51,509 nt of DNA, from the IMG/VR virus record IMGVR_UViG_3300014025_000004. One strand, written 5' to 3'. Each line of letters opens with the position of its first letter. Positions within the stretch are counted from its first letter, which is position 1. Shown in pieces: positions 1-51,509 of this stretch. The position numbers and the translations under genes are program-made. The notes beneath the pieces were generated by a model. That model worked only from the letters and a program-made list of their open reading frames with translations. It made no database searches and was not told the origin of the DNA. The DNA is from a virus.

Positions 1-40
1 TCGGCTCTGAGGGTTAGGGGTTCGAAGCCTCTCGCGGTCA
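1..40 (+). tRNA. 3' portion of a host tRNA gene (T-arm, 3' acceptor strand, discriminator A); the 5' part lies upstream of the window
   Basis: T-arm AGGGG-TTCGAAG-CCTCT is followed by the 7-nt CGCGGTC plus A, with no encoded CCA. The preceding TCGGCTCTGAGGG could be the end of a long variable arm. Isotype cannot be determined. Confidence 0.6.
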
Positions 41-73
41 CTAAGTGTAACACTCTTCCACTCAATGTGTTAC
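1..73 (+). repeat. attL copy of the 73-bp direct repeat (att core plus flanking identity)
   Basis: tcggctctgagggttaggggttcgaagcctctcgcggtcactaagtgtaacactcttccactcaatgtgttac is repeated exactly at 51437-51509. Confidence 0.9.
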
Positions 74-115
74 AACTGTTTTAAGGCTAAAATTTCGTTT
101 GTGATTTCACCAAAA

Positions 116-139
116 CGGCAAGGTAAACGGCAAGGTAAA
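116..139 (+). promoter_or_regulatory. Tandem CGGCAAGGTAAA x2, putative integrase arm-type binding sites
   Basis: Perfect 12-bp tandem repeat between the att core and the int start. The related CAAGGTAA motifs recur near attR. Confidence 0.4.
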
Positions 140-152
140 AATTACAAACAAA

Positions 153-1322
153 ATGGCAACAAAAACATTTCAGGGGTGTAGCTACACCGAATTTTGGGTG
201 TCCCCAGCCAATTGGCAAAAAGCTACTAAAAAGGATTTAGACAAAGATTGGTATGTACAATGCACTTTCTTTGATCCTCGTCATGAAAAGAAATATCCCC
301 AAGGCTTTCCTTTTCGAAAGAGGGCTAACAAGCCCCAAACAATAGAGGAGCGTAAGGCGCTTATTTCTTTCTTTCTCAAAAGTATTCCCCAACAATTCAA
401 TGATGGGTACAATCCTATTACCAAGAAATACATGAATGTCAGAAACGAGGGACTTTATCCTAATTTGCTCTTTATCGAAGCGTTCAGGCGTGCATTGGAA
501 ATGAAGAGGAATGCAAATAATAAGCGACATCTGTACGATATACAATGCGCTATTAACAGACTGGAAAAAGCCAGTGAAGCCCTTAGCATGCAATATATCA
601 AGGTAAAAGACTTGCGCCGTGTGGATCTTAAGCGTATGCTTGATTACCTACAACTCCCTGATAAGTATTATAATAAGTTCGTGATTTATTTCTCAAGTCT
701 CTATCGTGAGCTGATAGAATATGAGTGCTGCGAGACTAACATCACCAGGGATATTTACCCTAAAAAGACTTTTAAGGAACCACGCCTTGTGCTTGAGAAA
801 AACGAATTGGATAGGGTAAGGGAGTACTTGGAGAAGACACACCCCGATTTCTATCGTTATATGATGATCTTCCTCTACTCAGGGGCGCGTAATACCGAGC
901 TTTTCAGACTGCAACGCAAAGATGTAGATTTGGATAAGCAGGAGTTTGTCATACTCCTTGAAAAAGGCGGACAGTATAAACGATGTACCAAGGTGATACT
1001 TGGTCCTGCTTTGGAATATTGGCGTGAAGTATGTGAGGAGTGCCAAAGCCCCGATGATTATCTCTTTGCCTTGAACTTTGTACCTAATAAAGAAATAGGA
1101 CATTCGGAGATTGTTACTAAGTTTTGGAAACGAAATGTAAAGGACAAACTTGGCATTGAAGCTGATTTTTACGCCCTCAAGCACTATATGCTTGATAACT
1201 TAGATAGTGATACCGCTATGTTATTGGCTTCCCATACCAATAAAAACACTACCGCTATCTATCAGGTCAATAAAGCCAAAAAGGACAGGGAAATGCTTAA
1301 ACAGCTGAAAATAGAGATATAG
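153..1322 (+). CDS. int: Tyrosine recombinase / phage integrase
   Basis: 389 aa. LYSGARNTELFRLQRKDVD (Arg box) and HYMLDN...LLASHTNKNTTAIYQ (His/Arg/Tyr region) are visible. It is the first gene next to the att/tRNA. Confidence 0.9.
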   Translation: MATKTFQGCSYTEFWVSPANWQKATKKDLDKDWYVQCTFFDPRHEKKYPQGFPFRKRANKPQTIEERKALISFFLKSIPQQFNDGYNPITKKYMNVRNEGLYPNLLFIEAFRRALEMKRNANNKRHLYDIQCAINRLEKASEALSMQYIKVKDLRRVDLKRMLDYLQLPDKYYNKFVIYFSSLYRELIEYECCETNITRDIYPKKTFKEPRLVLEKNELDRVREYLEKTHPDFYRYMMIFLYSGARNTELFRLQRKDVDLDKQEFVILLEKGGQYKRCTKVILGPALEYWREVCEECQSPDDYLFALNFVPNKEIGHSEIVTKFWKRNVKDKLGIEADFYALKHYMLDNLDSDTAMLLASHTNKNTTAIYQVNKAKKDREMLKQLKIEI

Positions 1323-1342
1323 AAATATTTCATTATTTTTTA

Positions 1343-1373
1343 TTGTGTGTCCTTATTTATTGTTGTATCTTTG
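1343..1373 (+). promoter_or_regulatory. Bacteroidota-type promoter TTG-N20-TATCTTTG
   Basis: TTG at 1343-1345 and TATCTTTG at 1366-1373, 25 nt upstream of the ATG at 1398. Confidence 0.5.
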
Positions 1374-1397
1374 CATAAGATTTTTAACAAATAAATC

Positions 1398-1700
1398 ATG
1401 AAAAAAATTAATTATGAAATTTTAAAAGAGGATGTTAGACCATCAGTGACTAATTTCTATATATTTTACAAGGAAACAAATTTTACAGAAGATGATGTTT
1501 CTAAATTTGCATTGTCATTTAGGAAAGAAAAGGATGTAAAGTGTAATATCCACATCATAGACAGCATGGAGATAGTGGATTTTATGGATATATTTACTAA
1601 TTTGCCTAAAAAGCAAAAAGAACTAAAAGCAGATCATTTTATTGCAACTTTGTTCTTTGATACAAACAATATACTTTGGTATCCCTTCAAAGAAAAATAA
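1398..1700 (+). CDS. Hypothetical protein (100 aa), lysogeny-oriented cargo
   Basis: ORF with its own promoter. No recognisable motif. Confidence 0.5.
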   Translation: MKKINYEILKEDVRPSVTNFYIFYKETNFTEDDVSKFALSFRKEKDVKCNIHIIDSMEIVDFMDIFTNLPKKQKELKADHFIATLFFDTNNILWYPFKEK

Positions 1701-1718
1701 TATTTTCGCTATTTTTCG

Positions 1719-1750
1719 TTTGCAAAATTGTACGGAAGTTCGTACATTTG
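1719..1750 (+). promoter_or_regulatory. Canonical Bacteroidota promoter TTTG-N20-TACATTTG
   Basis: TTTG at 1719-1722 and TACATTTG at 1743-1750. No ORF follows before the terminator at 1819-1849. Confidence 0.5.
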
Positions 1751-1755
1751 CACTC

Positions 1756-1849
1756 TCTGAAGAGTTGTTTTCAATTTCTATCATATAAAATAAAATTTTA
1801 AAAGCAACCCTCCTTATCAATATCTCTGCGCCCACAGAGATATTTTTTT
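1756..1849 (+). ncRNA. Candidate small RNA or attenuator leader (about 90 nt), bracketed by a promoter and an intrinsic terminator
   Basis: No ATG in the interval. It has a 5' hairpin (ACTCT-CTGA-AGAGT) and a strong 3' terminator. Confidence 0.4.
1819..1849 (+). terminator. Rho-independent terminator
   Basis: 10-bp stem aatatctctg/cagagatatt, 6-nt loop, then a T-run. Confidence 0.7.
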
Positions 1850-1947
1850 ATATATAAGACACTACAATATTTAAACGTTAAATTTCTTTCGTATTCCTTT
1901 ATGATTTCTTAATTTTGTACCCAGTTAAATAACACATCAATCATAAC

Positions 1948-3033
1948 ATGGAAATAGAAGCAGAACTCAAAGGCAAATTAGAGCAGCTTTATAACCGTGT
2001 GGAAAGTCTCAAGGACCAGATTAACACGGAGGAAGCAACTAAAAACGCCTTCATCATGCCTTTCTTGCAGATACTCGGCTACGATGTATTTAACCCTACG
2101 GAGGTTATTCCTGAGTACGTGGCCGATATAGGCACCAAGAAAGGCGAAAAGGTAGATTATGTAATCAAGAAAGACGATCAGGTCGTGATTATCATTGAGT
2201 GCAAGCATTGGAAAGAGAATATCAATGCTCATAACTCCCAATTGCACCGATACTATCACGTTACCGATGCACGCTTTGGCATTATCACCAATGGGATTGT
2301 GTATGACTTTTTCACAGACCTTGAAAAGCCCAATATCATGGACAACAACCCTTTCCTTACCGTGAATTTGGCTAACCTCAAAGACAGCACCATTAAGGAA
2401 CTGGTGAAGTTCACCAAGGCAACCTTTAGCATTGACAACATATTAGAGAGCGCCGAAGCCCTCAAGTATGTACGTGCTTTTAAGAATGAGTTTGAAAAGG
2501 AAATACAGGAGCCGTCCGATGACTTTATCAAGCTGTTAGCACGTCGTTTCTTTGATAAGCAAATCACCGCTGGCCGATTGGAGATATTCCGTGGATACCT
2601 CAAGCGTGCCATGACTTCCTATTTCAACGATTCAATTAATACCCGCCTGAAAACTGCCCTTGACATTAACGAGGGCAAGGCACCACAACCCAAGGAAGAG
2701 CCAGTGGCGCCTGAACCTATAATAGACGAGGAAGACGAAAGCAGGATTGTTACCACCGAGGAAGAGTTGGAAGGATTTCAGATAGTCAAAGCGATTGTCC
2801 GAGAGAAAGTACCCGCTTCACGAATTGCTTACCGAGATACCATTTCGTACTTTGGTATATTGTTGGACGATAACAACCGCAAGCCTATTTGTAGGTTACA
2901 CTTCAACGGCGTGAAGAAATATATCGAGTTCTTTGACAAAGGCAAAGACAGCTCCGAAAAGGTACTCCTTGACAGCTTGGACGATATTTACACCCATAAG
3001 GAACGCTTATTACATACAGTTGAAATTTACTAA
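1948..3033 (+). CDS. PD-(D/E)xK nuclease-like protein of the HsdR_N type (type I restriction enzyme R N-terminal-like domain), with an uncharacterised C-terminal domain
   Basis: 361 aa. EKVDYVIKKDDQVVIIIECKHW...QLHRYY...FGIITNG gives the D..E-x-K..Q..Y..TNG motif order. Confidence 0.65.
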   Translation: MEIEAELKGKLEQLYNRVESLKDQINTEEATKNAFIMPFLQILGYDVFNPTEVIPEYVADIGTKKGEKVDYVIKKDDQVVIIIECKHWKENINAHNSQLHRYYHVTDARFGIITNGIVYDFFTDLEKPNIMDNNPFLTVNLANLKDSTIKELVKFTKATFSIDNILESAEALKYVRAFKNEFEKEIQEPSDDFIKLLARRFFDKQITAGRLEIFRGYLKRAMTSYFNDSINTRLKTALDINEGKAPQPKEEPVAPEPIIDEEDESRIVTTEEELEGFQIVKAIVREKVPASRIAYRDTISYFGILLDDNNRKPICRLHFNGVKKYIEFFDKGKDSSEKVLLDSLDDIYTHKERLLHTVEIY

Positions 3034-3049
3034 CTTAAATACATAACAC

Positions 3050-3418
3050 ATGAAAAAAGTATTATTGCTTCTCATAGGGCTGATTGCCTTGGGGTGCTCT
3101 AAGAGTGAGGATAAAAGTGAAGACTCCTCTAAATTAAACCTAAAAGGCACAAAATGGACAGCTACAGATGATATTGCTGAGCTTCTTTATGGGAAAACTT
3201 GTACAACTACCATTGAATTTATTGACGATAAAAATTGTCAAACTATTAATGTTAGAGATGTAAGAGGGTACGGAAGCGGAACAGATGTTGAAGAGGGTAT
3301 ATATGAGGTAAAAGGAGATTCTGTCTTTTGGAGTAAAGGAGATAAAAAACTAACCAATAAAGGTAGAGTTTCGGGAAGCGTGTTAAAAACTTATCGTTTG
3401 ACCTATACAAAGAAATAA
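3050..3418 (+). CDS. Small lipoprotein (122 aa)
   Basis: Signal peptide plus lipobox: MKKVLLLLIGLIALGC-SKSED. Confidence 0.75.
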   Translation: MKKVLLLLIGLIALGCSKSEDKSEDSSKLNLKGTKWTATDDIAELLYGKTCTTTIEFIDDKNCQTINVRDVRGYGSGTDVEEGIYEVKGDSVFWSKGDKKLTNKGRVSGSVLKTYRLTYTKK

Positions 3419-3424
3419 CCAATA

Positions 3425-3448
3425 AAAAGCCCCTTATTTGGGGCTTTT
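3425..3448. terminator. Bidirectional intrinsic terminator between convergent genes
   Basis: aaaagcccc-ttattt-ggggctttt, with A/T runs on both sides. Confidence 0.75.
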
Positions 3449-3451
3449 TCA

Positions 3452-4168
3452 TTATACAATTATAGAGTGTATAAACGCCCTGCCTTTTTCAGTCCAAACC
3501 GTTGATGAGTTTGTGCAGGTCTCACCTTTGCTATCTGTATAAGTATAGGTGACAGTCTTTGTGTAACCCTTATTTTGATGAGGGTGATATAGTAACCATT
3601 GCCCGCCTTGCTTATATTGTACTTTCAGCTCGTGTAACTTCTTATTGAGCGTTACAGCACTCATACCGAGTTCTTTTGCGATTTGGTTGGCGTTGTAGGT
3701 GCTTTGCGAAGTCAGCACTTCATCGTAATAGGCTACTTTCGGGGCTTGTTTCTCAAGTTCTTTAGCTTGTAGCTCATTTTGCGCTTGTAACCTCTCTTTT
3801 GCTTCAACCTCAATCAGTAATGATTGTAACGCCTCTTTGTAAGTGGTAGGTAGTGCAAATTTGCCACTTCTTAGCTGTTTTTCACACTCTATGAAATACT
3901 CACGTGCTTCTTTACCCTTTTTAGACCGCTGTATCATTGATATTTCTTTCGCACAATCAAGGGTGAGGGCGTAGTCAGTAAGTGTTTGATTTGCAAGGGC
4001 GTTAAAAAATTCACACCCTTGATAATCAATATTTTCAACAAATCCATATTGTAACATTCTTTCAAACCAACTACTAAACCTCTCTGTTATTTCTAAGAAC
4101 TTATGTAAGTCTCTTGCCGATACGGCTTGATTGCCGTTATACTCTGTGATTTTTATCAACTCGTTCAT
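3452..4168 (-). CDS. Phage antirepressor (AntA-like N-terminus plus KilAC-like C-terminus)
   Basis: 238 aa. N-terminus: NGNQAVSARDLHKFLEITERFSSWFERMLQYGF. C-terminus: YNANQIAKELGMSAVTLNKKLHELKV. Confidence 0.75.
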   Translation of the reverse strand: MNELIKITEYNGNQAVSARDLHKFLEITERFSSWFERMLQYGFVENIDYQGCEFFNALANQTLTDYALTLDCAKEISMIQRSKKGKEAREYFIECEKQLRSGKFALPTTYKEALQSLLIEVEAKERLQAQNELQAKELEKQAPKVAYYDEVLTSQSTYNANQIAKELGMSAVTLNKKLHELKVQYKQGGQWLLYHPHQNKGYTKTVTYTYTDSKGETCTNSSTVWTEKGRAFIHSIIV

Positions 4169-4488
4169 ATATCTGCCCTCCTTTCTATTTCGTGCATTAG
4201 TTGTATATTATTTGTTAGAAGGCAGTCAATAACATCATTGAGAGCAAAAAACATTTCATTAATAACTTGATTTTGACGATTATTTTCTTCTGAAAGCATA
4301 TTTATCCCAGAACGAGCACGCCACAAGCCAGCCATTAAGTTTATGTAACTTTCTTTATTATCAAAAGTACGTTCAAGCCTTTTTACCATTTCAGGCTCTA
4401 AATAATTCTTAACAGTTATCGCACTGTGAGGCGAGTTTTTACAATTACTATTATTCATTGTAGAAACATTTGTTACTTGGTTTGACAT
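4165..4488 (-). CDS. Hypothetical protein (107 aa), first gene of the ant operon
   Basis: Its ORF overlaps the ant start by 4 nt. Its first 14 nt are duplicated at 4667-4680. Confidence 0.6.
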   Translation of the reverse strand: MSNQVTNVSTMNNSNCKNSPHSAITVKNYLEPEMVKRLERTFDNKESYINLMAGLWRARSGINMLSEENNRQNQVINEMFFALNDVIDCLLTNNIQLMHEIERRADI

Positions 4489-4680
4489 TTATTTAGTATT
4501 AAAATGTTTCAATAGAAAAAGCCCTAAAAAGTGGGTATTGTCAAACCAAGTGGCAAACGCCTTTTGATTGCATAGTATTACTACTATGCTATACCTTTTT
4601 TAGAGCTATATTATATGACTCAATAAAGAGTTATATTCTTTGCAAGATTTATAAACAAGTCTTGCCACTTGGTTTGACAT
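4475..4680 (-). promoter_or_regulatory. Structured 5' leader with three mutually pairing segments (S1 4662-4680, S2 4539-4556, S3 4475-4488)
   Basis: S2 is a perfect 18-nt complement of S1 and a 13-nt complement of S3, which contains the start codon. An internal hairpin gcatagta-ttac-tactatgc lies at 4570-4589. Confidence 0.5.
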
Positions 4681-4682
4681 CG

Positions 4683-4712
4683 CAAATGTACGAATGTTTT
4701 TTGAAATACCAA
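4683..4712 (-). promoter_or_regulatory. Bacteroidota-type promoter TTG-N19-TACATTTG for the ant operon
   Basis: The minus strand reads TTGgtatttcaaaaaacattcgTACATTTG, immediately downstream of the tape-measure stop. Confidence 0.5.
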
Positions 4713-4743
4713 TAAGCAGTAAAGTTAATTGTTTGTTATTTTT

Positions 4744-7700
4744 TTACGCTCTTATTTTGATTCCTTTTGTCTGCATATCGCTTAATACAGTTTTCACTCC
4801 CGCTATATCTTTTTTCATTTCATGTAGCTGATAGGTGTTTGCTTCAATCCCCGCAAGGTGTCGTAACTGCTGAGCAGCATTGCTTTGCATTGATTGGTTC
4901 ATTTCTTTGATGAAGTTAGCGGTCTGTAAAGCGGCATTCTTTATCTCAGCGCTTAGTTGGGTTTGTAATCTGAATTGTCCTAATAAATCATCTCCTGTGT
5001 CCTGACTCATTCGCATATATCCTTTTTCTACCGCTTTACGTTGCTCATTAAGCGGATCAAAGTTAGGATCATACTGCTTTCCTACATCTATAATTCTCTT
5101 ATAGGTGTCTTTCATAGCTTCAAAATTTCCTTTCATGGAGTTGCCAAAGTTAGCGATCAAGTCTGCGGATTGCTTTGCTACTTCTTCTGGTGATATTTCC
5201 TTTCTTGAACCTCTTTCATGTATTCTTTGAATATCATCTTGTAGTTTCTTGTAATGATTAGCTACAAAAACCTCGTATACGAGTTTTCTCCCTAACTTTC
5301 CTATTACATTACCTACCGATTTAGCGAAACTTTCAAAAGCATCTTCCCCTGTCTTTAAGGAATTTACCACGCTATCAACAATGGTAGTTCCTAACTCCCC
5401 AAAGGTGTTTTTCATATACTCGTCAAACTGTTTTTGAGCTTCCTGAGCACGTTCGTACAACTCAATAATCTCTTTTAGCTTTTCTTTCCCATCTCCATAA
5501 AACTCTCTGTTGTCTAAGGCTGCTTTAGCTACTTTAATATCAAGTTCACCATTTGCTTTTACAAGGTCAGGAATTGCTTCTGAAATATTATGCCAAATAG
5601 TACCTGCTTTTTTCCAAAACCAAGTCCCCGTGGTATAACTTCCATTAGCTACTGTTATCTTTTGTAATTCGCTTAGTCCGGCCCTTCCGATCTCTAATTC
5701 CTTGAGATACTTTTTCCAATTAACATCATTCTTACTTTGCTTTTTTAGATTAGAATTTCTCTCTTCTGCTTGCTCTCGTAATTGTTTTACAAGTCTCCTG
5801 CGTGATATTTCATCTGAAGACATTTTAGGAGTGGTGATTTTCTCTTGTAAATCATTCCACTTCTCATTATATACGGCTAATAAGTCTAAAGCATTGGATA
5901 TTTCCTTAGTTCCAAACACAGAAGTATTTTCCTTATGAAGCATTCGTTCCTCAAACAACAATCGGTTATACTCATTTTGTTGGGCTATTTTGGCATTAGC
6001 TATCTCTTGTAACTTCTTTTCGTGGGCTAATCGCTCCTTAGCTGCTGTTTCAAATCCTGACACAGCAAACCCTACCACAGCACCAATAAGAGCACCCCAA
6101 CCACCTGCAGAGCTTCCTACTTGTGCAAAAGACATGGTACGACTGAGCATATTAGCCGTATTCTGTAATGTCCTACCGAATTTTTCAAGGGAGGAGTTCC
6201 CCGTACTCTGTCCCAGTTTTTCAAATTCTTGTCCTAACTGTCCAAACTCTCCAGTAATTGACTGAGCATCAGAAAGAACTCCTTGTAGTGCATCTTTCCA
6301 CTCTATCGTATTGGGCTTAAACTTAAATAGTGACTGAATGTTTTTATCAAGCCTGCCAAATGCTGTATCGCTACGATCGGCCGTGTCTCTTGCTTGCTCC
6401 AACTGCTGACGGAGGTTTTGAATAAATTCTACATTAGCACTGTCGCTCATGTCAAGGGTACTTGCCAGCTGGTCAATCTCCTTTTCAGCATCGGCTATGG
6501 TCTCACGTATCTCCTTGACAGTCTTTTTGCGCATATTCTCAAAGAGTTTAGCAATAGCGGTGCCCTCTTTCTTGTAGAGTATATCCAGCTTTTTAAGCTC
6601 ACGAGCTTTTTCGTCTTGCGCTTTCTTCACTTGTGGAGTGTCTGCACCTAACTTGGCTTGCAAGGCGGCAATGTCAGCGTTGTACTTTTCCTCAATGGCT
6701 TTGCGTTGGTCTGTATACGTTTGGTACTTCTCCAATAGCTCTTTATATACCAGCCCTTGTTGGTACAGCATATAATCGTGGTTGGAGGCTAACAGTTGTT
6801 GCTCCTCTGTTTGTAGCTTGGCCCTGTGAGCGTTGATTACAGGAGTATCTTCGTTAAAGGCTTGTCCTTTCTTCCACTTTCCCTCTGCCTCTGCTTGGGC
6901 TTTCTGCTGCTCGATAAAAGCGGCCATTTGGTCTTCGGTACGACGGCGTATTTCCTCTTCTTGTCTATCATAATCAAGCTGAATGATAGCAAGGCGTTTC
7001 TTTGCTCCGTCCTCCATGATGTTGATACGAGCCTGCTCTTTCTGAAAAAGAAAATCCTGCTCACGGCGTGCTTCTTCTTGGGCGGCTTTCTTATAGTCAA
7101 AAGTAGGAAGCTCTGTTTTGGTTTTGGCGGCTTTGGCTCCTTTGGATTTGCTTAAACTTGTTTTGTGATCCTCTAATGTCTTCTTTGCGTTTTTTAGATT
7201 ATCTTCAGCTTCTTTAATGATTTTCGCAAATTCTTCTTCTGTGTGTTTCCCTTTTCCTCCATTCTTTATAGTATCCAAAGCTACCTCGGCATCTTTAACG
7301 GCTTGTGTATATTTCTTAGTAAGGTCTTTGTACTCATAGGTCTGCTCGTGGAGTTTGTCTAATTGCGCTTGTAAGGTCTTTGATTGCGCTTGTAGTTCCT
7401 CTTCGTTGAAAGCAAACCAATCACCTCCAAAATTCACCCCATGAGAAGCCCATTTGTTACCTGCTTTCTTCTGTTTTTGCAAGTCCGCAATGAGTTTTTG
7501 TCGGTGCTCTAACTCTTTCTTAATCTCTTCCTCTGATAGGTTTTTCACGCTCATGCTCCAAGCGGCTACTCTGTCGCCTTTTACATCACCATGCTTAATT
7601 TTAGATTTTTCAGTAAGATATTCTAATACTTTTTTTCTCTGATTTTCAGAACCTAATATAAAACCTCGTAAATCCTCGTTAATTCGTCCATATAACCCAG

Positions 7701-9171
7701 TATCTAATATATATTTTTTGTAACTATTCTTGTCGTATGGAGATTTCATAAACTCTTTAAATGTTTCAACATCTGATTTAGAGTTTTTATAATCATTGTT
7801 TCGCTTATTTACAGCTTGTTCAGCATCATACTGGGCTATCTCCTGCTTGAGCTTGAGTATATCAGCCAATTTAAGACTCTCAATATCGTACTTAGCAAAG
7901 ATATTAGGGTATTCGTTTTGCAAGGCAATAAGGGCTTTTTGCCGCTCTGTATCTGCTAATGCTTGATTAGTGGCACTCTCTATTAGGTCGTCAATCTTTT
8001 GCTTATGCTGCTGCTCCCAGTCTATGGCTTGCTGCTTTTGGTTGTTATAGTCCTGCTGTGCTTTCTCAGCGGCTGTGGTGTTATCCTTTAGCGCCCATAT
8101 AGCAGCACCTAACCCCACTACAGCGGTAGCTACCAATACATAAGGGTTGGCTTTCATGGCAGCATTGAGGGCTTTAGTGGCAACAGTGGCAGCATTAGTA
8201 GCAATAGTCTGTATCCCCTTTGCAATAGCATCTTCCTTAGCTGCTACTGCCCAGCCTTTGGTAAGGGCAATATTCACCAATACAGCTGTACGATACGTAC
8301 CATAAGTGGCAATAAGTCCAGCTATCACCTTGCCTAATGTTTGGTAATTATCAACCAAGAAAGAAACCCCTTTAATAGCTCCAGATATATAGCCTTCAGA
8401 TGCTTTTCCTATCTCATTGAGCATTTGGTCAAAACTATCCCCAAGATTGGATATTTGACCTCCTAAAGACTTACTTTGTTCTGCCATTAGGTTAAAGAAT
8501 AACCCGCCCTCATTGGTCATATTCTTGATAACGGCTTGTACTTCGGGGAAGCCTATTTTGCCTGCTGAAACCATGTCTTTAATCTCGGTTTCACTCTTGC
8601 CTACGACCTTACTCAATTCAGCAATGATAGGAATACCTGCATTCATGAACTGGTATAGGTCATTCGTCATTAGCTTTCCTTGCGCTTTGACCTGCCCATA
8701 TACGTGAATGAGTTGTCCCATAGGTACGCCTAATCCAGCAGCGACATCACCCATACGCCTAAGCGTTTCCGTTACTTCTTGGGCAGGAACCTGAAAGGCA
8801 AGCAAGCGCTTAGCCCCTTCAGATACTTCTTGTAGTCCAAAAGGGGTTTTAGCTGCCAAATCAGTCATTTGTGCCATTAAGGCATTGGCTTTCTCCTTGC
8901 TCTTTAGCATAGTGCCAAAGGCAATTTCAAGCTGTTGGAACTGGGAGCGGACGGCTATAATCTTTTGGGAAAACTCATAGGCTTTTGAGATGGTAAAGAA
9001 TGCCATTGCCCCTTTGGTGAGGTTATTAATAGACTGTTGGAGCTTATCAGTTTCTTTTTGGGAGCTTTTCATGGAGTCGTTGAGCATTTTCTCCATTTCT
9101 TTTACACCTTCCTCTAATTTCTCAAGGCGCAAGCGGGCTTCAAAGTCTATACTTCCGTTATCGTTGTTCAT
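4744..9171 (-). CDS. Tail tape measure protein
   Basis: 1475 aa. Conserved core LAAKTPFGLQEV...MGDVAAGLGVPMGQL...LYQFMNAGIPI, a hydrophobic mid-section and long coiled coils. Confidence 0.9.
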   Translation of the reverse strand: MNNDNGSIDFEARLRLEKLEEGVKEMEKMLNDSMKSSQKETDKLQQSINNLTKGAMAFFTISKAYEFSQKIIAVRSQFQQLEIAFGTMLKSKEKANALMAQMTDLAAKTPFGLQEVSEGAKRLLAFQVPAQEVTETLRRMGDVAAGLGVPMGQLIHVYGQVKAQGKLMTNDLYQFMNAGIPIIAELSKVVGKSETEIKDMVSAGKIGFPEVQAVIKNMTNEGGLFFNLMAEQSKSLGGQISNLGDSFDQMLNEIGKASEGYISGAIKGVSFLVDNYQTLGKVIAGLIATYGTYRTAVLVNIALTKGWAVAAKEDAIAKGIQTIATNAATVATKALNAAMKANPYVLVATAVVGLGAAIWALKDNTTAAEKAQQDYNNQKQQAIDWEQQHKQKIDDLIESATNQALADTERQKALIALQNEYPNIFAKYDIESLKLADILKLKQEIAQYDAEQAVNKRNNDYKNSKSDVETFKEFMKSPYDKNSYKKYILDTGLYGRINEDLRGFILGSENQRKKVLEYLTEKSKIKHGDVKGDRVAAWSMSVKNLSEEEIKKELEHRQKLIADLQKQKKAGNKWASHGVNFGGDWFAFNEEELQAQSKTLQAQLDKLHEQTYEYKDLTKKYTQAVKDAEVALDTIKNGGKGKHTEEEFAKIIKEAEDNLKNAKKTLEDHKTSLSKSKGAKAAKTKTELPTFDYKKAAQEEARREQDFLFQKEQARINIMEDGAKKRLAIIQLDYDRQEEEIRRRTEDQMAAFIEQQKAQAEAEGKWKKGQAFNEDTPVINAHRAKLQTEEQQLLASNHDYMLYQQGLVYKELLEKYQTYTDQRKAIEEKYNADIAALQAKLGADTPQVKKAQDEKARELKKLDILYKKEGTAIAKLFENMRKKTVKEIRETIADAEKEIDQLASTLDMSDSANVEFIQNLRQQLEQARDTADRSDTAFGRLDKNIQSLFKFKPNTIEWKDALQGVLSDAQSITGEFGQLGQEFEKLGQSTGNSSLEKFGRTLQNTANMLSRTMSFAQVGSSAGGWGALIGAVVGFAVSGFETAAKERLAHEKKLQEIANAKIAQQNEYNRLLFEERMLHKENTSVFGTKEISNALDLLAVYNEKWNDLQEKITTPKMSSDEISRRRLVKQLREQAEERNSNLKKQSKNDVNWKKYLKELEIGRAGLSELQKITVANGSYTTGTWFWKKAGTIWHNISEAIPDLVKANGELDIKVAKAALDNREFYGDGKEKLKEIIELYERAQEAQKQFDEYMKNTFGELGTTIVDSVVNSLKTGEDAFESFAKSVGNVIGKLGRKLVYEVFVANHYKKLQDDIQRIHERGSRKEISPEEVAKQSADLIANFGNSMKGNFEAMKDTYKRIIDVGKQYDPNFDPLNEQRKAVEKGYMRMSQDTGDDLLGQFRLQTQLSAEIKNAALQTANFIKEMNQSMQSNAAQQLRHLAGIEANTYQLHEMKKDIAGVKTVLSDMQTKGIKIRA

Positions 9172-9193
9172 AATAATCTGTGTTTTAAAATGT

Positions 9194-9220
9194 AAAAAAA
9201 CGCCCCATTGCTGAGGCGTT
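9194..9220 (-). terminator. Intrinsic terminator between the lysis cassette and the tape measure gene
   Basis: The minus strand reads aacgcc-tcagcaatgg-ggcgtt followed by T7. Confidence 0.5.
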
Positions 9221-9229
9221 GCACGCTAA

Positions 9230-9739
9230 TCAGCGTTTGAACCTAATAAATATTAACAATCCTAAGACTAATATGCTTGCTATAAGCCACCAAGGTAGGG
9301 CGCTAACTTGTTTTTGTGATTTTGTGGTTTGCCGCTGCTCCTGTACAATGATGGCTTGTTGTTGGCTTGTGGTAGTGCTTTCTTGTATAATTGTATCCTC
9401 TTGGGTAAGGGCTTGGTTGTTGTTTTGATTTATATGTATGGTTGCCTTACCTCCTCTTATAACGAGGGCTTCATTAGGGCCGTCTCTCATACGAGTAAAA
9501 TAGAGATCTTTGGCATTACCCATTTCGTCTTTGTCACTCTCAAGGGTGATTTCATAGGATTGGGATTGCTGAAGCTCAAAAGTAGCGACCTTTTGGGACT
9601 TTTCTATGTGCGTAGCGCTGTCTTTTACCTCCTTTCTTTCGCTCCGCTGCTCTTCTCTGTGCTCGGTTCGGTTTGATTTCTTGCTCCTGCAACCGAAAAA
9701 CACCATAAGAGCTAAGAGTAAATACAATTTCTTTCTCAT
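9230..9739 (-). CDS. Candidate unimolecular spanin (N-terminal lipoprotein signal plus C-terminal transmembrane anchor)
   Basis: 169 aa. MRKKLYLLLALMVFFGC lipobox and a C-terminal LPWWLIASILVLGLLIFIRFKR. It lies directly after the holin and endolysin. Confidence 0.5.
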   Translation of the reverse strand: MRKKLYLLLALMVFFGCRSKKSNRTEHREEQRSERKEVKDSATHIEKSQKVATFELQQSQSYEITLESDKDEMGNAKDLYFTRMRDGPNEALVIRGGKATIHINQNNNQALTQEDTIIQESTTTSQQQAIIVQEQRQTTKSQKQVSALPWWLIASILVLGLLIFIRFKR

Positions 9740-9745
9740 ACATAA

Positions 9746-10255
9746 CTATTTTACTTTTTCAATTTCTTTAATGAGTTCTTTTAGGCTATCGGCATAGTTC
9801 GGAGCAGTAGCATAACCTGCCTTTGCTACTTCCTCAGCAAACTTGTAAGGGTCTGCTTTGACCTCCAACGCTTTGGCGTATCGTTTGTTTCTGAAAAAGA
9901 AATTAGCATGGTCTGTAAAGCTCTCTTCAGGGGTGTCGTACTTCATAAACCAATCTCGTACGATATACAAGTATTTACCATCTGTACGTTTGGTGATACT
10001 AATCACTTCAGGAAATCTGTCCTTTTCATTAGGGGTAGCCAATACCTCCGTTGTTCTTAGGAGCTGCTTTTTCTCTTTAGGTGTGCTCTTTAGGGCTTTT
10101 ACCCCAAAAAACATATTCCCAGGGACACTCTTACCCCAACCGCTCTCTAACCCTGCTTGTGCCAAAATAAAGAGGGCGGATATACCTGTCTTTCGCTCTG
10201 TGTCAAGTGCAAAATGCTTATACTTCTTGATAAATTCAATCTGTGTTTGGTTCAT
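9746..10255 (-). CDS. Endolysin, glucosaminidase (FlgJ/LytD-like) domain
   Basis: 169 aa. GISALFILAQAGLESGWGKSVPGNMFFGVKA is typical of mannosyl-glycoprotein endo-beta-N-acetylglucosaminidase domains. Confidence 0.8.
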   Translation of the reverse strand: MNQTQIEFIKKYKHFALDTERKTGISALFILAQAGLESGWGKSVPGNMFFGVKALKSTPKEKKQLLRTTEVLATPNEKDRFPEVISITKRTDGKYLYIVRDWFMKYDTPEESFTDHANFFFRNKRYAKALEVKADPYKFAEEVAKAGYATAPNYADSLKELIKEIEKVK

Positions 10256-10718
10256 GGTTTTCTGTTTTAGGATTGTCGTTTTCTTTCATATAGTCGGATA
10301 TAGCCTTAACTACGACTTCTAAATTGTCCCTATTGACTACAATTTTACTAATGGTTTGCCCTGCTTGGTCTAATCTCACCTTATCTTCAGCTTTCTCATA
10401 TATACTTTTGACCTCGATAAGGCAAAGGGCTATAGCGCCTATAAGGGTGATAAAAGGAAATAGCCATAGGGAATATTGGTAGTAGGCTTCCAAATACCAA
10501 ATCGTACTCATCTGCATACAATCCACTATTGAGAGGGCAATCAGTACATTGTAATACTGGGCGAGCTTGCTCACGGTGCGCTTATAGCCGTAGGAAGTGC
10601 GCATGACTCCCATTCGATGGGCCTTACGAACACCGCTCCACAAGTCCGCCAAGATCATAACAAGTACTAAAGTGTAGATACCAAAGAGTATCCATAGGGT
10701 TACAAAGATTTTTTCCAT
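10236..10718 (-). CDS. Holin-like membrane protein (3 predicted TM segments)
   Basis: 160 aa. VMILADLWSGVRKAHRMG...KRTVSKLAQYY resembles the phage_holin_4 pattern. It overlaps the endolysin start. Confidence 0.6.
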   Translation of the reverse strand: MEKIFVTLWILFGIYTLVLVMILADLWSGVRKAHRMGVMRTSYGYKRTVSKLAQYYNVLIALSIVDCMQMSTIWYLEAYYQYSLWLFPFITLIGAIALCLIEVKSIYEKAEDKVRLDQAGQTISKIVVNRDNLEVVVKAISDYMKENDNPKTENHEPNTD

Positions 10719-10727
10719 TGAATATTT

Positions 10728-11410
10728 TTAAGATTGATTGATTAGTTTGTCTAATTCCTCATTGTAGTCAGGGCTTTTATCAGTTATCACATTGTCTTTG
10801 TTCTTGTTATCATTGGAACTTTCAGGGTTTATACTATTGTACAAGAGCAAATTAGCATAGGATATTTCATACAAAGCCTCATAGACACTTACATTGGGAT
10901 ATTGTTTCAAAAACCCACCGACTATCGCCCAGAGGCTGTCATTTCGCTCACTTTCCTTGTCGGTTTTAGCAGATTTGCTTCTTTGAGGAAAGTGATAAGC
11001 ATAAAAAAATCGGTAGTCTGCATTTTGCCGAGCAGCTGAATGAACAATATCCCTACTTCTTGAACGTTCATTTGGTAGAGGATCTTATTGGTGAGCCGTT
11101 TTATTTGGCGTTCTTTTGGGTTCAGCCACTCCTTAAACCATTGCCAAAAGGTTGGCTTTGGGTGTGATGCTCCAAGTATCATAAGGGCTAAGGCGCGGGC
11201 AACATGTTTGCCGTGGGTAGCTTTCTGAAAGGCCTCGCCTACGGTCTTTTCTCGATTGAGTTCCTCCATGGGTATATGGGCTATCTCTTGAGATACGAGT
11301 ATCAGCGTGCCGAGGGTGGGTTGTGGTACTTGGTACTTTGTCCCTGCTATGGTTACCTCTTCGGCTTGTTGCAATAGGGTTTGTGCTGTTTTTTGTTGAA
11401 TATTGTCCAT
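10728..11410 (-). CDS. Tail assembly chaperone GT-type fusion made by -1 programmed frameshift
   Basis: The -1 frame from the slippery site is open and runs directly into the 60-aa ORF (..FFYAYHFPQRSKSAKTDKESERNDSLWAIVGGFLKQYPNVSVY..). Confidence 0.6.
10922..11410 (-). CDS. Tail assembly chaperone (G-type product)
   Basis: 162 aa, immediately downstream of the tail tube gene. Contains the slippery heptamer near its 3' end. Confidence 0.65.
   Translation of the reverse strand: MDNIQQKTAQTLLQQAEEVTIAGTKYQVPQPTLGTLILVSQEIAHIPMEELNREKTVGEAFQKATHGKHVARALALMILGASHPKPTFWQWFKEWLNPKERQIKRLTNKILYQMNVQEVGILFIQLLGKMQTTDFFMLITFLKEANLLKPTRKVSEMTASGR
11003..11009 (-). promoter_or_regulatory. Slippery heptamer T_TTT_TTT for the -1 frameshift
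   Basis: Zero-frame codons are GAT TTT TTT ATG. The downstream ORF frame equals frame -1 by coordinate arithmetic (11410 mod 3 = 1; 10910 mod 3 = 2). Confidence 0.6.
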
Positions 11411-11432
11411 CTTTTTAGTGATTAACGATTAG

Positions 11433-11470
11433 TGATTAGTGGTTAGCCACTTGTCACTAACCACTAATCA
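11433..11470 (-). other. 14-bp perfect-stem hairpin between the tail tube and chaperone genes
   Basis: tgattagtggttag (11433-11446) pairs with ctaaccactaatca (11457-11470), with a 10-nt loop. No U-tract follows. Confidence 0.6.
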
Positions 11471-11475
11471 ATGAA

Positions 11476-11925
11476 TTAATTGTACTGCTTAAGCATTTTC
11501 CCTGTCTTTGGTTTCAGAGCGGTGAAGGTGTATTTTATTTTACCTCCGTTCTCACTGTCCCAGGTCCTTACTACGGACACGCTGGCACGGTCTATGATAA
11601 AGCCTTTGGCACTGGTGTTTTCAGGGGTAAGGCGTACCGCGTACTGGTCAAGGACAATCCCGTCATTGTCGGGAATAGGAGCGGTTAGGTCGTCCGTCTC
11701 ATAGATTTCGAATTCCAGCTTGTATTTGCTGACATTCTTACGAGTGGCGATCACCTCGCCGCCCTCTACTTTGGCTTCCTTGCTCTCACCTTCTTCAGTT
11801 TCCAATTTGGTAGTGTTTTCCACTGGGGTAGGGAAAGCCTTCCAAGTAGGTGTACTGGGCAAGTCGCCGTTTTCCAATTTTACATATTCTATTCCTGGTT
11901 TTCCCCAGCTTAAAATGTTTGCCAT
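11476..11925 (-). CDS. Major tail (tube) protein
   Basis: 149 aa. Position is between the connector genes and G/GT. N-terminus is MANILSWGKPGIEY. Confidence 0.6.
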   Translation of the reverse strand: MANILSWGKPGIEYVKLENGDLPSTPTWKAFPTPVENTTKLETEEGESKEAKVEGGEVIATRKNVSKYKLEFEIYETDDLTAPIPDNDGIVLDQYAVRLTPENTSAKGFIIDRASVSVVRTWDSENGGKIKYTFTALKPKTGKMLKQYN

Positions 11926-11937
11926 GTTCTAAGTGTT

Positions 11938-12339
11938 TTAATAGTTACTAAATCTTTTGTATCTGAGGACGACATTAACCAAGGTTTGATTATCATCTTC
12001 CTCAAAACTATGAATGGTTTGTTCCTGATAAAAGCGATATTCATCGGTGATACGAGTTACTAAGCCACAGATAAAGGCTTCTATCTCCAAAATACGAGCA
12101 ATGTTTTTTATTTTTTTCTGTGCTCCTGCATTGATTTTAGGTACATAGAAGTTAATATTTACCTTACCTTCTTGTATATCCTTATCAATGCCTGTGAGAA
12201 AGCCTATAACACAATCCTCCTCAAAAGAGTTGTGTGGGCGGGTGCCTTGCAAATACACTCCACCACGGACAAAAGCGCCTATCTCGGTTTGGAAGGTGTC
12301 AAAGACATCCTTTTCTATCTGTGTGCCTCCTTTTTTCAT
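11938..12339 (-). CDS. Tail completion/terminator-position protein (hypothetical)
   Basis: 133 aa. Assigned by synteny only. Confidence 0.35.
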   Translation of the reverse strand: MKKGGTQIEKDVFDTFQTEIGAFVRGGVYLQGTRPHNSFEEDCVIGFLTGIDKDIQEGKVNINFYVPKINAGAQKKIKNIARILEIEAFICGLVTRITDEYRFYQEQTIHSFEEDDNQTLVNVVLRYKRFSNY

Positions 12340-12719
12340 GATCCATAGAGTTGTTTTAAGATGTTTTCAGCCATAAGCTCGGCACTGGAAAGCACATTAT
12401 AGCCTTTGGCTTCTACATAAGCAGCGTAATTCATTCCTGCTACTACTATCAGCACCAAGCCTTTGGGATATTTGGCTTTGATTTTCTCAATTTGTTCTTG
12501 GTTGTGCTTGTTTATATTCCCTTGAGATTGTACCACGCCGTCCAATAGCACCACATAGCCTACGGAGCTTCTAAGGTGACCCGTTCTATCGGTATAGGAA
12601 CCATTATCTCTGGCTTCAGTGATACAGCGTTCGCCTACCTCTATGAATTTTTGAGTGGCCGCCTTGATGTACTGCTCCTTGATTTTGTCAAAGGCAATGT
12701 TTAGCTTTCCTTCTATCAT
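12336..12719 (-). CDS. HK97 gp10-like head-tail joining protein
   Basis: 127 aa. RDNGSYTDRTGHLRSSVGY resembles the gp10-family TGxLRxS motif. Synteny agrees. Confidence 0.5.
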   Translation of the reverse strand: MIEGKLNIAFDKIKEQYIKAATQKFIEVGERCITEARDNGSYTDRTGHLRSSVGYVVLLDGVVQSQGNINKHNQEQIEKIKAKYPKGLVLIVVAGMNYAAYVEAKGYNVLSSAELMAENILKQLYGS

Positions 12720-13039
12720 TATACCATGATTTTAGTTCGTCCTACCAAATCGGCATGCTCTATGCTTTGCACTTCAAATTCGCCTAATTGCTCTCCTTTG
12801 CCACTTATAAGCCTTACCCTTTTGGCATTGAAAATATGCAGCCCATAGTCAAACCACACTGTATAGCTGCTTTGTGTAAAAGTGCTATCCTTGAAAGTCC
12901 CTCGCTGATTGTAGGTATTAGCTACAATGTGACAAGGAATAGGATCTCCCCATTGAAGGGGAGCTTCTTGAGGAATACCTCCTACCAAGCCGCCGCCTGT
13001 AGTGGTCTGTACCTGCAATGTTCCATTGTCTAATATCAT
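12719..13039 (-). CDS. Head closure / head-tail adaptor-position protein
   Basis: 106 aa. Assigned by synteny only. Confidence 0.4.
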   Translation of the reverse strand: MILDNGTLQVQTTTGGGLVGGIPQEAPLQWGDPIPCHIVANTYNQRGTFKDSTFTQSSYTVWFDYGLHIFNAKRVRLISGKGEQLGEFEVQSIEHADLVGRTKIMV

Positions 13040-13344
13040 CGGAATATGACTTTAGGTTTCTTACTCAGTTCGTCCTTGAGACCTAACCGCTTACACTCGT
13101 TGCTGTAGAAAGCAATTATATCGTCTTTGCTGGCCCTTGCGAGGCTGGTTCCTCCTTCTGATATAGAACAGGGGTGCAAGAGGATTTGTGGAATAAAGCG
13201 GATAAAGGCTATATACAAGTTTCTTTGCTCCTCTGCTGTGGCTTCACCTGACAAATCAGCAATGCCTAAGTCTAAAAGGTCAGCCTCAGTGAGAGAAAGC
13301 CCCAATGAGGCAAACCTTTGACGGAAATAGTCCTTTTTAGTCAT
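13036..13344 (-). CDS. Head-tail connector-position protein
   Basis: 102 aa, directly after the capsid gene. Assigned by synteny only. Confidence 0.4.
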   Translation of the reverse strand: MTKKDYFRQRFASLGLSLTEADLLDLGIADLSGEATAEEQRNLYIAFIRFIPQILLHPCSISEGGTSLARASKDDIIAFYSNECKRLGLKDELSKKPKVIFR

Positions 13345-13345
13345 C

Positions 13346-14419
13346 TTAACCCATGTTAGATGTGTTAATCACAACCATACTCTGAGGAGCAGCAAAGCTC
13401 GGCATCCACTCACAACCATACTCGATAAAGCGACCTTCTTCAGTACGCTGTGTGGTGATGTAGTGCCCGCCTTCCAATACGGTATAGGTTTTGTTAGGCA
13501 CACGATCCGTAAGCTCGTAAGGCTCGTGCCACATCATTTTTCCGAGTTTGGCAGTAGGAAGCAAGGCAATACGCTCATCAGCAAAGATGTTAGTCGTAGT
13601 GCCGTCCTCTTTTACTACATAATCCTCCACGATACGAATAGGAGGTAATCCTATACCTGTGAGTAATTGGTTTGCCATAGACTCGGTGATAATACCTCCT
13701 GAGACGCCAATTTGTGCGCTACCTAACACCATTTTGTAGGTATTCTTAAACTCATCAGAGGCAATTACACGCTTATTGAAAGTGGTACGGGTCATTTCCA
13801 TAGCCGCAAAAACACCTACCTTGGTACGGGTTTCATTGACTATTTTTTGCAAATAGCTAATGAATTTGGTTTTCTCAGCGGAGGTAGGGTCAAACTTCAT
13901 CACGGGCAAATCCATGTCAATAAGAGAAACCCCATCTTTGTTGTCGTTCAACTTGACCTCTCCCTTACCCGTGGAAATGAGTTGTCCTACCAAATAATCC
14001 ATACGCTTGTGAGGAGCCAGCGTACATTGACGAATATCGTCGGCTAAGAAGTTGATAATCTCATTCATCACCGCAGCTTGTCCTGCTCCTGCTTGGTTGT
14101 ATTTGTCTGTTAGCTGCTTGATGATACTAAGACGCTCGTTGTCCAACTGAAAGGAGTTCCCCAAGTCAGCAACCTCACCCGTACCGCTACCGAGGGTTCT
14201 ACGTTCACGAATAGGCTTGCCTGAATTCTTGTCAATCACAGACCCCATTACCACTCCTGTAACGGTGCCGATGTAGGTTTTGAACAAGCGTGCTTTGGTC
14301 TCCTCAAAGTCAAAATAACGCTTCCATACCACCGTATCGGCAGTGGTCTGTATCACCCTATTAATCACCGCTCTGATGATTTGAGGGCTGTTAAAGAGTC
14401 TTTCTAAAGTTAAAATCAT
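13346..14419 (-). CDS. Major capsid protein (lambda gpE-like size and position)
   Basis: 357 aa. Follows the scaffold and a decoration-like gene. Confidence 0.65.
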   Translation of the reverse strand: MILTLERLFNSPQIIRAVINRVIQTTADTVVWKRYFDFEETKARLFKTYIGTVTGVVMGSVIDKNSGKPIRERRTLGSGTGEVADLGNSFQLDNERLSIIKQLTDKYNQAGAGQAAVMNEIINFLADDIRQCTLAPHKRMDYLVGQLISTGKGEVKLNDNKDGVSLIDMDLPVMKFDPTSAEKTKFISYLQKIVNETRTKVGVFAAMEMTRTTFNKRVIASDEFKNTYKMVLGSAQIGVSGGIITESMANQLLTGIGLPPIRIVEDYVVKEDGTTTNIFADERIALLPTAKLGKMMWHEPYELTDRVPNKTYTVLEGGHYITTQRTEEGRFIEYGCEWMPSFAAPQSMVVINTSNMG

Positions 14420-14433
14420 TGTTCTACTGGTTT

Positions 14434-15009
14434 TTAGATAAACATAAATCTTGCTCCAAGTGTCTCCTTATCCTTATCGGATACGGGTACATAGAGCTTG
14501 TTGGTTTGGATTTCATACGCCTGACCCAAAGCGGTAACAGTTGCCCCTGCTTCCTTCTTCACCCTTGCATAGTTAAGGAAATTAGCAGGGTTTTTAACCA
14601 CCTTACCTGCATTGGTTTTAGCCTCAAAGAGGACATCGCCCGCTTTTACATCTGCAATGTTAACTGAGAGCGTAAGGGTGTCATAATTGGCGTTAGTGGT
14701 GTCTATTGCTGTGATAGTAGCACCATTAGTACCATTACCAAGGTGCATATTTACTTTGGCAAAGCTCCCTTTCTGTACCTTGAGTGTAGTGGCATTAATC
14801 GCTTCCACGGCCTTTACGGACTTAGAGACTTTGGCCGTGCGTGTCTTAAAATCTACCGCTAAGGGGGCTAAGACAGGGATATATTGTCCGTCATCTATAT
14901 CGCTATCCTCAATATTGAACCCTCCTGCTAAGCGGTAGCCTGATTTTACGTTGTAGAGTTCTTTCTCTACCTCCTGACCCTTAAGGTCATACTTAATTCC
15001 TGCTGGCAT
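14434..15009 (-). CDS. Head decoration / capsid accessory protein (putative)
   Basis: 191 aa, between the scaffold and capsid genes. Confidence 0.4.
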   Translation of the reverse strand: MPAGIKYDLKGQEVEKELYNVKSGYRLAGGFNIEDSDIDDGQYIPVLAPLAVDFKTRTAKVSKSVKAVEAINATTLKVQKGSFAKVNMHLGNGTNGATITAIDTTNANYDTLTLSVNIADVKAGDVLFEAKTNAGKVVKNPANFLNYARVKKEAGATVTALGQAYEIQTNKLYVPVSDKDKETLGARFMFI

Positions 15010-15032
15010 CTTTTTTAATGATTAGTGGTTTG

Positions 15033-15698
15033 TCACTTGTTACTTGTCGTTAGTTTCTCGGTTTCTTGCTCAATGAGATTAGCAATAGCCTCCTCCTCTT
15101 TCTGTGGATCATCAGGGGTATCAGGGGCTTTGGAATAAGAAAACCCACGTGCTGAAAGCTCTTGCTCCTGCTTGCCAAAGCCCTCTGTTACGGCATTAAC
15201 TAAGGTCTCCACTGCGGAGGTATCGGCAAAATCACGCCCCACGAGCGAAGGAGAATAGTAGCTTTCTGGGATATTCTTTTCTCTCATCAGCCTTACGAAT
15301 TGCTCCTTGAGGCTTTCGGCTGTTTTGCCTTTTTGGAACTCGGCAAAGCTATTTTGCAAGGTATTGAGTTTCTCAATAATTGCACTCATTTCAGCATTGC
15401 CCTGATTAACCGCAGATGTAGCGGGAGTAGGTTCGTTGCTTTTCTCTGCTTTTGCCTTCCAATCGTCCGCTTCCTTCTTGTACTTCTCACTTTCAGCCCT
15501 GAAAGTATTGACCCGATTATCAGCATAAGATTGGAACAACTTAAGCATAGCCTCAGCCCCCGCAGTGGCAGGTTCTACTTGGCTTTCTTCTATTACGTAA
15601 GCACTCAAGTTAGCCGCCACTCCCTCAAGTACTTGCCCGCTCAACCCTAAGTGATTGTACTTAGTTTTGAGTAATTGTAGAATTTTTTCTTTGAACAT
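15033..15698 (-). CDS. Scaffolding protein (putative)
   Basis: 221 aa, acidic and helical/coiled-coil-like. Lies upstream of the capsid gene. Confidence 0.5.
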   Translation of the reverse strand: MFKEKILQLLKTKYNHLGLSGQVLEGVAANLSAYVIEESQVEPATAGAEAMLKLFQSYADNRVNTFRAESEKYKKEADDWKAKAEKSNEPTPATSAVNQGNAEMSAIIEKLNTLQNSFAEFQKGKTAESLKEQFVRLMREKNIPESYYSPSLVGRDFADTSAVETLVNAVTEGFGKQEQELSARGFSYSKAPDTPDDPQKEEEAIANLIEQETEKLTTSNK

Positions 15699-15720
15699 AA
15701 AAAAACGATATTATTATATG

Positions 15721-15798
15721 CAAAGGTACGCAAGGGCTTGTAAATAAGCTCTATAGTGGTTTGTGTAATGTTTGTATTTTCTTTGTGTTTTTTTTGTT
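15721..15798 (-). promoter_or_regulatory. Bipartite late-type promoter: -7 box TACCTTTG plus conserved upstream 28-mer
   Basis: Plus-strand caaaggta at 15721-15728, a 42-nt spacer, then the 28-mer tttgtattttctttgtgttttttttgtt at 15771-15798. The same architecture occurs at 28653-28730. Confidence 0.5.
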
Positions 15799-15865
15799 TT
15801 TTTACTTATCTTTTCTATTAAGAAAAGTTTAACCACATCAAAGAGTAAAAAAGTAATATATTTTA

Positions 15866-15895
15866 TTGCGCAATAAAAATAAATTCGTATCTTTG
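15866..15895 (+). promoter_or_regulatory. Promoter TTG-N19-TATCTTTG of the plus-strand moron cassette
   Basis: TTG at 15866-15868 and TATCTTTG at 15888-15895. It is followed by GCAGTGTCAAAA, similar to the early-promoter downstream sequence. Confidence 0.5.
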
Positions 15896-15939
15896 CAGTG
15901 TCAAAAAGAAAGAAGTATAACAAATAAAATTTTAAAGAA

Positions 15940-16260
15940 ATGACAGTAAAAGACAAAACATTTGGATTACAGAATTGGGTGAATGAAAATAACATCACCG
16001 CAGAGGTATTCTCTAAAGACTTGATAATTGATTTTATCAAGAAGAATTTCAATCATTACAATATTATAGACAGTATAGAAGAAGCTCAAGAGGCGTATGG
16101 TGAAGATGCAGAAGTGAGTGAATGCAAGGTTGAGAAGGGTGAATATATCTATATTACTAATGGTGATTGGCAAGATACATACAGAGTAGAATTGGTAGGG
16201 CTTAATGATGGGCAGGGGGGTGATATAGACTTCTACCTAATTAAGATAGTGGCAAAATAA
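15940..16260 (+). CDS. Hypothetical protein (106 aa), moron gene 1
   Basis: ORF on the strand opposite the surrounding structural genes. Confidence 0.55.
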   Translation: MTVKDKTFGLQNWVNENNITAEVFSKDLIIDFIKKNFNHYNIIDSIEEAQEAYGEDAEVSECKVEKGEYIYITNGDWQDTYRVELVGLNDGQGGDIDFYLIKIVAK

Positions 16261-16302
16261 CAACAAGCCCTCTTAATTGAGGGCTTACTTAAATTTACAA
16301 GC

Positions 16303-16680
16303 ATGAACACTGAAGATATTTTCACTCAAAAATACAAGGTAGCAGATGTAATAATACCAAGGTTTCTATTAGCTGAAACGCCAATACAACCCAATACAGA
16401 CCTTACCTATATCTACTCTCCTCACTATATGAGCCTAATAATGATTATTGAGGAGAATAGCGAGATTGTACGGCTCAATGACATATATAGAGCCATGCCA
16501 CAGCAACTATTCGTATATGATGAACTTGAACAATTTAGATTTGTGGTTATTCAAAATAACGTAATAAGCACAGGGGGCATATACGCCCCTATTATCTCTG
16601 TTGAACAATTCATAGAGGAGGCGTGGCAATGGTACAAGGCGTATCTTGATTGGGAACTAACACAAATGCAAGGATTATGA
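16303..16680 (+). CDS. Hypothetical protein (125 aa), moron gene 2
   Basis: ORF with an ATGA stop/start overlap onto gene 3. Confidence 0.55.
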   Translation: MNTEDIFTQKYKVADVIIPRFLLAETPIQPNTDLTYIYSPHYMSLIMIIEENSEIVRLNDIYRAMPQQLFVYDELEQFRFVVIQNNVISTGGIYAPIISVEQFIEEAWQWYKAYLDWELTQMQGL

Positions 16681-16877
16681 CAGCACAAGAAAAAGTACTC
16701 TATATCATTGAGCTATTAGAGCTATCAGATAGGCAGGTTGCGGCTGCCATAGGCAAGGCATTATCTACTACAACCCATAAGAGGTTACAATTGGGTCGCA
16801 ACAAATTCACAGATGAGGACTTGCTAAACCTCAAGAATTATTACATTGAAAAACTCAAAAAAATTAAAGAATTATAG
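16677..16877 (+). CDS. Small HTH protein (66 aa from the internal Met), moron gene 3
   Basis: MTAQEKVLYIIELLELSDRQVAAAIGKALSTTTHKRL is HTH-like. The start was chosen at the ATGA overlap. Confidence 0.5.
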   Translation: MTAQEKVLYIIELLELSDRQVAAAIGKALSTTTHKRLQLGRNKFTDEDLLNLKNYYIEKLKKIKEL

Positions 16878-16916
16878 TGATTGTATTTGTATCTACTTTT
16901 CTGAGTTTATTCCCTT

Positions 16917-17858
16917 TTATACATCTACTCCCCACAGAAACATCGGTACACTACTTGCGGTTGTGATCTTCTCCTCGTTTGAGGCTATCCAGTTTGTCAG
17001 CTTAGGGTTTAATGTAAGCTCTTTTCCTTTTAGGTCGGCCTTGAAAATTGGGGTCATGTAGCAACGGCAATTAGGGTGATTACCTACCCATACAAAGCTC
17101 TTGGGATAGACCCCTTTCATCATGTCGCAGATCTCACAGCCGTAGGGGTGTCGGCTCCGCTTGATTTCGTACCCTGCTATCATGTCCATAGACTGCCAGC
17201 GCTCTATATCAGCCTTGCGATAGGCGATATTGATTTCAGTACGTGCCAGGCGCTCGGCATTCTTGTAGGCAGAGCGATACACCCCTTGTCCGCTGTGGTA
17301 TTCCTTAGCTTTCTTTGATAGCTGTAATACTCCGTTTTTATCACGATAACGACGAAACAGACTATCAGGATTACGCAAATACTTCTTGAGTGTGGAGGCT
17401 AATTCGTTGGCTGGTGTGCCTTCTGAAATAGCTATATCCAAGGCCATTTCTATCTCTGTACGATACTGCTTAGATAGGTTCCATACACGGGCCGAGCGAA
17501 CGCCCTCCATGGGTAAATGCTTCCTTACACTGGCAGGAGTATATGTAGCTGCTTTGCCTGACTTTAGCGCTTCTCCAAAAACATCCTTGAACTTATTATG
17601 AGAGATATTGTAGTGCTTATCTACATAGAAATTCATCTTACGAGAAAAGGTATTTTGGAAGCGCTCAAAAAGGCTGTTTATCTTTTTATTGAGCACAGGA
17701 TAGAGGGCAAAGGTAAATAAATCACTCCCTTTGTTCAGTGCCTGCATGCTATAATACAGCACAGCCATTTTTAGCACCTCGTCCAATAGCTGTAAGAGCT
17801 TGGATACATCTTTCTCGGTTTGGTTTTGGTGATATTCATTCCACTGTTCTAAGTCCAT
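16917..17858 (-). CDS. Head morphogenesis protein, Mu F / SPP1 gp7 family
   Basis: 313 aa. RTEINIAYRKA...CEICDMMKGVYP...GNHPNCRCYMTP. Confidence 0.85.
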   Translation of the reverse strand: MDLEQWNEYHQNQTEKDVSKLLQLLDEVLKMAVLYYSMQALNKGSDLFTFALYPVLNKKINSLFERFQNTFSRKMNFYVDKHYNISHNKFKDVFGEALKSGKAATYTPASVRKHLPMEGVRSARVWNLSKQYRTEIEMALDIAISEGTPANELASTLKKYLRNPDSLFRRYRDKNGVLQLSKKAKEYHSGQGVYRSAYKNAERLARTEINIAYRKADIERWQSMDMIAGYEIKRSRHPYGCEICDMMKGVYPKSFVWVGNHPNCRCYMTPIFKADLKGKELTLNPKLTNWIASNEEKITTASSVPMFLWGVDV

Positions 17859-17892
17859 ATTTTTTCAGTGATTAAGGGTTCATCATTTGTCG

Positions 17893-19281
17893 TTAGTCAC
17901 TAAACACGTCTTTTCCTTTTTCTTTCTCTATTTGGGCAAGTTCTTCATCTATCTTGTCGGTAATACCTGCCAATATAATCCCCTCTTTGAGTGAGGCTAC
18001 TCCTCCTTGTACTGCACTAACAGCATCAGCTATACGTTCGGTAAGGCTGTCTATCATATAAGGGACAATCTCTATATTGACTTGTAGCCGTTTAGCCACT
18101 GGGGCATACTTAGGGATAAGACTGCCAATGGCTGATAGGAGGAAGTTAATACGGCGCTGTAAAAACTCTTCTATGGTTTCGGCATGGTTACTTACTGCCA
18201 TGTGTGTCCCCATAAACATAAACTTAAAAGCCTTCCCACTCAAGGTATTTCCGAGACCCTGCAAGGCTTCAAAGGTGATTTGAGGGGTGTTAGTAAGGGC
18301 ATAACAACGAGAGGTAAGGTTATCAAACTCTAACTTAGCCATATCTGGGGACTGTTGCCAAGTGAGGTAGGATACTTGAGCATCGTTTTCGAGTTGGATT
18401 ATCTCACTTGTCATTCCTTTATTACGTACGCCTACAACTTCACCCGAAGCAACCATTTTCGGATAGAAATTGTAGTCAAGGCAATCGGCAAAGTTGGATA
18501 GAAGTACTTCCAAGCGATTGCGAAGGGTGCGTATCTTATCACACAATGGGCGTTCCCTCTTCATATAGATAACAGGGATCTTGGAAAATCCGTGTGGGTA
18601 CTGCTCTATTTGGGTGCCATTGCTATAGATGGTTACATTTTGGTTATCCACTACCATAAGACGAGTGGATTGTATGCCTTTGCTATCAGTTTTGTTGTAC
18701 TCACGAGAGAAAGCAATCAAATCACCATACTCATCATAGTAAGGATAGAGTGTATCCCCACGGAAAGGCGACCAAATCATAGACTTAAGCCTATAGGTAG
18801 GGTTAGGATCATCCTCTTTGGCGGGTTTTACATACCAATATTCGGCTACCTCACACTCTGCAAACCACGAACGCACCAGGCGCTTGTTATCATAAGGGAG
18901 TTTGTTCTTTTGATGAATGCCGTCGAGCAGCTCCATAAGCTCCTGTTCAGCAGCTTCGGTAGCGTTGGCTGTGATTTTAGGGGGTGTGCCTACTGTAAAT
19001 GCAGTATGTATATTGACGATGTCCTGCTCTAAGGGTAAAGCCATACGATTGACATCCTCCCACTTGAATTGAGCAGGAGACTTGATAGTGCCATCTTTGT
19101 TTTCTTCTTGTTCTTTGACGAGCACCCTTCGCTTTGGGCGTAATTCCTCATCAAAAACATCGTGTTGGGTATAATCCCAATCCTTGATAAGCGATTGTGT
19201 ATCGGGGCGCTTGGCTGGGTATTTCTTGAGTTGGGTGATACGCTCGCTTTCAGGGAGGGCGTTTAGTTCTTGTAGTGTCAT
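17893..19281 (-). CDS. Portal protein
   Basis: 462 aa. Size and position immediately upstream of the MuF-like gene. Confidence 0.75.
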   Translation of the reverse strand: MTLQELNALPESERITQLKKYPAKRPDTQSLIKDWDYTQHDVFDEELRPKRRVLVKEQEENKDGTIKSPAQFKWEDVNRMALPLEQDIVNIHTAFTVGTPPKITANATEAAEQELMELLDGIHQKNKLPYDNKRLVRSWFAECEVAEYWYVKPAKEDDPNPTYRLKSMIWSPFRGDTLYPYYDEYGDLIAFSREYNKTDSKGIQSTRLMVVDNQNVTIYSNGTQIEQYPHGFSKIPVIYMKRERPLCDKIRTLRNRLEVLLSNFADCLDYNFYPKMVASGEVVGVRNKGMTSEIIQLENDAQVSYLTWQQSPDMAKLEFDNLTSRCYALTNTPQITFEALQGLGNTLSGKAFKFMFMGTHMAVSNHAETIEEFLQRRINFLLSAIGSLIPKYAPVAKRLQVNIEIVPYMIDSLTERIADAVSAVQGGVASLKEGIILAGITDKIDEELAQIEKEKGKDVFSD

Positions 19282-19319
19282 TGCTAATTAACGGTTAGTT
19301 GTTAGTCATTAGTCGTTGG

Positions 19320-19640
19320 TTATTGCCCCCAAAACCACCATATACCTCTTACCTTGAGGTAGTCGAGGTTGCTTTGGTTGGCGTAGGCTTCCCTTTCAAA
19401 GATGATATTGCGGTAAGCCTTATCCCAATTGCGATAGCGTATCAGCTTGATAAGAAAATCAAGAAAATACCAAATGGCAAAGAGAAGTATCAGGGTCTCT
19501 ACCTGCTGTCGCAAGTGGATACGTTCGTGATTGATAAGCTCTTTATCGTACTTATCACTTTCATTGCGAACGAAGATGAAAGGATATAGGGTGATTGCCC
19601 TATACCCTTTTGGCACGAGAAACCTATTTTTTCGTATCAT
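19320..19640 (-). CDS. Small membrane-associated HExxH protein (putative minimal metallopeptidase)
   Basis: 106 aa. LINHERIHLRQQ (H-E-x-x-H), a hydrophobic segment TLILLFAIWYFLDFLI and a downstream FEREAY. Confidence 0.5.
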   Translation of the reverse strand: MIRKNRFLVPKGYRAITLYPFIFVRNESDKYDKELINHERIHLRQQVETLILLFAIWYFLDFLIKLIRYRNWDKAYRNIIFEREAYANQSNLDYLKVRGIWWFWGQ

Positions 19641-19938
19641 TGGCTTTTGGTTTTTCGGTGCTTTCTCCTTTGATAAGAGCCGAGCAAGTCTCGTGTATAT
19701 GCTTAATCAAGTCAATATCCGAGGGTTGGAAATTGGTGTTTTGCATATTGAAATCGTGCTCAGTTACCGTTCCTGACAAATAGGAAGCGTAGCCCATTGG
19801 GTTTTGAATGTTTTTCTGTACAGAGAAAGCCACAGCACGAGGTGTTTGGTCTTTCTCAAATTCGTAGGAGTACATCACGATTGTTCCTTGTACTTCTTCT
19901 TGCGCATTGATACGCGTTGTTTGTTGAATGATTTGCAT
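19624..19938 (-). CDS. Hypothetical protein (104 aa)
   Basis: ORF in an operon context. Confidence 0.5.
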   Translation of the reverse strand: MQIIQQTTRINAQEEVQGTIVMYSYEFEKDQTPRAVAFSVQKNIQNPMGYASYLSGTVTEHDFNMQNTNFQPSDIDLIKHIHETCSALIKGESTEKPKANDTKK

Positions 19939-19989
19939 TTTATAAAGTTTTTGAGTTTTTGAGTTGTTGATTTTAAGTTTTGAGTTAGG

Positions 19990-22900
19990 TTACACATACT
20001 CTACATTGGTTATTATTCCGTCTGTTATATACATCTTAACATAACCAAAGGTAGTGTTTATTACATGCCACCCTGTATATCCTTTTTGTCCTTTTATATA
20101 TACGTCTCCTTTTCTAATATCAATAGCTACAGAACCGCTTGCCCCATTTTCCGACTCTAATACAAGAGCTGCATTATAACGCCCTCCTCTACTTGTTAGG
20201 TGTAAGGCTGTATGAGAAGTGTCTTCAAATCCTGATGAATATATACTGGCAACAGATCTTGTTCCTACTAATTCCTGCAATTGACCAGGGTCGTTTATAA
20301 TTACTTGTGTGGATCTATTTGTAGCACTTCCAAAAGCCTTTATGATTCCATTTGAGGCAACAGTAAGTCCATTTGCAATTAAGCTGGTATCACTTGCGCT
20401 TTCTATTTTAAAGTTCCCTATCTGACCTTTTGAAGCATACAAACTACCGTCTTGTAGCACTCTATAGGGGGCGTCATACCTACCACCAAACTCACTACCT
20501 GCCCAAAAGCGTACTTCGTTAGTAGCATTTCCTACCCCAGTGATACCCGCTTGCGTTCCTGTGGTGTTACCTACAATCATCGTACCAGTGGCTACCACGT
20601 TGCCTGCTATCTGTGTGTCGTTAAGGAAAGCAGTCTTTTGGTCAAGTTTGCCGATACGCTCATCAGTTTTAGCCTTGTTTTTATTTTCTAAATCTTCAAT
20701 TCTTTCGGCGTTTCTTCGGATAGTCTCTAAATCGGAATTGATATTAGCGATTTGGTTTTCTACATCTTCAGGAGCAGGTGACCAGTCAGTAGGCTTGTTA
20801 CCGCGTTCGAGCTTAATCCATTCTATGGTGCTATCAACAACAATATTAGACGGATAAACCCATATAGTTAATACTCTTTTATCTCCTATTCCATTTTTGA
20901 AATTAAATGTATTTTGATAAATCCCATTTCCTTTATTAAAAAGAGACGTTTGTTCTACATTTCCGAATTGGTCATATAAAGCAAAAGCTGTTTTACCAAC
21001 TCCTAATTGACCCTTGATAGTCATTGTAAGTAAATCACCTTCATTTAACACCTCTGTCAAGCGATATGTGGCTATACAATAATTACTATTGGTTGATCTC
21101 CAATTACTATTATATAATAAATTCTTACCTCCAATATTCAACTCATTTACTTTCTGCTCTGCGTGTGTTTTAGCGATTTGCAAGTTCCGTTGCGCTTCTT
21201 GAATACGTGCTTGTTGCTCGGCTGTTATAGCTAATCCAGCATTACGATTGGCTTCTGCTATGGCTTGTAATTTGAGTAAATCCGCTTGTGCTCGTGCGTA
21301 GGCTTCTGTAGCACTTTTGGCATTAGCAACCGCTTGTTCTCGGTTTTGTTTTTCTTGGTTTATTTCACTTTCTAAGTCCTCAGGAGCAGGTGACCAATCG
21401 GTGGCTTTGTTACCTCGTTCGAGTTTAATCCATTCTATGGTGCTTTCAGCTATAACATTAGAATTATAAGTCCAAATCCAAAGTGTTTTATTGTCCGAAA
21501 CACTATATTGATTTCTTGTTCTCCAAACAAATGTATTTTGATGAATATTATTACCTTTATTGTAAAGTTGAGATAACTCAAGAAAATCACCACTATTATA
21601 AGCAGCAAAAACTAACTTGCCAGCTCCTAAATGGCCTTTAATTGTCAAGGTTACAACATCTCCATCTCTTAATTCCTCCGTTAAATGGTATGTAGCTATA
21701 TTATAATTGCTATTGGTTATTCTTTGCTTACTGTTACGTAATAAATTCTTGCCGCCCACTTGTATATTATTCGTCTGCTCGTTAGAGTACTGCTTTAACC
21801 TACTCTCCAATGACTGCAAATCAGGATTAACGAGCTGCTTAAACTCTAATTTGTTGCTTTCTGAGATTTGGAGGTGTGCGTTTATCTCTATACGATCGTC
21901 GTATAGGGCTATAAACTGCTGTCCATTACCTGAAGCTATACGGTTGGTTACCATTTGCCCGCCTGTAATCTCGGTAAAGCCATTGAGTTGGGCTATTCCT
22001 CGCTCGCCGTCGTACTCTGAATTGACTGTGGCATATAGAAAGTGGTAAAATCCTGCTTCTTGCTCCATGCCTATCTTGGTTTCGGAGAGGACAAACTCGG
22101 CTGTCTCTATAGCCTTATTGGCCTTGATGTAGAGGTAATAGCTCTTTGCCTTATCATCTAATCTACCTGACACAAATTGAGAAACATACCAATACTTATA
22201 ATCAGCCGCGGAGTGACTTGGTTTGATGTCTGTGGCGCCAAGGGTGTAATGCTTGATCCAACCACTACCTGCATTGATTTGCTTGTTGTTCCTATCAAAG
22301 TATAGGGTATGAGGCACAGTGATAGGGTTGGTCTTATTGGCAACAAAAGCAAATTGTCCTGATTTGTTACCTACTAAGGCCATCATCGTTTGCACTGTGG
22401 CAGGAATGATACTTTGGGTATATTCAGGAAAGGCTTCTTCTACCTGCTTGATAGTCTCTAAGGCGTTACGCCAACTGCGTTTGGTTAGTGATTGTGTGTG
22501 TTTGTTCATCTCTCCAAAATACACCTCTTGATTTTGGAGTTTGCGTATTTCAGAGGAAAAGGATTGCCCTTGTACCTTGTTGGATAACTCTATTTGGGGG
22601 CTGTAAGGGTTATTGACATACTCTTTAAGCCCCACAATACGAATAGCCACGGAGGTACGTTGAAACTCATTGTCTGAAAAGTGGATATATCCTCCCATTT
22701 TGAGCCGTCCGCCTACATTGACCCATCGCTTTTTTGCCCATATTCCGTCCAAATCACCAGTAAAGGTAAATAGGTCTGCTCGGTTTTCATACAGATACTT
22801 ACATGCTTCCTTCATCATCTCCCAACTGGCGCCAGTTTTGGTGTCATTGTCGCAAATATAAGCAGCAGGTAAGTGCATGTTATATACAGAATATTGGTCT

Positions 22901-23979
22901 CCTATAGCAGGTTTAAATATATCATTCGGCATGGTAGTGCCGTCTTCTTCCTTGGGGACAAGCTGAAATTGTTTTTGGGTGTGGTCGTACTTTGATACTT
23001 CAAACTCACGCCCTGATAACATACCACTTTCAAAGTATATCACCATCTTTTCCCCTTTGATTTGGAGGTCGGCAAAGTTCAACGCTTCAGGTATGGAGGT
23101 ATCAGCAAAGTCGTAGAAGTGTTTGTCGTGATCCACTTCAAAAACGGCTGATATAGTCCCTTTGCGACTTGGGTATATATGGGAAAGGTCAAGGCTTTGT
23201 TCGTTGATAAAGCCGTTGTTTGGCGCATTCTTGATAGCTATAGACAGCCCTTTGTCATCTGAAACAAAGGTTACCCCTTCATATACATACTCTTGTGATT
23301 TGGGTAGTAATAATTCCTTGTTGCCGTACTTGGAGCGGTCAATATTACGTTCTCCTCCTTGTACATAGAGGCGAGTAATACGACTTTGCTCGGTAGTGCG
23401 GCTTACCCCTGTCTTAAAGCCTTTGCCTTTGCCATATTGGAGCGGCAGCGGATTGTCTTTGAAATATTCTACCTTGTGGAGGTGTATCGTTTTACCTATA
23501 ATCTCGTATTCTGTCTCAAAGGCTTTGGCGATCATGTCCAATGCTTCCAAGCAGTTGTTATGGTTATAGCTGATGAGCTTTTCATTAGCTTCAATCGTGG
23601 TTCCTACCTGCCAGCCGCTGTCTATCATATTGAGACAATCTACCAATATTTGTATATGGTAGTGAGGGGAAGCGGTGAAAGGAAACTTGAGGGTCTTATC
23701 ATTGGGGTTGCGAAACTTGTAATTCTTCAGGTTTGCCCCCTCGCTGTCCATGGTAAGGGTATATTCAAAATGTCTGCTGTTATGCTTCACCACTTTAGCA
23801 GGCTGATTAAGGGTATAACGTTCCCCCTGAAACTCACACCATGCCCCAGTAGGGATTTCAGTGTAAGTAGATAGGGCAAAGTATAGGTTCAGCGTATGCT
23901 CCCCCATAATGGAGCGGTATCGGTAGCTCTCATCGGTAGGAAGGATGTCTATATAGGTGCTGTTAAAGTGTAGTTGCAT
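19990..23979 (-). CDS. Tail tip / host-recognition protein (Tal-like N-terminus, two inserted receptor-binding-type modules, fibre-like C-terminus)
   Basis: 1329 aa. Two copies of ..IEWIKLERGNK(A/P)TDWSPAPED.. separated by a coiled coil. Gly/Thr-rich C-terminal region. Confidence 0.75.
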   Translation of the reverse strand: MQLHFNSTYIDILPTDESYRYRSIMGEHTLNLYFALSTYTEIPTGAWCEFQGERYTLNQPAKVVKHNSRHFEYTLTMDSEGANLKNYKFRNPNDKTLKFPFTASPHYHIQILVDCLNMIDSGWQVGTTIEANEKLISYNHNNCLEALDMIAKAFETEYEIIGKTIHLHKVEYFKDNPLPLQYGKGKGFKTGVSRTTEQSRITRLYVQGGERNIDRSKYGNKELLLPKSQEYVYEGVTFVSDDKGLSIAIKNAPNNGFINEQSLDLSHIYPSRKGTISAVFEVDHDKHFYDFADTSIPEALNFADLQIKGEKMVIYFESGMLSGREFEVSKYDHTQKQFQLVPKEEDGTTMPNDIFKPAIGDQYSVYNMHLPAAYICDNDTKTGASWEMMKEACKYLYENRADLFTFTGDLDGIWAKKRWVNVGGRLKMGGYIHFSDNEFQRTSVAIRIVGLKEYVNNPYSPQIELSNKVQGQSFSSEIRKLQNQEVYFGEMNKHTQSLTKRSWRNALETIKQVEEAFPEYTQSIIPATVQTMMALVGNKSGQFAFVANKTNPITVPHTLYFDRNNKQINAGSGWIKHYTLGATDIKPSHSAADYKYWYVSQFVSGRLDDKAKSYYLYIKANKAIETAEFVLSETKIGMEQEAGFYHFLYATVNSEYDGERGIAQLNGFTEITGGQMVTNRIASGNGQQFIALYDDRIEINAHLQISESNKLEFKQLVNPDLQSLESRLKQYSNEQTNNIQVGGKNLLRNSKQRITNSNYNIATYHLTEELRDGDVVTLTIKGHLGAGKLVFAAYNSGDFLELSQLYNKGNNIHQNTFVWRTRNQYSVSDNKTLWIWTYNSNVIAESTIEWIKLERGNKATDWSPAPEDLESEINQEKQNREQAVANAKSATEAYARAQADLLKLQAIAEANRNAGLAITAEQQARIQEAQRNLQIAKTHAEQKVNELNIGGKNLLYNSNWRSTNSNYCIATYRLTEVLNEGDLLTMTIKGQLGVGKTAFALYDQFGNVEQTSLFNKGNGIYQNTFNFKNGIGDKRVLTIWVYPSNIVVDSTIEWIKLERGNKPTDWSPAPEDVENQIANINSDLETIRRNAERIEDLENKNKAKTDERIGKLDQKTAFLNDTQIAGNVVATGTMIVGNTTGTQAGITGVGNATNEVRFWAGSEFGGRYDAPYRVLQDGSLYASKGQIGNFKIESASDTSLIANGLTVASNGIIKAFGSATNRSTQVIINDPGQLQELVGTRSVASIYSSGFEDTSHTALHLTSRGGRYNAALVLESENGASGSVAIDIRKGDVYIKGQKGYTGWHVINTTFGYVKMYITDGIITNVEYV
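20765..21140 (-). repeat. Intragenic module copy B (about 125 aa) in the Tal-like gene
   Basis: NIGGKNLLYNSNWRSTNSNYCIATYRLTE...IEWIKLERGNKPTDWSPAPED. Confidence 0.8.
21377..21768 (-). repeat. Intragenic module copy A (about 130 aa) in the Tal-like gene
   Basis: IQVGGKNLLRNSKQRITNSNYNIATYHLTE...IEWIKLERGNKATDWSPAPED. About half the residues are identical to copy B. Confidence 0.8.
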
Positions 23980-23984
23980 AGTTG

Positions 23985-24776
23985 TTAGATAATTGTTAGT
24001 TGTAAATCAAACTTGACCCATATAAGCGGGTCATCAATATATAGTTCGGTAATTTTGCTGTCTTTATAGATACACTTGTAGGATTTCCCTTGATAGCTTA
24101 GGGTTCGTTCGTCTGGTCTTACAAGGTCATACAGTAAGGCAAAATATCCTTTGATAAAATCAGTTATCGGCAAATACATAAAGCATTTGAGCGTTGCGGT
24201 GCGTTCCTGAAAGTATATAGGTACATCGGCAGCTATAAGACCACTCATAGTACTATTTTGAGCTGTATAAGGTGTTTTGGCATTACCTGCTGTGATAAGC
24301 TCTTGTTGTGTCCCCTCCAATAGGGTTATACCATAATGGGTTAGGTTTTTGCTATCAATATAGGCTTCTACATTATGAGCGGTGAGCGTTGGTGCTTGAT
24401 AGGTATATCCTTGTAAGGGAGTATCATCTGAAAGACGAATATCAGCTGTTACATAACCTCCAATGACTTGGGTTTTACTAAGACCAACCAATCGCAAGCG
24501 GTAGGTTTGGTTAATAAAGTCAAAGGTATAATTAGCATAGGCACGAACTGAAAGGAGCGTTACCAAATTGGGATATAGACTTTCAGGCAATAACAGCTGT
24601 AGAGTAATTTCCTTAGCAGATAGCTGCGGGGCTGAAAGATCATATTCCGAGCCGCTTTCCTCTGCCCAGTCATTTTTGTTCAAAGACTTCAAGGCTGGAT
24701 AGGATAGCAAGCTCGCTAATGAACCCTCTACCAACTTAGCATGTAAGGTCTGTATGTCTGTACCGTTGATTTTCAT
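23985..24776 (-). CDS. Distal tail protein (Dit)-like
   Basis: 263 aa, directly upstream of the Tal-like gene. N-terminus MKINGTDIQTL... is typical in style of sipho-tail proteins. Confidence 0.5.
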   Translation of the reverse strand: MKINGTDIQTLHAKLVEGSLASLLSYPALKSLNKNDWAEESGSEYDLSAPQLSAKEITLQLLLPESLYPNLVTLLSVRAYANYTFDFINQTYRLRLVGLSKTQVIGGYVTADIRLSDDTPLQGYTYQAPTLTAHNVEAYIDSKNLTHYGITLLEGTQQELITAGNAKTPYTAQNSTMSGLIAADVPIYFQERTATLKCFMYLPITDFIKGYFALLYDLVRPDERTLSYQGKSYKCIYKDSKITELYIDDPLIWVKFDLQLTII

Positions 24777-24810
24777 TAGGTATTAGTCGTTAGTCGCTCG
24801 TCATTAGTCA

Positions 24811-25983
24811 TTAATAAAATATTCCTGTTAGGTCTTTTCTCTTGCGGTTTTGACCTAATATTTCTTCTAAAAATACGTACCTTGTGGCATCAATAGCGTG
24901 GTTAAAAGCATCAATAGGTACATTGAGGAAAGCACCACTTTTATCCTGTGCATAGGTGTAATTCTTAAACTCTTTGATGATGTTCTCACTCCTTTGAGTG
25001 ATACATATTTCATACTCTAACATCTTGGTAAGCCCTTCCATAACCGAGCCATGCCCTTTGGTTACCGCGATGATGTTATAGCCTGCATTCTTTATTTCCT
25101 TCACTAATCGAGGGTCGGCACTCTCGGATATAATCTTATAGGAGCGGTGCTGCCGAAGGGTTTGGATAATATCACTGGTGATCATTTGCGTTTGATAGCA
25201 TATTTCGTTTAGATATACCTTATTATCCAAAAAAGCTACCTCCACGATAGCGGTAGGGTCGTGAGTAAAACCAAAGTCAAGGCCTAAGTAACGTTTCTTT
25301 GCCCAAATAGGTATATCCTCCACAATGGTAACTTTTTCAAAGATAAGCCCCTCAATCATTGCTTGTTGTCCTAATCCATATACCTGCCAAAGTGATTTGT
25401 TCTTGTGCTGCAAACTCTCTATCTCGTCAATAATCGTTTGCTCTAAGAATGGGTTATCCTTATAGGTGGATATAAAGTGATAGGTACGAGGGTCTTTGTT
25501 CAGCTCGCAAAGCCAATGGTCATCAGAGAAGGATGGGTTATAATCCACAATAGAGAATTGAGTAGTACGCATTTTCAGCTGTTGGAACTCGATAAACTTG
25601 AGTTCGTTAGCTTCATTTACATATAATATATCACGCTTGCGCCCTCGGAGCTTTTGCTCGCTATCTGTGGAAAAGAACTCAACCCATGAACCATTGGCAA
25701 AGGTGTATATCATTTCAGACTTATTGATACTATCTTCATCAAATACATTTAGCTTGTATAATATCTCCTTGAAATCGACAAATACAGACCCTTTGAGAGC
25801 AGGCAGGGTAGCTCGGACAATCGAAAGGCGTGTCTTAGGGTGCGATAAGCAATAGACAATAAGCCAAATCAGGATATTATAGGTTTTGGAACTACGGCTG
25901 GATCCTTGCGCCGATACAGTGGTATATCCTTGCTTAATTGCATTATCTACTTTGGTGTATATGTTAGTTGTCTGTATTATCAT
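24811..25983 (-). CDS. terL: Terminase large subunit
   Basis: 390 aa. Deviant Walker A AQGSSRSSKT, a nuclease-half acidic pattern, and position after TerS. Confidence 0.8.
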   Translation of the reverse strand: MIIQTTNIYTKVDNAIKQGYTTVSAQGSSRSSKTYNILIWLIVYCLSHPKTRLSIVRATLPALKGSVFVDFKEILYKLNVFDEDSINKSEMIYTFANGSWVEFFSTDSEQKLRGRKRDILYVNEANELKFIEFQQLKMRTTQFSIVDYNPSFSDDHWLCELNKDPRTYHFISTYKDNPFLEQTIIDEIESLQHKNKSLWQVYGLGQQAMIEGLIFEKVTIVEDIPIWAKKRYLGLDFGFTHDPTAIVEVAFLDNKVYLNEICYQTQMITSDIIQTLRQHRSYKIISESADPRLVKEIKNAGYNIIAVTKGHGSVMEGLTKMLEYEICITQRSENIIKEFKNYTYAQDKSGAFLNVPIDAFNHAIDATRYVFLEEILGQNRKRKDLTGIFY

Positions 25984-26428
25984 CGGTTCGTACTTGTTCT
26001 CGCTTGTCTATTACTTCAATGGTGATCCCTTGAGATAGAGGGCTGCCAGCGGTGGTGATGTCCAGTTTGTCAATTACTCCGTCCTCAACACGGAAAGTGG
26101 ATAGAATTGTTTGCATGGCAGTCATACGAGTGCGATAATCAACAGGCACTTCTCGGAATTTTCCTTGTATTACAGTGCCTTCTTCGTCTGTTATAGGCTC
26201 TTTGATAATTCCTGCCATAGCGATAAGGGTCATTGTATTGGATACCTCGTTAAATACCCTCGCTCTATGTGCCTTTTGTACCTCTAATAGTTCAGGATTT
26301 TTGCGAATACGACTATATACAGACACGTATGTAACGCCAAGTATCTCAGCCGCTTTGGTAGGTTGTCCATTGGCTTTGATAAGGGCTTTCTTTAATTGTT
26401 CATCTGTATATGTTTTTTCCTTTGCCAT
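25964..26428 (-). CDS. terS: Terminase small subunit (HTH)
   Basis: 154 aa. TKAAEILGVTYVSVYSRIRKN is an HTH. Overlaps the terL start by 20 nt. Confidence 0.6.
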   Translation of the reverse strand: MAKEKTYTDEQLKKALIKANGQPTKAAEILGVTYVSVYSRIRKNPELLEVQKAHRARVFNEVSNTMTLIAMAGIIKEPITDEEGTVIQGKFREVPVDYRTRMTAMQTILSTFRVEDGVIDKLDITTAGSPLSQGITIEVIDKREQVRTDDNTDN

Positions 26429-26455
26429 TATATTAATTTATATAAATCATTAGGT

Positions 26456-27259
26456 TCAGTCTATTCGCTCTATACTATTAGAAAATTCCTCTCCTATAAT
26501 CATTTTTTCATAAGGATCATAACCCATACGTATCATAAAAGCCTCTTTGTGTTTAGGATTTTGAAACTTGACCACTACATAAGATAGCATACCTCCGTCT
26601 TTGTCTGAATTGTTTGTGTTACTGATACGGTCTTTTACTTTCTGTATTTCGTTATGTCGTGCGATTTGGTTCTCTGGAGTATCCTCATAGAAATTTACAG
26701 AGCGGTCAATACTGCGATTTTCCTCACTCTCTTTGGTAGCCTCGTCAATGGCTTGTAGTGCTTCATCTTCTTCTGTGTTTTTTGACCATTGTTGAGTTGT
26801 GGAAGTGTCATCAAAGGAATAAGACGAATAATCATCTACACTTACACTATACATAGAAATATCAAAATCAGTTAATCCTGCTTCTTGGTAGTTATCAAGG
26901 TCAGGAACTAAAGCACGCATCAGGTCATCATCTAAGGGTGTTTGGCTTTTGGTGTGCCATATATTACGAGCTTTTTCTGTTTTAAGGTCAAACTCGGCAA
27001 CTTCCACTTTGATAGGATAATCTGTTTCAGGAGTGCCGTTATACTTGTGATATAGGTCATGTGCCATTACCCGTTTGTGTCCATCAATGAGATTACCTGT
27101 TACTTTGTTCCAAACAATGCCACCATAGAAACCATTCTTTTTAAGGTCTTTTAGAATTGCTTTTACCTGCTCGTCTGTGTGCTTCTTTGGATTGTAAGGA
27201 GCAAAGTGTATTTGTGATCTGTTTATGGTTTGTGTTTCTGATTGCTTAAACTCTTTCAT
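26456..27259 (-). CDS. ParB-like nuclease (ParB/Srx fold) domain protein
   Basis: 267 aa. YNPKKHTDEQV...GNLIDGHKRVMAH gives the DGHxR motif. Acidic C-terminal half. Confidence 0.75.
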   Translation of the reverse strand: MKEFKQSETQTINRSQIHFAPYNPKKHTDEQVKAILKDLKKNGFYGGIVWNKVTGNLIDGHKRVMAHDLYHKYNGTPETDYPIKVEVAEFDLKTEKARNIWHTKSQTPLDDDLMRALVPDLDNYQEAGLTDFDISMYSVSVDDYSSYSFDDTSTTQQWSKNTEEDEALQAIDEATKESEENRSIDRSVNFYEDTPENQIARHNEIQKVKDRISNTNNSDKDGGMLSYVVVKFQNPKHKEAFMIRMGYDPYEKMIIGEEFSNSIERID

Positions 27260-27953
27260 TGGTTCGTGTTTTTTGAGGTTCTTGATGTAAGGCTACTTCA
27301 GCATAAGGAAACTCTTGGAGTATCTTCTTTAGGTCATTAGGGTAGTACTTTTGAAGGAATGATAAAGTCTCATAATCTAACCCTACCCCTTGACTTACAG
27401 ACTTAGCTACATATACCATCGGTTTGATAAGATTACGATTAGCTATGTACGATAATACTTCTTTGTTTGTCCATAATGCTAATGGATATACCATACCTTT
27501 AGGAGAGGTGAAAGTAGGCGCCCACATTTTAAGGCGCATGCGTTTCATAAAACCATCTACACCTTTCATTCCTGAAAAGGCATATTGTGAGTTGCATTCT
27601 TGCATTACAGATTGTTCAATCTCACCTATTTTACGTACTTTTGTATCAGGTTCTTCATCACAGAAAAAGCCGTTTTTCTTGATAACATCTAACATCATAT
27701 GTGGAATTTGGCGTACTTCTACGTTTGGGTATTTTTTGATTGCCCAGTCTATGTATATCTGTATATGCTCTAAGTCTTTGACAAGGTACATAAAATAACA
27801 TATTACCTTTTTAAAGCGAGGGGCGAGCATATCAAGTAGTGCAATGCTGTCTTTGCCCCCTGCCGAATAGAATAATACAGCCGTATCCGTTTGGGTACGG
27901 ATAGACTGTATTATTGCTTGTGTTTGTGCGAATTTAGACATAATGTTATCCAT
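27246..27953 (-). CDS. PAPS reductase-family PP-loop protein (IbrA/DndC-like)
   Basis: 235 aa. VLFYSAGGKDSIALLDM is a PP-loop SGGKDS-type motif. Overlaps the ParB-like gene by 14 nt. Confidence 0.8.
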   Translation of the reverse strand: MDNIMSKFAQTQAIIQSIRTQTDTAVLFYSAGGKDSIALLDMLAPRFKKVICYFMYLVKDLEHIQIYIDWAIKKYPNVEVRQIPHMMLDVIKKNGFFCDEEPDTKVRKIGEIEQSVMQECNSQYAFSGMKGVDGFMKRMRLKMWAPTFTSPKGMVYPLALWTNKEVLSYIANRNLIKPMVYVAKSVSQGVGLDYETLSFLQKYYPNDLKKILQEFPYAEVALHQEPQKTRTNERV

Positions 27954-28112
27954 TTCCCCCTTTAGCTGTTGCTACATCTTTGTTTGCCGGCTTCTTCTTT
28001 CTGAAGATATTACTTACTCTTGTTCTCACATTGTTGTAAGTGTTTCTAATACGATTTGCAATTCTTTTAAACATAATTTGCTGGTTTTTAAAATATTAAT
28101 ATATTAATAAAA

Positions 28113-28151
28113 AGAGGTTGCAAGCGTTTTTTTTAACTACTTGCAACCTCT
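28113..28151. terminator. Strong hairpin terminator (12-bp stem), usable on both strands
   Basis: agaggttgcaag (28113-28124) pairs with cttgcaacctct (28140-28151). T-runs follow on both strands. Confidence 0.65.
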
Positions 28152-28173
28152 GTAGGTTTTTTATTATTGGTTT

Positions 28174-28587
28174 TTAAATAAGATCCTCTTCTTTTACGAA
28201 ATTATCTGTTAGAGGTGGTCTGTTTGGGTCAAAGAATTTGTCTGTATTTTTGCTTTCTATTATATCACCTAAATGATACGCCATAAAACACAATACACAC
28301 TCTTCACCTGTTTGATCGTCGATATAGGTAATATCATTACCGTTTTCATCTGTTTCAAATACAACTTCTTCTTTAAGTACTTGTATAGTCAGTTCAGGTA
28401 TAGGGTGTGTACGCCCATTCATTAAACGCAGCGCGTCGTACTTTATTACCTTCATCTTTTCAGTGTTAGGGTTGGTAAAATACCTATCTATTGTATTAGG
28501 TTGAATTTTGCGCGTTTCAATTTTCTGCACCCCTTTTAAGATAGCTTCAAAGTTACCACCTAAGATTTGTAATGTTAGTATTTTCAT
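28174..28587 (-). CDS. ASCH (PUA-like fold) domain protein
   Basis: 137 aa. MKILTLQILGGNFEAILKGVQKIETRK fits the ASCH N-terminal pattern. Confidence 0.55.
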   Translation of the reverse strand: MKILTLQILGGNFEAILKGVQKIETRKIQPNTIDRYFTNPNTEKMKVIKYDALRLMNGRTHPIPELTIQVLKEEVVFETDENGNDITYIDDQTGEECVLCFMAYHLGDIIESKNTDKFFDPNRPPLTDNFVKEEDLI

Positions 28588-28652
28588 TTATTACCTTGTA
28601 TTAAGTTGCAATATTATTTCAAAGACCCTGTATATACCCTTGGTATATAGGG

Positions 28653-28730
28653 CAAAGGTACGACATGGCTCGCAAAGGGCTGCTATACTCGTTTGTTTTT
28701 TCTTTGTATTTTCTTTGTGTTTTTTTTGTT
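28653..28730 (-). promoter_or_regulatory. Second copy of the bipartite late-type promoter
   Basis: caaaggta at 28653-28660, a 42-nt spacer, and an identical 28-mer at 28703-28730. Confidence 0.5.
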
Positions 28731-28789
28731 CTGATACATCTGCAAAGATACGAAAAATAATTTTAACCGCTTTAAAAACGAGGGGCTTT

Positions 28790-29041
28790 TTATGCAACGA
28801 GGTTGAATTTCTTAAATGAACGATATTCTTGCTTTTCAGTGTCATAATACACCTGTACAGTATCATTAGTTTTGCGGTTGGTGGTGTGCTCTGTAGGGGG
28901 TACTATATCAGGGCAAATCGTACCCCAGTCCTCTCTGATGGTGCCATCTACTTTGAGAAAGTAAAAGCGCACGATTTGGCTTTTCATTTTGGCTTTGAGC
29001 TTGATATTTACCCACGCTTTTTTAAGGTCTGTATTTTTCAT
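28790..29041 (-). CDS. Small hypothetical protein (83 aa), SH3-like phage protein style
   Basis: VRFYFLKVDGTIREDWGTICPDIVP. Confidence 0.45.
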   Translation of the reverse strand: MKNTDLKKAWVNIKLKAKMKSQIVRFYFLKVDGTIREDWGTICPDIVPPTEHTTNRKTNDTVQVYYDTEKQEYRSFKKFNLVA

Positions 29042-29054
29042 TTTGGTAGGTGTT

Positions 29055-29276
29055 TTAATTGTTAGCTAAATAGTTCAATAATTCTTCTTTGCTGCTGAAA
29101 ATTTCACTTTCATTAAATGTGTTATTTTGATAGTTAAATATTTTGTAAGTAATGCTAATGCTATTATCATAAGCTACTAAGTGAATGTCTATGACTGCAA
29201 TTTCACCGCTTTTTATTCTATTTTCGTGTATGAAATAGACTTTTTGATTGGTTGAGTATTTGGTTTCTACTTTCAT
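29055..29276 (-). CDS. Hypothetical protein (73 aa)
   Basis: ORF in an operon context. Confidence 0.45.
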   Translation of the reverse strand: MKVETKYSTNQKVYFIHENRIKSGEIAVIDIHLVAYDNSISITYKIFNYQNNTFNESEIFSSKEELLNYLANN

Positions 29277-29303
29277 TTTGGTAGGTGTTTTAGGTGTTAC
29301 TGA

Positions 29304-29708
29304 TTATATTGAGTGATCTATGTTAGGAGCGCATTTATATTGTGTTTTTAGCTTTTCAAGGGCTTTTTCAGTCACATAATACAGCCCCTCTGTTTGCTCT
29401 GATTTGGTTATGCCGCGCCCTTTTAGTGGCAAAGCAGTACGTACAGCATAACAGCCATAAGAGTACTGATAGACGATTTGCGCCCCTATTTGGTTTGCCT
29501 TATTAACGTAGCTTTCTACTGCTCTCTGATGATTACCTTTTGCCATGCGATAACTGGTAGTGGTTTGCTCGAATATACAGGTAATAGTGTCCATGTCAAA
29601 GACTGTAGTTTGGTAATTTTTGAAATCGACATCATAGATAGTACTGATATAGTATTTGTCTGCTATGAGATCTGCTAGGTTTAATATTGGTTGAATAGTG
29701 GGTGTCAT
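29304..29708 (-). CDS. Hypothetical protein (134 aa) with a C-terminal LKGRGITKSE domain
   Basis: The C-terminal 50 aa are paralogous to the 70-aa protein at 30399-30611. Confidence 0.55.
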   Translation of the reverse strand: MTPTIQPILNLADLIADKYYISTIYDVDFKNYQTTVFDMDTITCIFEQTTTSYRMAKGNHQRAVESYVNKANQIGAQIVYQYSYGCYAVRTALPLKGRGITKSEQTEGLYYVTEKALEKLKTQYKCAPNIDHSI

Positions 29709-29778
29709 AGGGTTACTTGATTTAGGTGTTACTAGTTGAAAAATTGAGCCTTTTTGCGCCTTGCTCAGGGCGTTGTGA

Positions 29779-30078
29779 TTAGTAAAGGTAGCGCGATTGT
29801 CTTTTTAGTTCTTCTTCGTTTCGAGGGTATTCTACAAATACAAAGGTATTACCGCCGCTTAGTATCTCACCAGTTGCTTCATCATAGTGTATTTTTTCAA
29901 ACTTTTCAGCAACTTTTTTCACCTCTTTCACTTGTTCTGTATTAGGTACAAATTTAAGTGTTACGTTAATGCTACCACCATCGCACCTTACAGATACCTT
30001 TTTATTGTTGTAGCCTAATTGTTTTAATTCTTGTCTGATAGTTTTAGCTCTTTCAGTTGTCGGTATATAAGTATACAT
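29779..30078 (-). CDS. Hypothetical protein (99 aa)
   Basis: ORF in an operon context. Confidence 0.5.
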   Translation of the reverse strand: MYTYIPTTERAKTIRQELKQLGYNNKKVSVRCDGGSINVTLKFVPNTEQVKEVKKVAEKFEKIHYDEATGEILSGGNTFVFVEYPRNEEELKRQSRYLY

Positions 30079-30114
30079 AATAATTTGATCTAAAAGGTTA
30101 TTAAATTGAGTTTA

Positions 30115-30143
30115 AAAGCAGTTTAAAGACTTGCTTAGGTCTG
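30115..30143 (-). repeat. 29-nt intercistronic repeat, copy 1
   Basis: aaagcagtttaaagacttgcttaggtctg. It starts 7 nt after the stop of the upstream small gene. Confidence 0.8.
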
Positions 30144-30149
30144 ATTGTT

Positions 30150-30332
30150 TTACCACGCCCAAAATGAATAATCGTGTGCAAAACCTATTTTTGATGCCCT
30201 GCCATCAGGGTAGAAAATAACGTTCTTAACGTATTTTACTTTTTTAGGCTCGTAACAGTTGTAAATCTCTGTTAGCTCTTTGCGGGCTTTGCGTTTGAGG
30301 CTGTTTGACCATATTTTTGCTACTGCTTTCAT
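30150..30332 (-). CDS. Hypothetical protein (60 aa)
   Basis: ORF in an operon context. Confidence 0.4.
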   Translation of the reverse strand: MKAVAKIWSNSLKRKARKELTEIYNCYEPKKVKYVKNVIFYPDGRASKIGFAHDYSFWAW

Positions 30333-30364
30333 ATTCGTATTTTTTGATTGATTTTTTAAGATTG

Positions 30365-30393
30365 AAAGCAGTTTATAGACTTGCTTAGGTCTG
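30365..30393 (-). repeat. 29-nt intercistronic repeat, copy 2 (1 mismatch)
   Basis: aaagcagtttatagacttgcttaggtctg. Same position relative to the preceding stop codon. Confidence 0.8.
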
Positions 30394-30398
30394 TGATA

Positions 30399-30611
30399 TT
30401 AGTTAGCTAATGAATAAACATCATAACGAGTGCAAGTGTATGTTTTTTCAAGTTTTTGAAAGGCTTTGGGTGTTACAAAGTATATATCATCATTGTATTC
30501 TGATTTAGTTATACCGCGCCCTTTGAGTTCTAATTTTGTACGTACTTCAAACTTACTATAGCACCATTCATAGAATATTTGCGTTTCTTGTTTTTTGATT
30601 GACTCTTTCAT
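30399..30611 (-). CDS. Hypothetical protein (70 aa), stand-alone LKGRGITKSE domain
   Basis: QIFYEWCYSKFEVRTKLELKGRGITKSEYNDDIYFVTPKAFQKLEKTYTC. Confidence 0.55.
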   Translation of the reverse strand: MKESIKKQETQIFYEWCYSKFEVRTKLELKGRGITKSEYNDDIYFVTPKAFQKLEKTYTCTRYDVYSLAN

Positions 30612-30657
30612 CTTTATATTATTTAATGATTAATACTCTTGTTTCATTTTGACAGTG

Positions 30658-30688
30658 CAAAATTACGTATTGTATTTTACAATACAAA
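30658..30688 (-). promoter_or_regulatory. Leftward promoter TTTG-N19-TAATTTTG with a palindromic operator in the spacer
   Basis: The minus strand reads TTTGtattgtaaaatacaatacgTAATTTTGCACTGTC. The 21-nt core is shared with 48245-48265. Confidence 0.55.
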
Positions 30689-30808
30689 ATATTTAACACG
30701 GTTAGATGAAAATATTTTTTATATAATTGTTTTTCAACGATTTACAAAATAGTAAAAAATGATTATTTGTTAAAATATATCTGTAGAAGAGTTTTGAAAT
30801 AAATATTT

Positions 30809-30839
30809 TTTGTAATTAAAATTACAATACGTATCTTTG
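30809..30839 (+). promoter_or_regulatory. Rightward promoter TTTG-N19-TATCTTTG for the RHH/P63C cassette
   Basis: TTTGtaattaaaattacaatacgTATCTTTG. TACAATACG abuts the -7 box, as in the divergent promoter. Confidence 0.55.
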
Positions 30840-30863
30840 CAAAAAAATTAAACTATCAGAAAC

Positions 30864-31049
30864 ATGAAATCAAATGCTATTAGTTTTAGGTTTTCAGAAG
30901 AAACAATATACCTAATAAAAAAACTTGCAGAGCTTGAACAGAGGAGTATCACTAATACAATAGAGGTGCTTGTTCATAAGGAAGCTAAAAAGCAGAAAAT
31001 AAAATATCAACCCAAAGAGGATGATAAGCAAGACAAGAAAGAGGAATAA
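30864..31049 (+). CDS. Ribbon-helix-helix (CopG/Arc-like) small DNA-binding protein
   Basis: 61 aa. KSNAISFRFSEETIYLIKKLAELEQRSITNTIEVLV fits a beta-alpha-alpha pattern. Confidence 0.5.
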   Translation: MKSNAISFRFSEETIYLIKKLAELEQRSITNTIEVLVHKEAKKQKIKYQPKEDDKQDKKEE

Positions 31050-31073
31050 AAACCAAATTATAAAGATAATACA

Positions 31074-31973
31074 ATGAACAAAAGTCAAATTTCACATGAA
31101 GGAGTTCTAAATTTAGGAGGTATATCTATACCTTGCTATGTGCTTGAAGATGGGACAAGGGTTCTATCAGGAAGAGGTATGCAAGAGGCATTAAAAATGG
31201 TTGATGATGTAGAGGAAGGCAAACAAACAGCAGGTACACGATTGACTCGATATTTGAATCAAAAAAGCCTTAAACCCTTTATTTATAAGGATAAGGAACA
31301 GGACCACTTTAAACCTATCATCTGTTATAAGGGCACGATGAAGATTAATGGTTATGAAGCAACTATCTTGGCGGATATTTGTGAAGCTTTTCTTGAAGCT
31401 CGTAACATTATAGAACTTTCTACTCGTCAAAAGATTATAGCTGATCAATGCGAAATTCTTATCAGAGGATTCGCAAGAGTAGGAATCACTGCTCTTGTTG
31501 ATGAAGCTACAGGGTATCAATATGAAAGGGAAAGAGATGCTTTACAAGTTATTCTAAAAGCTTATATAAACGAGGAACTTTTAAAGTGGCAAAAGACGTT
31601 TCCTGATATGTTTTATTACGAGATATTTAGGTTGAACAAGTGGGATTATACAGTAAAAGGCATTCAGAAGAGACCAGGTGTTATTGGGAAGTGGACAAAT
31701 CAATTAATATACAAACAATTACCTAAAGGAGTACTTGAAGAATTAAAAAATAAAACACCTAAAAGCATAGAGGGAAATTATACAGCTCGTTTCTTTCAAA
31801 GTTTAACTCCCGATATAGGGCACCCTGCATTAACAGCTCAGATATATAAAATAATTGCCCTTATGAATATTTCTAATAACTGGAAAGAGTTTAGAAGTAA
31901 TTTTATTAGAATGGTTAATAGGGAAAATGGTCAATTAGAATTTGATTTTGATAATGAAGACGATGATTTGTAA
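31074..31973 (+). CDS. P63C-domain protein
   Basis: 299 aa. RGMQEALKM...LTRYLNQKSLKPFI...KWQKTFPDMFYYEIFRLNKW. Confidence 0.55.
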   Translation: MNKSQISHEGVLNLGGISIPCYVLEDGTRVLSGRGMQEALKMVDDVEEGKQTAGTRLTRYLNQKSLKPFIYKDKEQDHFKPIICYKGTMKINGYEATILADICEAFLEARNIIELSTRQKIIADQCEILIRGFARVGITALVDEATGYQYERERDALQVILKAYINEELLKWQKTFPDMFYYEIFRLNKWDYTVKGIQKRPGVIGKWTNQLIYKQLPKGVLEELKNKTPKSIEGNYTARFFQSLTPDIGHPALTAQIYKIIALMNISNNWKEFRSNFIRMVNRENGQLEFDFDNEDDDL

Positions 31974-31995
31974 ATGCTTTTATGTTCATAAAAAA

Positions 31996-32020
31996 CACCA
32001 CTCCTGATTTAGGAGTGGTG
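31996..32020 (-). terminator. Intrinsic terminator (10-bp stem); the T-run is on the minus strand
   Basis: caccactcct-gattt-aggagtggtg, followed on the minus strand by TTTTTT. Confidence 0.7.
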
Positions 32021-32055
32021 CCAATGAAACACATCAAAAATACGAATGAAGAACG

Positions 32056-32301
32056 TTATAATATCTTCTTTTCCACGGCTTGGTATAGCTTTTGGTACTC
32101 TGTAACCATTAGCATGCTGCTATGTTCTTTGCGGTAATAGCCCACGCTTGCAGGGGAAATACCCAAAAAAGCGGCTATATCCTTTTGTGAGGACAGGGAG
32201 TGCTTACACGCCAATCCGCAAAATAGCTTGAGGTAAATTGTGCGACTTGCTATGGCTTCCGTGGTGGTGTCTTCTATGGCTGTTTTTATCTTTTCAAGCA
32301 T
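32056..32301 (-). CDS. Small HTH protein (DnaA domain IV-like pattern)
   Basis: 81 aa. IYLKLFCGLACKHSLSSQKDIAAFLGISPASVGYYRKEH. Confidence 0.4.
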   Translation of the reverse strand: MLEKIKTAIEDTTTEAIASRTIYLKLFCGLACKHSLSSQKDIAAFLGISPASVGYYRKEHSSMLMVTEYQKLYQAVEKKIL

Positions 32302-32328
32302 GGTATATCAGTTATCAGTTGTCAGTTG

Positions 32329-32697
32329 TTAGTTGTCAGTGGTGTTTAGTTCCTCTTCTATGATCGCCTTGAACTCGTCAAAGCTGTAGCATACATAGTA
32401 CTTATATCCGAGCGCCTCGGCTTTTTGTTGAAAGGCTTTTTGGTGCTCTGTCTGTTTGTTTCCTTTGATTTTCATCTCTATATAGAGGCTTTTACCTTGG
32501 GGGAGCATTACTACTAAGTCTGCCACTCCTGCCAGGACACCTTCTTCTTTGAGGCGTTTGGCTTCTGCACTGTTGCGCAATCCACCATTAGGAACGGCAT
32601 AGATAAGGTACTGCGGGTATTTGTATCGGAAATAGCGCACGCACATTTGTTGAAGTTGGCTTTCTTGGTACATGGTTAGGTGATTTTTATTGTCCAT
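32329..32697 (-). CDS. VRR-NUC domain nuclease
   Basis: 122 aa. VPNGG...GVADLVVMLPQGKSLYIEMKIKGNKQTEHQKAF gives the PD-(D/E)xK motif D..E-M-K. Confidence 0.75.
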   Translation of the reverse strand: MDNKNHLTMYQESQLQQMCVRYFRYKYPQYLIYAVPNGGLRNSAEAKRLKEEGVLAGVADLVVMLPQGKSLYIEMKIKGNKQTEHQKAFQQKAEALGYKYYVCYSFDEFKAIIEEELNTTDN

Positions 32698-33320
32698 TTA
32701 ATTTTTTTGTCTTTGTACTCTTTTTTACATCTTCTCATAATTCTCCTTAAAGAGACTAATCCAAAGGCTTTTTCTACTTGAATTATTATCTTACGAGTTA
32801 CCATAGATAAATTTTTAGGAGCAAGTTCAAAGTCTTTAAGGGCGTTCATTCCCTTTACGGCTGTCTCTTTATTTATTGCTCCTAAATCGTAATTTTCAAT
32901 ACATCTCATCACATACATAGCAATTTGTCCGTAACATCTGAATGATGGAACCGAATTGTTGTATTCCACATCAGCACAAAAAGCATATACATCTTGAGGA
33001 TCAATAGCTAATGTTTTGATAACCTCTTCGTAGGATTTCATCTCCTCTGTTAGGTTAATACACTTATCTGCTATCTCGTTCTTATCACATATAAAATCTT
33101 GAGGGGAGGTTTTACCTCCGAATATATCATTTATCATATTGGATACATTCTCCGCTGTGTGATAGTCATTCTTTGACTTCATTAAGGATTGATGTAGGCA
33201 TCGCTGACTATATAAGTGAGCAAACTTAATAAGGAGAAATGCTTTCATTATACGAAAACTCCTTGTTAGCTGCCTGCTGTTTTTGTTCTTTATCTTAGGT
33301 GTTATTATATTTGTTGTCAT
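32676..33320 (-). CDS. Hypothetical protein (214 aa)
   Basis: ORF in an operon context. Confidence 0.5.
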   Translation of the reverse strand: MTTNIITPKIKNKNSRQLTRSFRIMKAFLLIKFAHLYSQRCLHQSLMKSKNDYHTAENVSNMINDIFGGKTSPQDFICDKNEIADKCINLTEEMKSYEEVIKTLAIDPQDVYAFCADVEYNNSVPSFRCYGQIAMYVMRCIENYDLGAINKETAVKGMNALKDFELAPKNLSMVTRKIIIQVEKAFGLVSLRRIMRRCKKEYKDKKIKWTIKIT

Positions 33321-33335
33321 TAGGCGGCTTTGTAG

Positions 33336-34094
33336 TTAATTTATTAAGGCTTTAGGGGTGTATTTTCTTCCGTATAGCTTACGGAGGTAAGTTATCAATT
33401 CGTCAAAGGACTTTATAAACTCGTCTCCTATAAGGTCTGCTACTTTCTGTTGTAGTTGAAAAAGCTCCAATTGTTTTGTTTCTTCTCCTACCTCATTACG
33501 CATAGCGTGCTTATGGTCTCCAAAAACAATAAAATTCAATCCTTGCGCTATCTTTTTCATTGCCATAGGCATAAGCTGCTTAGGAACGATTGTTGCCACA
33601 TGTGAAGCTAATGTTTTGTAGCTATCTCCTGCAAGGTTTCGGTACTTAATCATTTCGTCAGATACAAATCGCAGTACATCATATTTGAAATAAGGATTAA
33701 GCCACATAGCAAAGTCTATGAACAACATAGGGTGCATCCAAGTGCCAGCATTTACCCCTCTTGAAGCTCGTGATTTTAAATATACAGATGTTTCGGAAGT
33801 TAGATTTTCTTTTTGTATGATTACACAAATATATTCCTGAGTTGATTTGTTTAGAAAGAAATCGTCAATATCTTTCTTTTTTACATAGGGGGAATTCTGG
33901 GTATGTAAAATAACTTGTTGATTTTCAGAGCTATTTTTTACATACCCAGAATTCTGGGTATGTAAAACTTTCTGATTTTCAACAGCATTATTCCATTGTT
34001 TCAATAATGCAGTAGCATTAAAAAATCCGTCTTTGGTACGTTGGATAACCTCAAAGTCTCCCATTTTACGAACCATATTTTGATTGGTTTTCAT
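33336..34094 (-). CDS. KilA-N domain protein
   Basis: 252 aa. GDFEVIQRTKDGFFNATALLKQWN. Contains the in-frame repeat LHTQNS(G/P)YVK. Confidence 0.65.
   Translation of the reverse strand: MKTNQNMVRKMGDFEVIQRTKDGFFNATALLKQWNNAVENQKVLHTQNSGYVKNSSENQQVILHTQNSPYVKKKDIDDFFLNKSTQEYICVIIQKENLTSETSVYLKSRASRGVNAGTWMHPMLFIDFAMWLNPYFKYDVLRFVSDEMIKYRNLAGDSYKTLASHVATIVPKQLMPMAMKKIAQGLNFIVFGDHKHAMRNEVGEETKQLELFQLQQKVADLIGDEFIKSFDELITYLRKLYGRKYTPKALIN
33936..33967. repeat. 32-bp perfect palindrome centred on GAATTC inside the KilA-N gene
   Basis: ttttacatacccagaattctgggtatgtaaaa. An imperfect copy lies at 33877-33910. Confidence 0.85.
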
Positions 34095-34135
34095 AACTGA
34101 AAATATAAATTTTATATTGTTAATTTTTTAAAGCG

Positions 34136-34143
34136 CAAAGATA
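34136..34143 (-). promoter_or_regulatory. -7 box TATCTTTG upstream of the KilA-N operon
   Basis: The minus strand reads gTATCTTTGcgc, 42 nt upstream of the ATG at 34094. No clean -33 element was found. Confidence 0.35.
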
Positions 34144-34278
34144 CAAAATATATTTGAATTATCCATGTAAATATTTTTGTAATAAATTGAAAGTGTGTAA
34201 TATTTGTCACACGATTTATAGTTATATTTATACTTTCAAATATAAGTATAAATATATTTCATTTTGTTAATTTAAGGG

Positions 34279-34317
34279 TTAGCGACCAGTGATTACAAGG
34301 AATGCGCTGGTCGCTAA
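34279..34317 (-). terminator. 11-bp-stem hairpin directly after the gene ending at 34322 (operon boundary)
   Basis: ttagcgaccag (34279-34289) pairs with ctggtcgctaa (34307-34317). The U-tract is weak. Confidence 0.45.
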
Positions 34318-34321
34318 TGAT

Positions 34322-34609
34322 TTATTCATACATCACTTTTAGCCCTATTTCTTTAGCTACAGCATGCTCAATTCTTGCCCCTTGGCTATCCTCCCAACCT
34401 TGTAGCATATATATCCCCTCACAATCTATAAGGTTGATGATGTCTTTGGCTATATGCTCCTCCCATGGGTCAGCTTCCGATAGCCCGTTACAGAGAGGAT
34501 TGATAACCTCGTGACCTAAGGCTCGGAGGGTGGTGGCTACCTTGTCAAATAGGCGACGTACATAGTCAAGGTCTGTCCCGCTGATTTTGCCCGATATGTA
34601 TATCTTCAT
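34322..34609 (-). CDS. DUF4406-like (nucleoside 2-deoxyribosyltransferase-like fold) protein
   Basis: 95 aa. MKIYISGKISG...INPL...IDCEGIYMLQGWEDSQGARIEHAVAKEIG. Confidence 0.6.
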   Translation of the reverse strand: MKIYISGKISGTDLDYVRRLFDKVATTLRALGHEVINPLCNGLSEADPWEEHIAKDIINLIDCEGIYMLQGWEDSQGARIEHAVAKEIGLKVMYE

Positions 34610-35019
34610 AGTTGTTCGTTTTTATAGGTTCGTATGAGTGCTTTTACGAGGGCTTCACGAGCTTCATTGTAATCGTCAAAATCACCTTGCCAATCTAATT
34701 GACGTAGATTAGACTTTGTAATCTCAAAATAATAGTAATTACCCTCATCAAAATGAGCGTGACTCTCTAATCTAATGTAACTTTCATATCCTTTTTCTCT
34801 GAACCACTCAAATACTTGCTCATGAGTAGGGAGTGATACACAATAACGAAAAAGTTTATCATTCCAATTTGTAATAACGAATTCTTCATCATGCCATGGT
34901 GATATTTTGAGTAATTTTTCATCATAATAGAAAGAACAAGGGGTATCAAACCCTATTTCCTTGAGTTCTTTGGCTATCTCCAATGAGACGAGCCAAGTGG
35001 GGTAGTCGTTATTTTTCAT
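34606..35019 (-). CDS. Hypothetical protein (137 aa)
   Basis: ORF with a 4-nt overlap onto the downstream gene. Confidence 0.5.
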   Translation of the reverse strand: MKNNDYPTWLVSLEIAKELKEIGFDTPCSFYYDEKLLKISPWHDEEFVITNWNDKLFRYCVSLPTHEQVFEWFREKGYESYIRLESHAHFDEGNYYYFEITKSNLRQLDWQGDFDDYNEAREALVKALIRTYKNEQL

Positions 35020-35024
35020 ATCTT

Positions 35025-35246
35025 TTATCCTTTAAATAAATACATTGACCAACTTATAGCAACCTCTTCATTGCGATTGTCTAATTCTTTTAGTAAGCTA
35101 TCTATTTCTTTGTCCTCACTAAGTTCAGGAGGAACTTGTAAATAGAGCTTTTTAATTATTTCATTATGAAATTTTGTATGTTTTTCAACCTCTGAGAGGT
35201 GTGTTAGTGCCTCTTTTAAACACTTTAATAGTTCTTGCTTATTCAT
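35025..35246 (-). CDS. Hypothetical protein (73 aa)
   Basis: ORF in an operon context. Confidence 0.45.
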   Translation of the reverse strand: MNKQELLKCLKEALTHLSEVEKHTKFHNEIIKKLYLQVPPELSEDKEIDSLLKELDNRNEEVAISWSMYLFKG

Positions 35247-35751
35247 CTTTCACAAATTTACCGTTAATCATTTTTCCAGTTCTGTTTTTGATTTCGTTGT
35301 AAGCGATGTTCAGACACTCCTCAAGGGTGGTGTTCTCTAAACGAGCAATATTGTTGAGATAATATACGATGCTAAATACTCTAATCCCATTTGTCTCAGA
35401 TAATTCTCCGTCCTTTTCCCACATATTAATACTTATCAATCTACCTAAAGAGCTATAAACGCCCATAACGAGTAAGATGATTTCAAGTTTTGATACTGAT
35501 AATTCAACCGCTTGTTTAATACCATTTATAACATCCTGTTCTATAAAGTGGCAATAGTTAATAAGGCAAACCATAATATCACCTATCGCATCTTGGATAG
35601 CTGGTTTGTCATTGTCATAACACGCTTTGATAAGCTCGCCAACCTCCTCGTGTGTCTTAAGGAGTTCATCAAAAGGCGTTAGCTCTTCATAGATTTTTCT
35701 TTCTTTTGCCCACTCTTGGATAAGTGGGACGAGTTCTTGGATTGTTTTCAT
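35239..35751 (-). CDS. MazG-like nucleotide pyrophosphohydrolase
   Basis: 170 aa. LLKTHEEVGELIKA...IQDAIGDIMVCLINYC gives the E-x-x-E...D pattern. Confidence 0.7.
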   Translation of the reverse strand: MKTIQELVPLIQEWAKERKIYEELTPFDELLKTHEEVGELIKACYDNDKPAIQDAIGDIMVCLINYCHFIEQDVINGIKQAVELSVSKLEIILLVMGVYSSLGRLISINMWEKDGELSETNGIRVFSIVYYLNNIARLENTTLEECLNIAYNEIKNRTGKMINGKFVKDE

Positions 35752-36038
35752 TTGTCAATATTTTTAGTGTTAATAATTTCTCCTAAACTAAGTACAAAGT
35801 ATCTTTTGCCTTCTTCTGCACCCCATTCGCTCTTTCCTATGCCTTGGGTGATACTTTTTAGTTTTATTGTAAATTGTGGGGCGTTGGTAGCATACCCGTT
35901 ACGAAAGATGACCTTATCGTATGTCTTTCCCATAAGCCGCTTTTCCCAGTAAAGTTTGATTTCTCGGTATTCTTCCTTCTTCTCTCCTGTGAGAATAAGG
36001 TCAAACCAGTTTTTCTTGAGTGTAAGGTGTAAATTCAT
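35748..36038 (-). CDS. ASCH domain protein (second copy)
   Basis: 96 aa. LTLKKNWFDLILTGEKKEEYREIK...VIFRNGY. Confidence 0.55.
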   Translation of the reverse strand: MNLHLTLKKNWFDLILTGEKKEEYREIKLYWEKRLMGKTYDKVIFRNGYATNAPQFTIKLKSITQGIGKSEWGAEEGKRYFVLSLGEIINTKNIDK

Positions 36039-37068
36039 CTACTATAAATTTTAATCGTTTTGCTATTAATTCTACTATATCCACGGTTACAGCGTTACCT
36101 ATGAGCTTATAGCGTTGTGTCTTAGCAATAGGTTTTATTGTGCCATTATAATCACCATATTGTGTCCAATTGTCAGGAAAACCTTGTAGTCGTTCGCATT
36201 CTATTTCCGTGAGACGACGCATTCTACTAATGGCATAATTACTATTATGTCTTGTTAGAGCAGGACTTATTCCCCTTTCATCAAACACTCTATTTTGTTG
36301 ATAGGGTTGCCTGCCATTGGATTCCTTAGACGGATTTAGCTGTATCACAGTCATATCTGAATGCAACCCTCCTGAGTGTCCGCCGCCTGTGAGCGTAGCT
36401 GCAACCTTGGGGATTATATAGGTATCATTGCTCCCCATTTTGTGATAGCGTGATGTTATTGTTCGTGCAAGTGAAGTTTTGATACTTGTACGTTTCCTAT
36501 TTTCTTTCCTTGTCTTTCCCTCAAGTAATTTATCATCTTTTCCGATAGGAAATACTCCTGGGACACTTCGTCCTGCAAGATGTCCGATAAGGTATATCCG
36601 CTCTCTATTTTGGGGTAAAAGCCAGCTTGTATTAAGCAATTGCCATTCGATTGTATAATCCCCAAGGTTGGCAAACGCTTGGATAATCGCCCAAAAGTCT
36701 GCGCGAGCATTTGAGGAGAATGCTCCCTTAACATTTTCCCAGATAAAAATACCTGGTCGGATGTGAGCAATGAGGGCAATTGCGTACTCGATAAGGCTAC
36801 TTTTGGCTCCTTTAAGCCCCGCTCTTTTTCCAGCAAGTGAGAAATCGACGCAAGGCGAACCGAAAGTGATAATGTCAATGTCTGTAAAGTCTCCTCCGTC
36901 AAGAGTGGTAATGTCTCCGATGTATTTGGCATGGGGAAAATTGTATTTATAGTTTGCGATTGCGTGTTTGTCTATCTCACTAAAATAGTGTTCTGTAAAT
37001 TGGTAGCCTGCTCTTTGAAATCCAAGCGAAAAACCACCAATCCCGCTGAATAGGTCAATGATTTTCAT
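36001..37068 (-). CDS. dcm: DNA (cytosine-5)-methyltransferase
   Basis: 355 aa. DLFSGIGGFSLGF (motif I), GSPCVDFSLAG (IV), ENVKG (VI), QNRERIYLIG (VIII), GNAVTV (X). Confidence 0.9.
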   Translation of the reverse strand: MKIIDLFSGIGGFSLGFQRAGYQFTEHYFSEIDKHAIANYKYNFPHAKYIGDITTLDGGDFTDIDIITFGSPCVDFSLAGKRAGLKGAKSSLIEYAIALIAHIRPGIFIWENVKGAFSSNARADFWAIIQAFANLGDYTIEWQLLNTSWLLPQNRERIYLIGHLAGRSVPGVFPIGKDDKLLEGKTRKENRKRTSIKTSLARTITSRYHKMGSNDTYIIPKVAATLTGGGHSGGLHSDMTVIQLNPSKESNGRQPYQQNRVFDERGISPALTRHNSNYAISRMRRLTEIECERLQGFPDNWTQYGDYNGTIKPIAKTQRYKLIGNAVTVDIVELIAKRLKFIVDEFTPYTQEKLV

Positions 37069-37897
37069 TTGCTTTGTCTGTTATTAGTAATTTGTCATTT
37101 TCAAAGATATATTCCAATGCTATTTCAGTCTTTAAGGAGATGTCATTATTTGTACCTTCAAAGGATTGTTTCAGACGGCTAATTAGACTCTTGTTGTCTC
37201 GCTCTTTAATTTTACGCTCCTTGTATCTCTTAGTAAGCAGCTCCTTTTCTTCTTCCGTGAAATCAGCTATCATACCTCGCTCCTTAAGGCTTTCATATAT
37301 CCAGCGGCAGAACAAAGGAAGTCGTCCTGTCTGCTTGAAATCATTGTAAAATCGTTGTACATTGGCTATAAACCGCGCTTCCTTTTCCTCTTCTGTTAGT
37401 TGTTCTTCAGGAGTAGGAGCGGGTAAGCTCATAGGTAGGTTATTATTTTGACGAGTACGACACAACCAATCCTTGTACTTCTTCAATATCTCACTGATAT
37501 AAGGCGCATTGATAAGCTGATAATGCTCCGTACGTGTGTCGAATTCTCCGTATCTTTCCATTTGAAAGGCTTTATATAACTCCTCCAAAGAAAGCGAAGA
37601 AAAGCGGCTTAAAATCATTCCTGAAATATCAGATTTGTTGAGAGGGTCTATTTCTCCCTTGAGACCGATAAGGGCAGCGTGCTGGGCAATGATAGTACCA
37701 ATGCCTCCGCGTGCTTCTATTGGGTCAAGCTCTCGGATAGGGGTGAATGTCAGTACCTGTCGTGCAAAAGCCACTTGCTGCAATTCACCAGCCTTGCATA
37801 TTTGCTGCAATGTTGGAAGCGGTTTGGCGTCCAACAACATTGGTGCCTGCTGTGTTTGTAGTATGAGTTCTTGAGATGATGTTTCCATTTTGGTCAA
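37055..37897 (-). CDS. Hypothetical replication-module protein (280 aa)
   Basis: ORF. The start is uncertain because it overlaps the upstream ORF by 113 nt. Confidence 0.5.
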   Translation of the reverse strand: MTKMETSSQELILQTQQAPMLLDAKPLPTLQQICKAGELQQVAFARQVLTFTPIRELDPIEARGGIGTIIAQHAALIGLKGEIDPLNKSDISGMILSRFSSLSLEELYKAFQMERYGEFDTRTEHYQLINAPYISEILKKYKDWLCRTRQNNNLPMSLPAPTPEEQLTEEEKEARFIANVQRFYNDFKQTGRLPLFCRWIYESLKERGMIADFTEEEKELLTKRYKERKIKERDNKSLISRLKQSFEGTNNDISLKTEIALEYIFENDKLLITDKANENH

Positions 37898-38132
37898 TTG
37901 TTACGGGTTCTTGTGGATTGTGTGATTGTTGGGCGCTCTGTACCCAGCTGGATTCAAAGCCTTTCCATTGCTTTTGCACCACCAAGGCGAGGATCTCGTT
38001 CTTATCTCGTCCTGTGCGTTGCACCTGCTCAAGGAATATCTTAAAAGCACGTTCACTATTGACGGCTTTCTTAGTCTTGCGTATCTTGAGCCAGTCCTCC
38101 GTGAGGTCAGCAGCAAATCCTGCCGATAGCAT
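37785..38132 (-). CDS. C-terminal-like part of a replication-organizer-type protein (115-aa ORF, +1 frame relative to 38107-38640)
   Basis: FAADLTEDWLKIRKTKKAVNSERAFKIFLEQVQRTGRDKNEIL..QKQWKGF. This frame is open back through the C8 run. Confidence 0.45.
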   Translation of the reverse strand: MLSAGFAADLTEDWLKIRKTKKAVNSERAFKIFLEQVQRTGRDKNEILALVVQKQWKGFESSWVQSAQQSHNPQEPVTIDQNGNIISRTHTTNTAGTNVVGRQTASNIAANMQGW

Positions 38133-38640
38133 AGCCTGCTTGAAATTGAAAGGAGGGGGGGGCGGCGGAACCTTGGGGGGAGGTTTCTTTTTGGTTGCTT
38201 AAAGGCTGATTGTTTTTTTCCTCCTCGTCAAAATCCACACTCGCACTTTTTTGTTTCTTTTTTTCTAAAAAAGAAATATCATTATCATTTACATTATCAT
38301 TATCATTAAGGGGGCAATTGCTTTTTTTGCTTTTTTCAGAAAGCAATTGCTTTTTTTGCTTTTCGTTGCTTTCCTCTAACTCATTGTCTTTCAATCGTCT
38401 TCCTCCTTTTTTACCTGCCTCACTTCTTTTTTCTGAGATTGATATATACTTTTGTGTATCCCTATCAATCGTTTGTTTTACGAATCCGAATGCTACTTTT
38501 GCAAGTGGTTTTAGTTCAATCAAGTTACCGTATATGGCATATTCCGCAATAGCCTGATAAACTTCCAACTGAACCTCACTTGGCAAATCCCGAATAACAT
38601 TCAACCAATCCGCGTAAAACAAAAATGTTTCTTTTTTCAT
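38107..38640 (-). CDS. N-terminal-like part of a replication-organizer-type protein (177 aa)
   Basis: MKKETFLFYADWLNVIRDLPSEVQLEVYQAIAEYAIYG. The low-complexity tail ends just after the homopolymer tracts. Confidence 0.5.
   Translation of the reverse strand: MKKETFLFYADWLNVIRDLPSEVQLEVYQAIAEYAIYGNLIELKPLAKVAFGFVKQTIDRDTQKYISISEKRSEAGKKGGRRLKDNELEESNEKQKKQLLSEKSKKSNCPLNDNDNVNDNDISFLEKKKQKSASVDFDEEEKNNQPLSNQKETSPQGSAAPPSFQFQAGYAIGRICC
38155..38162. repeat. G8 (C8 on the coding strand) homopolymer in the overlap of two out-of-frame ORFs
   Basis: aggaGGGGGGGGcggcgg. A second G6 run lies at 38175-38180. Confidence 0.9.
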
Positions 38641-38745
38641 GGCTTATTTAAATGATCGTTATCTCACTAACTTTGCCCTAAGCCCTCTCCTTAACATTAC
38701 ACGCCAAGTACAAGCGAGGGCATAAGACAAAGAATGAATGAGTAT

Positions 38746-39621
38746 TTAAAATAATTTAGGTTGCATTTTATCAGCAATCATACGCTTGAGATTGCGCTGC
38801 ATTTGATTGTAATAGGACTCCTTAAGCTCTATTCCTATATAGTTACGATTAAGCCTTAGACTTTCATACCCTTCACTTCCTATTCCTCCAAAAGGACTTA
38901 GTACTGTCTCACCCTCGTTGCTCCACAAATGCAAGCAACGCCTGATCGTTTCTAGCTGTAAGGGACAAATATGCTTCTCGTCTTTCTCCTCACGAGCAGA
39001 GGTATATTGCAAGGTATCGGAGTAGTTGATGTCATACCACACTGGCTCGGCATACTTTTGCCACAAATTCACGGGGAGGTAATTTTCTTTTTTCTCATCA
39101 GTGGCTTGGTGGGTGATTGGTACTAAGTTATCACCCGCATTGCGAAAGACTAAGATGTAATCAGGGATCCCAGTGCGAGACATACTGCTGTCTTTTAAGA
39201 TTGTTTTATGAAGCAACCCTATTGATTTGGTTCTTGTTACTTCTACTACAGGGCTTTTCCATATTGTGATCCTATCGTGGTAAATAAACCCTTCCTTCTC
39301 AAAAGCCTGAATGAGCATACCTGAAAAGTATTTGAGTCCTATATATCCGTCTTTCACTTTCATTGCTGGCAAGTCCATACAATGCACTGCTACCAATCGT
39401 CCGCTTTTAATTACCCTTGCTAATTCTTTTACAAGGAATTGAAAATGTACAAAGAACTCCTCATAATCTTTGCAGTTACCCATGTCTCGTATATCGTCTG
39501 AATAAACATACAATTCAGCAAAAGGAGGGCTAAATATTGAAAAGTCAATGCTGTTATCAGGGAGTTTAGCTACCTCCTCTACGCAATCGCCGTGTATAGC
39601 TGTGAATTTTGGTTGTTCCAT
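38746..39621 (-). CDS. DNA methyltransferase, beta-class N6-adenine or N4-cytosine
   Basis: 291 aa. FSIFSPPFAELY (motif IV, SPPF) precedes LSPFGGIGSEGYES (motif I). Confidence 0.8.
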   Translation of the reverse strand: MEQPKFTAIHGDCVEEVAKLPDNSIDFSIFSPPFAELYVYSDDIRDMGNCKDYEEFFVHFQFLVKELARVIKSGRLVAVHCMDLPAMKVKDGYIGLKYFSGMLIQAFEKEGFIYHDRITIWKSPVVEVTRTKSIGLLHKTILKDSSMSRTGIPDYILVFRNAGDNLVPITHQATDEKKENYLPVNLWQKYAEPVWYDINYSDTLQYTSAREEKDEKHICPLQLETIRRCLHLWSNEGETVLSPFGGIGSEGYESLRLNRNYIGIELKESYYNQMQRNLKRMIADKMQPKLF

Positions 39622-40877
39622 AGTGTCTGGTTATTAATCATTAATTGTTGCATTTGTTTGAATTGTTTCTCTTTCTCTTTGATGATACTAATGACATTCT
39701 GCATAGTATCAGTGGTTACAATATTAACCATTACATCTCCTTTCTTTCCGAAGCGGTGGGATCGTCTCACAGCTTGGTAAAACCCCTCAAAAGAAAAGTC
39801 AGGGCTCATGAAAGTTTGATTAAGGCAGTGCTGAAAGTTCAATCCGTATTGGGCTATCTTAGGTTTAGTAACTAATACTCTGAACTTCCCATCTACAAAG
39901 TCTAACAACTTTTGTGCTTTCTCTTCAGGCTTATCACTTCCTGAGACTTCCACCGCTCCACGAATACCCGCAGTAACTTCTTTCCCCTCGTCATTATGTT
40001 TCACCCATACAATGTGTGGTTCCTCATTCGCATTAGCTATCTCTATTGCCTTTGCTATTCGTTGCTCTTTGGTTCGTCTTAACTCCTTGTTGAAGTCAGT
40101 AGCTGATACAGCCAAATTAGGAAATAACATACCATTGCTAAAGTCATTTTCAGTGATGATTTGGTGTTCCTTGTAAATTACATCGGATAAGTCATACCCT
40201 TGCATTGGGTAACCTATATCCGCGGGATTGGTAAGCATTATCGCCCATTCTGATACGAACTGATAGAACTTCTCAATTGCATGCCCTTTCAATCTCCATT
40301 TACTCGTGTGGTCTTGGTCATTGATGAAGTAGGTAGCAAGCATTCCTAACCTACTTTGATAACCTAAAAACTCTGAATGGTTAGCAAGCTCCATAGGATC
40401 ATTAGGAGAGGGAGTAGCTGTAAAAGCAAACTTGTAAGGGGTATTATGGAAATACTCAAAGAGTTGCTGCTTTATTTTGCCTTCAAAGTTCTTCATTATT
40501 GAACTTTCATCTACTATCAGCCCCGCATACTCCAGGTGATTGATTTTGTGCAAATTCTCAAAGTTGGTGATCGTTACCTTATCAAGGTCAAACCCAAACT
40601 TTTCCGCTTCTCTTTGGGTCTGTGCTACCACTACCAAGGGAGCAAGGATTAACACAGGTTTGTTGGTGTGTCGTACGATTTGGGTAGCTGTCTCAAGCTC
40701 CATCACAGTCTTTCCTAATCCACAATCAGCAAATACAGCGTGCTTGCCCTTGCTTAGGTTATGTTCTACAATAAACTGCTGAAAAGGAAACAGCTTGTCA
40801 TTCATTGGCAAAGCGGTAAAGCCTTTATGCTCCTTTGCTTTCTGCTTTGATTTTAAAAACTCTTGATACTCGTTCAT
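39579..40877 (-). CDS. SNF2/DEAD-like superfamily 2 helicase
   Basis: 432 aa. FADCGLGKTVMELE (Walker A), LIVDESS (motif II), and a C-terminal helicase region ..RRSHRFGKKG. Confidence 0.8.
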   Translation of the reverse strand: MNEYQEFLKSKQKAKEHKGFTALPMNDKLFPFQQFIVEHNLSKGKHAVFADCGLGKTVMELETATQIVRHTNKPVLILAPLVVVAQTQREAEKFGFDLDKVTITNFENLHKINHLEYAGLIVDESSIMKNFEGKIKQQLFEYFHNTPYKFAFTATPSPNDPMELANHSEFLGYQSRLGMLATYFINDQDHTSKWRLKGHAIEKFYQFVSEWAIMLTNPADIGYPMQGYDLSDVIYKEHQIITENDFSNGMLFPNLAVSATDFNKELRRTKEQRIAKAIEIANANEEPHIVWVKHNDEGKEVTAGIRGAVEVSGSDKPEEKAQKLLDFVDGKFRVLVTKPKIAQYGLNFQHCLNQTFMSPDFSFEGFYQAVRRSHRFGKKGDVMVNIVTTDTMQNVISIIKEKEKQFKQMQQLMINNQTLWNNQNSQLYTAIA

Positions 40878-40949
40878 TTTTGATTTGAAATTAGAGATTT
40901 GATAAAGATTGCCGCGCGCTCAATCTCCTTTCAAATCGGTTGTTATAGC

Positions 40950-40989
40950 CCCCGCTCACGGCTCGAACGTGAGTGCTTGCCTATCGGGG
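40950..40989 (-). ncRNA. tRNA-like minihelix element 2 (acceptor-like 5-bp stem stacked on a T-arm-like hairpin)
   Basis: The minus strand reads CCCCG-ATAGGCAAGCA-CTCACG-TTCGAGC-CGTGAG-CGGGG. An upstream hairpin CATGTC-TAA-GACATG lies at about 40994-41008. Confidence 0.4.
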
Positions 40990-41037
40990 TTACCATGTCT
41001 TAGACATGAGATACATAACTTTCCAATGTTAGGTTTG

Positions 41038-41808
41038 TTAGTCGTTATCGGCTGCTTGTTCTCTTTTGCCTTTGCTTCTGTCTATATAGACATGGCAAAA
41101 TAGATGGTCAATCACAGCTTCTACTTTCATTATCTTTGCCGATAACAGTGTCATTGTATAAGGTTCAGGATTTTCCTTATCCTGCATATACTTATCAAAG
41201 AACGCAATACATAGAGGTTTGGTTTCCTCAGCATTGATAGCCTTTACTAAGAATTTATTACGAGTTGTATAACGCTCATATTTCATCTCCATCTCAGCAA
41301 TATAACAATTGACCTTTTCATCTTCTCCATTATCCTTGGTTAAGGTTACGATGTACAAATATTCTTGTTCTTTGAGGGATAACACTTCAAAATATCCTTG
41401 GTAGTGCTGTTCTATGTAGTCCGTGAGTATCTGCATAGCTACCTCTACACTATTAGCATATAGGAAGAATGTTTGTTTCTTTCCCATTACCTTTGCTACA
41501 GCTACCCATGTGGCAGCACATCCATTGACTAAGGTTGCTTGTCTTTGTATAGTACTGACTTTTACCTCAGTAATATCTCCACTTTGTAGGAAGAAATTAA
41601 TCTCCTCTAAGCTGTGATGGTCTAAGAGTGTCCCACGGTCAAAGATTATCTCTTTGCGTTCTATATTGACCAACTCCCCAGTGCTTTCATCTACGAAGTT
41701 CTCAGACCATTTTCGGTAGAGTGTCTCGGCTAAGTACTTATCCTTCATCTCAGATAGGTTGGAGGTTGTGATGATCTCCTCCTCAAAACGATTAACGGTT
41801 TCTTTCAT
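41038..41808 (-). CDS. Hypothetical protein (256 aa)
   Basis: ORF in an operon context. Confidence 0.55.
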   Translation of the reverse strand: MKETVNRFEEEIITTSNLSEMKDKYLAETLYRKWSENFVDESTGELVNIERKEIIFDRGTLLDHHSLEEINFFLQSGDITEVKVSTIQRQATLVNGCAATWVAVAKVMGKKQTFFLYANSVEVAMQILTDYIEQHYQGYFEVLSLKEQEYLYIVTLTKDNGEDEKVNCYIAEMEMKYERYTTRNKFLVKAINAEETKPLCIAFFDKYMQDKENPEPYTMTLLSAKIMKVEAVIDHLFCHVYIDRSKGKREQAADND

Positions 41809-41908
41809 TGCTTATTTTCTTTTAAATCTTGCTTATTTACTTTTTTGCATTGGTTTTTAGACAGTTAGAAATGATTTTTAACCTTGCTTAACGAGAGGTG
41901 AAAATTGC

Positions 41909-42352
41909 TTAATAATACCTCCCTTGTAAATTATTCACTTGTCTTTCTATTTCATTGAGAGAGATTAAATCATCAGGGGTTGGTAGGTATATACCCGCTT
42001 CCTTACTGGCATAGTCTCTGAAATTATCAATAGCGGTTGTCATTTCCTTTGTGTTTAAATCTGCTGTGCTCCTCCACGCTTCCCTTACCTCTCCAGTCTT
42101 GTAATTCACATATTCGGTTAGGAATATTTGCGGATTAACTAACTTCTTAAATATATCTTGTTTCACGTATTCTGGGGTCTCTCCATATTCCAATGCAAAC
42201 CACGAAAAAAGGAGATGAATGTAGTTGTTCTGTGAGTAGGTACGCTTAGGCTTCTTTTCAGTGATTTCAAAGGTCTTTTTCTTCTCAATAAGATACCCTA
42301 ACCGCTCCTTTGCTCTTTGTATATCAAACTCATTGCTTGCGTTGAAAATCAT
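41909..42352 (-). CDS. NinB/Orf-like recombination mediator (tentative)
   Basis: 147 aa. KRTYSQNNYIHLLFSWFALEYG resembles the NinB RS..QN motif region. Confidence 0.4.
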   Translation of the reverse strand: MIFNASNEFDIQRAKERLGYLIEKKKTFEITEKKPKRTYSQNNYIHLLFSWFALEYGETPEYVKQDIFKKLVNPQIFLTEYVNYKTGEVREAWRSTADLNTKEMTTAIDNFRDYASKEAGIYLPTPDDLISLNEIERQVNNLQGRYY

Positions 42353-42368
42353 ACTTTATTATCTTTGA

Positions 42369-42416
42369 AAGCAAGGCAGGACTCGAACCTGCTACTATCC
42401 CGATTGATACTTGCTT
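42369..42416 (-). ncRNA. tRNA-like minihelix element 1 (7-bp acceptor-like stem plus canonical T-arm; no D or anticodon arms)
   Basis: The minus strand reads AAGCAAG-TATCAATCGGGATAGTA-GCAGG-TTCGAGT-CCTGC-CTTGCTT. Confidence 0.5.
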
Positions 42417-42442
42417 TTTGGGTTACTAATTACCTAATATTA

Positions 42443-42616
42443 CTAGCGTTCTGCCGTATTTAATGGAGGATCGTCGTCATCATCTTCATTGTCTTTTAAT
42501 AATAGATAGAGGAATATAGCCGTTACCATGGCATGAGTAGCTTTGGTATAGTCCCTTAGAATTATCAAGCTAAGGACGTTAAGGGCTAACACCAGGATGA
42601 TCATTGCTTTTGTCAT
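42443..42616 (-). CDS. Small membrane protein (57 aa) missing from the ORF track
   Basis: ATGA overlap with the stop of the 182-aa gene. MTKAMIILVLALNVLSLIILRDYTKATHAMVTAIFLYLLLKDNEDDDDDPPLNTAER has two hydrophobic segments and an acidic tail. Confidence 0.45.
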   Translation of the reverse strand: MTKAMIILVLALNVLSLIILRDYTKATHAMVTAIFLYLLLKDNEDDDDDPPLNTAER

Positions 42617-43161
42617 AATAAAGGCTTTGCAATTTCTAATAGTTCTCTTTGGTCTTCAAAGAACGTGTTTCTGATTTCTACTGATTTGAAATAAAGCACC
42701 CGAAAATCTCCCATTAAACAATCTTTTACAAGTTCTCCATTCCTTGTAGTTATAATATGTACATAACTATTATTTTTGGGTTTCCAACCCTCATTGTAAT
42801 AGTCTCTAAGGATAACAAGTTTTCTAAGGGCTTCTAAAATATCTTTACTCATTAAATAGTTATTCCCTTTTTCATACTCTTTTCTTATCCATTCTTCAGC
42901 CTCCTCATACGTTGGTACAGGTGCTTTTTGCTCAAAGCCTTGTAATGTATAAGGTTTAGTGGAAAGTGTAGGAGTAGATTCTTTTCGGGTGGAAGCCCGT
43001 ATCCCTTGTTCTGTATATGGGATCTCATAGTCCAGACAATCAAATTGAACAATAACTCTTACACAATCTATTCTCTCTTCTACATCAACTACCTTACCTT
43101 CAGAGTCTGGGAATGAGACTGAATCGTAAACCTTCATTCCTTTTTTAAATACTGTTTTCAT
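42613..43161 (-). CDS. Hypothetical protein (182 aa)
   Basis: ORF in an operon context. Confidence 0.55.
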   Translation of the reverse strand: MKTVFKKGMKVYDSVSFPDSEGKVVDVEERIDCVRVIVQFDCLDYEIPYTEQGIRASTRKESTPTLSTKPYTLQGFEQKAPVPTYEEAEEWIRKEYEKGNNYLMSKDILEALRKLVILRDYYNEGWKPKNNSYVHIITTRNGELVKDCLMGDFRVLYFKSVEIRNTFFEDQRELLEIAKPLL

Positions 43162-43181
43162 GTTTCTTTATTTTTAAGTTA

Positions 43182-43646
43182 CTAAAAAGGTAATCCATCA
43201 TCTTCCTGTTTGTTGAGTATCGCAGGGTTCGGCTCTCTGCCGTGGTTATCAAACAGCTGCGGTTGTTGTACCTGCTGTGGTGCTCTCTGTGGAGGAGGTG
43301 CAGGCGCTGCTTGTGTTACTGGTTGCTGTGGTGCCTGCTGTACTGGCTGCTGATTGGCTACATTAGTAGTCTGTACAAGCTCAATTTTCCAACCTTCTAT
43401 GGTGTTAAAGTATTTAATCTCTCCTTGTGGGCTTGTCCATTCTCGCCCGCGGATATTTACATACACTTTCACTCTTTGTCCCACTTGCAAGCTGTCTAAT
43501 AAGTCGCAACGCTGCTGTGTAAATTGAATGATGATCGTTTGCGGGTAATTTTCCTCCGTTACTATCACCAAATCCCTTTTCTCAAAGCCATTTTGCCCCA
43601 TTGTTTGAGAGGGGAATATCTGTTTTACGCGTCCTTGTATTTCCAT
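43182..43646 (-). CDS. SSB-like OB-fold protein (DUF3127-type) with an SSB acidic tip
   Basis: 154 aa. A Pro/Gln-rich linker and a C-terminal DDGLPF, as in the bacterial SSB tails D-D-D-I-P-F. Confidence 0.6.
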   Translation of the reverse strand: MEIQGRVKQIFPSQTMGQNGFEKRDLVIVTEENYPQTIIIQFTQQRCDLLDSLQVGQRVKVYVNIRGREWTSPQGEIKYFNTIEGWKIELVQTTNVANQQPVQQAPQQPVTQAAPAPPPQRAPQQVQQPQLFDNHGREPNPAILNKQEDDGLPF

Positions 43647-43652
43647 TATTTC

Positions 43653-43952
43653 TTATTTTTTAATCCCTATAAATTCACAATTAGTCTTTTTAGCAAAATC
43701 TTCATATTCATAGAACAAATCTCTAAGACTACCATATTCCCCCATAACTCCATCTGAAACATTTCGCTCAAAAGAAGCACTCTCCTGTAAGTCTTCCAAT
43801 ATGCTATCAAGATAATATATCTTATGTTCTTCTGTTTCAGCGGCCATTACTATTTCTTCATAAGCCTCTAAGAAATCTTTCATTTTATTAGATATTTCTA
43901 CTGGAAAGAATTCCTCTTCCACATCTTTTAATTTAAAAATGTATTTTTTCAT
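43653..43952 (-). CDS. Hypothetical protein (99 aa)
   Basis: ORF in an operon context. Confidence 0.5.
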   Translation of the reverse strand: MKKYIFKLKDVEEEFFPVEISNKMKDFLEAYEEIVMAAETEEHKIYYLDSILEDLQESASFERNVSDGVMGEYGSLRDLFYEYEDFAKKTNCEFIGIKK

Positions 43953-43965
43953 ATTTTCTTCAATT

Positions 43966-44601
43966 TTACTTATAAAAACTTCTACTTTTATGCAGCTCTA
44001 ACACCTCGCTGCTTTCCTTTCTGTTTGCATCAATAAACGCCCTTGCTTGCTGTATGCTAAGGTGTGTATTGATATTGCCGTAAGCGTGGGTATATTCACC
44101 ATTGGCTCGTGCTTCCTCAATCGCTTGTTGTATGTACTCCTCACAATAGTTATGCTCAATAGCATAGAGGTCATACCCTTTGGCTGTGATACCTTCCAAA
44201 TGTACTGTATCGGTAGCGTGGAATATCTTTTGTCCGTTTGGTAGGAATATTCTCCAACCGAAATTTGGCACGTCGTGATACAGCTTAATAGGTGATACCT
44301 TGAACGCTCCGTAATCGTATATTTTACCTACTTGCAATACATCTATATTCTTTATACATGGCAACTCCTCTAAGAGAAAATCACCGCAAGCCACCCGCAA
44401 GGTTGGTCTTTCAGCTTGTAACCGCTGCAAGGTGCGTATTTTTAAGTGATCGCTATGCTTGTGGGTTAGGAGTACAATTTTCAAAGAACGTTTGACTTCT
44501 TGTAAGGCTTTGAGAGAAACGCCGCAATCTACCATTATTGCATTGTTGTATATCACGGCGTTGCCCTCGCTACCTGAACTAATGACTTTTGCTATTCCCA
44601 T
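43966..44601 (-). CDS. Metallo-beta-lactamase-fold hydrolase (possible nuclease partner of RecT)
   Basis: 211 aa. VLLTHKHSDHL gives the H-x-H-x-D-H motif. Confidence 0.75.
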   Translation of the reverse strand: MGIAKVISSGSEGNAVIYNNAIMVDCGVSLKALQEVKRSLKIVLLTHKHSDHLKIRTLQRLQAERPTLRVACGDFLLEELPCIKNIDVLQVGKIYDYGAFKVSPIKLYHDVPNFGWRIFLPNGQKIFHATDTVHLEGITAKGYDLYAIEHNYCEEYIQQAIEEARANGEYTHAYGNINTHLSIQQARAFIDANRKESSEVLELHKSRSFYK

Positions 44602-44810
44602 TTGTTGTCTGTTAGGTTATATACCCCTCGTGGAAAGTATCTCATTTCAGGGCGTTCATCATATTCAAAAGCCCACTCTAAGCCAAAGTATTCAATCATT
44701 ACATCTCTTGGATTTTCGGCTGTTATCTTAATCACACAATCACGGTCTAAGGTTTGTCCATTAAAGCGATATATGTGCGATTGTCCAAGGGTAAAATAAC
44801 TTGTTCTCAT
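44592..44810 (-). CDS. Hypothetical protein (72 aa)
   Basis: ORF in an operon context. Confidence 0.45.
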   Translation of the reverse strand: MRTSYFTLGQSHIYRFNGQTLDRDCVIKITAENPRDVMIEYFGLEWAFEYDERPEMRYFPRGVYNLTDNKWE

Positions 44811-44812
44811 AC

Positions 44813-45679
44813 TTACAAGGTTTTAAAATCTACTTGTTTAGGACTTTCCGAAGGGGCAGGAGCAGGTGTAGGAGCTACTGGTTCTTCTTGGGCTACAACC
44901 TCAGTAGGTTCATTTTGTTCTACGATAACAGCATCTTGTACATACCTACCTGTTTGCGGATTATCTATATAACGCCCCTCACTGTCTGCTTGGTCTTTCT
45001 CTATAGCATTCTGCATCTCTACTGATAACACCCCGTAGCGATTAAGTAGGAGCTTGAGTACTGTTTTCTTTGCCATGGCATCAAATTCATTTCTCCATAC
45101 GCCTTTAAGCTCCCCCGTCTTTTTATCCATGCCACTCTGTGAGTACTTGCTTACGTGTTCTTGCACTTGCTCAAGGCTCATATATAGTGATTGCTGAAAG
45201 CCGTTTTGTAGCTCAATGTATGCCAAATAACCTATAACTTTGCCTTCAGGGTTTTCTCCAAGAAATTCAGTGTGTCCAGTGAATTTATTACGCTTAATCT
45301 CTCCTTCTCGCACCTCGCAAGTGTTAATCGTTCTGTATTGACCGCTGCGGATTGCCAACTGTATAAAGCCTTTATATCCCATTTGAAATTGAGGATGTAC
45401 TTCTTGTGTTTTCCAATCCTTGTAAGCGATAACATACGCATACCCCAAGTTCTTGTTAAGTGGCAGATTTAGGGCTGTGGCATTCAAGGCACACTTCATA
45501 AGCTCTGTATTATCACATTGCAATAGCTCTTTGTTGCTGTCTGAAAGGGCTAAGAGGTTAGATACAAATTCTGATTTTCTTGACCCTAATGTCTTTGTTA
45601 GGAAATCGGCTGTGTTAGCTTGATTGAGGAAGTTTCCTAATGTTAATTTCTTCTCTGTAGTGGTGATTGTTGTACTCAT
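44813..45679 (-). CDS. recT: RecT-family single-strand annealing protein
   Basis: 288 aa. GYAYVIAYK...QFQMGYKGFIQLAIRSGQY. Confidence 0.8.
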   Translation of the reverse strand: MSTTITTTEKKLTLGNFLNQANTADFLTKTLGSRKSEFVSNLLALSDSNKELLQCDNTELMKCALNATALNLPLNKNLGYAYVIAYKDWKTQEVHPQFQMGYKGFIQLAIRSGQYRTINTCEVREGEIKRNKFTGHTEFLGENPEGKVIGYLAYIELQNGFQQSLYMSLEQVQEHVSKYSQSGMDKKTGELKGVWRNEFDAMAKKTVLKLLLNRYGVLSVEMQNAIEKDQADSEGRYIDNPQTGRYVQDAVIVEQNEPTEVVAQEEPVAPTPAPAPSESPKQVDFKTL

Positions 45680-46575
45680 TTTGAATTGTATTTAATGTTA
45701 TTCGTTTCTAAGAATTGGCGCAATGCTCTAAGTTGCGCCCTTGTACCTATTACCTCAAGTGTAAAGTGTAGTATTTCTTCTTGAGGTGCTGGAGCAGGTA
45801 CTTCTTGAGGAGGGGCGGGTGCTTCTTGAATTGTTGGAGCTGGTACTTCTTCAGGTGCTTGTAGTGGTGCCACTTCTTTTGCCCTTGCCTCGGCTGCTAA
45901 CCTTGCTTGCTCGGCTCGTGCTTTTTGCGCTTCAAGTCTCTGTAACTCGGCTTCTCGTTGCTGCTTTCGATACTTTGCATTATTTATCGCAATCATTACA
46001 TCAAGGGTCTGCTTGTAGTCTGCGAGGACTTCAGCCTTATATTCGTCGGGGTCTGTTAGGCTCTCAATAAATTTAAGGCTCTTAACCACGTTTTCAATAT
46101 TGGTATTTACAAAGTCTTTCAAACTCTTTTCTGAATCACTCAAACCTATCTTTAAACCAAGCCTTTCAAAAGGTAGGAAGTCAATATTGTTAGCTTGGCA
46201 GAGTTCTGTAAAATAAGCCCTGATACGTGCTTCTTTGTCTGCTTTTAGCTTTCTGTCAAACTCATCAATTTTCACCTTAAGAATGCCGTCGGCTTTCTCA
46301 TATTTTACCTTGATAAAGGTGTTATATGCCTTCTCAAATGCTTCGTAAGGAGCCACTACTTGCTCTTTGATACGCTTGCGCTGCTCTTCAAAGTCTTTCA
46401 ACTCTTTATTGAGCATTGCCCTGGTGTCCTTAACAGCCTTCTTGGTGTCCTCGGTTACGAGTTGCTTATCCAAGTCAAGCGCTGCGATACGCTTGTCAAT
46501 TTCTTGCCCCACGCTTTCCAATCGCTCATAGACGATCACGGGGAGTTGTTGTACGGTGATTAAATTCTCATTCAT
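45676..46575 (-). CDS. DUF1351-like coiled-coil phage protein
   Basis: 299 aa. N-terminus ITVQQLPVIVYERLESVGQEIDKRI, and position upstream of recT. Confidence 0.45.
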   Translation of the reverse strand: MNENLITVQQLPVIVYERLESVGQEIDKRIAALDLDKQLVTEDTKKAVKDTRAMLNKELKDFEEQRKRIKEQVVAPYEAFEKAYNTFIKVKYEKADGILKVKIDEFDRKLKADKEARIRAYFTELCQANNIDFLPFERLGLKIGLSDSEKSLKDFVNTNIENVVKSLKFIESLTDPDEYKAEVLADYKQTLDVMIAINNAKYRKQQREAELQRLEAQKARAEQARLAAEARAKEVAPLQAPEEVPAPTIQEAPAPPQEVPAPAPQEEILHFTLEVIGTRAQLRALRQFLETNNIKYNSK

Positions 46576-46598
46576 TTTTAATAAATTTTATTTGTTAC

Positions 46599-46850
46599 TT
46601 ATTCTTCGTATTGGCTTAGTCTCTCACGAAATTCAGCCGCTATATTCTGCCTTGCTACGTCAATGTAATTGATATAGTCGTTAATCGGCACTTCACGGGT
46701 TACTTGGCTATCAATAGGGAGTGCTAAAAACCCTATCACTCTATCACTATCAGCCCCAAAGCCCCATATATGGTGCTCGTCTATTCTGTCAATCTGGATG
46801 AGCCAATCGCCTATTTCATAGCATTTGCCTTTTTCTACGGTTGTTTTCAT
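46599..46850 (-). CDS. Hypothetical protein (83 aa)
   Basis: ORF in an operon context. Confidence 0.45.
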   Translation of the reverse strand: MKTTVEKGKCYEIGDWLIQIDRIDEHHIWGFGADSDRVIGFLALPIDSQVTREVPINDYINYIDVARQNIAAEFRERLSQYEE

Positions 46851-47074
46851 TGCTTTTGTTTTTTATCGTTTTTAATTAGCTGGAGGACTTCACCATCGTA
46901 CAGCCCATAGCAATCATTGCTGAACCTTACCTTGACTATCTCAAGCCCTTCGTTATTGACTATCTCTACAATCACCCCTACTTTGCCCTTTTGGTTTGCA
47001 GGGTCTTTTGGGATAAAGGGATTAACCCTTACTAAATCACCTATTTTCATATTACCATGTATAAGAAGTTGCAT
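46847..47074 (-). CDS. Hypothetical small protein (75 aa, or 67 aa from the ATG at 47050)
   Basis: ORF. The alternative start MKIGDLVRV lies just after the upstream stop. Confidence 0.45.
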   Translation of the reverse strand: MQLLIHGNMKIGDLVRVNPFIPKDPANQKGKVGVIVEIVNNEGLEIVKVRFSNDCYGLYDGEVLQLIKNDKKQKQ

Positions 47075-47429
47075 AATCGGGGTGTATATCAGTATCTTTG
47101 AACTGAAACTCTTTATTAGCTCGGTTGGTGAGTACCGTTGTTAATACGTTTTCTTGCATCTCAGTAGCCTTAACCTCTTGGAAGTTGATGTATATATGCT
47201 GTATCTCTACATTGTGGCAGCTTGCATTATTACTGCCCTCGCAATGAGTGGTTACATCATAATATATTGCGCAGTACCAATCATCAGGGTAATCGTCTTC
47301 TGTGATAAATTCGCAGCTGAAAGACCTGTTATCATCTTCTCGCAAGTCCAATAAATCGCTGTAATAATAGTGCTGCTTGCGTTCTTCATTGAGCACACGC
47401 TCAAATTCGGTATTAGTCATTGTTCTCAT
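47052..47429 (-). CDS. Hypothetical protein (125 aa)
   Basis: ORF in an operon context. Confidence 0.5.
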   Translation of the reverse strand: MRTMTNTEFERVLNEERKQHYYYSDLLDLREDDNRSFSCEFITEDDYPDDWYCAIYYDVTTHCEGSNNASCHNVEIQHIYINFQEVKATEMQENVLTTVLTNRANKEFQFKDTDIHPDYATSYTW

Positions 47430-47653
47430 CGTAGTACGTATTTAAGTTGATTTTCAGTAAGGAGCTTGTGGAGATGGTCTCTACATTCTTGAGGTATCAA
47501 GCAGTCATTATATTGATCTTTCTGCTCGTGATTTAGCTCACTGTAACGGCGCTTTTTGTAGCACAAGTAGCCGTTAATCACTTGTAGTTCTGTATCTTGC
47601 ACTTTTTTTGCTTTTCGCTTGCAAGAGAATAATTTTTGTAGTAATTTTGCCAT
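47426..47653 (-). CDS. Hypothetical basic protein (75 aa from the internal Met MAKLLQ)
   Basis: The longer ORF-track start (47776) would overlap the upstream gene by 71 nt and run through a terminator hairpin. Confidence 0.45.
   Translation of the reverse strand: MAKLLQKLFSCKRKAKKVQDTELQVINGYLCYKKRRYSELNHEQKDQYNDCLIPQECRDHLHKLLTENQLKYVLR
47619..47649 (+). promoter_or_regulatory. Plus-strand promoter TTG-N20-TAATTTTG inside the minus-strand early operon
   Basis: TTG at 47619-47621 and TAATTTTG at 47642-47649. Confidence 0.5.
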
Positions 47654-47654
47654 G

Positions 47655-47707
47655 TTAAAAATTTTGTTTGTTATACCACGGCCTCGCAATCTTGCGGGGC
47701 TTTTTTT
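47655..47707 (+). ncRNA. Candidate antisense small RNA (about 50 nt) ending in a strong intrinsic terminator
   Basis: GC-rich hairpin gcctcgc-aatctt-gcggggc at 47681-47700 followed by T7. It is complementary to the leader immediately upstream of the ATG at 47653. Confidence 0.45.
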
Positions 47708-47948
47708 ATAAATCGCTGTTTTGTCTTGCTCTTTCAAGTTCAGCGTAAAACTTACCCGTGTAATCTGAAATATCAACGGTTTCTTTTAGTTTTAGTGAAG
47801 ACTTGCCCCCTTCCACAAGGGCAAGTTCTTCGTTAAGGCTAATAATCTCGCTTGCCAATATTCTAACAGTACCCTCTAAGAATAACTTTAGGTCGGTTAC
47901 ACGCTCTAATTTTCTTTTTAGATGTCCTTTCAGCTCGGTATTATTCAT
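47706..47948 (-). CDS. Hypothetical coiled-coil protein (80 aa)
   Basis: ORF in an operon context. Confidence 0.45.
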   Translation of the reverse strand: MNNTELKGHLKRKLERVTDLKLFLEGTVRILASEIISLNEELALVEGGKSSLKLKETVDISDYTGKFYAELERARQNSDL

Positions 47949-47954
47949 GATTAA

Positions 47955-48185
47955 TTATTCTACTTTTACATCTTCTGTTGAATATCCATAACTCTCATAC
48001 AAAGGCATTAGTCTTACATTGAGTAATGTATCACTTCTACGCCTTGCAGAATTTTGTACAGCTATCTGTGTCTTATCCATTTCAAGGGCTATTTGAAGGC
48101 TTAACTTATTATTAGATAGTATCTCTTCTGCGATAGCCTCAGAGAGCTTGCCCGTAACTTTGTGCCTTTTTTTTACTTTATTCAT
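47955..48185 (-). CDS. First early gene, small HTH-like protein (Cro-position)
   Basis: 76 aa. LSLQIALEMDKTQIAVQNSARRRS. It is the first gene downstream of the leftward immunity-region promoter. Confidence 0.4.
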   Translation of the reverse strand: MNKVKKRHKVTGKLSEAIAEEILSNNKLSLQIALEMDKTQIAVQNSARRRSDTLLNVRLMPLYESYGYSTEDVKVE

Positions 48186-48214
48186 TGTTGTTTACATTTT
48201 TATTATTATCTTTG
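48185..48214 (+). promoter_or_regulatory. Rightward (lysogenic) promoter TTG-N19-TATCTTTG
   Basis: TTG at 48185-48187 and TATCTTTG at 48207-48214. Confidence 0.5.
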
Positions 48215-48257
48215 TATCGTAAAAATGTAGAACATTTGTTGTTACATTTCGACAGTG

Positions 48258-48288
48258 CAAAATTAGAACATTTCTCTGTAAAAACAAA
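48258..48288 (-). promoter_or_regulatory. Leftward (early lytic) promoter TTTG-N19-TAATTTTG
   Basis: The minus strand reads TTTGtttttacagagaaatgttcTAATTTTGCACTGTC. It lies to the right of the rightward promoter, so the two face each other. Confidence 0.55.
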
Positions 48289-48359
48289 ATGTTTTACAGA
48301 AAATTTCTCTGTGATTAGTGTTAAAGTTTATAAGTGATTGATTTTTAAATAATTGTAAA

Positions 48360-49841
48360 ATGGTGTTGTCTAAATACATTTGGGATTTATACAAGGAAAG
48401 TAAGCAAGGGAAAGAAACTATTGATTTTTTTGAATATCATAGTGTTTTCTGGAATGATGTAAAGGTTATCAATAAGTACAATCCTATCTATGGAAAATGG
48501 ATAGAAAAAAGGGATTATGAAAGCATAATGCAACAAATAGGCGACAGCTCTCTTGATAGAAATCCTTGTTTTGATTTTAAAGACTTTTCGGAAGTAAGAA
48601 AGGAGTTTGAAACTTGCTTAGATGAGGGAATTTATTTCATATTTGATAATGATGAAAAACGCTATGTTATAGACCCCAAAGACTATGCAATTTTTCTAAA
48701 TCTGCACATAGTAATGTCTTTCTATTTTTATGCAATAGCTTATGAATATACATTCCCGTACCTATTTACATACCGATTTTTTGACTTAAACAAAATTGCA
48801 GATACCTTTAACATAGAGCTTCCAAAGCTACCTAAGAAAAGTGACTATCGCTCCCGTTGTATGTATTACATTGAGCTTTGTGAGGTGTTTTACAAGTTTA
48901 GAATAGAAAACAATCTTACCCCTAATGAATTATGTGCTTTCTTGTACGATTTTGCCCCTAACTATGTAAATAACGAAAAAACGGAAATATCTAAACCAAC
49001 TCAAGCGTGGTTCATAGGAGGGTTAATCTCAGAGGAAGAACGATTGGAAGAAGTAAAATTTTGGCAAGCAAATCCTGAAACTAAAAAAGGAGATATTTTA
49101 GTACATTATGAAACTTCTCCTATTAGTGCAATTACTCATATATGGATAGCGCAAACAGACGGAGTTGTTGATCCTTTTTTCTATTATTATGCCAATTCTT
49201 ATATAGGTGATGGAATTGAGATACCATACATAACACTAAAAGAATTAGAATCTGATGAATATTTTTCAAAACACCCTCTAATACGTAAAAAATTTCAAGG
49301 AGTAAATGGTTGGGCTATATCTAATGACGATTATTCACATTTATTGCAGTTGATAAGAAGTAAAGGGTTTGATACATCTGTGTTACCAACATTACAGGCT
49401 CCTGAACCACCTCAGGGAATTGAATTGCATAATGAAAGAGATGTGGAAGTGAAATTATTAGAATATTATCTGAACCAGATAGGATATTCTGAAAACAAAG
49501 ATTTCATAAGACAATTACCAATAAAGGCAGGTAGAGGTAACAGAATATATCCTGATTATGCCTTACATTACGACAATAAAAGAGGATACGAGAAAGCAAA
49601 GATACTTATTGAGGCTAAATATCATCTGAAAAATAATAAGGAAATAGAAGATGCATTTAAACAAGCTCGTTCCTATGCTAACTTATTAGAAAGTGAAAAG
49701 ATTATCCTTTGTGATAAGTTTGGTCTAATTATTTATCTAAAGAAAGGTTCTTTTGATAGATATAATTATGAAAAAGTATATTGGAATGATTTGCAAAATC
49801 CTGATGTCTATAACAAGTTTGTTAATATATTAAAGAAGTGA
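48360..49841 (+). CDS. Large protein with a C-terminal PD-(D/E)xK HsdR_N-type nuclease-like domain and an unknown 360-aa N-terminal region
   Basis: 493 aa. RIYPDYALHYDNKRGYEKAKILIEAKYHLKNNKEIEDAFKQARSYA gives D..E-A-K..Q..Y. Confidence 0.6.
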   Translation: MVLSKYIWDLYKESKQGKETIDFFEYHSVFWNDVKVINKYNPIYGKWIEKRDYESIMQQIGDSSLDRNPCFDFKDFSEVRKEFETCLDEGIYFIFDNDEKRYVIDPKDYAIFLNLHIVMSFYFYAIAYEYTFPYLFTYRFFDLNKIADTFNIELPKLPKKSDYRSRCMYYIELCEVFYKFRIENNLTPNELCAFLYDFAPNYVNNEKTEISKPTQAWFIGGLISEEERLEEVKFWQANPETKKGDILVHYETSPISAITHIWIAQTDGVVDPFFYYYANSYIGDGIEIPYITLKELESDEYFSKHPLIRKKFQGVNGWAISNDDYSHLLQLIRSKGFDTSVLPTLQAPEPPQGIELHNERDVEVKLLEYYLNQIGYSENKDFIRQLPIKAGRGNRIYPDYALHYDNKRGYEKAKILIEAKYHLKNNKEIEDAFKQARSYANLLESEKIILCDKFGLIIYLKKGSFDRYNYEKVYWNDLQNPDVYNKFVNILKK

Positions 49842-49982
49842 TTTTAGTGGTAAAGGTGTATAACAGATCATAGAATATTTCCTAAAAAAGAATTTCAGTT
49901 ACAATCGAAATACGAATTCCAAAACGTCTTTGTTTTGATGATTTCAAGATAACAAACAAATTTTTAATTAAAACACAAAAGT

Positions 49983-50867
49983 ATGAAAGATAATTCGGAT
50001 ACAGAACAAAATTCTGTAAAAAATAGATTGCTTGATTTCTTAAAATATAAAGGAATAAGTCAAAGTAAATTTGAGCAACAATGTGGAATATCAAATGGCT
50101 ATGTAAATAATATTCGTAAGGGAATAAAAAGCGAAATGTTTGACAAAAAAATAGCTCCTATTTTCCCAGAACTTAGCAAAACTTGGCTGTTACTTGGAGA
50201 AGGCTCCATGCTTGTCCCACAGATAGAAGAGGTTGTACCAGAGGAGGAAGAGGAAGATGATTTAGTATTATTCCTAAGAGACGAGCGCAAAGGGTATGAT
50301 ATTACCCTGACTGATATTTATGAGAAAACACGTATACCTGTAAAAACGCTTAAAGAGGTACAACAAGGTGTAACAGAACTATCCACAAAGCAAAAGAATG
50401 TTTTATCTAAGTACATAGAGGAAGCAAGGGAATACTTTCAAGAAGAGGCAATAGGAAATCCTATTGGGAAGCCTACTGGTTACTACTACCCTGAAGTATA
50501 TGCAAAAGCTGGGTTTGACATTGCTAATTTTAACCATGAAATGCAGCGTATCCCTGTATATATACCTAATTTTGGAGACGATGTTACCTTTATAAATGTG
50601 TATGGGGATAGTATGTATCCAAAATACAAAGCAGGGGATGTTATAGGAATTAAGCCTGTTGATTTCGTATATTTAGTATTCGGACATCCTTACGTGGTAG
50701 TGTTTGATAATGGAGATGTTAATATAAAGTATGTTCGCAAAGGTTCAGATGACCTTCATGTGAGTTTAGAAAGTGAGAATCCAAAATACGACCCTCGTGA
50801 ATACCCACTTAGAATTATTCGTGCTTTTTATGCTGTAAAAGGAAGTGTAAAAAAAGAGCGAATGTAA
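49983..50867 (+). CDS. CI/LexA-type repressor (N-terminal XRE HTH plus C-terminal S24 peptidase)
   Basis: 294 aa. ISQSKFEQQCGISNGYVNNIRKG is an HTH. VYGDSMYPKYKAGDVIGIKPV..IKYVRKG fits a Ser/Lys dyad region. Confidence 0.85.
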   Translation: MKDNSDTEQNSVKNRLLDFLKYKGISQSKFEQQCGISNGYVNNIRKGIKSEMFDKKIAPIFPELSKTWLLLGEGSMLVPQIEEVVPEEEEEDDLVLFLRDERKGYDITLTDIYEKTRIPVKTLKEVQQGVTELSTKQKNVLSKYIEEAREYFQEEAIGNPIGKPTGYYYPEVYAKAGFDIANFNHEMQRIPVYIPNFGDDVTFINVYGDSMYPKYKAGDVIGIKPVDFVYLVFGHPYVVVFDNGDVNIKYVRKGSDDLHVSLESENPKYDPREYPLRIIRAFYAVKGSVKKERM

Positions 50868-50939
50868 TATAACAATTCGTAGCGACTGCAATCGTGGAGC
50901 GGATAGCGTATTAAAAAACTTAAGACAATAGAAAGGATG

Positions 50940-51164
50940 TTATGATTTCTCCTTGAGTTCATCAAGGATTTTCTTTATTTCCTCTCTAAGAGCCCAACAC
51001 CAACCTTCAGGAATATCGCCTTCAATAAAAGGATCTTTCCATTCTCTGTTTTTGAGTTGAATGGTAGCATGTGCCACAAATCGGTATATTTTTATACTTT
51101 CATCTCTGCAATCTATTAGCTCTTTGATTAAGTCATACACGCCTTTTTCATTATTACTTGCCAT
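50940..51164 (-). CDS. Hypothetical small protein (74 aa from the internal Met MASNNEKG)
   Basis: The promoter at 51189-51218 overlaps the longer ORF-track start, which favours the ATG at 51164. Confidence 0.45.
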   Translation of the reverse strand: MASNNEKGVYDLIKELIDCRDESIKIYRFVAHATIQLKNREWKDPFIEGDIPEGWCWALREEIKKILDELKEKS

Positions 51165-51188
51165 AGTAGTATGTATTAGTATTAGGCA

Positions 51189-51218
51189 CAAAGTTACAAA
51201 AAATAACCGAGCAAACAA
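51189..51218 (-). promoter_or_regulatory. Promoter TTG-N19-TAACTTTG
   Basis: The minus strand reads TTGtttgctcggttattttttgTAACTTTG. Confidence 0.45.
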
Positions 51219-51262
51219 GCTCGGATAAAACCATATGATTAAATTCTGAAATACGGAAAAAA

Positions 51263-51353
51263 GGCAAGGTAAGCCTATTTCAAAAATCCTTGTAAATCAC
51301 TATAAACCAACTACCTACATCGTTTATTGCCGTCAAGGTAAAAAGCAAGGAAG
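51263..51353 (+). promoter_or_regulatory. CAAGGTAA-type repeats, putative integrase arm-type sites on the attR-proximal arm
   Basis: ggcaaggtaa at 51263-51272, gtcaaggtaaaa at 51332-51343 and agcaaggaag at 51344-51353. Same orientation as the copies at 116-139. Confidence 0.35.
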
Positions 51354-51436
51354 ACCACTATTTCCCTATAGTTGTTCATTTAAAAGTATCTGATTTTAAA
51401 GAAGTTACAAAACGAAAAATTTTATCCTTTAGGATT

Positions 51437-51509
51437 TCGGCTCTGAGGGTTAGGGGTTCGAAGCCTCTCGCGGTCACTAAGTGTAACACTCTTCCACTCA
51501 ATGTGTTAC
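51437..51509 (+). repeat. attR copy of the 73-bp direct repeat (carries only the partial tRNA 3' end)
   Basis: Identical to 1-73. The sequence upstream of it contains no matching 5' acceptor strand (GACCGCG). Confidence 0.9.

Follow-up and report, generated by a model that had tools for sequence, protein, structure and literature searches.

A conserved tRNA-like element without an anticodon arm, probably derived from a tRNA gene, in the early operon of Capnocytophaga phages

The window analysed here, a stretch of 51,509 nucleotides of viral DNA (IMG/VR record IMGVR_UViG_3300014025_000004), is the genome of a temperate phage, or a prophage, whose hosts belong to the mouth bacterium Capnocytophaga. 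It is bounded by a terminal 73-nt direct repeat (1-73 = 51437-51509) that contains the 3′ part of a tRNA (…AGGGGTTCGAAGCCTCTCGCGGTCA), without CCA and different from the element described below. The integrase gene (153-1322) lies beside this att repeat and a repressor-like gene occupies 49983-50867, the remaining genes being almost all on the minus strand. Early genes appear in the order RecT (44813-45679), a metallo-beta-lactamase-fold hydrolase, a DUF3127 single-stranded DNA-binding protein (SSB), two unknown ORFs, the element here called E1, NinB/Orf, the phrog_35807 ORF (41038-41808), a second element called E2, a SNF2-type helicase (39579..40877, minus strand) and a DNA methyltransferase. 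Directly upstream of E1 lies a 57-aa ORF of unassigned function (42443..42616, minus strand), and directly downstream the gene of a NinB/Orf-type recombination mediator (41909..42352, minus strand; phrog_72, E 8e-21), in such a way that E1 begins 26 nt past the stop codon of the former and ends 16 nt before the start codon of the latter. Both elements are thus found in sense orientation, within intergenic gaps of a tightly packed minus-strand early replication/recombination operon. A Bacteroidota-type promoter motif (TTTG-N-TAnnTTTG) is located at the head of this operon (48258..48288, minus strand) and none was detected near E1 or E2, suggesting that both are likely co-transcribed with the early genes. 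Among the 30 annotated ORFs of the phage, no tRNA-processing or tRNA-repair enzymes were identified.

E1 occupies positions 42416..42369 of the minus strand and reads, as sense RNA, AAGCAAG-UAUCAAUCGGGAUAGUA-GCAGG-UUCGAGU-CCUGC-CUUGCUU, 48 nt in all (as DNA, AAGCAAG / TATCAATCGGGATAGTA / GCAGG TTCGAGT CCTGC / CTTGCTT). Its sequence, perfect 7-bp stem and T arm match exactly those given in the original prediction. All on the minus strand, its parts are the 5′ acceptor strand (42416-42410), a D-arm-like hairpin UAUC-AAUCGG-GAUA (42409-42396), a GUA linker (42395-42393), the T stem (42392-42388 with 42380-42376) enclosing the T loop UUCGAGU (42387-42381), and the 3′ acceptor strand (42375-42369). 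A U at the discriminator position (42368) follows, and then a 15-nt A-rich leader, CAAAGAUAAUAAAGU, that reaches the ninB ATG at 42352-42350 (42353..42368 for the U and leader together). The acceptor-like stem, with its 7 bp all Watson-Crick, abuts the 5-bp T stem, whose loop is TTCGAGT in the DNA. The minimum-free-energy fold, whether computed for the 48-mer or for the entire 90-nt intergenic gap, consists of this closing stem (7 bp, extendable to 8 bp), a 4-bp hairpin and the 5-bp T arm; the thermodynamic z-score is modest (-1.7 to -1.9). CCA is not encoded 3′ of E1, where the stem is followed by UCAA, and the att-site tRNA fragment of the phage likewise has no encoded CCA. Where CCA is not gene-encoded, tRNA 3′ ends are matured by RNase Z and subsequent CCA addition, and the absence of CCA from the att fragment fits a host that proceeds in this way.

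When confronted with the features of tRNAs, E1 shows those of the acceptor/T-arm half, namely a 7-bp stem stacked on a 5-bp T stem, the T54-T55-C56-R57-A58 pattern, the G53-C61 pair and the GGTTCRANYCC pseudouridine-arm motif (GGTTCGAGTCC, at 42390-42380 of the minus strand). Those of a canonical decoding tRNA are missing: just 17 nt separate the acceptor from the T stem, with neither a four-arm cloverleaf nor a 7-nt anticodon loop. Nor does E1 resemble a tmRNA, its pair 3-70 being G3-C70 instead of G3.U70, and both the ARAGORN tmRNA search and Rfam being negative. ARAGORN returned 0 tRNA or tmRNA genes across the whole window, in line with the expectation of either a negative outcome or a pseudo-tRNA call. 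Rfam gave no match at gathering threshold, and its E-value mode (E<=10) produced no RF00005/tRNA match to E1; the sole match in that mode was Plastid-ycf2 on the antisense strand, at chance level (19.6 bits against a threshold of 65.7, E 0.91). With both ARAGORN and Rfam negative, the latter also in E-value mode, a true tRNA overlooked by the finders is ruled out. The proposed description of E1 as a non-decodable mimic of the tRNA top half is therefore upheld, considering that no finder calls it and that only those 17 nt lie between its stems; decoding is precluded because the anticodon arm is absent.

A strict T arm, defined by a TTCRANY loop on an all-Watson-Crick, G+C-rich 5-bp stem, was observed twice in the window, against 0.016 expected per shuffled window, and its combination with an adjacent 7-bp Watson-Crick acceptor was found in 0 of 1000 shuffles, which rules out a chance origin of E1 under strict criteria. 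Since a loose definition that allows G.U pairs and weak stems is commonplace (0.32 per window), it is the strict features that carry the weight of this argument. A simple structural scan recovered E1, E2 and the att fragments alone.

The 17-nt middle of E1 folds into a 3-4-bp hairpin, UAUC-AAUCGG-GAUA. Its loop retains GG in 97 of 98 copies but is variable at the first four positions (AAAA, AAUU, GAUU, ACUC, AAUA). The stem exhibits in these 98 copies one compensatory C-G to U-A double change together with two wobble changes. The loop aligns with the D loops AAUUGG and AUCGG that longer relatives, described below, carry in the same place; its stem begins at position 8 and the loop has just 6 nt. 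From this alignment and the GG, the hairpin is probably a vestigial D arm. The earlier view that E1 has no D arm is hence probably to be revised, and E1 is best described as a tRNA minus its anticodon arm, not as a bare acceptor/T minihelix.

E1 is present in at least 130 related contigs, and at least 119 contigs of IMG/VR contain the exact 24-mer made of the T arm and the 3′ acceptor strand. Each DNA scan had one half of E1 as its anchor, the 3′ or the 5′ one, and each half was assessed solely by the scan anchored on the other. The 5′-anchored scan, with the 3′ half left free, added further contigs and yielded 84 full copies. Among them the 3′ acceptor strand is invariant, the T stem is changed in two single copies (GCGGG/CCTGC and GCAGG/CCTGT, both G.U on the sense strand), and variation in the T loop is limited to positions 57 (G to A) and 59 (G to U). 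These two positions are the ones that vary in real tRNAs. The 98 short copies counted in the 3′-anchored scan all have the same 5′ acceptor strand; one further short copy, outside those 98, reads GAGCAAG and would form a G1.U72 wobble. Nucleotide diversity (pi) within E1 amounts to 0 in the acceptor, 0.004 in the T stem, 0.028 in the T loop and 0.049 in the 17-nt middle, where 13 of 17 sites are polymorphic and 34 of 98 copies depart from the majority sequence. Third codon positions of NinB in the same contigs show a pi of 0.184, with 32 of 50 sites polymorphic. The helices of E1 are in this way ~45-fold less polymorphic than neighbouring synonymous sites, and their 24 positions accumulate two single changes only, with pairing kept in both. 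Such a pattern indicates that the helices, together with those positions of the T loop that do not vary, are under purifying selection. Since the stem changes give G.U pairs on the sense strand only, the sense-strand RNA appears to be the selected form.

Near-identical NinB loci were found in C. gingivalis CCUG 13096 and in one Capnocytophaga MAG, whereas loci with NinB at 71-72% identity occur in C. stomatis, C. canis and one Bacteroidota MAG. Homologous loci keep the acceptor AAGCAAG/CTTGCTT and the UCAAA trailer, and their interior differs by lineage. The C. stomatis prophage carries a 75-nt cloverleaf, to which the Rfam tRNA model assigns 47 bits (its gathering score being 29); ARAGORN calls it Arg-UCU, and its anticodon loop has 8 nt. 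In C. canis, a 66-nt form displays CCCC-GAC-GGGG in place of the anticodon arm and the T stem GUGAG/CUCAC, with three pairs changed on both sides, while the T stem of a 108-nt form in the Bacteroidota MAG is GCGGG/CCCGC. A NinB-like gene in one metagenome contig has as its neighbour a canonical tRNA-Lys(UUU) whose acceptor stem is again the same. A scan of IMG/VR for forms of intermediate length gave 0 matches, and in JGI metagenomes it gave 13, of which 12 are chance matches and one is this real tRNA-Lys.

The longest form, of 114 nt, was recovered from 22 IMG/VR contigs. Between its acceptor and its T arm, which account for two of its six helices, lie a D helix, a hairpin resembling an anticodon arm (with loops of 4-6 nt), another that resembles a T arm, and one more hairpin. 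Pairing is kept in 96.7% of the cells of this form, five pairs are changed on both sides, and its covariation score of 0.156, compared with 0.076 in shuffles, was attained by 0 of 500 shuffles. Two of its loops contain UGGUU and resemble the anticodon loop of Thr-GGU. ARAGORN predicts a 75-nt tRNA-Thr(GGU) inside it, but a G-to-A change that breaks the acceptor stem of that tRNA is compensated within hairpin C, so this internal compensation rules out the tRNA-Thr as the selected fold.

Across lineages the anticodon region has been deleted, shrunk, duplicated or replaced, while the acceptor stem, the T arm and the D-loop GG persist, which is the opposite of neutral decay; the strongest covariation comes from three or four distant lineages, that within closely related phages being thin. 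The homologous 75-nt cloverleaf and the tRNA-Lys(UUU) indicate that E1 derives from a tRNA gene whose anticodon arm has since been lost. The suggestion of a degenerate phage tRNA is in consequence right as to origin, mere decay being very unlikely given the selected helices. Altogether, E1 is very probably a selected, tRNA-derived structured RNA element. Another tRNA-like RNA, the third of its kind and ~111 nt long, was found in those distant prophages; its acceptor GAAGYRG/CYRCTTC has two pairs compensated between lineages, and its alignment to the Rfam tRNA model, which includes a 40-nt insert, reaches 42.5 bits. Separately, TAAGCAAG is over-represented in the window (12 found versus 3.2 expected). 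The idea that the AAGCAAG arms are two copies of a DNA operator was dropped, as in the distant prophages that share the acceptor stem they otherwise appear only inside coding sequence.

The anticipated second top-half mimic in another intergenic gap of the same operon proved to be real. E2, at 40949..40989 on the minus strand, reads CCCCG-AUAGGCAAGCAC-UCACG-UUCGAGC-CGUGA-G-CGGGGG (as DNA, CCCCG-ATAGGCAAGCAC-TCACG-TTCGAGC-CGTGA-G-CGGGGG); in it, a linker of 12 nt joins an acceptor-like stem of 5-6 bp to a T arm of 5-6 bp. Its 86 copies come from contigs that had been fetched for E1, and hence form an unbiased sample. Two T-stem variants are changed on both sides (UUACG/CGUAA and UCACA/UGUGA), three others carry G.U pairs on the sense strand (UCGCG/CGUGA, UCACG/UGUGA and UUACG/CGUGA), and the GG and AAG of the linker are invariant. 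Within this shallow sample 93% of the cells are paired, and the covariation score of 0.077, against 0.063 in shuffles, was attained by 2 of 500. The z-score of E2 is -1.4, and the T arm is absent from the minimum-free-energy fold of E2 alone. In the same position, the C. stomatis and C. canis prophages and the MAG carry UACAAG-N15-UCGGG-UUCRAUU-CCCGA-CUUGUA, in which both stems are entirely different yet complementary and the linker again contains GG. Judged by these substitutions, E2 appears to behave like E1, as a selected top-half structure. Conservation in related phages and prophages thus extends to both elements.

The distribution of this family seems restricted. Against deposited phages, BLAST of E1 and of the 2.3-kb region retrieved nothing beyond generic similarity to T arms and a match to NinB in Riemerella phage RAP44, E1 was not matched among 50,697 deposited phage genomes, and a scan of IMG/VR for variants at T-stem position 3 (GCBGG...) produced 0 matches. 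Seven NinB-bearing loci in phages of other Flavobacteriia have no such element. NinB homologues at 57-73% identity in other phages and prophages, several of them metagenome contigs, display tight gene packing and no tRNA-like element near NinB. These distant loci suggest that the tRNA-like family is confined to Capnocytophaga-type phages.

Flanks sufficient for comparison are available for 106 copies of E1 and fall into ~21 upstream and 12 downstream context clusters, joined in 50 combinations; those of E2 amount to 64. At least 7 different genes follow E1, with their ATG 14-18 nt past it and, rarely, 27 nt. Since E1 and E2 stay constant while the flanking genes diverge, they would double as homologous-recombination junctions for module swaps. 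Considering that a conserved block of 48 nt provides enough homology for exchange, and that these phages encode RecT and NinB, such behaviour is a consequence of conservation, and we read it as a by-product and not as the selected function of E1.

Regarding that function, E1 may act as a t-element-like RNase P/RNase Z processing signal in the early mRNA, a proposal that is made tentatively and by analogy. RNase P, RNase Z, the CCA-adding enzyme, TruB and TrmA, which act on tRNAs in general, recognise the 12-bp stack of acceptor and T stems, the T loop and the GG of the D loop. What selection has retained is precisely what the tRNA-maturation enzymes of the host read, and this makes cis-acting punctuation of the mRNA the most likely mechanism. 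Being in sense orientation within a long and presumably co-transcribed early replication/recombination mRNA, E1 would retain the acceptor/T-arm stack and the elbow, with the hairpin GG contacting the T loop. RNase P would then cut at its 5′ side and RNase Z past the discriminator-position U, releasing a minihelix to which a CCA tail might be added. The upstream cistron would be uncoupled in this way from the downstream one, which would be left with a ~15-nt unstructured A-rich leader. Translation in Bacteroidota does not rely on Shine-Dalgarno-driven initiation and favours short unstructured leaders; the short A-rich leader produced by cleavage is proposed to suit it. E2 would play the same role one gene downstream. 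Processing alone leaves two features unexplained, namely that the acceptor sequence itself, beyond its pairing, is invariant where T stems have changed, and that covariation shows the additional hairpins of the 114-nt form to be maintained. Both leave room for a trans-acting role as decoy, sponge or substrate.

In its simplest version, such a role would have the released element serve as a tRNA mimic for a host factor that reads the acceptor or the elbow, be it a tRNA-targeting defence toxin, a modification enzyme or the CCA-adding enzyme, with the central domain turning over in an arms race. We consider it unlikely, even though it accommodates the five central architectures seen at one locus among close relatives with a strictly invariant acceptor sequence, the covarying extra hairpins of the 114-nt form with their two Thr-GGU-like loops, and an apparent ancestry in Lys(UUU)- and Arg(UCU)-type tRNAs, which phages often carry against anticodon nucleases. 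The 48-nt form keeps no anticodon-like loop that could act as bait for such nucleases, the annotated neighbours include no tRNA-related enzyme or identifiable anti-defence gene, and the mimic presupposes the same processing, so it adds to the processing reading without replacing it. Quite unlikely is the broader version, in which Capnocytophaga phages carry a family of non-decoding RNAs with an invariant tRNA frame and an interchangeable centre, excised by host enzymes and acting in trans. In this version, held at that same low likelihood throughout, the frame would be the acceptor, the D-loop GG and the T arm; the centre would be absent, a triloop hairpin, three hairpins or a 19-nt loop; and roles such as decoy or inhibitor of tRNA-directed immune nucleases or transferases might be filled, with the 48-nt form as the minimal member. 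Were it true, a new class of phage counter-defence or regulatory RNA would be at hand, and the invariant acceptor sequence together with the fast turnover of the middle would be explained.

The remaining alternatives deny E1 a function, an action as RNA or a tRNA-like nature. That it is a functionless decaying tRNA pseudogene, looking conserved through recent descent spread by recombination, agrees with its being tRNA-derived and non-decoding, with the close similarity of the IMG/VR copies and with the absence there of the T-stem position-3 variant. This possibility is nonetheless very unlikely, because the neighbouring gene reaches a pi of 0.18 at third positions and the middle is polymorphic at most of its sites, against two pairing-preserving changes in the helices; and because, at 71% NinB identity, the acceptor stem is perfect, the T stems are compensated and the anticodon region is lost or replaced in varied ways. 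Decay would hardly leave the top half intact five separate times, and the low polymorphism of the helices and their covariation between lineages speak against a full-length tRNA gene that is simply decaying, the outcome that had been named as fatal to the original prediction. A site acting as DNA (a secondary att, a cassette-type recombination site or a single-stranded hairpin for replication priming) is very improbable. The mosaic junction with its 50 flank combinations, the location in a replication/recombination module and the fact that 3′ parts of tRNAs are classic att cores might suggest it; however, such junctions are expected of any conserved 48-nt block in RecT-encoding phages, the G.U pairs of the stem variants exist on the sense strand only and would turn into C.A on the opposite one, and the T54-T55-C56-R57-A58 pattern and the loop GG match tertiary contacts of tRNA in RNA. 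As to the secondary att-like site once envisaged, the real attP/att repeat lies at the window ends, by the integrase, and holds a different tRNA 3′ part with no similarity to the stem of E1, which sits 9 kb away from it in the middle of an operon; E1 was rejected as an att core on these grounds. Finally, that E1 is no more than a regulatory hairpin, be it an intrinsic terminator, an attenuator or a stabiliser of an mRNA 3′ end, and resembles a T arm by coincidence seems extremely improbable: a consensus scan does flag the T arm plus CUUGCUUUCA as terminator-like, but its matches are at chance level (2 found versus 2.4 expected), the weak U tract pairs with the conserved strand on the 5′ side of the acceptor, no TTCRANY loop, conserved GG hairpin or 7-bp closing stem is required of a terminator, and the homologous loci are full tRNAs.

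Should the preferred reading of E1 as an mRNA processing signal be confirmed, Bacteroidota phages would be using host RNase P and RNase Z to shape their polycistronic mRNAs, E1 would be a natural minimal substrate for these enzymes, and it would be explained why such blocks mark module-exchange points of mosaic phage genomes. This would not be a new principle unless the trans-acting reading proved true. On the practical side, elements of this kind are overlooked by tRNA finders and will often be points where assemblers break contigs. E1 is present in a cultured lysogen, C. gingivalis CCUG 13096 (contig NZ_JAYKBW010000007.1, at 5805-5852 of the locus examined), which makes the question directly testable.

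A search of the literature did not reveal any bacteriophage operon described as punctuated by conserved tRNA minihelices that lack the anticodon arm. Processing signals in the shape of a tRNA are textbook knowledge from mitochondria and from a few long non-coding RNAs of eukaryotes. Among known systems, E1 resembles phage tRNAs and pseudo-tRNAs in its homologous locus, in sharing the acceptor stem of the Arg(UCU)-like cloverleaf and of tRNA-Lys(UUU), and in its sense orientation in an operon; it differs from them by the missing anticodon arm, the negative ARAGORN and Rfam outcomes and a selection that appears to act on the top half only. The module recognised in the tRNA-like domain of tmRNA and in the mascRNA of MALAT1 consists of acceptor stem, T arm and a D region reduced in size, the anticodon arm being missing or replaced; mascRNA is an RNase P/Z processing signal within a longer, eukaryotic RNA. 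E1 shares with both the acceptor, the T arm, the loss of the anticodon arm and, probably, the reduced D region, and departs from tmRNA in its G3-C70 pair in place of G3.U70 and in having no tag reading frame, pseudoknots or Rfam similarity. RNase P also acts on non-tRNA structures in bacterial phage and operon transcripts, as exemplified by the C4 antisense RNA of P1/P7 and by polycistronic mRNAs of E. coli. Unlike E1, none of these substrates is a minihelix of tRNA origin that carries a canonical T arm, and no C4 match to E1 was found in Rfam.

The closest analogues are the t-elements of plant mitochondria, which are tRNA-derived, bear the GGTTCRANYCC motif, lie at mRNA ends, are cleaved by RNase P/Z and receive CCA tails with no aminoacylation (Forner et al. 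2007, PMC1920247; doi 10.1101/2024.09.09.612099; see also Hanic-Joyce 1990). E1 is like them in its apparent origin from a tRNA gene, its non-canonical fold, its T-arm motif and acceptor stem, its position beside or between coding regions and its inability to decode. Unlike them, it belongs to a phage and not to an organelle, and its anticodon arm is cleanly absent from a body of 48 nt, whereas t-elements mostly keep four arms; processing, demonstrated in plants, is here proposed, and there is no sequence homology between the two. What is new is thus the finding in phage, and in a version devoid of anticodon arm and of an Rfam family, of a type already known elsewhere, that of tRNA-derived, tRNA-like cis elements.

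Both ends of the window consist of a perfect 73-nt direct repeat (1-73 and 51437-51509, plus strand) that carries a tRNA 3' portion (…AGGGGTTCGAAGCCTCTCGCGGTCA), devoid of CCA, beside the integrase ORF (153-1322, plus strand). This terminal repeat is the real att site, unless it is where the two ends of a circular genome overlap. Because the 5' part of the tRNA falls outside the window, ARAGORN called no tRNA at the fragment within the repeat.

Other repeated sequences were also found in the window. A 30-nt repeat (TTAGTGATTAGTGGTTAGCCACTTGTCACT when read on the plus strand) is present in five copies (11429-11458, 15015-15044, 17865-17894, 19288-19317 and 24776-24805), each in a short gap that is followed closely, in the sense direction, by a structural or late gene, and may be a late-gene leader or regulatory box. 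An 86-nt repeat occurs twice with 77% identity (15720-15805 and 28652-28737), each copy ending on the minus, sense strand in TACCTTTG, a Bacteroidota -7 box; both copies are likely middle or late promoters. The very large structural gene encoding a 1329-aa ORF (19990-23979) contains, in turn, an internal tandem duplication of ~620 nt (20750-21756, minus strand), comprising the repeat families D1, D2 and D14 with identities of 72-82%.

The octamer TAAGCAAG is in excess within the window, with 12 occurrences observed versus 3.2 expected, and at least 12 being reached in none of 100 shuffles. Four full or partial copies are displayed by the 100-nt gap that follows ninB (41809-41908, minus strand), two are held by a 38-nt repeat found at 30106 and 30356, and the sites outside that gap include 30130-30137, 30380-30387 and 48401-48408. 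A role as operator or iteron is possible for this octamer. The acceptor arm of E1, the 48-nt tRNA-like element without anticodon arm, is similar to it, yet no link between them was established. In related NinB-bearing phage contigs of other Flavobacteriia, the helicase gene appears either as a single 396-aa ORF or split into ResIII and Helicase_C with 47 nt in between (loci compared, L126 7247-8436 versus L128 7247-8437), a split that could be due to a small insertion, a frameshift or an error in sequencing.

The antisense strand of E1 (42367-42416, plus strand) produced a weak, non-significant Rfam match to the Plastid-ycf2 5'UTR RNA (19.6 bits, E 0.91), probably due to the tRNA-complement content of that family. 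Regarding E2, the second tRNA top-half mimic, a perfect hairpin (CATGTC-TTA-GACATG, 40994-41008) lies 4 nt upstream of it in the sense direction and is present in about half of the related contigs, while those lacking it show another conserved block at that place (…TTGTAATGTAGCCATTGTGCA).

In 22 related contigs, including L005 (2412-2526), L008, L011, L020, L031, L042, L095 and L112, the E1 locus is occupied by a 114-nt, six-helix RNA built on a tRNA frame, with covarying hairpins and anticodon-like loops of 4-6 nt, that at full length scores 32.5 bits against the Rfam tRNA model. It looks like a tRNA-Thr(GGU) whose anticodon arm, variable loop and T arm have been duplicated in tandem. The distant Capnocytophaga-type prophage loci L122 and L125 hold an additional tRNA-like RNA of ~111 nt (5660-5776 and 5706-5816, respectively) after the E1 homologue, across a conserved spacer of ~65 nt. 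The acceptor stem differs between the two loci (GAAGCGG/CCGCTTC versus GAAGTAG/CTACTTC). This RNA has a tRNA-Leu-like D arm, and its anticodon arm is replaced by a 40-65-nt insert.

The sole genuine match of the metagenome scan for intermediate-length forms of E1 was a canonical tRNA-Lys(UUU) in contig L153 (997-1069), which starts with A1-U72 and has an acceptor stem identical to that of E1. It is preceded by a NinB/Orf-like ORF and followed by a leader of the same, UCAAAAUAAA type; this tRNA-Lys(UUU) may be similar to the ancestral state of the E1 locus.

Follow-up and report, generated by a model that had tools for sequence, protein, structure and literature searches.

A putative modification-dependent nuclease encoded beside the cI repressor in temperate phages of Bacteroidota

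Next to the cI repressor gene of a temperate phage lies a gene, here called T, whose 493-amino acid (aa) product we read, with a probability of about 0.6, as a Type IV-like restriction nuclease, contained in a single polypeptide and dependent on modification, that is expressed in the lysogen and protects it. The gene is carried by a stretch of viral DNA of 51,509 nucleotides (IMG/VR record IMGVR_UViG_3300014025_000004), the whole of which was analyzed and is referred to below as the window. This reading draws on domain architecture, conservation of catalytic residues, linkage to cI, and cassette structure, all of them observed here; expression in lysogens, a target of DNA rather than RNA, a requirement for modification, and a protective effect against phages are what we infer for T. 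Under the mechanism we propose, the prophage would make T during lysogeny, probably from the transcript that also carries cI; an EVE/PUA-like middle domain would recognize a modified base of the incoming DNA, probably through base flipping; and a C-terminal HsdR_N-type domain (D399, E418, K420, QxxxY) would then cut that DNA. The DNA of the host and of the resident prophage would be spared because it is without that modification. A single-polypeptide sensor-nuclease expressed together with CI had been proposed in a first-pass annotation, and this remains the best reading.

The 493-aa gene claimed by that annotation was confirmed as an ATG-to-stop open reading frame occupying exactly positions 48360-49841 of the + strand, with 939 homologs at E ≤ 1e-3, nearly all of the best 120 of which are full length. 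The family is a large one of Bacteroidota, with 695 clusters at 50% identity. Relatives are present in 211 IMG/VR contigs, and one Bacteroides variant alone occurs in 455 indexed blocks of an assembly collection. Bacteroides, Phocaeicola, and Parabacteroides of the gut and Capnocytophaga of the mouth carry them in prophages, and no cultured phage record in INPHARED contained the gene (megablast with DNA, tblastn with protein). Copies also exist elsewhere than in prophages. Their neighbor is GroEL or Obg in Chryseobacterium and a Bacteroidetes MAG; in Prevotella/Hallella a WYL regulator and AddAB-like genes are adjacent, a setting only suggestive of a defense island. Apart from those in Prevotella/Hallella, the flanks of non-prophage copies are housekeeping genes.

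Existing resources say little about this family. Its full-length match is phrog_37753, of unknown function in PHROG, every Pfam match of the T protein itself fell below threshold, and an NCBIfam scan gave no match. A PADLOC search, suggested together with the first-pass annotation, likewise identified nothing, as no family in PADLOC-DB v2 matched T at E ≤ 1. Among the viral structures of BFVD only weak EVE/ASCH-like and HsdR_N-like matches appeared, with no named system, and our literature searches found no paper describing the family.

Domains of the T protein

An AlphaFold2 model of full-length T (pLDDT 86) consists of three small domains only. The first-pass annotation had found nothing recognizable in the N-terminal 360 aa, which holds for aa 1-208, for which no fold was matched, and fails for aa ~210-340, where Foldseek, Pfam, and hhalign all point to an EVE/PUA-like domain. 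The Foldseek comparison that had been recommended there matched two of the three parts, the middle domain to EVE folds and the C terminus to HsdR-type folds.

The N-terminal helical domain (aa 1-208; 48360-48983, + strand) was modeled well on its own (pLDDT 91, pTM 0.88) and had no credible match among PDB folds (best E = 3, probability ≤ 0.13). Its second half, aa ~105-208, is the most conserved stretch of the entire protein; the first ~105 aa are variable or replaced in relatives, and many representatives align only from profile position ~104-110 onward. This new or unmatched fold probably aids assembly, DNA binding, or control.

The middle domain (aa ~210-340; 48987-49379, + strand) has as its best Foldseek matches in the PDB the EVE proteins 2ar1, 2gbs, 1zce, and 2hd9, with YTH and ASCH domains ranking next (E 7e-4 to 2e-2, probability 1.0, target TM 0.5-0.63). 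Of 98 family members, 11 match Pfam EVE, the best at E 1.2e-4, and hhalign aligned aa 241-328 of the family profile with a fragment of 2gbs at 82% probability (E 1e-5). When two family profiles were run against PDB sequences, they returned noise and one weak match to 2gbs. The structural model, together with these weak sequence signals, suggests that the domain is probably an EVE-type putative reader of modified bases, with W235, D245, and Y250 as putative pocket residues. RNA, too, is bound by EVE, YTH, and ASCH domains, and the target of T could therefore be RNA.

The C-terminal domain (aa ~355-493; 49422-49841, + strand) is a PD-(D/E)xK nuclease domain with conserved catalytic residues, and the HsdR_N-type signature attributed to it earlier was borne out in every element, with PDY at 398-400, ILIEAK at 415-420, Q435, and SYA at 438-440. 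Its motif residues are E359/E363, D399, E418-x-K420, and Q435xxxY439, set in a modeled alpha-beta-beta-beta-alpha-beta secondary structure. In 42 close homologs D399, E418, K420, Q435, S438, and Y439 are invariant; across 98 representatives, with identity down to ~30%, D399 never varies and the other five of these residues are at least 90% conserved, so the catalytic residues withstood the check across homologs that had been proposed for them. Pfam HSDR_N is matched by 54 of the 98 family members and HSDR_N_2 by 28, with T itself below threshold for HSDR_N (E 0.001), and Foldseek matched the domain to the HsdR fragment 3h1t, to DrdV (7lvv) and BpuSI (3s1s), and to Cas4.

Several homologs have been named as Type I restriction R subunits (HsdR) by NCBI and UniRef, and the nuclease is indeed of the HSDR_N type: T shares with the Type I HsdR (EcoR124I; PDB 3h1t fragment) the PD-(D/E)xK subtype with its D, ExK, and QxxxY motifs, the last being an HsdR hallmark from the EcoR124I literature. 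However, HsdR combines an N-terminal nuclease with an SF2 motor and works with HsdM and HsdS, whereas the nuclease of T is C-terminal, neither T nor its 98 relatives match ResIII, DEAD, or Helicase_C, the model contains no RecA-like fold, and neither hsdM nor hsdS was present in any inspected locus. Because the motor domain and the partner genes are missing, the identification of T as a Type I HsdR is refuted, and we assign it practically no probability.

Linkage of T to the cI repressor

In temperate phages T is almost always found next to a cI-like repressor gene of the same orientation, mostly directly downstream from it. In the window, the repressor (294 aa, HTH plus Peptidase_S24; Pfam S24 E 1.2e-12; phrog_4 “transcriptional repressor”) follows T on the + strand at 49983-50867, after a spacer of 141 bp (49842-49982) whose last ~34 bp are a conserved cI leader. 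The spacer was scanned for promoters and terminators. The promoter said to be absent from it is absent by our criteria too: no sigma-70-like site was found on its + strand, no TAnnTTTG box of the Bacteroidota type even in a relaxed search, and no terminator-like hairpin. T and cI probably share one transcript, judging from the sequence of the region; in some relatives a small ORF on the other strand separates T from cI, and co-transcription is therefore not universal. An Rfam scan of 47800-51509 gave nothing meaningful.

The upstream side of T holds candidate promoters in both directions. Divergent from T lies a 76-aa gene (47955-48185, - strand), the first of the leftward early operon. A motif scan placed a candidate Bacteroidota -7 box, TATCTTTG, at 48207-48214 (+ strand), where it may serve as the rightward (maintenance) promoter for T and cI, and this TAnnTTTG box is kept, amid flanks that vary, in 10/10 diverged relatives that have T ahead of cI. 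Opposing it is a candidate leftward (lytic) promoter with the -7 box TAATTTTG at 48258-48265 (- strand) and TTTG 19 nt upstream; read on the + strand as GTGCAAAnnTA, this box is also conserved in 10/10 relatives. Operator-like repeats, found in a repeat search at 48265-48312, overlap this leftward promoter in its upstream portion; AGAAnATTTCTCTGT occurs twice in them, with inverted half-sites ACAGA/TCTGT, and ACAGA-N-TCTGT palindromes recur at the same location in relatives. Both promoters are candidate assignments built on a short motif that is common in this DNA (86 occurrences in the window vs. 63 expected).

The order of the two genes differs among phages. T directly follows cI on the same strand in 63 of 80 IMG/VR contigs and in about 17 genome loci, at gaps of -19 to +53 bp; the T-then-cI order of the window occurs in about 11 IMG/VR contigs and is confined to its Capnocytophaga phage lineage. 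The description of T as the first gene of the cI operon thus holds for that lineage and fails elsewhere, where cI mostly comes before T. The same applies to the comparison with the exclusion genes of lambda. There, rexA and rexB are accessory genes that are co-transcribed with cI and encode a two-protein system of sensor and membrane channel for abortive infection; being part of the repressor transcription unit, such accessory genes are therefore made only in lysogens. The position of T in the window, ahead of cI, is not of the rexAB type, whereas the place just downstream from cI that T occupies in most relatives is the true rexAB-like position, and T, if transcribed with cI, would follow the genomic logic of rexAB. 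The proteins differ: T is one soluble reader-nuclease with no homology to the two-protein RexAB system, no match of RexA/RexB type was found for it in Pfam, PHROG, or PADLOC, and it is a single protein without a consistent partner. A conserved downstream partner gene was considered and rejected, as the downstream genes are heterogeneous (small ORFs without known function, host genes) and none recurred consistently across the inspected loci.

As a self-contained cassette, the T ORF passes from one immunity region to another. DNA homology to a copy of T that is 97% identical (locus L007) runs from 48347 to 49854 only, ending 13 bp beyond the ORF on either side, and the cassette is therefore promoterless.

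Known systems and rival readings

Fusions of EVE and PD-(D/E)XK domains have been predicted to be Type IV enzymes (Bell et al. 2020, PMC7641849). Like this class, T combines an EVE-type PUA-like reader and a PD-(D/E)xK nuclease on a single chain and lacks a linked methyltransferase, and on account of its EVE-like middle domain it would therefore be an EVE-PD(D/E)XK Type IV-like enzyme. It differs in adding a conserved helical N-terminal domain of ~200 aa without a fold match, in an EVE domain so divergent that T itself does not match Pfam EVE, and in being almost confined to Bacteroidota, within the cI operon of temperate phages. The suggestion of a possibly undescribed system must thus be narrowed: the class had already been predicted (PMC7641849), and what stands is that the family, absent from PADLOC, is an uncharacterized and common variant of it.

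Experiments on other reader-nuclease fusions with an EVE-type domain showed that the EVE-HNH enzymes VcaM4I and TspA15I (Lutz et al. 2019, PMC6765204; PMC12707154) prefer and cut DNA containing 5hmC or 5mC, and YenY4I is an EVE-DUF3427-PD-(D/E)XK protein (PMC6765204). T is a fusion of the same general kind in a different arrangement, as VcaM4I and TspA15I use an HNH nuclease and YenY4I has an N-terminal reader with DUF3427 in between, whereas T runs from helical domain through EVE to an HsdR_N-type nuclease; no sequence similarity links the T family to these three (no PDB sequence match). A precedent for Type IV restriction from a prophage is McrA, carried by e14 in E. coli, which acts against modified DNA entering the cell (PMC12707154). 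T resembles it as a nuclease on a prophage-like element with a predicted dependence on modification; McrA has another reader and an HNH nuclease. McrA is not known to sit in the repressor operon.

In two relatives, P0220 and P0249, a defense-type TIR domain has been gained and the nuclease lost, with the helical and EVE parts retained; P0249 is located among further TIR genes. We propose tentatively, as a possibility that we hold to be less likely than not, that the helical and EVE domains form a transferable sensing unit for phage nucleic acid that carries modifications. This unit, with a fold not seen before, would be wired to either a nuclease or a TIR NADase, making this a new and very common defense family of temperate Bacteroidota phages in the repressor operon. 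Detection of a modified base would in that event trigger either restriction or abortive infection, and the TIR-swapped relatives would offer a test case for whether an abortive-infection effector can be put under the control of a modified-base reader.

T itself might also act by abortive infection, with the helical and EVE module sensing modified DNA or RNA of the phage and releasing an indiscriminate nuclease that, by degrading host DNA as well, kills the infected lysogen instead of restricting the invader selectively. The replacement of the nuclease by TIR, a typical abortive-infection effector, next to a retained sensor part speaks for this, as do the resemblance in position to lambda rexAB, an abortive system, and the additional conserved N-terminal domain, which could be a regulatory lock. 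However, the reader-nuclease fusions studied to date act as direct restriction enzymes, the T sequence has no sign of an autoinhibited state, and TIR variants make up just 2 of 150 clusters among the matches listed, and we consider abortive infection by T unlikely. The very tight linkage of T and cI, in either order and in many phages, could alternatively be regulatory and not defensive if T were a nuclease of the phage life cycle that polices lysogeny, aids induction or recombination, or acts on host DNA; 5 of 98 family members have weak RmuC-like matches, and the phage's own methyltransferases could make a substrate for T in the lytic cycle. Such a role is hard to reconcile with the copies of T outside prophages (Chryseobacterium, the Bacteroidetes MAG, Prevotella/Hallella) and with a cassette that travels by itself across immunity regions, and the TIR-swapped variants are better fitted by defense; we regard it as quite improbable.

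Should the restriction-enzyme reading be confirmed, it would give a function to a family that is now “unknown” in PHROG or misnamed “Type I R subunit,” and would mean that temperate phages of Bacteroidota routinely equip the lysogen with a nuclease of this modification-dependent kind, encoded in the repressor operon. This would bear on competition between phages in the human microbiome and on the choice or engineering of therapeutic phages with modified DNA. T might also serve as a new enzyme for mapping DNA modifications.

The phage's methyltransferases and the 361-aa protein

The phage in the window encodes methyltransferases of its own, a C5-cytosine and an N6/N4 enzyme, in its lytic operon, and these would clash with the T nuclease if T reads the marks they make. 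The two methyltransferase genes occupy 36001-37068 and 38746-39621. No methyltransferase adjoins T in the Pfam-annotated loci, and a search of 116 loci for the two types present in the window yielded a single distant homolog of the C5-methyltransferase.

A 361-aa protein encoded at 1948-3033 matches HSDR_N (E 5.6e-14) and had been called paralogous in type to T. At the level of the superfamily this is so; a detectable paralog it is not, as the two proteins have no detectable pairwise similarity (BLASTP E 5.9). An obligate two-gene system of T and the 361-aa protein was rejected because, among the 36 loci L001-L036 covered by the co-occurrence search, the two occur together only in C. cynodegmi, where an ortholog of the 361-aa protein (69% identity) lies directly downstream from the T homolog.

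The gene and its place beside the repressor

The gene at 48360-49841 (+), singled out by the first-pass annotation as a nuclease gene heading the repressor operon, is an ORF that runs from ATG to stop over exactly these coordinates and encodes 493 aa, as claimed. A 174-bp gap separates it on the left from a 76-aa gene (47955-48185, -), the first of a long leftward operon, and a 141-bp spacer separates it on the right from the gene for a 294-aa cI-type repressor (49983-50867, +), which matched Peptidase_S24 (E 1.2e-12), HTH models weakly, and phrog_4 “transcriptional repressor.” The 493-aa protein has 939 homologs at E<=1e-3. Of the best 120, almost every one extends over the full length (480-498 aa) at 52-99% identity; they belong to Capnocytophaga, Riemerella, Ornithobacterium, Bacteroides, Parabacteroides, and relatives. 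An exhaustive profile search yielded 695 family clusters at 50% identity (259 at E<=1e-30), mostly alike in layout and ~480-530 aa long, and phrog_37753 (function unknown) was matched end to end. Together, the homologs, the clusters, and the phrog match argue firmly that this is a real gene.

Genomic context was read in three independent samples (selected homologs, one genome per species, and IMG/VR), which agreed with one another. The one-genome-per-species sample contained a relative at 30 loci across Bacteroidota; ~17 distinct ones among these have a cI-like gene as their immediate upstream neighbor in the same orientation, at a distance of -19 to +53 bp. IMG/VR has 211 viral contigs with a relative; among the best 80, cI is directly upstream in 63 (gaps 1-53 bp) and downstream, as in the window, in ~11, all of them close Capnocytophaga relatives. 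The rule that emerges is a place within the predicted transcription unit of the repressor, in most cases at the position that rexAB occupies in lambda. The description “first gene of the cI operon” holds for the window and those ~11 contigs but not as a rule, and because cI is directly upstream in most sampled loci, the order seen in the window is a lineage-specific variant. A common Bacteroides prophage, for example, is arranged as leftward early genes, cI, a 492-aa gene, a small opposite-strand ORF, integrase, and host maf, and the order in Capnocytophaga cynodegmi is cI, a 124-aa gene, a 491-aa homolog, a 352-aa HSDR_N gene, and a 155-aa gene.

Another Capnocytophaga element (L007) carries a 97%-identical copy downstream of a different cI, and its DNA homology with the window is confined to 48347-49854, which takes in the ORF and 13 bp to either side. 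Because homology stops 13 bp beyond the ORF, the sequence comparison indicates that the gene is a promoterless cassette, placed on either side of cI. We found no regular partner gene; the downstream neighbor changes between loci, and host genes are frequent there. In Chryseobacterium and a Bacteroidetes MAG, copies outside prophages have GroEL or Obg as neighbors. Those of Hallella/Prevotella (L022, L024, L026, and L033) are 634-639 aa long, with an extra ~150-aa N-terminal domain that had no Pfam match, and neighbor genes for a WYL-domain regulator, an unknown protein of 900 aa, and, among AddAB-like genes, a UvrD-PD-(D/E)XK (AddA-like) helicase-nuclease; they do not lie in a prophage immunity region.

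Transcription signals

The first-pass annotation had seen no promoter between the gene and cI, and our scans of the spacer (49842-49982) bear this out: its + strand contains neither a sigma-70 consensus site nor, even when relaxed, the pattern TAnnTTTG, the -7 box that in the Bacteroidota promoter consensus accompanies a TTTG near -33. No terminator-like hairpin was found in the spacer. Sigma-70-like sites overall are not more frequent than expected by chance. In the divergent region, the TAnnTTTG scan gave a candidate rightward -7 box, TATCTTTG (48207-48214, +), and a candidate leftward one, TAATTTTG (48265-48258, -), with a TTTG 19 nt upstream. With 86 such boxes in the window against 63 +/- 7 expected, the motif carries little weight by itself; the two boxes are, however, retained in 10 of 10 diverged relatives that have the gene ahead of cI, in surroundings that vary. 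Taken together, the conserved boxes, the empty spacer, and the cassette structure are explained most simply if the gene and cI are transcribed together from the rightward promoter, a reading that we infer from sequence.

The two predicted promoters (48207-48265) would face each other, with transcripts overlapping by ~30 nt. Such an arrangement recalls the convergent switch found in P2/186-type phages more than it does lambda, whose promoters stand back to back. Upstream, the leftward promoter is overlapped by operator-like repeats, two copies of AGAAnATTTCTCTGT with half-sites ACAGA/TCTGT. Just 5' of the start codon, all relatives with the window's gene order conserve a block at 48318-48355 (GTTAAAGTTTATAAnnnnTTGnTTTTTAAATAA) that lies outside the cassette common to the window and L007 and could serve as a leader or regulatory site. 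At three loci (L044, L049, and L053), the gene and cI are separated by 340-365 bp containing a small opposite-strand ORF with an apparently hydrophobic C-terminus, and this gap element also occurs upstream of cI in L007 (631-836).

Domain architecture and a predicted restriction activity

Scanned alone, the protein matched Pfam only below threshold, with HSDR_N (E 0.001, aa 382-441) and RmuC; NCBIfam gave no match, and PADLOC, which the first-pass annotation had proposed as a check, gave none either. AlphaFold2, given 42 homologs, produced a confident model (pLDDT 86.3, pTM 0.68) that divides into three parts: aa 1-~205 are helical with one hairpin, aa ~215-335 form a beta-rich domain, and aa ~359-493 form an alpha-beta-beta-beta-alpha-beta domain. 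The top four Foldseek matches in the PDB are EVE-domain structures (2ar1, 2gbs, 1zce, and 2hd9; E 7e-4 to 2e-3, probability 1.0, target TM 0.56-0.63), followed by YTH (4u8t, YTHDF2) and ASCH (5y6c, 5guq). EVE, YTH, and ASCH structures are PUA-like modified-base readers, and RNA binding is also possible for EVE-type domains. The C-terminus matched the nuclease domains of the HsdR fragment 3h1t, DrdV (7lvv), BpuSI (3s1s), and Cas4.

Sequence evidence agrees with this EVE and HSDR_N assignment. Individual Pfam scans of 98 diverse family members, which share 27-45% identity with the window protein, matched HSDR_N in 54, HSDR_N_2 in 28, and EVE in 11 (best E 1.2e-4). The family profile weakly matched the EVE protein 2gbs at the right place among PDB sequences, and hhalign against the 2gbs fragment gave 82% probability (E 1e-5) over window residues 241-328. 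The middle domain is probably EVE-like; the window protein's own domain matches all fall below threshold. In this domain, conservation of W235, G244, D245, Y250, P254, P272, G317, and Y325 is complete or no lower than 90%. Modeled alone, aa 1-208 gave a very confident structure (pLDDT 91, pTM 0.88) for which a PDB fold search returned no match (best E = 3, probability <= 0.13). The first ~105 aa are variable or replaced in many relatives, and aa ~105-208 are the most conserved stretch of the whole protein.

The nuclease signature quoted in the first-pass annotation is present (PDY 398-400, ILIEAK 415-420, Q435, SYA 438-440), in agreement with the PD-(D/E)xK fold and HSDR_N matches. Loss of the catalytic residues in homologs had been named as grounds for abandoning the nuclease reading, and they are kept: D399, E418, K420, Q435, S438, and Y439 are invariant in close homologs, and at ~30% identity D399 is still invariant and the others at least 90% conserved. 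Q435-x-x-x-Y439 is the QxxxY motif known for the EcoR124I HsdR nuclease.

We consider it probable (roughly 0.6) that the protein is a modification-dependent restriction nuclease. Made together with cI in the lysogen, it would read a modified base in incoming DNA through its EVE-like domain and then cut that DNA with its PD-(D/E)xK domain; host and prophage DNA would be spared because the mark is absent there. This proposed mechanism matches known reader-nuclease Type IV enzymes: proteins with an EVE-PD(D/E)XK or EVE-HNH core have been predicted to be of Type IV (PMC7641849), the EVE-HNH enzymes TspA15I and VcaM4I prefer 5hmC/5mC DNA (PMC6765204; PMC12707154), and the e14 prophage carries McrA (PMC12707154). 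On every feature testable from sequence and predicted structure, the protein agrees with the predicted EVE-PD(D/E)XK Type IV class, but it differs in an extra conserved N-terminal domain without fold match, a strongly diverged EVE domain, near restriction of the family to Bacteroidota, and its fixed place in the predicted cI operon. The NCBI name given to homologs, “type I restriction endonuclease subunit R,” is wrong, as there is no motor domain and no hsdM/hsdS in the loci inspected. Our literature search found no paper describing the family, and none of the cultured phage records in INPHARED carries the gene.

A defense role is independently supported by two relatives, P0220 (L037) and P0249 (L038 1118-2944). 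Both keep the helical and EVE parts and have gained an N-terminal TIR domain of defense type (Pfam TIR_2 2e-13; PADLOC pAgo-TIR and ThsB models), while the nuclease has given way to ~85 C-terminal aa whose fold was not recognized; two other TIR genes flank P0249. Such effector swapping is typical of defense systems.

The phage's own methyltransferases either limit which modification could be targeted or imply similarly methylated targets. A C5-cytosine DNA methyltransferase (36001-37068, -; Pfam E 1.5e-63) and an N6/N4 methyltransferase (38746-39621, -; E 7.5e-22) are encoded in the leftward lytic operon, adjoined by a SNF2-like helicase (39579-40877). Presumably the nuclease does not read their marks; alternatively, it would target sibling phages bearing the same marks, a reading that meets a self-restriction problem at induction.

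Other features of the phage genome

Because the ends of the window (1-73 and 51437-51509) share 73 identical bases, it is one phage genome of 51,436 bp, bounded by att-type repeats or an assembly terminal repeat. The repeat contains a tRNA-3'-end-like sequence, GGTTCGAAGCC, in which ARAGORN found no tRNA. In circular order, the 493-aa gene and cI are followed by a 92-aa gene (opposite strand), att, integrase, and genes of 100, 361 (HSDR_N), and 122 aa. The 361-aa protein (1948-3033, +) has an HSDR_N nuclease domain (E 5.6e-14) at its N-terminus, followed by an unknown C-terminal half; PADLOC gave weak Cas4-like matches only. Among 36 loci searched (L001-L036), it co-occurs with the 493-aa family only in the window and C. 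cynodegmi, where the gene directly after the 491-aa homolog encodes a 69%-identical ortholog (L006 9490-10548); the 361-aa protein could be a second nuclease of the lysogeny module. An AntA/KilAC antirepressor gene lies near the integrase end (3452-4168, -), and P63C-domain (31074-31973, +) and KilA-N-domain (33336-34094, -) genes lie mid-genome.
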